A stretch of DNA of 32,000 nucleotides from Gammaproteobacteria bacterium (GCA_002711845.1 PASF01000002.1:1-32000); one strand, 5' to 3'. Counted from the stretch's first letter, positions 1 to 32,000 are shown. Numbers and translations: made by a program. The notes: generated by a model not told the origin, from the sequence alone.

Positions 1-98
1 GACCTAATATGGCCCTTGGAGGCATAACCCCAAACCAGAAGCTGGCATTGGCCGCTTGATGTCTACTCTCAGGCGCAATTAAAAATGGGGGTATTACA
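1..98 (+). mobile_element. Right end of an IS3-family-like insertion sequence (3' end of a DDE/rve transposase plus terminal repeat); the element continues off the left edge
   Basis: The frame from nt 3 reads ...PNMALGGITPNQKLALAA followed by TGA at 57-59, the typical tail after the YNxxRPH motif of rve transposases. A degraded second copy of this tail (RRKYNNERPHTGIGGVPPRRLLMAA*) lies at 15411-15488. Each copy is followed ~40 nt later by the same terminus, AAAATGGGGGTATTACA, ending at 98 and at 15528. Beyond that terminus the two flanks diverge. The terminus ends in CA, as IS3-type right ends do. Confidence 0.6.
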
Positions 99-110
99 AC
101 TACAATTACT

Positions 111-156
111 GGAAATCTTATCAGGGCGTTTGTTCTGAATTTGGGGGGTAAGGTCA
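111..156 (-). repeat. Solo IS left-end (IRL-like) fragment, copy A of a dispersed ~45-bp repeat
   Basis: The reverse complement reads TGACCTTACCCCCCAAATTCAGAACA... This aligns with copies at 10244, 15290 and 23421 (consensus TGACCTTnCCCCCnnATTTAGAACnATGnCCTTnnTGAGATTGGA). It is an imperfect inverse of the IS right terminus (TGTAATACCCCCATTTTCAAC). Confidence 0.5.
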
Positions 157-225
157 CACGCTTACAAAATGGGGTAGGCCCTAATTCTTGACTAACTTGG
201 ACGTCGGCGTAGAACTTAAATGCTA

Positions 226-1296
226 TCAGTTAACTTCAAACCCATACTCCAAGAGCCAATTTTTAAGTCTTTGTACAGTAACGTATCGAGCCCCCGTACC
301 TCTATAAATATCTAGTAAGTTGGAGTAATTTGCACGTATCCTTCTTGCCGCTGTGATCGCTTTTGTCTTGCTGCTACAACACAAAGCAAAGAGGCAGTCA
401 GACAACTGGGTTTCTTCGTGTAACTCCAGCGGTTGTATAAAGTCTAATTTTGGTATGCCAACCCGCGTCAATAGAACTACATGTCCGGATACACGGCCAT
501 TTCTACTAGCCCCTATTTTAATGGAGGAGGGCTGCTGACCCAACACTAAGTCTTTTAGGTCAGTGGAATGAACAAAAGGGATAGAGTCCCTACCGCGGCC
601 GCTCTTCGCAAAGTGTACTGGCATACTCCCCCTAACCAAATTGACTTTGATACTATCTGCGACGGAAATAGTATTCACACTAGAACCTTTGGCCTTTACA
701 CCAGGTAATATTTTTATAGCGGTAGATCGTACCCGGGCTCCCCTAAAGGTCTCATTGTGCAGCTCGCCGATAATATGGATGCTGTATCGGCTCTCTATGT
801 AATGCCTAGCGGCTGCATCCAACTCAGAAAAAAGAACTGATTCAGGTGCTATCACCATAGCACCATTTTTTGGCTTGAAAAGCTCTAGACTTTTTAGAAT
901 ATTCGCCATTGCGATGCTAGATTTTAAATGATGTCCTTCATAGGTAACTTGTACAGATTTTTGGTTGCCTTGACTAAAGGGTGGGTTAAGAAGGAGTAAA
1001 TCGCAACGAGCTCCAGCGTTGGCAGCCAAAGTGCTTTTGTAACTGCGATCTTTTAGAATTTCGCCTACCGACAAAATCCAACCAGGATTTTTCCTTCTCA
1101 GCGCTGAGATCGCATTTCGGTCGCGGTCAAGCCCAATGCATTGAGTCTCTCGGTAAACATTCGATGCAGCAGCAAGTAGATTGCCCGTACCGCAGGTAGA
1201 ATCGACAGCGACGCATGCTTCTCCGCGGAACTCTTTTAACAAGAGTTCCTCAGCCAAGCTTATAGGGGTATAGTACCGATCAAGGTCAACTTCCAC
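226..1296 (-). CDS. N6-adenine DNA methyltransferase, gamma-class motif order (Eco57I/TaqI-like)
   Basis: Motif I DSTCGTGNLL (about 1180-1210) precedes motif IV LLLNPPF (974-994), and the YYTPxxLAEELL N-terminal motif is present. The ~190-aa C-terminal region is a presumed target-recognition domain. I place the start at GTG 1296, which has GGAGG 6 nt upstream and overlaps the upstream stop by 11 nt. The ORF-track start at 1482 would overlap the upstream gene by ~200 nt and adds a non-protein-like extension. Confidence 0.85.
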   Translation of the reverse strand: MEVDLDRYYTPISLAEELLLKEFRGEACVAVDSTCGTGNLLAAASNVYRETQCIGLDRDRNAISALRRKNPGWILSVGEILKDRSYKSTLAANAGARCDLLLLNPPFSQGNQKSVQVTYEGHHLKSSIAMANILKSLELFKPKNGAMVIAPESVLFSELDAAARHYIESRYSIHIIGELHNETFRGARVRSTAIKILPGVKAKGSSVNTISVADSIKVNLVRGSMPVHFAKSGRGRDSIPFVHSTDLKDLVLGQQPSSIKIGASRNGRVSGHVVLLTRVGIPKLDFIQPLELHEETQLSDCLFALCCSSKTKAITAARRIRANYSNLLDIYRGTGARYVTVQRLKNWLLEYGFEVN

Positions 1297-2230
1297 CCAG
1301 CGCCTCCGAGAAATCGTAGATGTGAATAGTTCCGATTCCTGATGTCCTTCCTTTCTTTTTAATGGGGTGGTCAAAGAGGATTTCGGTGAATTCAGGATGA
1401 GCGATCGCATACCAGATTGCTCCCAGCCCATGTGGCTTTGTACCAACTGGGGCAATATACATGTACGCGTCGGGGTTATCACGGTGAATCATACCTAATG
1501 TTTCGTATAATTCGAATGGACAACTTGCTCGTGAGTATCTTATATCCGAATGAGCTTGAAACTCGTCTAATACCTCCTGATTACATGTGATTGTATAAGT
1601 AGGAAACTCAACTTGAAATCCTGGGACACCAATCACTGGAATAACGCGCGGTGCTGGATCTAACGGATATATCAGCGATCTAGGCCGATTTCCCTCAAAT
1701 CCAAGCAACGCTACAAAAACACTTTTTCGTTGCATGGATGGATCCTCAAGTTTCGCAAATCCTGGCAACGGTGCTGGGCCTGAAAACTCAGAAGACAAGT
1801 CAAATGTAGTGTATGAAGAGGGGTTCTTGTGCAAGCGGTACGATTCAGGCTCTGCGTACAGAACTCGAAGTTTGATCTTAGAGTCGAAAGCCGCTTTGAA
1901 GATTGGGGCCCAAATGTTGTAAGGCAATCCAGATATATCTAGTAATATTTCCTTGCCTGATAGTATGGACTTAAGCTTGTCTTGATCGAGAATCGAGATC
2001 ACTATTTCTTCTTCAAATTTTGTATTAACACATATATCTTCTGCACCAAATCTTGTGATTTGAATGTATTCATGACGCGAAGAATGTTTAATTTCCTCCC
2101 AGATCGTCATGGACCCTCGATCGTCCATTCTTTCATCCGAAAAAATGACGCATTCGAATTCCCCAATGTCCTCAAGGGATAGGGCGTTATACCTCAGCGT
2201 GTGAGTAGCCGGACGAATTACGCTAAGCAA
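1286..2230 (-). CDS. Hypothetical protein, 314 aa, Rossmann-like C-terminal half (possible CARF/SLOG-like ligand-binding fold; tentative)
   Basis: The ORF runs uninterrupted between the ATPase and the MTase. It has a TTG start with GGAG 7 nt upstream, and stops lie just upstream in frame. Alternating beta/alpha-type segments include VFVALLGFEG, VIPVIGVPG and YMYIAPVGTKPHGLGAIWYAI. The last resembles the xTGGTK loop-helix seen in CARF-type domains. I could not recognise a nuclease motif. Confidence 0.65.
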   Translation of the reverse strand: MLSVIRPATHTLRYNALSLEDIGEFECVIFSDERMDDRGSMTIWEEIKHSSRHEYIQITRFGAEDICVNTKFEEEIVISILDQDKLKSILSGKEILLDISGLPYNIWAPIFKAAFDSKIKLRVLYAEPESYRLHKNPSSYTTFDLSSEFSGPAPLPGFAKLEDPSMQRKSVFVALLGFEGNRPRSLIYPLDPAPRVIPVIGVPGFQVEFPTYTITCNQEVLDEFQAHSDIRYSRASCPFELYETLGMIHRDNPDAYMYIAPVGTKPHGLGAIWYAIAHPEFTEILFDHPIKKKGRTSGIGTIHIYDFSEALGGS

Positions 2231-2271
2231 GAAGCGTCTCCTGCGGCTTTGACCACGGCATTATCACTCCC

Positions 2272-4164
2272 TTAATTGTTCTTTGCATCGTCGTAAAATG
2301 CTGAAAAGAAAGCCAATTGCTCGGGCAACTCTTCGTCCGATGACATATTTTGCTTCTTTAGCAGAGAATTAATTGCCTTAGAAGGGTTACCATCCACTGC
2401 GGCAAGAAGGTGTTTGGCCTCGAACTCAGTTCTTCTCTTCTTCCTATAGGAAATTTCGAAGAATCCAGTAAAAATTCTGTGTAGCCTATACTCTTCATCT
2501 TGTAACTCTACATCGGTTGTATCTTTTGTTCTCGGAGAGACTTCGAATGCCAAATGACCGACGCCATCTCGTAATAGCCTTGAGATGTTCCTAAGGTCAT
2601 CAGGCTCACCCTTTAACACAAACGAAACGGTCTCGGGAGACCTATTGGCTGGCGATCTGGCTAGCTCAAAAAAAACTTTCCCTATTGCTAGGACTAACCG
2701 CTTTAATTTCACACCATTGTCGGCGAGGCCTTCCAGCTGATCCAGTCTACGCCTACCCACATCCCGCAACGAAAGAGTTTGTGACTTGGCAGAGAGTAAT
2801 AATTCCTCCGGCAATACATCTGGCGAATTCTTAAACTCATGAGCAATTGCTGAATCGATAAGCTCCAGAAAGTATCGAATATTTTCACCAGAGAGGGCTA
2901 ATATCGTGTTCAAGCCGCTATAATACTTCCTGATTCGCACTCCCTTTTTGCCTTTTGTTACCCAAAATAGGCTGGCATAACCGTGATTACCCAACCGAGT
3001 AGCCCATTTATCAATGTTCTTTTTCCAATCTTTAGCGAGGTTTAGAAGCGTGTCACCACTCTTCTCTTGCCAATACTTCAAGAAGTAAACTTCGTTGTCA
3101 GGTCTAGTCTGTATAAAGTCATATATGTCAGAATCGCTCTGACTTAATTCACCGCGAACGATTTCTGCAATTTTTCCGACGCCAAGCTTCATGGCTTCTT
3201 GGGCAAATGTCATATTTTCAAGGAATTGATCAATTCTTGGGGGTACATTTAGACCATTTTGCTTGGCGAACTCTAGTCTTTTATTGGCGACTCCGGTCGC
3301 GAAAAGATCGAAACCCTCATCCGAGATTTGAATTTCCCCGTAATCATCCGGGGTTTTTAGCAGGTCGTTTACGTCTAGGGTTTGATGATTCCTAAGGCCG
3401 TATCGTCTAACCCCAACTTTATAAGAAAGTGGGGGTTCAGCATGTTTAATATACGTATTTAGGACTGCTTGCTGGTGGTTTAGAAGATTCTCATACTCGT
3501 CGATACAGCAAAAAATTACCCGTTCCCCTAGCAATTCATGTTTTTCGAGAGCCTCAACAAACACTCGTAGTGGCGACTCGGGCATAGACATTAGCACTGA
3601 AGTCGTATTGTGCGGGTTGTTAACATACAATTGTAGGGCAGATATTCCGCTGTCAGCTAATCGTATAAGCTCATCAATGGTGCTACACGCTCCAAGTCCA
3701 AGATCTTCTGACACTGCGGATATCGCACTGCTAGGAAGCTCCTTCTCAGTTTGATCCTGCAGCCACCCGGCCATTTTAGCTAGTTCTTTGCAAACGATTA
3801 AATTGAAATAGTGAGCAAAGCATTTGTTCCACTGCTCCTCGCCAAGTACCGCCCCTTTAAAAGCGTGAACTCGGTTCTTGTTCATTCGAATCAAGATTCC
3901 AAGGTACTGTTGATCACTGAAGGAAAACCCGTCCGACACGAGTCTTGCTAACGTCTCTTCATACTTCAGTGATTGAAGTGCTGTTGTTTTTCCCGTACCC
4001 CTGCCTCCAACAAGTAAGCTTGGTCGAGATGATTGAAGCTTCTTTAAATAACTTGGGGGGACAAACAGCTCACTAAAGACTGCCTCTGACCACTCGGCTC
4101 GATTTTCACCAAAAAGCTGCCGAAGAAAGGTAATCTCATCTTTCGGTAAATTATAATCTTTCAA
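2272..4164 (-). CDS. P-loop NTPase, ORC/Cdc6-like AAA-type ATPase, 630 aa
   Basis: Walker A is LLVGGRGTGKTT (about 3981-4014) and Walker B is VIFCCIDEYENL. A long alpha-rich C-terminal region follows. The TTG start has GGGAG 7 nt upstream and overlaps the upstream gene's stop by 14 nt. Confidence 0.85.
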   Translation of the reverse strand: MKDYNLPKDEITFLRQLFGENRAEWSEAVFSELFVPPSYLKKLQSSRPSLLVGGRGTGKTTALQSLKYEETLARLVSDGFSFSDQQYLGILIRMNKNRVHAFKGAVLGEEQWNKCFAHYFNLIVCKELAKMAGWLQDQTEKELPSSAISAVSEDLGLGACSTIDELIRLADSGISALQLYVNNPHNTTSVLMSMPESPLRVFVEALEKHELLGERVIFCCIDEYENLLNHQQAVLNTYIKHAEPPLSYKVGVRRYGLRNHQTLDVNDLLKTPDDYGEIQISDEGFDLFATGVANKRLEFAKQNGLNVPPRIDQFLENMTFAQEAMKLGVGKIAEIVRGELSQSDSDIYDFIQTRPDNEVYFLKYWQEKSGDTLLNLAKDWKKNIDKWATRLGNHGYASLFWVTKGKKGVRIRKYYSGLNTILALSGENIRYFLELIDSAIAHEFKNSPDVLPEELLLSAKSQTLSLRDVGRRRLDQLEGLADNGVKLKRLVLAIGKVFFELARSPANRSPETVSFVLKGEPDDLRNISRLLRDGVGHLAFEVSPRTKDTTDVELQDEEYRLHRIFTGFFEISYRKKRRTEFEAKHLLAAVDGNPSKAINSLLKKQNMSSDEELPEQLAFFSAFYDDAKNN

Positions 4165-5104
4165 TTAAAGGCTCCCATCCCTCAATTCCAGGGGACCAGA
4201 ATATTGGTAATGTTGCATCTGGGATAGAATGTTCGAACCCGATAAGCAACCCCCTATTCTTATATCCGTATTTCAAATAAGACGGTTGGCCGGCCATGTA
4301 ATCTTCTTTGGGCGTTAATTTTTTCGAATATTTTTCAAGAAAATGTTCGGTGCTGTCGCGATCTATTAACCCGGCATTGGCTAAACCGCAGACTGTTGAT
4401 TTCTCTGTGAGCACGTGGGCAGGACAAACCGCAACATTAGGAGCACGCCGGTTGATTTCAGCAAGCCCATAATCCGTCGTCACAAGAGTAATGTAGATCG
4501 CGTTGTACCCAATTTCACGATGGATAGTGGCAAATGACTCCCCTCTTCTGTTATACGCTCGTGTCCAGGTTTCAAGGAATTGGTCACCACTCCCCACAAA
4601 ATCATCGACAAATATTATTGTATCTCCTTGCCGCGCCTTCTCGATGCCTGTGCGGGTATCAATCATCATTTCATCGGTCATACGAAGTATTTGTCTTGCC
4701 TTGCGACAAAATAAGTACCCTGAATCCGTGGGTCTAGGTGTCTCGCCTTCAACAGGGGTTATCCAAGATCTTTCCAGTCCACCCAATAGCAATTCTCTGT
4801 TAGGAACGTTAGGACCCTTTGGAAACCCGTCAGCCACAGATTGCCAGGCAGATCTAAGCATCGCATTTACAGTAAGACTGTTGCAGTATGTGAATCGATC
4901 AAGAAGGCTAGCAGCAATTACCTTGTCGGGCGAGTCAAAGTTGTTCAGCCACGCAACAGGCCTCATGGCTGGCGGCGACGGCCATAACCCTCCTCTTTTT
5001 AATATCTCGCACTTTTGCTCGACCATTCGTATGGCTATGTGATCCCGCAATCGGATACTCCCCGCGCGACTTCTTCCGCATATGATAATAAGTGTAGCAT
5101 TCAA
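4151..5104 (-). CDS. Phosphoribosyltransferase-fold (PRTase-like) protein, about 300-317 aa
   Basis: The PRPP-loop-like signature TIIFVDDFVGSGDQF (about 4581-4625) matches the hhhhDDxxxTGxT pattern of type I PRTases and ComF-like proteins. The start is ambiguous. TTG 5104 lacks an RBS, TTG 5050 has GGGGAG 7 nt upstream, and ATG 5026 is also possible. Confidence 0.7.
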   Translation of the reverse strand: MNATLIIICGRSRAGSIRLRDHIAIRMVEQKCEILKRGGLWPSPPAMRPVAWLNNFDSPDKVIAASLLDRFTYCNSLTVNAMLRSAWQSVADGFPKGPNVPNRELLLGGLERSWITPVEGETPRPTDSGYLFCRKARQILRMTDEMMIDTRTGIEKARQGDTIIFVDDFVGSGDQFLETWTRAYNRRGESFATIHREIGYNAIYITLVTTDYGLAEINRRAPNVAVCPAHVLTEKSTVCGLANAGLIDRDSTEHFLEKYSKKLTPKEDYMAGQPSYLKYGYKNRGLLIGFEHSIPDATLPIFWSPGIEGWEPLIERL

Positions 5105-5231
5105 ACTATGAGGTGATGCTGCTAATAGCTGTAGTTTCCATCAATTTAAGCAAAACCCCCGCCATTCGTTTACTTCTTCTCGCATAATTGATTGATGCCT
5201 TTTTGTACTGCCTGAACTCCTTTCTGAGCGA

Positions 5232-6404
5232 TTACGCCGGGTAAAGTTTGGGTAGCCATCGCTCGCGTGCCTTGGGTGGAAAACCAAGACGAACCGGGCT
5301 CTTTGGTCCATCGGAGACAAGGTACCCCTGTTTGAGCAACTCAGCCAATACATCGCGCGCCTGACGCTCTCCATAGTTCGTAATTTCTTGAGCATCGCCT
5401 CTCTTATACTGCCCACGCAGCAGCGCCTGCTGCAGCAGCGGCCATGATGCTTTGTGCAGTTGCCCAAATTGGATCTCCTCTTTGATGTGGATCTCCATGC
5501 GGATACGTAGGGTATCCAAGTCAAGAAGCTCACTCATGAAATCGATCTGATCAATGCACGATTCCAGGAAGAATTGACAGAAATTGACCAGCTCCCTGTG
5601 GCTGAGATTGCCCCGGCCGTCAAGATCGCCTTTTCTTGGCGAGTCAGCGGCCATCAGCCGCTCTTTGTAAGTCTCCACATTTCGAGCCAGCCCCCTTGAG
5701 ACTGACCAAAGCGTGCTGCCTATTTCAAGCTCGCGCAAAAAGGCATGAGAGAAAAGCCTGGCAACCCGGCCATTGCCGTCAAGAAACGGGTGGATCCAGG
5801 CCAACCGGTGATGCGAAGCCCCTATGGCGATGACCTGTTTTACCTTGGATAGTCTGCCTAGGTCATACGCCTGCTCAAATCGGCCCATGAATCGATCCAG
5901 ATCCTCTGGCCGCGGCGGTATATGTCGACCCACCTGCACATCATCCTCCCTGAACTGACCAGGCACAACCGAGATTACTTTGCCGGTGTGCTCATTTTTT
6001 ACCTGCAAAAGCTCCTTTGGCAAGCGCACACAAAACTCTTTGTGAACCCATTTGATGTACTCCCCATAGGGCGCCAGTGGCGGCGCCGCATTCTCATCAA
6101 TCATCGTTTGCACTTCGATGTGTGCCACCGCCTCCTGCTGCAGGTTGCGCTGCTTAGGATCGCTTGAGAAGTCCTGCGCCATCGCCTTTTCAATGCTGAT
6201 TGGGTGAGTATCGTGACCCTCGATGAGGTTGCTGTAGTAGCAGTTCATCGAGCGCACCAGATCCCCAATGCTTTGCGCAACGGCTGGATCCAGTCGTGAT
6301 GCAAGGGCTGACCCTTTGCGAATAAGATCAAAGGCTAGGTCTTCAAGCTCTTTGATGTCTTCATTTGGAAGCATTGGCTCCATTAAGTAAACGTCCGCTG
6401 CCAT
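5232..6404 (-). CDS. fic: Fic-family AMPylase (adenylyltransferase), class II auto-inhibited type
   Basis: The canonical Fic motif HPFLDGNGRVAR lies at about 5757-5792. The N-terminal inhibitory-helix motif S-N-L-I-E-G matches (S/T)xxxE(G/N). The C-terminal tail looks winged-helix-like. Confidence 0.92.
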   Translation of the reverse strand: MAADVYLMEPMLPNEDIKELEDLAFDLIRKGSALASRLDPAVAQSIGDLVRSMNCYYSNLIEGHDTHPISIEKAMAQDFSSDPKQRNLQQEAVAHIEVQTMIDENAAPPLAPYGEYIKWVHKEFCVRLPKELLQVKNEHTGKVISVVPGQFREDDVQVGRHIPPRPEDLDRFMGRFEQAYDLGRLSKVKQVIAIGASHHRLAWIHPFLDGNGRVARLFSHAFLRELEIGSTLWSVSRGLARNVETYKERLMAADSPRKGDLDGRGNLSHRELVNFCQFFLESCIDQIDFMSELLDLDTLRIRMEIHIKEEIQFGQLHKASWPLLQQALLRGQYKRGDAQEITNYGERQARDVLAELLKQGYLVSDGPKSPVRLGFPPKARERWLPKLYPA

Positions 6405-6500
6405 TCTTTTTGCCGGTATATTTGCCGAATAGAAAATATAGTAACTTATTGATAATAATTAGGCTACCCTAATATTCTACGAGATAAGAAGGAGGTTTTC

Positions 6501-6530
6501 GCCGGTAAAATTGCCGTATCATTTGCCGGC
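6501..6530. promoter_or_regulatory. Candidate operator palindrome upstream of fic
   Basis: The site reads GCCGGTAAA-N12-TTTGCCGGC. It is conserved with compensating changes upstream of the fic remnant at 13184-13212 (GCCGGTAAT-N12-ATTGCCGGA). A partial third copy lies at 6411-6427. Confidence 0.3.
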
Positions 6531-6768
6531 TCAAGGGAGCTAAGGGTCGTGTACTGAAAGGAAAAGGCCGGTTGCGCTCAAAATGGGCTAGAAATCTCCA
6601 TAAACCAGGGGGAAAGTCCATTTCCTATTAGTAGCCCAACTACAGTTACATTTACAATCTCTGCATTCGGCCAGAAATCTGGTTTTCCATCGGCTCCATG
6701 GCGGCTGCAAAAACTAGGCTAAATCAAGGATCAAAAAGCGATGCATATTCAATCTAATGGAGGAGTCT

Positions 6769-7383
6769 ATGAACTCTAATCAGCAAGGACGGGCAAGTCA
6801 GGCGGTTCTTGATAACATCAAACAGGCCGTGGAGAAAAAATACCCTCACGCACAAATCGAGTTAACAGCCCTTCCTGGTGTCATCTCCGCTGTGGTTTTC
6901 ACCCAAGACAAACGAACGCTTGAAAGCGTGTATGCCCAGCGAGATATCAATGCTCTGGCGCATCGCTCGGGCGGGCTCAGTGATGAATTTTACACCAGCA
7001 TGGTGTTTTACAGCGATCGCAAAGACCTTGCCCGAAGAAAGGTCTTCTCCTTTATCGAGCCAAAGCTTCAAGATATCTCCAAGAATTACCATGTTGATGT
7101 CGAGGTGGGCATAAACGGAAAAACCCTGAGCGTTCGGGTTATCGGCTCTCGTGATTACATGGAGGCATTCAAGGCCAAAGTAAGGGATATGAGTCCGGAG
7201 ATGTTAAGGCTTTCTGAGTGTCGACAGGTCAATACGTATTTCAGCACCGGCTATGAGCTTGAACCCGGGGAAAGGTATCAAGCAGCGGATGAGGATAATG
7301 ACGACGACCCGATCAACCCTAACTGGCCCAGCACAACAGGCAACCCATCGGGCGGCGGCCGGGGCAACAACCCGCCCAAGTGA
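6769..7383 (+). CDS. Hypothetical protein, ~204 aa, with an acidic/Gly-Asn-Pro-rich tail
   Basis: The ORF looks coding by eye, and GGAGG lies 5 nt upstream of ATG 6769 (the ORF-track start at 6757 overlaps this RBS). I recognise no motif. Confidence 0.6.
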   Translation: MNSNQQGRASQAVLDNIKQAVEKKYPHAQIELTALPGVISAVVFTQDKRTLESVYAQRDINALAHRSGGLSDEFYTSMVFYSDRKDLARRKVFSFIEPKLQDISKNYHVDVEVGINGKTLSVRVIGSRDYMEAFKAKVRDMSPEMLRLSECRQVNTYFSTGYELEPGERYQAADEDNDDDPINPNWPSTTGNPSGGGRGNNPPK

Positions 7384-7391
7384 GCGGCTCA

Positions 7392-7414
7392 GGGGCGGCC
7401 AATCAAGCCGCCCC
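7392..7414. terminator. GC-rich hairpin between convergent genes
   Basis: The sequence is GGGGCGGC-caatcaa-GCCGCCCC, an 8-bp perfect stem. It sits 9 nt after the stop at 7383 and 22 nt from the stop of the minus-strand gene at 7436. The T-tract is weak. Confidence 0.45.
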
Positions 7415-7435
7415 ATCTTACAGCACCAGATTTTA

Positions 7436-7729
7436 CTAGGCGGCTCCCAGCACGCGCACCTCACGCACCGCCCGGCCCTTTGGCCTGTAAAGACCATTTC
7501 TCTTTCCATCAGCCGAGGCGCATCGAACAGCAAACCCGTCAATTAACACTTTCTGAATCATAGTCTGCTCGTCGACCTCTTCGCATGCGTCAATGGTATT
7601 GCCCGCATCGGAGACACGAAAGGTGGTTCTTCCATTATCTCTACGCGTCATTTTCACCGGGTAAATCATTGCACCATCGACAAGCACAAAGGCTATTTTC
7701 TTGGACATCATCTCTTGAGATACTGGCAT
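7436..7729 (-). CDS. Hypothetical small protein, 97 aa
   Basis: AAGGAG lies 6 nt upstream of ATG 7729. I recognise no motif. Confidence 0.6.
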   Translation of the reverse strand: MPVSQEMMSKKIAFVLVDGAMIYPVKMTRRDNGRTTFRVSDAGNTIDACEEVDEQTMIQKVLIDGFAVRCASADGKRNGLYRPKGRAVREVRVLGAA

Positions 7730-7994
7730 TGTTAGCTCCTTTTTTCGGGTTGATTGCCAGGCTGTTTCTCAGCACTGGCCAGTTGTGTTGCTTGCATCGC
7801 GTTAACGCAAAAACGTGCTGTCTTTCCAGCTGTCAGCCATTCACCCCTGGGTCCGAACACGAGCACGCCTGAAGCATGCGCAGCTCGAGCCCTGCTTTTT
7901 AAAGGTCCTTCGGTGATAAGTCGAAGGCAGAGTACAAAAGTGGGCATGGTTGCGGGTGTTATATGCGCCACCTCCCGCTGGGCTATTCAACAAC

Positions 7995-8681
7995 CTAATG
8001 GCAATAAGAGTTGTAAATTTCCACCAGCACCTGGCGCGCCGGCGCTGTTTTAAGGGCCATACCAGGCTTGAACTTTCTTCGCGACAACAGCCACTGCCGC
8101 GCCTTTGTCGCACGAATCAGCGTGATCCTGCTGTCAGCATTATGCTCGGCGCCAAGTTCCCGGTGCGCAAAGTTCCGCACGCTTTTCTCCTTCATCCGCG
8201 CCAGCAGGGCAACCTCTGCAATGCTTAAAAAAGTCTCCTCACCGCTGTACAGCGCTGCGTCTAGCTTGAGCCGGGCAAAGAACATGTTGAGCACGACCTT
8301 CATCCCGTAGGCAGGTTGGGTTCCCCCCATCGACTCGCTCAGGCAAGTGAAAAGCTCGTTGTAGGCAATAAAAGCATTCAGTTCGCCGCCAAAATCGGCA
8401 TGGTAATTCTCACCAACTTCCTCCCCCTGGTAGGTCAGTGAAAAATAAGGGATGCCTTCAACTGCATAATTGAAGAATCGCTTGGGGATGAGTGTCGACA
8501 GCTCTACTGAATCTACAAAGATATACTGAGCAACGCCCATGAGCTGATGCGAGGCATCATCGATCTGCTGCAGGTATGTCTCCAGCGAGAGGTTCTCATT
8601 GGCAGCTTCATATAGACTCCTTTCAGCAGCGCTGATCTGCGCGTACAAAACTTCTTCGGGTGTTCGGCTAATTTGTTCCAT
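7995..8681 (-). CDS. Hypothetical protein, 228 aa, possible C-terminal helix-turn-helix
   Basis: It is a long ORF with protein-like composition. The segment LSIAEVALLARMKEKSVRNFA looks HTH-like. It has the same orientation as the 97-aa gene downstream. Confidence 0.6.
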   Translation of the reverse strand: MEQISRTPEEVLYAQISAAERSLYEAANENLSLETYLQQIDDASHQLMGVAQYIFVDSVELSTLIPKRFFNYAVEGIPYFSLTYQGEEVGENYHADFGGELNAFIAYNELFTCLSESMGGTQPAYGMKVVLNMFFARLKLDAALYSGEETFLSIAEVALLARMKEKSVRNFAHRELGAEHNADSRITLIRATKARQWLLSRRKFKPGMALKTAPARQVLVEIYNSYCH

Positions 8682-8971
8682 TTAATTATCCATTTAATAT
8701 CACAATAAGGTAATACTAGCCCCAATTATGTTATCTGTAAATAGTTTTGATGGAATATTATTTGATTTTTTAGAGGTTGTTCTTCGTATTTGGCGGTTTC
8801 CCCGGGGGAAGACAGTGTTTTTCTCTATCACTGCGCCGCACAGAGTGGAATTGACTGCAAGGTTCACCGTGCCCTACGAACGTTAGAGTCCTTGTGAATA
8901 TGGCAACCGTGTGTTGAATCGCCTATTATCGAGGAAATAGGCTGGATTGGACTGATCAATGGACGCAGATT

Positions 8972-10108
8972 ATGAAAACAGGCAAGCCAGTTTTTCTGAT
9001 GTTGTTAACGCTGCTGTTTCCGATTGAAATGAAAGCACAGGATCCCAGAGCAGAATTTCACTCCCCACTGGCAGAAGCCTGGTATAAGGTCGGCGACTAT
9101 TTCGAGTGGACCTCCACCGTTGCTGGCAACGACGGCGCACAGGTGAGCGTGTTCTATCGCACCTTCGGCGATCCGAATAATCCGCAGCTTTTGATGCTGC
9201 ACGGCTTTCCCAACTCCAGCTTTGATTACTACCGGCTGATCCCGCTACTGCAAAACGACTACTACATCGCGGTGCTGGACTTTCCCGGTTCGGGGTTTTC
9301 CGACAAGCCCTTGGATGGCTTTTCTTATATGTTGGAAGATAACGCCCGGCTAGTGGACCACTTCGTTCGCGAGGTCATCGACTTCGATGACTTTGCCCTT
9401 TATACCCACGACCGGGGTGTGAGTATCGGGCTGTCGTTTCTGGGCTTGTATCTGGATAACCCGAACCCGGACTACACCATCAATTATCATTTTCTCTCCA
9501 ATAGCGGCATGTACCTGCCCTTGGCCAGCCTGGTGCCGTTTCAGCTCGCGTTGCTGGATGCCGAGGCAGGACCGGCAATGATTGCCCGGCGCCGGGCGCG
9601 GCCACGGCTGACCGAGGGCGATCCTCAGGATGTGGCTTATTCCGACATCTTTGCCTTCAACGATGGCGACACCGCGCTACTGCACGTTGGGCGCTACCTG
9701 CTGGAGCGCCAGGTACACGAGCAACGCTGGCTGAACAACCTGCCGCGTAGTCCGGTGCCGGTGGCCTATCTGTGGGGCCTGCAGGATACAGTGAACCCAG
9801 TGCGCATCTCGCAGTATGTGTGGATGAACTACCTGAATGAGCGCGTCGCGCCCAGCTCCTACTGGCTGCTGCCATTGGCGGCGCATTACCCGCAGCGCGA
9901 GTCGCCCGAGGCGGTGGCCAAAATCGTGCGTCTGGCACTTGAAGGCCAATTGCCTGACCGGGAGGGGGAGGCGGATTTTATGCGCGAGTATGCGGCAAAT
10001 CGTGAAGCGAGCGACGCGGTGTTTGTGGGGCACACTTCGGTGCGGGACCCGGATTTTCCGAGCTCGATCGAGTATACGCCGGAGGGGTATCGGGTGGTTG
10101 AGCACTGA
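8972..10108 (+). CDS. Secreted alpha/beta-fold hydrolase (epoxide hydrolase / dehalogenase-like)
   Basis: The N-terminal signal-like segment is MKTGKPVFLMLLTLLFPIEMKAQ. The oxyanion-region motif is LMLHGFPNSSFDY. The nucleophile-elbow YTHDRGVSIG carries an Asp nucleophile, as in epoxide hydrolase and fluoroacetate dehalogenase relatives. GC is visibly higher than in neighbouring island DNA. Confidence 0.8.
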   Translation: MKTGKPVFLMLLTLLFPIEMKAQDPRAEFHSPLAEAWYKVGDYFEWTSTVAGNDGAQVSVFYRTFGDPNNPQLLMLHGFPNSSFDYYRLIPLLQNDYYIAVLDFPGSGFSDKPLDGFSYMLEDNARLVDHFVREVIDFDDFALYTHDRGVSIGLSFLGLYLDNPNPDYTINYHFLSNSGMYLPLASLVPFQLALLDAEAGPAMIARRRARPRLTEGDPQDVAYSDIFAFNDGDTALLHVGRYLLERQVHEQRWLNNLPRSPVPVAYLWGLQDTVNPVRISQYVWMNYLNERVAPSSYWLLPLAAHYPQRESPEAVAKIVRLALEGQLPDREGEADFMREYAANREASDAVFVGHTSVRDPDFPSSIEYTPEGYRVVEH

Positions 10109-10243
10109 TTCAATCTGTGTCGATGTAAAAGAGTTATATTACGTAAGTGACCTAGCCCGCAATTAAAGCGGACAGTGCGTTTGATGCTAAGACTTAGGCA
10201 TAGCACTAGGCCTAAAGAGTGCACAAGAAAAGATAGGATCGAC

Positions 10244-10345
10244 GACCTTGCTCCTGAATTTAGAACCATGGCCTTAGTGAGATTGGACAGTTCCAGTGCC
10301 CGGTAACTGAGATCTGACCTCCTCCCCAATCAAACTAAACGCAAT
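10244..10345 (+). repeat. IS left-end fragment, copy B (IRL-like repeat plus ~50 nt of IS leader)
   Basis: GACCTTGCTCCTGAATTTAGAACCATGGCCTTAGTGAGATTGGA aligns to copies A, C and D. The following CTGACCTCCTCCCCAATCAAACTAAAC matches 23961-23999, which precedes the IS orfA remnant at 24050. Confidence 0.5.
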
Positions 10346-10359
10346 AATTCGTCTAATGT

Positions 10360-11430
10360 TTAGAAGCGACTCATGTATTGGTCAAACTTAGACCTTTTAT
10401 CTCCAATCAACTTGAGGAGGTCAATAGTTACGTAGACACTTTCCTCATCTCCGTGGTCAGCCCAGCCAATGGAGTAACGGTTATCGAAATGGAGTAAAAA
10501 ACCATGGCCGACATCATCGACTTCCGCGCGGTCGGCATAGACACTCGCGACAGAAAAACCGAAGGGTAGTTTCAAGTCCCAAAAATTGACTCCTAGCCAT
10601 TCCACAGCTAAACCAAACTCCGTATTATTGCCATCCGCGGCTTTATCCATACTGTTATAAATGACCTGTGGATGCAAAGCGATAACTTGATAACTGGGTG
10701 GTCCTACAAGGTGATCGGAACGGAAATGACCACGGTGTGCTAGTGTGGTAAACCAGACCTCCAGCAGCGTCTGAGATTTGCTGACCTCTAAGAACTCATC
10801 CCAGTTTTTTGCCATGCCCGAAAGTAACGTAGTATTATCATAAAGCCTGTCATAGGCAGATCGGTAGGGATTGAATGCATCTGCGAAATCGTTGAATAGG
10901 TCTCTACAGCTTTTGTTAGCCGCAGCGGACACACACAGACCAGTATCCGTAACAGTGAAGCGGCTTAGGCTGTTTGGATGCGGTTCGAAATAGCCCACGG
11001 CTTCATCAGATAAAACACCGTCTTCTAGGATAAACTCCGGCAGAACGGGATTGCCAATATCGAAGTTACTGAATGTGGTTTGAAGTCCAACAAATTGTTC
11101 GGAGTAATTTGCGGACTGTAGTAGTCCCTTACTGTCCAAAGCCTTCTCCGCCTCGGTGGCATAGTTAGATAACAAGTCACGCGCCAGGTCGTTGTACAAG
11201 TCGGTCAACATGTTAGTAGTAAGGGTGTTGTCGATGCGTGATCGGATCAATTGGATACACAGGTCCTCTCCGGTTTTTCTCCCCAGCGTGTATAGGGCGG
11301 AGAATTCACTTCCTGGATAGGAATCAATACTACAGTCGATAGCTGTTTGTTCTTCAGCGTTGGTAAGCTGAAACGAGAACGCGAATATTAGAGTTGCAAA
11401 AAATGATATAAAAACGCTACGCTTATCCAT
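10360..11430 (-). CDS. Secreted protein of unknown function, ~356 aa
   Basis: ATG 11430 has AGGAGG 9 nt upstream, and that RBS overlaps the stop of the upstream lipase-like gene. The N-terminus MDKRSVFISFFATLIFAFSFQLTNA looks like a signal peptide. Confidence 0.7.
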   Translation of the reverse strand: MDKRSVFISFFATLIFAFSFQLTNAEEQTAIDCSIDSYPGSEFSALYTLGRKTGEDLCIQLIRSRIDNTLTTNMLTDLYNDLARDLLSNYATEAEKALDSKGLLQSANYSEQFVGLQTTFSNFDIGNPVLPEFILEDGVLSDEAVGYFEPHPNSLSRFTVTDTGLCVSAAANKSCRDLFNDFADAFNPYRSAYDRLYDNTTLLSGMAKNWDEFLEVSKSQTLLEVWFTTLAHRGHFRSDHLVGPPSYQVIALHPQVIYNSMDKAADGNNTEFGLAVEWLGVNFWDLKLPFGFSVASVYADRAEVDDVGHGFLLHFDNRYSIGWADHGDEESVYVTIDLLKLIGDKRSKFDQYMSRF

Positions 11431-11443
11431 GGTTACACGCCTC

Positions 11444-12487
11444 CTAATCGTTGCCGCCAAGTTCAGCGGATATTCTTTCTATTTCGGACTGTAACTTTTT
11501 GTATTGCGCTATTGCTTTCTTTATCTCCGAAATGGAAGGGTCGTCCCGAAGCTTTTTGATCATATCGCGGAGTGCTTTAACCTCGCCTTTCAGTGTTTTT
11601 TTCTTGTATGCTTCTACGCAAAGAGCATTCTGGTCCTCGGTAACATTTACTCCATATATAAAGCGCATTAACGCTCTGGCAACTTTAGGCTCCGTAATGT
11701 ATTCGTAGAAATCATGAGTGTTCACGTTTCTAATTAGAGAGCTTTCCAGCGTTACTCCGTCCTTCATTTTTCTGTCGTACTGCTTGAACCAAGTAAAAGG
11801 GTCGTATTTATGGCTAATGTTAATAAGATTACGCGCACAGCCCTCCGCTCCGGTACAAACGGTAGATGACATTGGGTCAGATTGGCCATTGAGTAAGTTG
11901 ACCATACGACTAACATTTGCGAAGGTCCATAAGGAGGCGATATTGAAGTTGCCTGGTTTCAAGTCCGGAATATCGTCGTAGGGGTCAGACTCTACTCTGT
12001 AATATTTCGACAATGCATCGTGAACAACAGCTGTGCCGAGTGAATGGCAGATGATATGGATATTCTTATGACCATATTTGAGGCGCTTTGCTTCAAATAA
12101 GCTGAGGAAGTCTACACGTATCTTTTCACCAAAATAAGTAGTGGAGTACAAGATTACGTCCAACATGTGCGTATAGAAAAATTCGTCCTTTCCCATATTC
12201 GCTTCGAAGCTCGTCAGCTGTTTTAGCAAGCTCACCTCGAAACCTTTTCCAGTCAAAAAGCTAAAACCTGTTTTCCTAGCTTGGGCGTTTTCGGCGAATT
12301 GATTTCTTATTGCATCGAAAAAATCGCTATAGTTGAACTCTACGTAATCGACGGACTTTAGTTTCTCCTTTACATCTACAGCGAAACCTTCGGCTCGATC
12401 CGTTAAGCCTTGCTTGAAGGCTTTCTCCATTTCACCTTTGGGATGAGTCCCCATCCCATGCACCAGAATAATTAGCTGCTTAGCCAT
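11444..12487 (-). CDS. Cytoplasmic alpha/beta hydrolase, lipase/esterase-like (GxSxG), with a C-terminal coiled-coil-like tail
   Basis: It has LIILVHGMGTH near the N-terminus and the nucleophile elbow HIICHSLGTAV (about 12034-12052). Candidate Asp and His residues lie at KYDPF and NTHDF. There is no signal peptide. Confidence 0.8.
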   Translation of the reverse strand: MAKQLIILVHGMGTHPKGEMEKAFKQGLTDRAEGFAVDVKEKLKSVDYVEFNYSDFFDAIRNQFAENAQARKTGFSFLTGKGFEVSLLKQLTSFEANMGKDEFFYTHMLDVILYSTTYFGEKIRVDFLSLFEAKRLKYGHKNIHIICHSLGTAVVHDALSKYYRVESDPYDDIPDLKPGNFNIASLWTFANVSRMVNLLNGQSDPMSSTVCTGAEGCARNLINISHKYDPFTWFKQYDRKMKDGVTLESSLIRNVNTHDFYEYITEPKVARALMRFIYGVNVTEDQNALCVEAYKKKTLKGEVKALRDMIKKLRDDPSISEIKKAIAQYKKLQSEIERISAELGGND

Positions 12488-12906
12488 AGCTACTCCTGAT
12501 ATCGTTGTTAGTCTAAAGGAACTAATTTTGGATCTTTACGGTTGAGGCTCTGGCAACCTTTTTCTGGTATTACGAAACCGCAAGGTTACTATATTGACAA
12601 CGGTAAGTTCTTTTAACATGTATCGTTTGGCAAGCAAATAGCCCGAATGGGCTAGTGGTATCAGTCTATAGATACTATTAAATCGTTCGGTTGGAATGTT
12701 GCTAGAATAGATAATAACCTGAATTCATACAATATTTAGACCACGCTTTCCCTTTGGTAGAAAGGGGTTTTCTGAATCTATGGATATATAATTACGATTC
12801 TAATACCGAAGCACTCAGAAACAGTAATAGTTTTGTGTTATGCGCTAACAAAGGCAATTGAGTTGTATTGCCCGGCGCCCGGGGCCGAGAAAGTCTAGAT
12901 CAAACC

Positions 12907-13176
12907 TTAAAACCCCGCGACACTAATTTGCATCGTCTCAAAATGGCCTATTTTACTGACTGCTGAACTCGCTTTTGATTGTTTACGCCGGCTAGAGTTT
13001 AGTTGACCTCCTCTCGCGCGCCTTGGGCGGAAAACCAAAACGAACCGGGCTCTTTGGCCCATCGGAGACAAGGTAGCCCTGTTTGAGCATTTGCGGATAA
13101 GATCAAAGGCTATGTCTTCCAGCTCTTTGAAGTCCTCATTTGGAAGCGCTGGCTCCATTATGCAAACGTCTACCAC
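12907..13176 (-). pseudogene. Internally deleted fic paralog remnant
   Basis: Its first ~24 codons (MEPALPNEDFKELEDIAFDLIRK) match the fic N-terminus. At about 13090 the sequence jumps to DNA matching the fic 3' end (5147-5338), out of frame. This is equivalent to a ~975-bp deletion relative to 5339-6313. The upstream leader, including the GCCGG palindrome, is also conserved up to ~13290. Confidence 0.8.
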
Positions 13177-13495
13177 TATTTTCGCCGGTAATATTGCCGC
13201 ATCAATTGCCGGATAACGGGGCGCTAAGGGTTATGGCATTCAAAAGAGACAAAAGGCCGGCGGCACCCAAGATGGTCAGAAATCACCTTAAGATAGGGAG
13301 ATCCGTGACACTTATCTAAAGTGATTCGTTGAATCTGGGTAGAACTCGAGCTGATAGTGGTCAGATAATGGGTGTTTTTTTGAAAACGTGGCCCCGGCAA
13401 CTTTCGACCTACAATCAGGAGCCCTATTTTTTGCCAAAGTCTTTTACCATGCTTGATCCGTACGTAAAGGGCTCAAAATTGACAGTTTGTTACCA

Positions 13496-13524
13496 GGCTA
13501 TTGCCTGTGCGACAGGCAATAGCC
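13496..13524. terminator. Perfect 12-bp hairpin downstream of the 13576 gene
   Basis: The sequence is GGCTATTGCCTG-tgcga-CAGGCAATAGCC, ~50 nt past the minus-strand stop. No clear U-tract follows on either strand. Confidence 0.3.
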
Positions 13525-13575
13525 GTATCTTACGGAAAGAACTACATTTTTGGATTGAAAATTGACGTCTTGTGC

Positions 13576-13953
13576 TTACTGCGCATGAAAAATGTTAGAG
13601 CCCTCGGGCATCGCCCCGTATTCTCTAATTAGTTTGTCCGCTGTATGAACGAAGTCACCACTGGTTTGATCTGCAGTCCACAGCGGACGTGAACTGCCGG
13701 TAAATGAGCCGGGGTCGAGAAATGGCGAGAAATACGAATAAACAACCATGTAGATGTTCAATCCAACTCTCATTTGCGTGAAATCCATATCTTTCCAGGG
13801 AATCCATCCACTCTCTGTGAGGTACCAGTAGTTTTCTTTAGGCGAAACGGCTTTTGGATAGTATTTTTCGTTGGGCAACTCCTCTTCTAGGCCACTCTGT
13901 GTATGCAGTTCTTTTTCAAGTCCTATAACATTGGCTAGGGTTTTGTTTGTCAT
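13576..13953 (-). CDS. Hypothetical small protein, ~125 aa
   Basis: I prefer ATG 13953 (MTNKTLANVIG...), which has GGAGA 7 nt upstream. The longer track ORF to 14031 adds a Cys/Ser/Trp-rich, non-protein-like extension. No motif is recognised. Confidence 0.55.
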   Translation of the reverse strand: MTNKTLANVIGLEKELHTQSGLEEELPNEKYYPKAVSPKENYWYLTESGWIPWKDMDFTQMRVGLNIYMVVYSYFSPFLDPGSFTGSSRPLWTADQTSGDFVHTADKLIREYGAMPEGSNIFHAQ

Positions 13954-14030
13954 CGAATTTCTCCACGTATCAAGTTTTGTAAAACGAAGAGAAGATACAC
14001 TCCACGAACAGTGAAAAAAGGGACATCTCA

Positions 14031-15155
14031 TTGAATTTTACGAGTACAGCTGATGGCATACTTTTCAACAACCTTGTTTCCCTAATCTTCAGAGAAGCAG
14101 AAAGGGAGCGTACAACGGGAGAGGTTATACGGTCTGGCTTTAGCTTCGTTCTGAGAAGGAAGGTTGGCGCAGACTCGACTTTATTTAGAAAATTCTCGCA
14201 AAGCAAAATCCAACCCGAAGACGTCTGGTCATTCTTACGGAGGAATCTCACAGAGAATCAATTAAGCGAATTTAGCGATATCTTCGCAGATGAGGACTGG
14301 AGTGCACATGGAGATTGGGAGCTCATAGATAGAACAGCCAAAGCATTCATCGCCAAGGATCCGCGCGAGAGCACCGCGATATTTTGGTTTTTTTTGAGGA
14401 ACCTTTGCCGTAGCGAGCGTGAAATACACGCTCAGCTGAGTCAGCTATCGGGTGATAAGCTAGTGTTGACTTCATTTTACAATGGCATGGTTGAACGCAT
14501 AATGATTCTACCAGGTTTTGATTGTCAAGACCCATTCAGCCGTCAGAAATATTTGGTCGCTCGAGTGCTCTATTGGGCGGCACTAGTGGAACTTTACTTG
14601 CGTGTTTCAAGCGAAAAGTACAGAAAGGATATAGGGAATGAAAAAGCAGCACTTACTTTTTTCTTACCGCAGGCAACCAACGATAAAGCTCTAATAAGAA
14701 GCGTAGAAGTATTCCTGAATAAACAAAAGCAGATATGGGCATATCAGTGCGGAAAAGAGAAAATAACCGACAAGCGCTTCTTTGAGGACATAACAAACGC
14801 ATCACTTAGTCCTCGGCAACGCGAAAAAAATCCGGACATAAGTAAGGTCAAAAAGATATTCCAAAGATGGCGACGTGGGTCGCCGCTGAGACTTGTAAAT
14901 TTAGAGAAATTTATAGACCCACTATATTCAGCAAAGAGCATGACATTACGGAACGAAGTTACAATCTTGATGATTCCTATAATAAACCTATTCGACTATG
15001 TTCAGCGTCAACTATTGATGCAGGGACTCTCCAATACAGAGATTGAGTCAATGTTTAAAGAATATAATAGATACGTAGATTTGGTAACTCAGGCCTATGA
15101 ACGGACAACGCATAACATTAACTTTATTGACTACGATATCGAAGCCAAACTGTAA
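14031..15155 (+). CDS. Hypothetical protein, 374 aa
   Basis: It is a long ORF with protein-like composition throughout. The only plausible start is TTG 14031, with AGGGA 7 nt upstream, because the first in-frame ATG is ~150 codons in. No motif is recognised. Confidence 0.6.
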   Translation: MNFTSTADGILFNNLVSLIFREAERERTTGEVIRSGFSFVLRRKVGADSTLFRKFSQSKIQPEDVWSFLRRNLTENQLSEFSDIFADEDWSAHGDWELIDRTAKAFIAKDPRESTAIFWFFLRNLCRSEREIHAQLSQLSGDKLVLTSFYNGMVERIMILPGFDCQDPFSRQKYLVARVLYWAALVELYLRVSSEKYRKDIGNEKAALTFFLPQATNDKALIRSVEVFLNKQKQIWAYQCGKEKITDKRFFEDITNASLSPRQREKNPDISKVKKIFQRWRRGSPLRLVNLEKFIDPLYSAKSMTLRNEVTILMIPIINLFDYVQRQLLMQGLSNTEIESMFKEYNRYVDLVTQAYERTTHNINFIDYDIEAKL

Positions 15156-15289
15156 TCCTTCCATTTTCCATCAATCGTCAAAGTAGACTTGCTAGACTCC
15201 TGGACATCCATCTAACGCTTATGAAGGCCATTGGGTTCTTTCGCCCGATAACTTAGGCGGAATCGCACAATAAAGATCTATGATCCAGC

Positions 15290-15528
15290 TGACCTTTCCC
15301 CCAAATTTAGAACCATGGCTTTAGTGAGATTGGATTGACCCAAGTGGCCGGCAAATCCGGAGTCAATTCGGTAGGACTCTAAATCGCGCTGCTACTCAAT
15401 TTCGGGGTGACGTCGGAAATACAATAACGAAAGACCCCATACAGGCATCGGCGGTGTACCACCACGACGACTACTGATGGCAGCATAAGTTTCTACGAGT
15501 AACTGCTGTTGAAAATGGGGGTATTACA
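15290..15528 (+). mobile_element. Internally deleted (MITE-like) derivative of the IS3-like element
   Basis: It starts with IRL-like TGACCTTTCCCCCAAATTTAGAACCATGG (copy C). It contains only the last ~25 codons of the transposase (15411-15488, YNNERPH...MAA*). It ends with the same AAAATGGGGGTATTACA terminus as the IS at 1-98. Confidence 0.6.
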
Positions 15529-15546
15529 ATTGCTATCCACCTAATA

Positions 15547-17286
15547 TTATCTGCTCCCGATAAATTTACTCTTAAGAATAGATCTATTAATCTGACTATC
15601 AGGGTCACAATCATGCGGATAAACCCCTAAACACCCCTCTCCAAAGCTACTGTTTGCTGATTCCACTCGTTGCCCACAAAAGACGGGGTGAATGACAAGG
15701 CGATCACTATTGCATAACTGGATTGTCTCTGGCATGGAATACTCAAACTCAGCATTAATATAACCATTTGCGTCAAAATCGCCGAGGCTTCTAACGCGAC
15801 CTATCATTCCTGTTTCTATGAGACAACGCAGAAATCGATCTGGTGATACTGCTATACCATGCTTTCGATATTCCTTTAGTACGGATTTCCCTGAACTGAA
15901 ATCTTCATTCCCGCCGTAATACTTTGGCAGATCTTGGTAAGTAAATATTAACGGGATATTCGGCAGAACACGATCTCTTATAGCTAGAGCTTCCGGATAG
16001 GAGGTCCTATATGCCCCCACAATCTCGTATGCGAGTTTATCCTCCTCCTCTCGAATGGAGTCTTTAAACACATCCGCTCTAATAGGCAGCAAAGGTAAAC
16101 GCAGCATAAGGTTTCTAGAAAGCATAGCGTTGAACAGCCTTATTATCTGCCGCGGAAGGATCTGAAGATGTCTCAAAAGGTAGGCGAGGCTGTCCTCTGG
16201 AAGCCCTCTATGATTGAGAAACTCTTCGGGTAGTATCTCCTTAATGAAAACCTTGGCACCTTGTCGGTCATAAATGTTTATCTTTGCCAGTTTATTGTAT
16301 AACTCAGCAGAGACGTCATCAGAGTCCTTATAAACAAATAGTCGCAACATCATTCTATGCGCAACTAAGGATAATAACTCACCACTGGACCAATGAAGTA
16401 AGTGTAGACTTGAAAAGTCCTTTCCTTCGCTCTTTGACAAATTTCTAAAACTTAGGAACTGTTCCGCAGGAATACAGTATCTAATCTGAATATTCATGGA
16501 GCCCTTATTGTAACGACCGCATAGATTCAAAAGCCCAGATATAGCCTTTCCTTTAGCGGTGCTATCTATTGAGTTTTGTGACGTGTTTGTCATCACGTCC
16601 TCTTCATTATCTATTAGTACAATTGCTGTTCTACCCAGGCTTGCAAGTATATCAGCTACCTTATTCTGCAGATGGTCCAGTCTTTCGGCACGATTGCTAA
16701 TTAAAGAAAGGACTAGTGATGTTTCTCTTAGGTTAGGATCTCCGGAATAATAGGCTCTCAGTTTACTGTTAATCAGTGTTGTAACGGCAGATAGTCCAGA
16801 TCTAGCGAACTCCTTAGCGGTGATGAGGCTATTGAACTCATCAAGATCTCTTAATTCTTTTATCGAGGGGGCCAGTTCACGCACTATTGCACATAGAAAC
16901 ATCCATTGCCAAATGTATCCGATACGCTCAGCTCTTGGTTCTTGGCCGCAATCCATATATGTTTGAACTATCTGTTGAACTTCCTCAACTGCCTCCCACG
17001 AATTTAACTGAACGGGGAGGACATTATCTTTGAATGATATGTTATTAAGATATGTCGTCTTTCCTGACCCTTTTCGACCGACAATAATGGAAGGAGTTTG
17101 TCCCATCTTTTCGTACAGATATGGTGAATGACCATCAAATAAGTATTGGTATATTTCTTTGTTTTGCCCGCCATACAGTTCCAGAAAAGGCGAACCAATC
17201 GGCTCATCGATAGTAAATATTTCTCTTCTCATAATCGAAAGATGTTTTTCGGGTATACGCTTCCAGAAATTTCTCCTAAGACTCAT
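15547..17286 (-). CDS. P-loop NTPase, orphan ATPase of the same broad type as 2272-4164, 579 aa
   Basis: Walker A is IIVGRKGSGKTT (about 17052-17087) and the Walker B-like segment is AIVLIDNEED. The N-terminal layout parallels the 630-aa ATPase: a ~60-aa leader, then the P-loop, then a W/F-rich helix. AAGGA lies upstream of ATG 17286. The stop is only 18 nt from the IS terminus at 15528. Confidence 0.8.
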   Translation of the reverse strand: MSLRRNFWKRIPEKHLSIMRREIFTIDEPIGSPFLELYGGQNKEIYQYLFDGHSPYLYEKMGQTPSIIVGRKGSGKTTYLNNISFKDNVLPVQLNSWEAVEEVQQIVQTYMDCGQEPRAERIGYIWQWMFLCAIVRELAPSIKELRDLDEFNSLITAKEFARSGLSAVTTLINSKLRAYYSGDPNLRETSLVLSLISNRAERLDHLQNKVADILASLGRTAIVLIDNEEDVMTNTSQNSIDSTAKGKAISGLLNLCGRYNKGSMNIQIRYCIPAEQFLSFRNLSKSEGKDFSSLHLLHWSSGELLSLVAHRMMLRLFVYKDSDDVSAELYNKLAKINIYDRQGAKVFIKEILPEEFLNHRGLPEDSLAYLLRHLQILPRQIIRLFNAMLSRNLMLRLPLLPIRADVFKDSIREEEDKLAYEIVGAYRTSYPEALAIRDRVLPNIPLIFTYQDLPKYYGGNEDFSSGKSVLKEYRKHGIAVSPDRFLRCLIETGMIGRVRSLGDFDANGYINAEFEYSMPETIQLCNSDRLVIHPVFCGQRVESANSSFGEGCLGVYPHDCDPDSQINRSILKSKFIGSR

Positions 17287-17930
17287 AGTTTCACAATCCT
17301 TACTATAATTTTGAAAACAGGATCCCTTACTCTAGGGGTCGCAAACTCACCCAGATAAAAAATACACTTTAAACTTGGAGCTACGTAGCTTTCGATTTAG
17401 TGTCCATAGTCCTTTAGAAGCGGCCTAAATGCATTAACAAAGTCGTTTACATTCCTGCTATAGAACTCGAAAAAGTATCGCATTAGTTTTCTGCGTGAAC
17501 GCCTTCGACTGGAATTCCCCTAATTGTAGTCCGTCCAGATAAATCTAAAAAACCCTACCACAGTGGAAAATCCCTTATTTTAAGGCCCCTGTCGTACCCA
17601 GGCTGTTAGGTATCTCTTAGCTATATTTCACTGAGGTTAGCATTTTTAGGAGTTCAAGTATGGTGACGACCTGTAATTTATTCATGTAAGGCTCTCTAGA
17701 ACATGAGCAGCTCCAATTAATCAGGATAAAGCACCAAAAGCTTACATGATAGATAGCTACATATTTCATCTTGCCGATAATTCCGAGGTAGACCTACCCA
17801 TTTGGGTTATTTAAAACTCAGTCTATTGTCCTGTAAGGTTCAGAGGATCCGCTTTTAATAATGATCAATTTACAATATAAAGTATCTAAACGATTGAACG
17901 GTAGGTCGTTTGCACAAAAAGGTACCAGCT

Positions 17931-20900
17931 ATGTTCCGTGCTCTTCCTCTTAGCAGAATACTCCTCTCACTCGGATTGACCCTTGCGGCTGTCGACACTA
18001 CTGCAGATACAACCCTTACCGGGGAGATGGTTACGATACCATCTGGCTCGTTCCAAATGGGCAGCGACACCTTTTCTAGTCGTGAAAGACCCGTTCGCAC
18101 AGTGACGGTACCTTCATTTCTCATAGGTAAATACGAGGTCACGTTTGCGCAATGGGACGCTTGTGTGGCTGATAACGGCTGCTCCTATCGCCCTTCGGAT
18201 GAGGGCTGGGGGCGAGGCAGTCGCCCTGTTATGAACGTCAGTTATAACGATGTGGTGCAACAGTTCATACCCTGGCTAAACAGCAAAACAGGCCAGACTT
18301 ACCGTCTGCCGTCTGAGTCTGAGTGGGAATACGCAGCCAGGGCCGGCTCCACAACCGCATACCCGTGGGGCGATACCGCAGACCATGAATACGCAAATTT
18401 TGGTGATGGCACCAATGGCCGGACAAGTGGACGGGATCAGTGGCTCAACACGGCCCCTGTAGGCAGGTTCCCAGCCAATGCATTTGGTCTGCACGACGCT
18501 CACGGCAATGTTCATGAGTATGTTAGCGATTGCGTGAACAATGATTACAACGGCGCGCCAACTGACGGAAGCGCCTGGGCTCAGGGGGACTGCCAATCGG
18601 CCATTCGCCGGGGAGGCTCCTGGCAGAATGAGCCGGCACAATTTCGATCCCCTGCTCGTAGCTTTATAAGTCGAAACCTTGGCCGCAGCTACACGAACAC
18701 TGGATTTCGAGTGGCTCTAGATGTAGCCATAACCACCCCATCGAAATATCAGCTGTCCGTGAGCACTTCAGGCTCTGGCGAGGGCGCCATTGCCAGTAGC
18801 CCGACTGGTCTTAATTGCACTAGCTCATGTTCAGCTTCATTTGACTCAGGTCAGACGGTAACATTGAGCGCGAGCGCACAATCGGGTTCACGCTTCTCGG
18901 GCTGGAGCGGATCTTGCGCTAACAGTGCTGGCACATGCCAACTGAGTATGGACCGCGCGCACTCGGTCACAGCCATTTTTGAGCGTGATGATGGTCGTGC
19001 TTACTACGGGCCCAACATTTCAATATTCTATGCTGAAGAATCTATCCTGCATATTCCAAACATTGATGTGAATGGCGAGCAGTTGTGGGTTGATCTTTAC
19101 CTGCTGCCAGGTGATCGCTTCCAGATCCGTGGGGCTGGCCCCGCTCGTTCTGAGCAGCCAATTTATCCGGCCACGGTTGATCTGACCACCAGCCGCGTAC
19201 ACATCCCTTATGCCTCAATCATCGCCAACAACCAAGTGGAGTCGGTACGCTACGCACTGGATCTACAGCTACTGCCCTCAGGCAGTGAATTGTCGATCAT
19301 GAGCCTTGAAGAGCATGTGCTGACGTTCCTGAGCCTGGAGGGTAGTCAGGATGGCGAAGTCAGGGCTGTCATGATGAACCAGAAAGGCGAAAAGATATTG
19401 CTGCTCGGTGACAACGACGCAAGCGGCAACGTATCGGATCTTCAGGCGGTTGGTTTTGAGGATACGGACGGGAATGTCATGACGGTCTATATCGAGGAGT
19501 CTGGATTGCCGAGTGGGCTCGTGGTTGATGATTTTGTGTTTGCATTTTCAAACTACACAGATACAAGCGTTGATATCGTGATCACATCACCTGATGGAAA
19601 TACACAGACCGTGGATAATGCACAACTCAATGCTGCGCTGCTTGCTGAGCTGTCACCTTCCGGATCGCTCAATATCTCAAACCTTCGTACGCCGTATATC
19701 TCCGCGCTCAGCGCCAGCGAAGCGATCGGGGGCTTTGGCAGCACTTATGAATTAGGTGATGCGGCCAAACGAGTGCAAAAGACAGCAACTAGCCTTGTGT
19801 CGCTGATTTCATGTTTGAGCACAAAGGGTAGTGTAGCTTCCTATTTAGTTTCACTGGTATCTGAAACAGCAGCACAACTCATGAGAGATGCCTGTAATAG
19901 TGCTGGGATGGCGGTGGGCGAGCTGCTGACTAGCCTCTTCTCAGCTGGAATCGATGTAGCAACCCTGCCGGATAAAATCAAGAACGGCCAATGCACTGTT
20001 GACGGATATATGCTTAATTGCGGCGACTTCAGTATTGATGTAAAGACTGAGCAACTTTATCAGGACAAGTACAAAGCCGAAACCGCAGGCGTCTCGGTAC
20101 GCGGAGTAGATTCGCCCAATTACAACAAGAGCGGATCCAATTTTAATTGGCGCTCGCTTGTAGTGCAGAGTAACAGCAGCATCAAAACTCTGTATAACGG
20201 ACTAAACCGAAGCAACACGTGGCTATTTGATCGCAATCTTGCTGGCTATTCTGCCATGGTCACCCTTACTGCCAACAGAAGCTATTACCCAAGCAAGCAA
20301 GTTGCTCATGAAACACTTAAAAAGATAAACCCTAGAGATCTCTCTGGTCGTGGCAATAACATACTGTACAGCGCCCAAGCAGGCGTTATCCCAAAACCTA
20401 ACAACCCGTTTCAACAGTGGGGCTATTTGGTCAATGATCTGAATATCGCCATCGCTGTGCAAGATTACGGAATAGAGGGCCGTCCCTCGACCGACCCAAA
20501 CAGAGACGTTATTTTCCTGTCATTTGAGGGCAGTCACTCAAATTTTGATTGGGTTAGAAATGTACTCATTGAGCCGGCCAATTTTTACGGTACCGCAGTA
20601 CATGGCGGATTTGCATCGGCCGTCAGGTTTGTCATTGATGATGTGCTGCCAGATCCAAAATCCGAGTTTTTTGCCAGAGGCCTTGGCCGAGATGTGACGC
20701 TGGAGCAATACTTCCAGGGAGCAGCACGAGGTGACCACAGCCCAGTTATTGTGCTCTCGGGTCACAGCCTAGGCGGTGCGATCGCAACGCTACTGGGCGC
20801 TTATCTGATCGAAATCGGTGTTAATCCTGAAGACATCCTGGTGCAGACTTACGGCTCACCGGCGGTAGGGCGCAGCAATTTTGTGAGCAAATACAAGGGA

Positions 20901-23345
20901 TCCCTGAACGTTCGAAACTTTGTAAACAACAATGACCCGGTACCGTTTGCATCGCGCCTTTGCGGCAATTACCGGCCTATTGGCAATAACTATACATTTG
21001 CTGAGGCCGGTGGATCCCCCTCGTTTGATTTTTCTAGGCTAAGTACCTGCAAATCATTTACAGACGAAGTGGGTTTGGATACGGACAGCTCAAACCTAAA
21101 GCTCCTGCGGTACATGTCCGGGGCGAACTCCGCTCATAATCTGTTTGACGCGTATTTAAAGCAATTTGATGAGGCGCACCAATCTTTCAAATGGGCTGAT
21201 GTTGAATCTGTTAAAACGCTTACCGTGGCAAAAGGAGGAACTGGCGAGGGCGAAATAACTAGCAATCCTGCTGGCATTGTTTGCGGCAGCAGCTGCAGCG
21301 CTTCTTATACGAGCGGACAACTGATCACACTCACTGCCACGGCGGGTAGTGGTTCTACTTTCGCCGGTTGGGAGGGAGCGTGCAGTGGTACCGGTAGTTG
21401 CGTGGTGACCATGAGTGATGCAGCGTCGGTGACGGCTGTCTTTAAAACAAAAGCTATCGCTCATACTCTAAGTGTTACAACGGGTGGAACTGGTGAGGGT
21501 GCTGTCATGAGCACCCCGACTGGTATCAGTTGTGGTGCTAACTGTAGCGCTAACTTCAAAGATTCCGAGACAGTTACTCTTAGTGCTGTCGCCAATGGTG
21601 ACTCAATATTCGTTGGATGGGGTGGTGGTTGTACCTATTACCTCATGAGCACCAGTTGTTTGCGGACAATGGACGAAGACATCTCTGTGACGGCAATATT
21701 CAGAGCAACTGATACCTCAGACTCGCAGGTCATCTTGGGGCATGAAATGGTTAACATTCCAGCGGGCAGTTTTAGTATGGGGAATCATCTCGAAAGGAGA
21801 CAGAGGCCAGTTCGTACAGTTAACGTGTCAGCGTTCCGAATGGGAAAATACGAAGTTACGTTTGCTCAGTGGGATGCTTGTGTTGCCGATGGTGGGTGCA
21901 CCTTCAGCCCGCCGACCGATTCCCCGAGCTATCGTGGATACTTTCCCGTAAAAGGTGTAAGCCATAATCAGATTACTCAGCAATTCATACCTTGGCTGAA
22001 TGATAAAACAGGGCTCCAGTTTCGGCTGCCGTCAGAGGCTGAATGGGAATATGCTGCTCGAGCTGGTTCAACGGGCGACTTTCCCTGGGGAAATTATTCC
22101 TTAAGTGAAAATTTCGCAAATTTTAAGCACGAAGGGGGCCTAGATACATGGAGATACAGGGAGGCGCCTGGCGGAAGCTTTCCAGCCAATGCATTCGGGT
22201 TGCATGACATGCACGGAAATGTAAGCGAATTCGTGCAGGATTGTGGTAATTATAACTACGAAGGTGCACCTACCGACGGTAGTGTTTGGTTGGAGGCTGA
22301 GTGCACGTACGGCGTCATCTACCGAGGTGGTTCGTACAATGACTTTTCATTGTTTTGGCCATCATCTGGTCGACAAAATCAACTCCAGGATCAACGTTCT
22401 AGGACTATTGGTTTTCGTTTAGCTCTGGGCCCAGAAACGAAGAAGGAGCTGAGTTTAACTGTAATAGGAAGGGGGAACGTCAACAGCAGTCCGTCTGGTA
22501 TCAATTGCAGCTCTAGCTGCAGCACTGAATTTGATTACAACCAAAGCGTCACGCTGAGTGCATCCGCAAGCAGTGGGTCGATTTTTGCTGGATGGAGCGG
22601 CGCGAGGTGTAGTGGAACCGGAAGTTGTACGGTGACAATGGATCAAGCGAAGTCAGTGACGGCGACTTTCAATGCTCGATCCGGCGCCCGTTCCTTAAAT
22701 GTCACCAAGGCTGGCGCCGGCCAAGGTGCTGTCACGAGTAGCCCAGATGGTATCAATTGCGGAACCAACTGCAGTTTCGAGTTCGATAACAACGAAAGTG
22801 TCACACTGAGTGCATCAGCAAGTATTGGATCAATTTTTGCAGGATGGAGCGGTGCGGGGTGCAGTGGAACCGGAAACTGTACAGTGACAGTGGACCAAGC
22901 GAAGTCGGTGACGGCGACATTTAATACCAGCCAGTCAGGTGGCAATAACGAATCCTGTGGGGTCACCCCCGTAACAAAAATAAGCAGAATGTTTTTCAAT
23001 CAAAAATTTGATCTGACCACAAGTTGCTTAACAACAGGAGTCGATGGAGATTCGTTACCCACGAGATATTTTTCGTTTAACTCTGAATCCATGCTTAATT
23101 CGATCTTCGCAGTAAGTTCGTATGAAGTGGCAGTATCGTTAACTTTGTTAGAAGGTGACTCTCCAAAAAATGCTAAGGAAATAGATAGTGATTCCATGCG
23201 TGGATGCCCATCTACATCAGGAGCAGGCCGTGCTCAAATAAACGTATCACTCAAAGCGAATACGGAATACATTCTACGTGTCCGTGCCTCCGAGGAGACA
23301 TTCTTTAAGTGCGCTGATACTGGTAGTTTTAGACTGGTAAATTAG
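17931..23345 (+). CDS. Giant secreted mosaic protein: 2x FGE-sulfatase-like domain, class-3 lipase domain, 5x InlB-B-like repeat, C-terminal beta-sandwich-like (PPC-like) tail
   Basis: ATG 17931 gives a signal-like N-terminus, MFRALPLSRILLSLGLTLAAVDTTA. FGE-like domains lie at ~18020-18720 and ~21741-22430, with RPVRTV..GKYEVTFAQWDACV..RLPSE(S/A)EWEYAARAG..NAFGLHD(A/M)HGNV..RGGS. The lipase_3 core lies at ~20500-21000, with VIVLSGHSLGGAIA at 20760 and NNNDPVPF. Five GxGEGxxxSxPxGIxCGxxCSAxFxxGxxVTLxAxxxxGSxFxGWxGxCxGxGxCxVTM..SVTAxF repeats lie at ~18746-18985, 21215-21447, 21462-21705, 22446-22677 and 22689-22927. Confidence 0.85.
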   Translation: MFRALPLSRILLSLGLTLAAVDTTADTTLTGEMVTIPSGSFQMGSDTFSSRERPVRTVTVPSFLIGKYEVTFAQWDACVADNGCSYRPSDEGWGRGSRPVMNVSYNDVVQQFIPWLNSKTGQTYRLPSESEWEYAARAGSTTAYPWGDTADHEYANFGDGTNGRTSGRDQWLNTAPVGRFPANAFGLHDAHGNVHEYVSDCVNNDYNGAPTDGSAWAQGDCQSAIRRGGSWQNEPAQFRSPARSFISRNLGRSYTNTGFRVALDVAITTPSKYQLSVSTSGSGEGAIASSPTGLNCTSSCSASFDSGQTVTLSASAQSGSRFSGWSGSCANSAGTCQLSMDRAHSVTAIFERDDGRAYYGPNISIFYAEESILHIPNIDVNGEQLWVDLYLLPGDRFQIRGAGPARSEQPIYPATVDLTTSRVHIPYASIIANNQVESVRYALDLQLLPSGSELSIMSLEEHVLTFLSLEGSQDGEVRAVMMNQKGEKILLLGDNDASGNVSDLQAVGFEDTDGNVMTVYIEESGLPSGLVVDDFVFAFSNYTDTSVDIVITSPDGNTQTVDNAQLNAALLAELSPSGSLNISNLRTPYISALSASEAIGGFGSTYELGDAAKRVQKTATSLVSLISCLSTKGSVASYLVSLVSETAAQLMRDACNSAGMAVGELLTSLFSAGIDVATLPDKIKNGQCTVDGYMLNCGDFSIDVKTEQLYQDKYKAETAGVSVRGVDSPNYNKSGSNFNWRSLVVQSNSSIKTLYNGLNRSNTWLFDRNLAGYSAMVTLTANRSYYPSKQVAHETLKKINPRDLSGRGNNILYSAQAGVIPKPNNPFQQWGYLVNDLNIAIAVQDYGIEGRPSTDPNRDVIFLSFEGSHSNFDWVRNVLIEPANFYGTAVHGGFASAVRFVIDDVLPDPKSEFFARGLGRDVTLEQYFQGAARGDHSPVIVLSGHSLGGAIATLLGAYLIEIGVNPEDILVQTYGSPAVGRSNFVSKYKGSLNVRNFVNNNDPVPFASRLCGNYRPIGNNYTFAEAGGSPSFDFSRLSTCKSFTDEVGLDTDSSNLKLLRYMSGANSAHNLFDAYLKQFDEAHQSFKWADVESVKTLTVAKGGTGEGEITSNPAGIVCGSSCSASYTSGQLITLTATAGSGSTFAGWEGACSGTGSCVVTMSDAASVTAVFKTKAIAHTLSVTTGGTGEGAVMSTPTGISCGANCSANFKDSETVTLSAVANGDSIFVGWGGGCTYYLMSTSCLRTMDEDISVTAIFRATDTSDSQVILGHEMVNIPAGSFSMGNHLERRQRPVRTVNVSAFRMGKYEVTFAQWDACVADGGCTFSPPTDSPSYRGYFPVKGVSHNQITQQFIPWLNDKTGLQFRLPSEAEWEYAARAGSTGDFPWGNYSLSENFANFKHEGGLDTWRYREAPGGSFPANAFGLHDMHGNVSEFVQDCGNYNYEGAPTDGSVWLEAECTYGVIYRGGSYNDFSLFWPSSGRQNQLQDQRSRTIGFRLALGPETKKELSLTVIGRGNVNSSPSGINCSSSCSTEFDYNQSVTLSASASSGSIFAGWSGARCSGTGSCTVTMDQAKSVTATFNARSGARSLNVTKAGAGQGAVTSSPDGINCGTNCSFEFDNNESVTLSASASIGSIFAGWSGAGCSGTGNCTVTVDQAKSVTATFNTSQSGGNNESCGVTPVTKISRMFFNQKFDLTTSCLTTGVDGDSLPTRYFSFNSESMLNSIFAVSSYEVAVSLTLLEGDSPKNAKEIDSDSMRGCPSTSGAGRAQINVSLKANTEYILRVRASEETFFKCADTGSFRLVN
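22446..22927 (+). repeat. Tandem duplication inside the giant gene (B-repeats 4 and 5)
   Basis: Long near-identical DNA runs are shared, for example GGATGGAGCGG.GCG.GGTG.AGTGGAACCGGAA.TGTAC.GTGACA.TGGA.CAAGCGAAGTC.GTGACGGCGAC in both units. Confidence 0.8.
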
Positions 23346-23395
23346 ATAGGGTACTATGAGGTTACCTCCAGCCCAGTCTCACTACCGTCATGGCT

Positions 23396-23441
23396 CTAAA
23401 TACGGGGGTAAGGTTAGTCTTGACCTTACCCCCGTATTTAG
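23396..23441 (+). terminator. Perfect 19-bp hairpin 50 nt after the giant gene stop (built from an inverted duplication of the IS-end repeat)
   Basis: The sequence is CTAAATACGGGGGTAAGGT-tagtcttg-ACCTTACCCCCGTATTTAG. The right arm is the start of IRL-like copy D. Confidence 0.45.
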
Positions 23442-23470
23442 AACAATGACCTTGATGAGATTCCCAGTTA
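23421..23470 (+). repeat. IS left-end fragment, copy D
   Basis: TGACCTTACCCCCGTATTTAGAACAATGACCTTGATGAGATT aligns to copies A-C. Confidence 0.5.
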
Positions 23471-23539
23471 ACCTTACGAGTGGGTTACACAATAAATACA
23501 AGCGAATCACTGATTTCACATTGTGAAGACCAGGGAGTT

Positions 23540-23925
23540 ATACTAAGTTTCGGATGAAGATTGCTGGCGATTCAGGCGGGGAAAAGACTCGGGTTTAGAT
23601 AGCAGAGAGAAAACCGCTGAAAACACTCATTTGGGTTGAGCCTTTGCTCTTGATGTTTAAAGCTTTTTTCAACTTATGAGTAATTCGTAAGGAATTTGTC
23701 AACTTATGGTGTGAAACGGTATATTTCCATAGGCTTCATAAGCTGAAAAAAGCTAATAAAATCAATGAACGCTTATGTCACCTTATGCTTTCCCCAACAG
23801 GCAACTCATAAGTTGGCAAAATAACCCATAAGTTGACAAAGTTAAGACTGCGATCGAGTTTGAAGCCCCCTCTTCAAGCTTGGTCGCAAAAAATACATAA
23901 TTAAAACAATGGGTTGTCTGGGAAT
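23540..23925 (+). repeat. Structured non-coding repeat X1 (CTTATG/CATAAG motif array plus conserved hairpin)
   Basis: It is colinear with 26680-27050. Shared blocks include CAACTTATGAG / GTCAACTTATGGTGT / ATTTCCA / CATAAGCTGAAAAAAGCTAATAAAATCAA / CCCATAAGTTGAC, then a hairpin at 23849-23886, then AAATACATAATTAAAACAA. Confidence 0.6.
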
Positions 23926-24049
23926 TCTTCGAAAGCTCTCCCTTGCTGGCATGTTCGATAATATGAATGGCCTGACCTCCTCCCTGTTAATCGAAGCATC
24001 CTAAACTATAGATTTCTGGCAAAATCGGCTCACAGGAGGGCCATTTGTC

Positions 24050-24240
24050 ATGAAGAAAACGAAGCATACAGAGCAGCAGCTTGCTTTTGCCTTGAAACAA
24101 GCAAACACCTGTCGGCATTTTCTGCGCTTAACGTCTCGCATTCCTGGGCCAGAGTCTGGAATGACAAGCCGCCCAACATCAGAGCGACGATGATCGAAGT
24201 TAAAACGCGTAGCAACATAGGTTCTGCCGGCAGGTCGCTC
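24050..24240 (+). pseudogene. IS3-family orfA (HTH transposase) remnant, frameshifted and truncated
   Basis: ATG 24050 reads MKKTKHTEQQLAFALKQA, the typical start of IS3-family OrfA proteins. It then loses frame, with a stop at 24191. The fragment runs into the 3' end of the metallophosphoesterase gene. It is preceded at 23961-23999 by the same leader seen after IRL copy B. Confidence 0.5.
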
Positions 24241-26243
24241 TAAAGCGGTAGCGCCATGTCCCACACCTCAACTCGATGCAGAGGGTCGGGTCGCTCCGAT
24301 CTGACTTCAAATACTACCCTATCCTTGTACATGCGGCCGTGGCGATCGGTGCTGGTTACTTCCATTATATGCACACCTGGCGCAAGATCCGCTGGTAGCT
24401 GTGCGCGCCATAAATGCATGTTGCGGTCTGCTATTGCCGTCTGTGGTTGCGGTGGTCCCTGAAAGCGTGATCCGCGGTAGGCTTCATAACCCTGGGTTCT
24501 ATCGGTGCCCATGGTGCTTTCGATGGCAAAACGGCCCACCGTCGACTGGCGTTTAACGGTAAAAGGGTCGGCAAACTCTGCGCCGATATAGGCCGACTCG
24601 CCTCGACCTTGCTGGGTTCGAGTCATGGTCAGCGGTTCGCCTCCATTGATAGTCGCTACCACGCGCGTTTCGACACTGCCGTTCCACACGTTGGCCGTGA
24701 CGTAGACTCCCTGTTGCAACTCTTGTGGTGTGAGAATACGGGTGTCTGCCAGATCATTGATCGACACTGGTGGGGTCGGGTTGCGTTCTTGTGCTGGTTG
24801 CCCCCGCCAGCTTTGAAGATGATCAAACCAGGTACGAAACGCAGGGGTGTTGAAGTCGACCCACTGGCCACGTCGCGGGTCGATTCGTGACCCGATATAA
24901 TGTTCTTCGTAGGCCGCACCCTGAAACTTAAGCATCAGCAAGCCCTTGGGCGCCCCCATTCGTTGTAAGGCCATGGCGTCTCCATCGAGTGCCAGGTCTC
25001 CCTGCCACCAGTGTCCGGACGCTGCACCGGCAACGATGTGGCGAAAGGGTGCTGTACTTACACCCAGCGCCTGCTGCCAGCCCCCAAATGACTCACCCGG
25101 GGCAATGTTTTCCAGCGTATGAAGATGTCCCGACAGGGACAAGGCTTCACGGCCTTCCAGCAGTTCATGGATACGTGCTGTGGCGTCATCCTGGTGCTGG
25201 TAGGAGTCTGACCCGTAGAATGAGAGCATAGGGCCGTGGTGCGCCATCACTACCAGCCTGTCTTCGGGGATGTGTGTAAGCAGGTTGTCCAGCCACTGCA
25301 ATTGCGTATCGTGAACTCGAACGTTGTAAACGGGGCGGGGAGATTCTACACAGAATTCGCGGCCTGGCATGCGCAGGTCATCTTCGCCACAGGGATAAAC
25401 GATGTTGTCCAGAACTACAAAAGTGACTTCACCTATTTCGTAGGCATAATAAGTGGGGCCGTATATGCGCCGCCAGGAGTCTGAAGAGTCGGCATCGCTG
25501 GTGGCGTCAAAGTCGATGTCGTGATTGCCCAGTGCCATCCATTGCGGCACACCTACTACCGAACCGACTTCCAGCAGGCGTTCCAGCACATCCAGGTCGT
25601 CACCCACCACATCGCCCAGATAAAGCAGACAATCGTTGCCATCCAGATCCATCTGCACCAGATCAGCGATGGCACTGTCCCGGAACTGGCTTACTTCACC
25701 ATTGGAGTATGTCTGGCTGTCGCCGATGGCGGCGCAAGTGAAGCCGTCCCCGGTTTGCGGTGCCCGGCGCAGAGGAAAATTGACTTCGGCAGGGGCCGGG
25801 CCAGTGTCCGGCAGGCCGCCGAAGCGCAGCGCTACAGGTGTACCGCCAGGTTTGTGAATGTAACCAAACTGCGGCACCATGCGATGGTCGACTGGCACCT
25901 GCCAGCCAGCGGGCTGCACAACCGTCAGGTCCATGTCGGGCCGCACCGCAATCCGGTAGCGGCCAGTGTTGTCGGTGCGCACCACCTCAAGGCCGTTGCT
26001 CACCAGCACGCCAGCCACCCCTGCTTCGTTGTTCTGACGACGGCTGTCGCCATTACTGTCCTCAAACACATAACCACTGATGGTCTGGCCGGTGTTGTTG
26101 CCCGCAACGACTTCAACGCTACCCTGCCAGGTCTGGGCCGTGGCGACAGCGCTGACAGTTATGCAGAGCGTAGCTCCCAGCGCTGCGATTGCTGGGCGCA
26201 TGCTGGATGCGAAGGATGGTTTGCACAATTCAGACAAAGACAT
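24240..26243 (-). CDS. Secreted calcineurin-like metallophosphoesterase with an N-terminal Cna-B/carboxypeptidase-regulatory-like beta-sandwich
   Basis: Metallophosphatase motifs are AIGDSQ, LYLGDVVGDD, ALGNHD, MAHHGP and SGHLH. The N-terminal segment SGYVFEDSNGDSRRQ...GRYRI is typical of the beta-sandwich domain that precedes these enzymes. The signal-like MRPAIAALGATLCITVSAVATAQ suggests the true start may be ATG 26201. Confidence 0.85.
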   Translation of the reverse strand: MSLSELCKPSFASSMRPAIAALGATLCITVSAVATAQTWQGSVEVVAGNNTGQTISGYVFEDSNGDSRRQNNEAGVAGVLVSNGLEVVRTDNTGRYRIAVRPDMDLTVVQPAGWQVPVDHRMVPQFGYIHKPGGTPVALRFGGLPDTGPAPAEVNFPLRRAPQTGDGFTCAAIGDSQTYSNGEVSQFRDSAIADLVQMDLDGNDCLLYLGDVVGDDLDVLERLLEVGSVVGVPQWMALGNHDIDFDATSDADSSDSWRRIYGPTYYAYEIGEVTFVVLDNIVYPCGEDDLRMPGREFCVESPRPVYNVRVHDTQLQWLDNLLTHIPEDRLVVMAHHGPMLSFYGSDSYQHQDDATARIHELLEGREALSLSGHLHTLENIAPGESFGGWQQALGVSTAPFRHIVAGAASGHWWQGDLALDGDAMALQRMGAPKGLLMLKFQGAAYEEHYIGSRIDPRRGQWVDFNTPAFRTWFDHLQSWRGQPAQERNPTPPVSINDLADTRILTPQELQQGVYVTANVWNGSVETRVVATINGGEPLTMTRTQQGRGESAYIGAEFADPFTVKRQSTVGRFAIESTMGTDRTQGYEAYRGSRFQGPPQPQTAIADRNMHLWRAQLPADLAPGVHIMEVTSTDRHGRMYKDRVVFEVRSERPDPLHRVEVWDMALPL

Positions 26244-26679
26244 TATATAACCCCGGACGCAACGAAAGGCGCCCTATCGTTATTGTTGGTGTTCTGTTGA
26301 TACCATGAATTTGTGACGATATTAAAACACCGCGCAGGGTTATCCTTATGCTTCACCGAGGTTTGCTAAGAACGCTATCCCGGGCCAAAGACAGGCTTGA
26401 TCCTGCTACAGTGCAGTCCCCCCGAATATCCGGTCTAGTTATAAGGAGAAAGCACCGGGCGTCGCACCGAAAATACTCATATTGGACTACAAATCATTAC
26501 TATTTGGATAATGTTTTGTTGATCCGTGAGGCTCCCGGAAAGGCGAAGTGCTAACTCTACTGAGCACCGATCCGGTCTCGCTGGGGCTTACAAACTGATC
26601 GCAGCTACGGGGCCATTTTCCCAGGGAGATTCGTATAGGCTATTATTGTATAAGCGCGACCTGAGCCCATGAGTGCTAA

Positions 26680-27050
26680 TTCTAAGTTTTCCCAGACTTT
26701 TACAAAATAAGGCTAATGACCCGAGTTGCTTAGTAGAGTATGAATCTAGGTCTTCCGAGCGGGTCAAACCGTATAATTGGGAGGTGGTATCTGCTTGTAT
26801 TTAATAAAGAAATCCAGCTTATGATTCAACCGTAAAGAAATTGCCAAGTTATGGGTGTATTCAGTGGATTTCCAGGGAAGCATAAGCTAGAAAAAATTCA
26901 ATAAAATCAACAGTCGTCAAAGCCACCTTTTTTGTACCCCCACATTGTGTGGGGCAACCCATACGTTGACTTTGCCCTATACGCCAATCAAGCTGAAATA
27001 GCAATCAGCTTGATTGGATCGGCTTTTAAATACATTTAAAAAACAACGTG
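26680..27050 (+). repeat. Structured non-coding repeat X2 (paralog of X1)
   Basis: Shared blocks include CCAGCTTATGAT / GCCAAGTTATGGGTGT / ATTTCCA / CATAAGCTAGAAAAAATTCAATAAAATCAA / CCCATACGTTGAC, then a perfect 13-bp hairpin at 26984-27017, then AAATACATTTAAAAAACAA. Confidence 0.6.
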
Positions 27051-27238
27051 TTACGGCTATCTCCTGATCACGCTAGTGCCTGTTTTTCAGGATCTCGCCT
27101 TCGTCTGACGGGTGAGTGGCAAGAAGCGCCGCACTCGTATGAAGCGCCAAACCACACACATCCAACGGGCTTGCTATCGAGGTCGTCGTCACAGCCACTA
27201 GGGTGTTGTATGCCCAGTGGCCTAAGTCGACTACTGAC

Positions 27239-29911
<2,673 letters not shown>

Positions 29912-30076
29912 CGCACGACTACTCCTGGCTAATAAAATTAAAAGGTAGCTCTCCAGCGAGGTAATGTCCAGTCGCCTCTCCTGAAGGCGTCGGGTACCAC
30001 CCAGTGCAACGCGCTTTAATTTCTGGTTGTCAGCCAATCAGGTTGAGCCCGAACGGTCGTGCTGTAAACGACAAAG

Positions 30077-30829
30077 CTACAAAACTTCGTCTACAGCCCC
30101 CGGCTCACTGGCATACTCAAGTCCCAACTCATGACGCCTTGAATCCACCCAGGCCAGGAACTCCAGATTGACCTCTTTGGAGGTCTTGCCGGTGGTCTGT
30201 ATGGGTTGACCGATTATCAGCTTGATGGTGCCGGGGTTCTTGCGCGTAGTGCCGGCGGGCCAGTGCTTGCCGGCGTTATGCAGCGCCGGGATGACCTCGG
30301 TTTCTGTTGCCACCGCCAGTTGCGCCCCGCCCCGCGAGAACTTGCCAAGCTTGCCCGTGGGTGCCCGGGTCCCCTCTGGAAATACCAGGACCGACGCCCC
30401 TTCCTGCAGGCGTTCTGCACCCTGCTTCAACAATGATTTGCCGGCTTCCCGGGGTTTGCTGCGATCAATCGCTATTGGTCGCTGCAGGCGCAGCGCCCAT
30501 CCCCAGAAAGGAATCTCCAGCAATTCTTTTTTCAGTATCGGGCACACCGGCGTGAACAATTGATACAGAAAAATGGTTTCCCAGGTGCTTTGATGATTAC
30601 TGAAAATGATCACTGGGTAATCAGGAATATTCTCTTTGCCCTCGATCTCATACGTGACATTGCTGGTGATGCGCAGCCAGACGATGACCATTCGGCACCA
30701 CAATGCATACAGATAGTATCGGCGCCTGGGCGGCAACAGCCAGAACAGGGAAATGATCAACACCGAAATGATGAAGGTAAGGCCGGCATATCCCAGAAAG
30801 AATAAGACTGAACGAATCTTGCTGATCAT
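30077..30829 (-). CDS. plsC: 1-acyl-sn-glycerol-3-phosphate acyltransferase
   Basis: It has an N-terminal TM helix, the acyltransferase block SNHQSTWETIF (HX4-acidic) and the VFPEGTRAP block. Its ATG overlaps the gmhB stop (TAATG). Confidence 0.9.
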   Translation of the reverse strand: MISKIRSVLFFLGYAGLTFIISVLIISLFWLLPPRRRYYLYALWCRMVIVWLRITSNVTYEIEGKENIPDYPVIIFSNHQSTWETIFLYQLFTPVCPILKKELLEIPFWGWALRLQRPIAIDRSKPREAGKSLLKQGAERLQEGASVLVFPEGTRAPTGKLGKFSRGGAQLAVATETEVIPALHNAGKHWPAGTTRKNPGTIKLIIGQPIQTTGKTSKEVNLEFLAWVDSRRHELGLEYASEPGAVDEVL

Positions 30830-31380
30830 TACGAATCCGATTTTATCAATGAGTTGGCGAAAGCGGCCAGATCGTCATACACAGCGGTGTCGGCCAGTGG
30901 CGCCGGCAGCCCATCGGTGACCGTAAACGATCCCTTCCCGGTTAGCACCAGTACTGGCTGACACCCGGCACTTTGGCCAGCCTGGAGATCGCGTAAACTG
31001 TCCCCAACAAACGGTACATTGGCTACGGAGATATTCAGCTCCTGTGCTATCTGGTGCACCAGCCCAGGCAAGGGTTTGCGACACAGGCAATTGTCATCAG
31101 GGCCATGCGGGCAATAAAAGAAACCGGCGATCATGCCGCCAAGCGCTTCGACCTGATCATTGATGGACTGGTGAATCCTGGCCAGTGCAAGCTCATCAAA
31201 CAGACCGCGCGCAATGCCCGATTGATTGGTCGCCACCACGATCTGATAGCCGGCTTTATACAGACGGGCAATGGCGTCGATGCTACCCGGGATCGGGATG
31301 CACTCGTCGTCAGTTTTGATGAAGGCGTCGGAGTCTTCGTTGATAACGCCGTCACGATCCAGGATTATCAGTTTATTCAT
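30829..31380 (-). CDS. gmhB: D-glycero-D-manno-heptose 1,7-bisphosphate phosphatase (HAD family)
   Basis: Diagnostic segments are LIILDRDGVIN, VVATNQSGIARG, the zinc-loop YCPHGPDDNCLCRKP and VGDSLRDLQAG. The protein closely parallels E. coli GmhB as I recall it. I prefer the start at ATG 31380 (MNKLIILDRDG). Confidence 0.9.
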   Translation of the reverse strand: MNKLIILDRDGVINEDSDAFIKTDDECIPIPGSIDAIARLYKAGYQIVVATNQSGIARGLFDELALARIHQSINDQVEALGGMIAGFFYCPHGPDDNCLCRKPLPGLVHQIAQELNISVANVPFVGDSLRDLQAGQSAGCQPVLVLTGKGSFTVTDGLPAPLADTAVYDDLAAFANSLIKSDS

Positions 31381-31434
31381 TGGATTGGTACGCACAACAA
31401 CTATAGGAATAGCACCACCGCCTGCAATGTCGGC

Positions 31435-32000
31435 CTATGCCTTATGCAGGCAGGAAATATCAGCCACATGCAGGAACAGGGTCCGTAGCTCGCGCAGCAG
31501 CGCCAAGCGGTTCTGCCGCACGGCGCTGTCGTCATCCATGACCAGCACGTCATCAAAAAACGTATCGACAACCGAGCGCATGCCGGCCAGCGCTTCAAGG
31601 CCTTTGGTGTAGTCCCGCTGCCGGAACATGGGAGCAACGGTCTGCGCCAGGCGGTCAAGCTGTTCGGCAAGCGCAATCTCGGCACTCTCAGTGAGCAGGG
31701 ACTTGTCAATGGTATCGGCGATGTCCCCTTCCTGCTTCTGCAATATATTGGACACACGTTTGTTGGCTGCGGCCAGCGCGCCGCTTTCCGGCAGACTGCT
31801 GAATTGCTGCACGGCCGCGACGCGCAGCGCGAAGTCGAGGGGCTTGGCGGGTTTAAGCTCCATTACCGCCTGGAAGACTTCGGCCGATACGCCCTCGGCA
31901 GTGTACCAGGCGCGGAACCGTTCCAGCATGAACTCAAATATTCGTATAGATGTGTCATCTGGCACTGTTAAGCCCTGGCTGGTATACGCGGCCAGCGCTT
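31435..32000 (-). CDS. glyS: Glycine--tRNA ligase beta subunit, C-terminal part (gene continues off the right edge)
   Basis: The C-terminus ...FFDDVLVMDDDSAVRQNRLALLRELRTLFLHVADISCLHKA* matches the conserved GlyS C-terminal end (E. coli ...NRLALL..LF..VADISLLQ). The reading frame is open to nt 32000. Confidence 0.9.
   Translation of the reverse strand, partial: ALAAYTSQGLTVPDDTSIRIFEFMLERFRAWYTAEGVSAEVFQAVMELKPAKPLDFALRVAAVQQFSSLPESGALAAANKRVSNILQKQEGDIADTIDKSLLTESAEIALAEQLDRLAQTVAPMFRQRDYTKGLEALAGMRSVVDTFFDDVLVMDDDSAVRQNRLALLRELRTLFLHVADISCLHKA

Follow-up and report, generated by a model that had tools for sequence, protein, structure and literature searches.

Gene content of the locus

The analyzed DNA (hereafter, the window) is a 32,000-nucleotide stretch of a Gammaproteobacteria bacterium contig (PASF01000002.1, genome GCA_002711845.1). 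On its minus strand lies a cassette that encodes a phosphoribosyltransferase (PRTase)-like protein, an ATPase, a CARF6 protein, and a methyltransferase (MTase), and all four ORFs were confirmed (Table 1). The PRTase and ATPase genes overlap by 14 nt (4164 vs 4151) and the CARF6 and MTase genes by 11 nt (1296 vs 1286), with a gap of 41 nt (2271..2231) between the ATPase and CARF6 genes. These junctions, read from the sequence, are just as an earlier sequence-only reading had given them when it described four tightly packed same-strand genes. The four genes are a real operon, i.e., one co-transcribed unit.

Table 1 Genes of the cassette in the window.
Product	Length	Coordinates	Strand	Model or family
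PRTase-CE family phosphoribosyltransferase-like protein	299 aa	4151..5050	-	PF24390, PRTase_III-A
ORC/Cdc6-like AAA+ ATPase (TTG start)	630 aa	2272..4164	-	PF24389
Stand-alone CARF6-family protein	314 aa	1286..2230	-	PADLOC PDLC01913
Gamma-class M.TaqI-like two-domain N6-adenine MTase	356 aa	226..1296	-	MTS, N6_Mtase

Two of the start sites lie within longer ORFs. The PRTase ORF spans 5104..4151, and its likely start, TTG at 5050, agrees both with the length of the homologs (~298 aa) and with P0241, a public gene call that matches the protein fully (100% for identity and for coverage). The MTase ORF opens at 1482, and its true start is GTG at 1296, the same as in the public call P0121, with homologs of ~355 aa.

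The cassette has a GC content of 44–46%. A low-GC island had been described; the window is of mixed composition (39–64%), and no island with sharp boundaries surrounds the cassette. Insertion sequence (IS) debris had been noted on both sides; we found it downstream, as a convergent transposase fragment (rve_3, E = 6e−23) that ends at about window position 59, but not upstream among the scanned window ORFs. Promoter and terminator signals at the locus were at background level, and no near-identical DNA was found in plasmids. The lineage of origin is one from the Tara Oceans marine metagenomes.

Protein families of the cassette

The PRTase matched Pfam PF24390 PRTase-CE (E = 1e−45, whole profile covered) and PADLOC PRTase_III-A (E = 4e−27). 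Across 74 homologs its PRPP-loop motif, FVDDFVGSGxQ, does not vary (DD in 73–74 of 74, G-S/T-G and Q in all 74), and the PRTase is thus predicted to be catalytically essential. ShosT- and PsyrA-type modules had been named as examples with PRTase-fold effectors. The PRTase is not of the ShosT/PsyrT type: neither PF00156 nor PF15610 was matched in Pfam, and no ShosT or PsyrT model was matched in PADLOC. The ATPase matched Pfam PF24389 ORC-CDC6-like (E = 7e−110, residues 17–579). Neither Walker A (GGRGTGKT) nor Walker B (DE-x-E) varies across its homologs; GK[T] is present in 74/77 and DE in 75/77, i.e., in all ungapped sequences. Its other matches in PADLOC and NCBIfam, to the Sll1717 family, DS41_1, mad8, and PDC-M28C, were all below threshold (for DS41_1, 16.5 bits against an NCBIfam cut-off of 370). 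Sequence searches of the PDB returned nothing significant for either protein, i.e., no relative of solved structure. The PRTase, ATPase, and MTase motifs quoted in the sequence-only reading are all present here and invariant across homologs.

The 314-aa protein had been described as lacking assignable motifs. It belongs to the CARF6 family (PADLOC PDLC01913 'CARF6', E = 9e−93 over its full length), and in its AlphaFold2 model (pLDDT 82.6, pTM 0.86) a small N-terminal beta-rich domain is predicted to precede a CARF-like Rossmann domain. The best Foldseek matches of the model in the PDB were the CARF domains of Csm6, Cam1, Card1, and Csa3 (probability 0.85–0.99), with weak E-values (3e−3 to 6e−2) that are a counterpoint to a sensor role. 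Foldseek gave no effector fold for the first ~90 aa, and the sole PDB profile match of the protein was a DUF1887 protein (E = 0.065). At 50% identity the family falls into 977 clusters, almost all of them of ~310 aa, and no fused effector domain was found across these ~1000 clusters. The LGFEG-R and GTKPH motifs are invariant in 81 CARF6 sequences, and the family has unusually numerous invariant polar residues, so that CARF6 could be an enzyme instead of a sensor. The clade reportedly originates in the CARF census of Makarova et al. 2020. Given this assignment, the likely logic of the cassette shifts from a purely methylation-gated one toward nucleotide-ligand sensing.

The MTase is a gamma-class adenine MTase, as had been proposed, and is TaqI-like. 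Its motifs are in the order X (YYTP), I (CGxG), and IV (NPPF), and NPPF is invariant in 76/76 homologs. In Pfam it matched MTS (E = 6e−7) and N6_Mtase (21.5 bits, cut-off 20.4), and its profile matches included METTL5, M.BseCI, and HsdM. Full-length Foldseek matches of its AlphaFold2 model (pLDDT 87.6) were M.TaqI, M.BseCI, and CamA (E = 1e−9 to 1e−6, TM 0.5–0.6), with which it shares the two-domain architecture, motif order, and full-length fold, although identity to them is only 11–13%. It also differs from these enzymes in being always tied to three partner genes and in having a C-terminal domain that is non-variable across phyla rather than specificity-variable; the mean identity of this domain is 32%, against 33% for the equally conserved catalytic domain.

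The best profile match of the MTase was the rRNA m6A methylase METTL5 (E = 2e−10), and a DNA substrate is therefore putative. The enzyme might instead act on rRNA, tRNA, or free nucleotide, with immunity or regulation exerted via RNA or nucleotide methylation; the stronger Pfam match to MTS than to N6_Mtase, the labels of some homologs ('predicted RNA methylase' or TrmN6), and a non-variable C-terminal domain that fits a fixed substrate point the same way. We consider this very improbable, as the METTL5 match is confined to the catalytic core (residues 5–126), the full-length two-domain likeness is to DNA enzymes, and a sister MTase subfamily matches profiles of type II DNA MTases as well as type I specificity profiles.

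Conservation and spread of the cassette

We compared 80 independent genome loci, and 64 of them have the order PRTase-ATPase-CARF-MTase. They come from more than ten phyla, which include Pseudomonadota, Myxococcota, Acidobacteriota, Actinomycetota, Planctomycetota, Bacteroidota, Spirochaetota, Verrucomicrobiota, Nitrospirota, and Chloroflexota. The co-localization across genera that was proposed as a check of the gene set thus holds, and extends across phyla. Such an arrangement, with the same families in the same order, is far beyond chance. Pairwise identities are correlated among the four families (r = 0.78–0.91), which travel and evolve together.

The methylase is present in every one of the 80 loci except one. 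Orthologs of the cognate MTase occupy the same strand and position in 64/80 loci (E down to 1e−108), and a related N6-MTase subfamily substitutes where the cognate enzyme is missing. In two decayed loci (L063 and L072) the MTase is kept and the PRTase and ATPase are lost or fragmented, as expected if the MTase is an antidote. The MTase comes first in four of the 80 loci, and this methylase-first variant is carried by at least 129 Klebsiella conjugative plasmids, where the MTase subfamily matches a type II MTase profile (E = 9e−66). The cassette is also found on Burkholderia and Moraxella plasmids, and in Pseudomonas aeruginosa, Acinetobacter, and Stenotrophomonas. Judged from its sequence, the window locus is an intact and ordinary example of this four-gene cassette, which is widespread and moves horizontally.

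Genomic neighborhood

Integrases are the commonest neighbors of the cassette loci, and transposases are also found. Other neighbors include AbiEii, SIR2, type III, IIG, and IV restriction-modification (R-M) genes, PD-T4-6, PglW, and a DarTG-like pair. The mobile and defense-related setting that had been claimed from the window alone is thus often seen at the loci. Defense genes are a minority of the immediate neighbors, and the ORFs flanking the cassette in the window had no family match, both of which are counterpoints to a defense role. A Fic gene had also been cited in support of this setting; it was ruled out as a cassette member, with a homolog at 0/80 loci.

In 20/80 loci a dUTPase lies directly next to the cassette, and these dUTPases fall into two unrelated folds; ThyX is likewise adjacent in 3/80, so that about a quarter of the loci add one or the other, and 75%, including the window locus, have no dUTPase. 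Further fusion-like adjacency was seen for a Tag glycosylase and, once, for a ribonucleotide reductase. The obligatory methylase and facultative dUTPase are established here by comparison, and the dUTPase link appears in no description that we found.

Such recurrent adjacency, carriage on conjugative plasmids, and immediate neighbors that are mostly not defense genes would also be expected of a non-immune element. This could be a mobile nucleotide-pool or DNA-modification module (e.g., for sanitation or modified-nucleotide production tied to dUTP/dTMP metabolism), or else a module that serves plasmid maintenance or addiction. We regard this as unlikely, given that integrase and transposase neighbors together with a patchy spread over more than ten phyla are typical of conflict systems, that plain metabolism offers no obvious use for an ORC-like ATPase or a CARF domain, and that most loci have no dUTPase.

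The downstream IS had raised the prospect that a partner such as a nuclease was lost. Clustering of 818 flanking ORFs revealed no universal fifth gene, which indicates that the IS removed no partner; the conserved cassette ends at the MTase, and a lost nuclease was ruled out. Consistent with the earlier remark that no nuclease was recognizable, none of the four proteins matched a nuclease family (PD-(D/E)xK, HNH, PLD, or other) in Pfam, NCBIfam, or PADLOC. Among the top 50 Foldseek matches of the CARF6 model there was no nuclease fold either.

These searches bear on a conventional R-M variant, in which a cryptic nuclease in the ATPase C-terminal half or the CARF6 N-terminal domain would cut unmethylated DNA and the PRTase and CARF would be accessory. 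The nearly universal, dedicated DNA-type m6A methylase, the MTase-first order on conjugative plasmids, and the conserved polar residues present in the ATPase C-terminal half are compatible with it. We nonetheless judge it quite improbable from the lack of nuclease matches and the CARF domains that best match the CARF6 model, from the invariant PRPP loop, which implies a catalytically essential PRTase, and from an MTase specificity domain that is non-variable, unlike those of R-M systems. Compared with classical R-M (types I–III), the cassette has no restriction endonuclease by family profiles, and its MTase, although M.TaqI-like in fold, also matches METTL5.

Comparison with known systems

Three of the proteins match catalogued families over their full length and far above threshold (PF24390, PF24389, and CARF6 in the PADLOC set PDLC01910-01923), while RefSeq labels three of the four genes hypothetical. 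A PADLOC run gave no match to a defined system. The claim of an undescribed system therefore stands in that none of the systems named in PADLOC or NCBIfam is a match, but not for the parts, which were catalogued already; it is the assembled system that is unnamed. No literature description of this gene combination was found, the likeliest source surveys being outside the reach of the search. CARF6/PRTase neighborhoods are reportedly mentioned by Makarova et al. 2020 and Burroughs et al. 2015, both in NAR.

A PRTase fold whose PRPP-binding loop is intact, set in a conflict context, is shared with ShosTA, PsyrTA, type III retrons, and OpnC of Ophion, which are precedents for PRTase effectors (bioRxiv 10.1101/2025.09.30.679545). 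PRTase-CE is a separate family, however, outside PF00156 and PF15610 (ComF-like), and its partners are an ORC-like ATPase, a CARF protein, and an MTase instead of a DprA-like antitoxin, a reverse transcriptase, or a radical-SAM enzyme. BREX, DISARM, and MADS likewise combine an N6-adenine methylase of self-marking type and a P-loop ATPase without an obvious restriction nuclease. The cassette is much smaller (four genes, 4.8 kb), has a PRTase and a CARF protein that are absent from those systems, and lacks the PglZ, BrxC, BrxL, DrmA, DrmB, and DrmC of BREX and DISARM; PADLOC matches to signature genes, those of MADS (mad1-8) included, were marginal or generic, namely PglX (E = 0.058), mad2 (9e−9, generic MTase core), and mad8 (5e−4). 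No 'DSn_antiphage' model of the DefensePredictor DS systems was matched above its curated cut-off, and the DefensePredictor 'NADR' PRTase system is different, comprising a UPRT-like protein and NADAR.

With type III CRISPR-Cas cyclic oligoadenylate signaling (Csm6, Csx1, Card1/Can2, Cam1, and Csa3) the cassette shares a CARF-fold nucleotide-sensor domain, with the weak structural E-values noted above, but its CARF6 protein is stand-alone, ~310 aa long, and without a fused effector. A CRISPR linkage, hinted at by the name 'PRTase_III-A', was rejected: we found no repeat array in window positions 1–9000, no Cas10 or cas-like family among the scanned window ORFs, and no recurrent cas neighbor in 141 flanking genes of homologs.

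Proposed function

The cassette is probably an immune or exclusion system, and most likely a methylation-marked, nucleotide-directed defense or exclusion module; the context points to defense, and the mechanism is one that we infer. Our best explanation, held with moderate confidence, is that the window locus holds an intact copy of a mobile conflict cassette that works as follows. The MTase would place an m6A self label on a fixed DNA target, and since its target-recognition domain is non-variable, the partner reader can be hard-wired. The ORC/Cdc6-like ATPase would be a DNA-reading, ATP-driven switch that answers unmarked incoming or replicating DNA. PRTase-CE would perform replication-stopping nucleotide chemistry, by consuming PRPP or by making or destroying a mononucleotide, as with the unrelated PRTase ShosT, which reportedly disrupts both purine metabolism and DNA replication (bioRxiv 10.1101/2025.09.30.679545). 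CARF6, once it has bound a nucleotide ligand, would gate or terminate the activity of the PRTase or ATPase. The facultative dUTPase and ThyX suggest chemistry that touches the dUTP/dUMP/dTMP pyrimidine branch, with the host buffered by these enzymes. In net effect, phages or rival plasmids would be kept out with no cutting of DNA. As a counterpoint to this explanation, no known CARF-ligand synthase (Cas10 or CD-NTase) is encoded nearby.

The PRTase is the only possible nucleotide generator of the cassette, no cyclase lies nearby, and the roles could be assigned differently. The PRTase would then be a signal synthase that uses PRPP and a base to make an unusual mononucleotide (perhaps uracil- or N6-methyladenine-derived), CARF6 its receptor, the ATPase an effector that clamps or blocks DNA, and the dUTPase a means to clear cross-reacting ligand or signal. 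The lack of a fused effector domain throughout the CARF6 family and the attachment of dUTPases of two folds are in keeping with this, and signal-making PRTases were proposed by the Aravind group for the Ter system (PMC5512222). We hold this reading as tentative and somewhat unlikely. Defense PRTases with known roles are effectors or toxins, and the Pfam suffix 'CE' may mark this PRTase as an effector. The characterized CARF ligands are, to our knowledge, all cyclic or linear oligoadenylates, never mononucleotides. We give a low probability to signaling independent of Cas10 and CD-NTase in which a PRTase-made mononucleotide messenger, possibly uracil- or N6-methyladenine-derived, is read by the stand-alone CARF protein and controls an ORC-like DNA-clamping ATPase, while fixed-specificity m6A exempts self DNA and dUTPases clear the ligand or a false ligand.

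If the cassette is a defense or exclusion system, it would unite epigenetic self-marking and CARF nucleotide sensing, which are usually apart, in a compact nuclease-free unit, and CARF sensing would operate here without CRISPR machinery. Carriage by P. aeruginosa, Acinetobacter, Stenotrophomonas, and more than 100 Klebsiella conjugative plasmids means that it may then affect how phage therapy turns out, and how plasmids move, in clinical strains. The effect of the PRTase on the nucleotide pool is the main question for all PRTase-based defense systems but ShosTA, and the dUTPase and ThyX association provides a concrete, testable handle on it.

Conservation of the four-gene cassette across bacterial phyla

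The CARF6 alignment was searched against one genome per species (185,579 species), which gave 80 loci, and all ORFs of these loci were then searched with the four window proteins. The loci belong to Gammaproteobacteria, Betaproteobacteria, Alphaproteobacteria, Myxococcota, Acidobacteriota, Actinomycetota, Planctomycetota, Bacteroidota, Spirochaetota, Verrucomicrobiota, Nitrospirota, Chloroflexota, Elusimicrobiota, and others. The sequence-only reading had staked its four-gene system on the co-localization of homologues in other genomes, and they do co-localize, in the order PRTase, ATPase, CARF6, and MTase on one strand at 64 of the 80 loci. The methylase comes first at four, and the rest are cut off at contig ends, have decayed, or have another methylase. 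Four loci without the cognate MTase (L041, L048, L051, L059) have a clearer N6_Mtase/Eco57I-type enzyme beside or near the cassette, related to the MTase of the subfamily found on Klebsiella plasmids (see below), and a single locus (L042) had no methylase of any kind within 8 kb. The pairwise identities of the four families were strongly correlated across the 69 complete loci (r 0.78–0.91), indicating co-evolution, and all catalytic or binding motifs are invariant among the homologues. Given this co-occurrence, shared order, correlated identities, and invariant motifs, we conclude that the cassette is a conserved four-gene module.

Clustering of 818 flanking ORFs revealed no further universal gene. 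An IS3-type transposase fragment lies just downstream of the MTase gene and convergent to it, and several public assemblies of the window lineage are interrupted ~90–370 nt beyond the stop codon of the MTase, as would be expected of a repeated IS. The lack of a universal fifth gene rules out the loss of a partner to this IS, and the downstream nuclease that had been suspected as missing was wrongly drawn in. In a Thermoanaerobaculia genome (L043, 978–2681), the regular PRTase gene is directly preceded by a second PRTase-CE paralogue of 567 aa, which is extended at its C-terminus by ~300 aa of unassigned fold.

In the window, the first description of four close-packed genes on one strand, with 14-nt and 11-nt overlaps and one 41-nt gap, was exact, and all motifs quoted with it are found in the sequence. 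The PRTase and MTase start codons preferred here give proteins identical to the public gene calls and in line with the lengths of homologues (~298 aa for the PRTase). The ATPase and CARF6 genes overlap in most orthologous loci, in contrast to the 41-nt gap in the window. A 12-codon ORF (2225–2260, minus strand; ATG at ~2260, preceded by AAGGGAG) lies mostly inside this gap, its final codons running out of frame over the CARF6 TTG start; a leader or coupling function is possible, as is chance occurrence.

Features of the window and of the loci compared with it
Feature	Sequence	Position	Strand	Remarks
PRTase-like ORF	window	5104..4151	-	likely start TTG 5050, 299 aa
ATPase gene	window	4164..2272	-	630 aa
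CARF6 gene (third gene)	window	2230..1286	-	314 aa
MTase gene	window	ORF open from 1482; true start GTG 1296	-	356 aa; GGAGG ahead of GTG
IS3-type transposase, C-terminal end	window, continued in locus L081	1-59; L081 12172-12375	+	rve_3 integrase core, E = 6e-23
Fic-domain gene	window	5232-6404	-	just upstream of cassette; Pfam Fic, 2e-17
1811-aa protein	window	17910-23345	+	FGE-sulfatase domain, InlB-type B-repeats, class 3 lipase domain
Cassette, L085	Burkholderia gladioli plasmid NZ_CP031453.1, mobilizable	373-4349		adjoins site-specific integrase and DUF4433/macro pair
Cassette, L087	Klebsiella pneumoniae plasmid OW959907.1	2849-7900		divergent, methylase-first subfamily
Trimeric dUTPase	L019, L029, L030, L033, L035, L038, L043, L049, L050, L072, L076			
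Dimeric dUTPase	L045, L055, L056, L065-L068, L070, L074, L086			

Identities of the four proteins

The first protein matched the Pfam family PRTase-CE (PF24390, E = 1e-45) and the ATPase matched ORC-CDC6-like over nearly its full length (PF24389, E = 7e-110); sequence searches of the PDB found no solved-structure relative of either. The 314-aa third protein has no match in Pfam and had at first been left as unknown, whereby a key identity was missed: it matches the PADLOC profile CARF6 over its full length (E = 9e-93). An AlphaFold2 model from an alignment of 18 homologues (pLDDT 82.6, pTM 0.86) was compared with solved structures using Foldseek, and the top matches were the CARF domains of Csm6, Cam1, Card1, and Csa3, with probabilities of 0.85–0.99 yet with weak E-values, 3e-3 to 6e-2. 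Its sole PDB profile match was a DUF1887 protein (E = 0.065), of the Can2/Card1 CARF-nuclease family. CARF-like signatures, i.e., a strand followed by ISGLP and, further on, GTKPH, are invariant in 81 homologues. We thus assign the third protein as a CARF protein with moderate to high confidence. Invariant polar residues are unusually numerous in the family, so an enzymatic role in place of a purely sensory one is possible.

The MTase matched Pfam weakly (MTS, 6e-7; N6_Mtase, barely over threshold). Both domains of its model (pLDDT 87.6) matched M.TaqI, M.BseCI, and CamA in structure (E 1e-9 to 1e-6, TM 0.5–0.6), and the enzyme is a gamma-class N6-adenine methyltransferase. A profile search also matched HsdM subunits and the rRNA enzyme METTL5; methylation of RNA is a lesser alternative, and the substrate is most probably DNA.

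Pfam, NCBIfam, and PADLOC searches of the four proteins found no nuclease family. A cryptic nuclease in the C-terminus of the ATPase is a lesser alternative. The initial view was right in part, in that the cassette is a nuclease-free, methylase-linked, conserved candidate conflict system.

A methylase with a probably fixed target

Restriction-modification methylases vary most in their target-recognition domain. The C-terminal domain of the cassette MTase, at 32% mean pairwise identity, is conserved like its catalytic domain (33%) and has motifs that are invariant across phyla (RG, H, RVG-P, SDC, and Y-GTGAR-T), suggesting that the whole family recognizes one fixed target. A fixed target would allow a hard-wired reader of the mark, and the obvious candidate for this role would be the ORC-like ATPase.

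Association with dUTPase and ThyX genes

Searches with purpose-built HMMs revealed a dUTPase gene abutting the cassette at 20 of the 80 loci. The trimeric enzyme (PF00692; 11 loci) usually follows the final gene of the cassette directly, in some cases overlapping it by 4 nt, whereas the dimeric all-alpha enzyme (PF08761; nine loci) is always right upstream of the PRTase and is also found at an Acinetobacter locus outside the 80. ThyX abuts the cassette at three loci (L029, L046, L057) and a 3-methyladenine glycosylase at one, and start and stop codons often overlap where the dUTPase and ThyX genes adjoin the cassette. The dimeric dUTPases share 40–84% identity within one proteobacterial sub-clade. 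The window cassette has neither dUTPase nor ThyX beside it. Since a genome has about one dut among thousands of genes, we roughly estimate that chance adjacency would be expected at ~0.04 of 80 loci. That two enzymes of the same activity, though not homologous, were recruited in different lineages argues for a functional coupling to dUTP, dUMP, or dTMP. No description of this link was found in a literature search.

Distribution, plasmids, and neighboring genes

In a library of 1.84 billion proteins, the CARF6 family falls into 977 clusters at 50% identity, nearly all of them ~310 aa long and free of fused domains. Homologues occur in Pseudomonas aeruginosa (66–67 contigs), Alteromonas, Stutzerimonas, Variovorax, and others, and the copy in the window is from a Tara Oceans marine metagenome lineage. 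When plasmid proteins were searched, plasmids of Burkholderia, Paraburkholderia, and Moraxella proved to carry close copies, and at least 129 Klebsiella plasmids, most of them conjugative, encode a divergent ATPase. Annotation and family scanning of one Klebsiella plasmid gave the order MTase, PRTase-CE, ORC-CDC6-like, and CARF6. An identical Klebsiella cassette is found on four E. coli transconjugant plasmids (NZ_CP181476.1 and others), where RefSeq lists an "N-6 DNA methylase" and three "hypothetical protein" entries, so three of the genes have no curated functional name as of late 2026.

Among 141 immediate neighbors, the commonest families were phage-type integrases (n = 7), dUTPases, methylases, resolvases, and transposases; defense genes were single cases, i.e., AbiEii, SIR2, types III, IIG, and IV restriction-modification, PD-T4-6, PglW, and Upx. 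The DUF4433 and macro-domain pair on the Burkholderia plasmid is DarT/DarG-like, in a setting like a defense island. These neighborhoods fit a mobile conflict system and do not in themselves prove defense; a non-immune module for nucleotide metabolism or plasmid maintenance, which the dUTPases and the plasmids bring to mind, is a lesser alternative. One locus, listed in the phage collection as 'Acinetobacter phage MD-2021a' (CAKLQF020000018.1, L086), has its cassette surrounded by efp, cstA, tRNA-Val, and metabolic genes, and looks like a bacterial chromosomal contig, not a phage.

Known systems and a possible mechanism

The window locus belongs fully to the PRTase-CE/ORC-CDC6-like/CARF6 grouping, which was catalogued by computation, and is another cassette of this kind with a predicted function; its novelty had been overstated, as curated family models already exist for the parts. 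BREX, DISARM, and MADS are partly alike in being methylation-linked and nuclease-poor, but the cassette has none of their signature genes. The idea of a CARF sensor is shared with type III CRISPR signaling, whereas the cassette has no Cas10 or cas genes, no array, and no effector fused to its CARF protein. The cassette matched no DS model of DefensePredictor in NCBIfam, and the PRTase system of the DefensePredictor paper is a different one. Of interest are four points: a stand-alone CARF protein encoded together with a PRTase and an ORC-like ATPase, a methylase with a seemingly fixed specificity, the dUTPase/ThyX association, and the carriage by clinical Klebsiella plasmids.

PRTase effectors have precedents in ShosTA, PsyrTA, type III retrons, and Ophion, and ShosT was reported to upset purine metabolism and DNA replication (bioRxiv 10.1101/2025.09.30.679545); PRTase-CE is a separate family from these PRTases in Pfam. 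In the mechanism we propose, the TaqI-like enzyme would mark self DNA, the ORC/Cdc6-like AAA+ ATPase would be the DNA-reading switch, and nucleotide chemistry by PRTase-CE would arrest replication. A nucleotide bound by CARF6 would gate or terminate the response, and dUTPase or ThyX may compensate for a side effect of the system on pyrimidine deoxynucleotides. In the main rival, which the observations also fit, the roles of these parts are exchanged, in that the PRTase would make a signal, CARF6 would receive it, and the ATPase would execute the response. The MTase could be an antidote, which fits, if thinly, with the methylase-first order on plasmids and with two decayed loci (L063, L072) that keep the MTase and have lost or fragmented the PRTase and ATPase.

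Surroundings of the cassette in the window

The Fic gene, a SoFic-like match in PADLOC (2.6e-28) far under the NCBIfam SoFic cut-off, had been taken as part of the defense setting; it adjoins the cassette in the window and at none of the 80 loci. Given this lack of conservation it is a separate gene, possibly a toxin or defense gene of its own. The 1811-aa protein has no relation to the cassette. Between the two, ~11 kb of mostly low GC (6469–17286) encodes ORFs of 97–579 aa, those at 6757–7383, 7436–7729, 7995–8681, 10360–11460, 11444–12487, 13576–14031, 14031–15155, and 15547–17286 having no Pfam match, with an alpha/beta hydrolase gene (8972–10108) as the one exception; the region is possibly a larger island of genes without family match.
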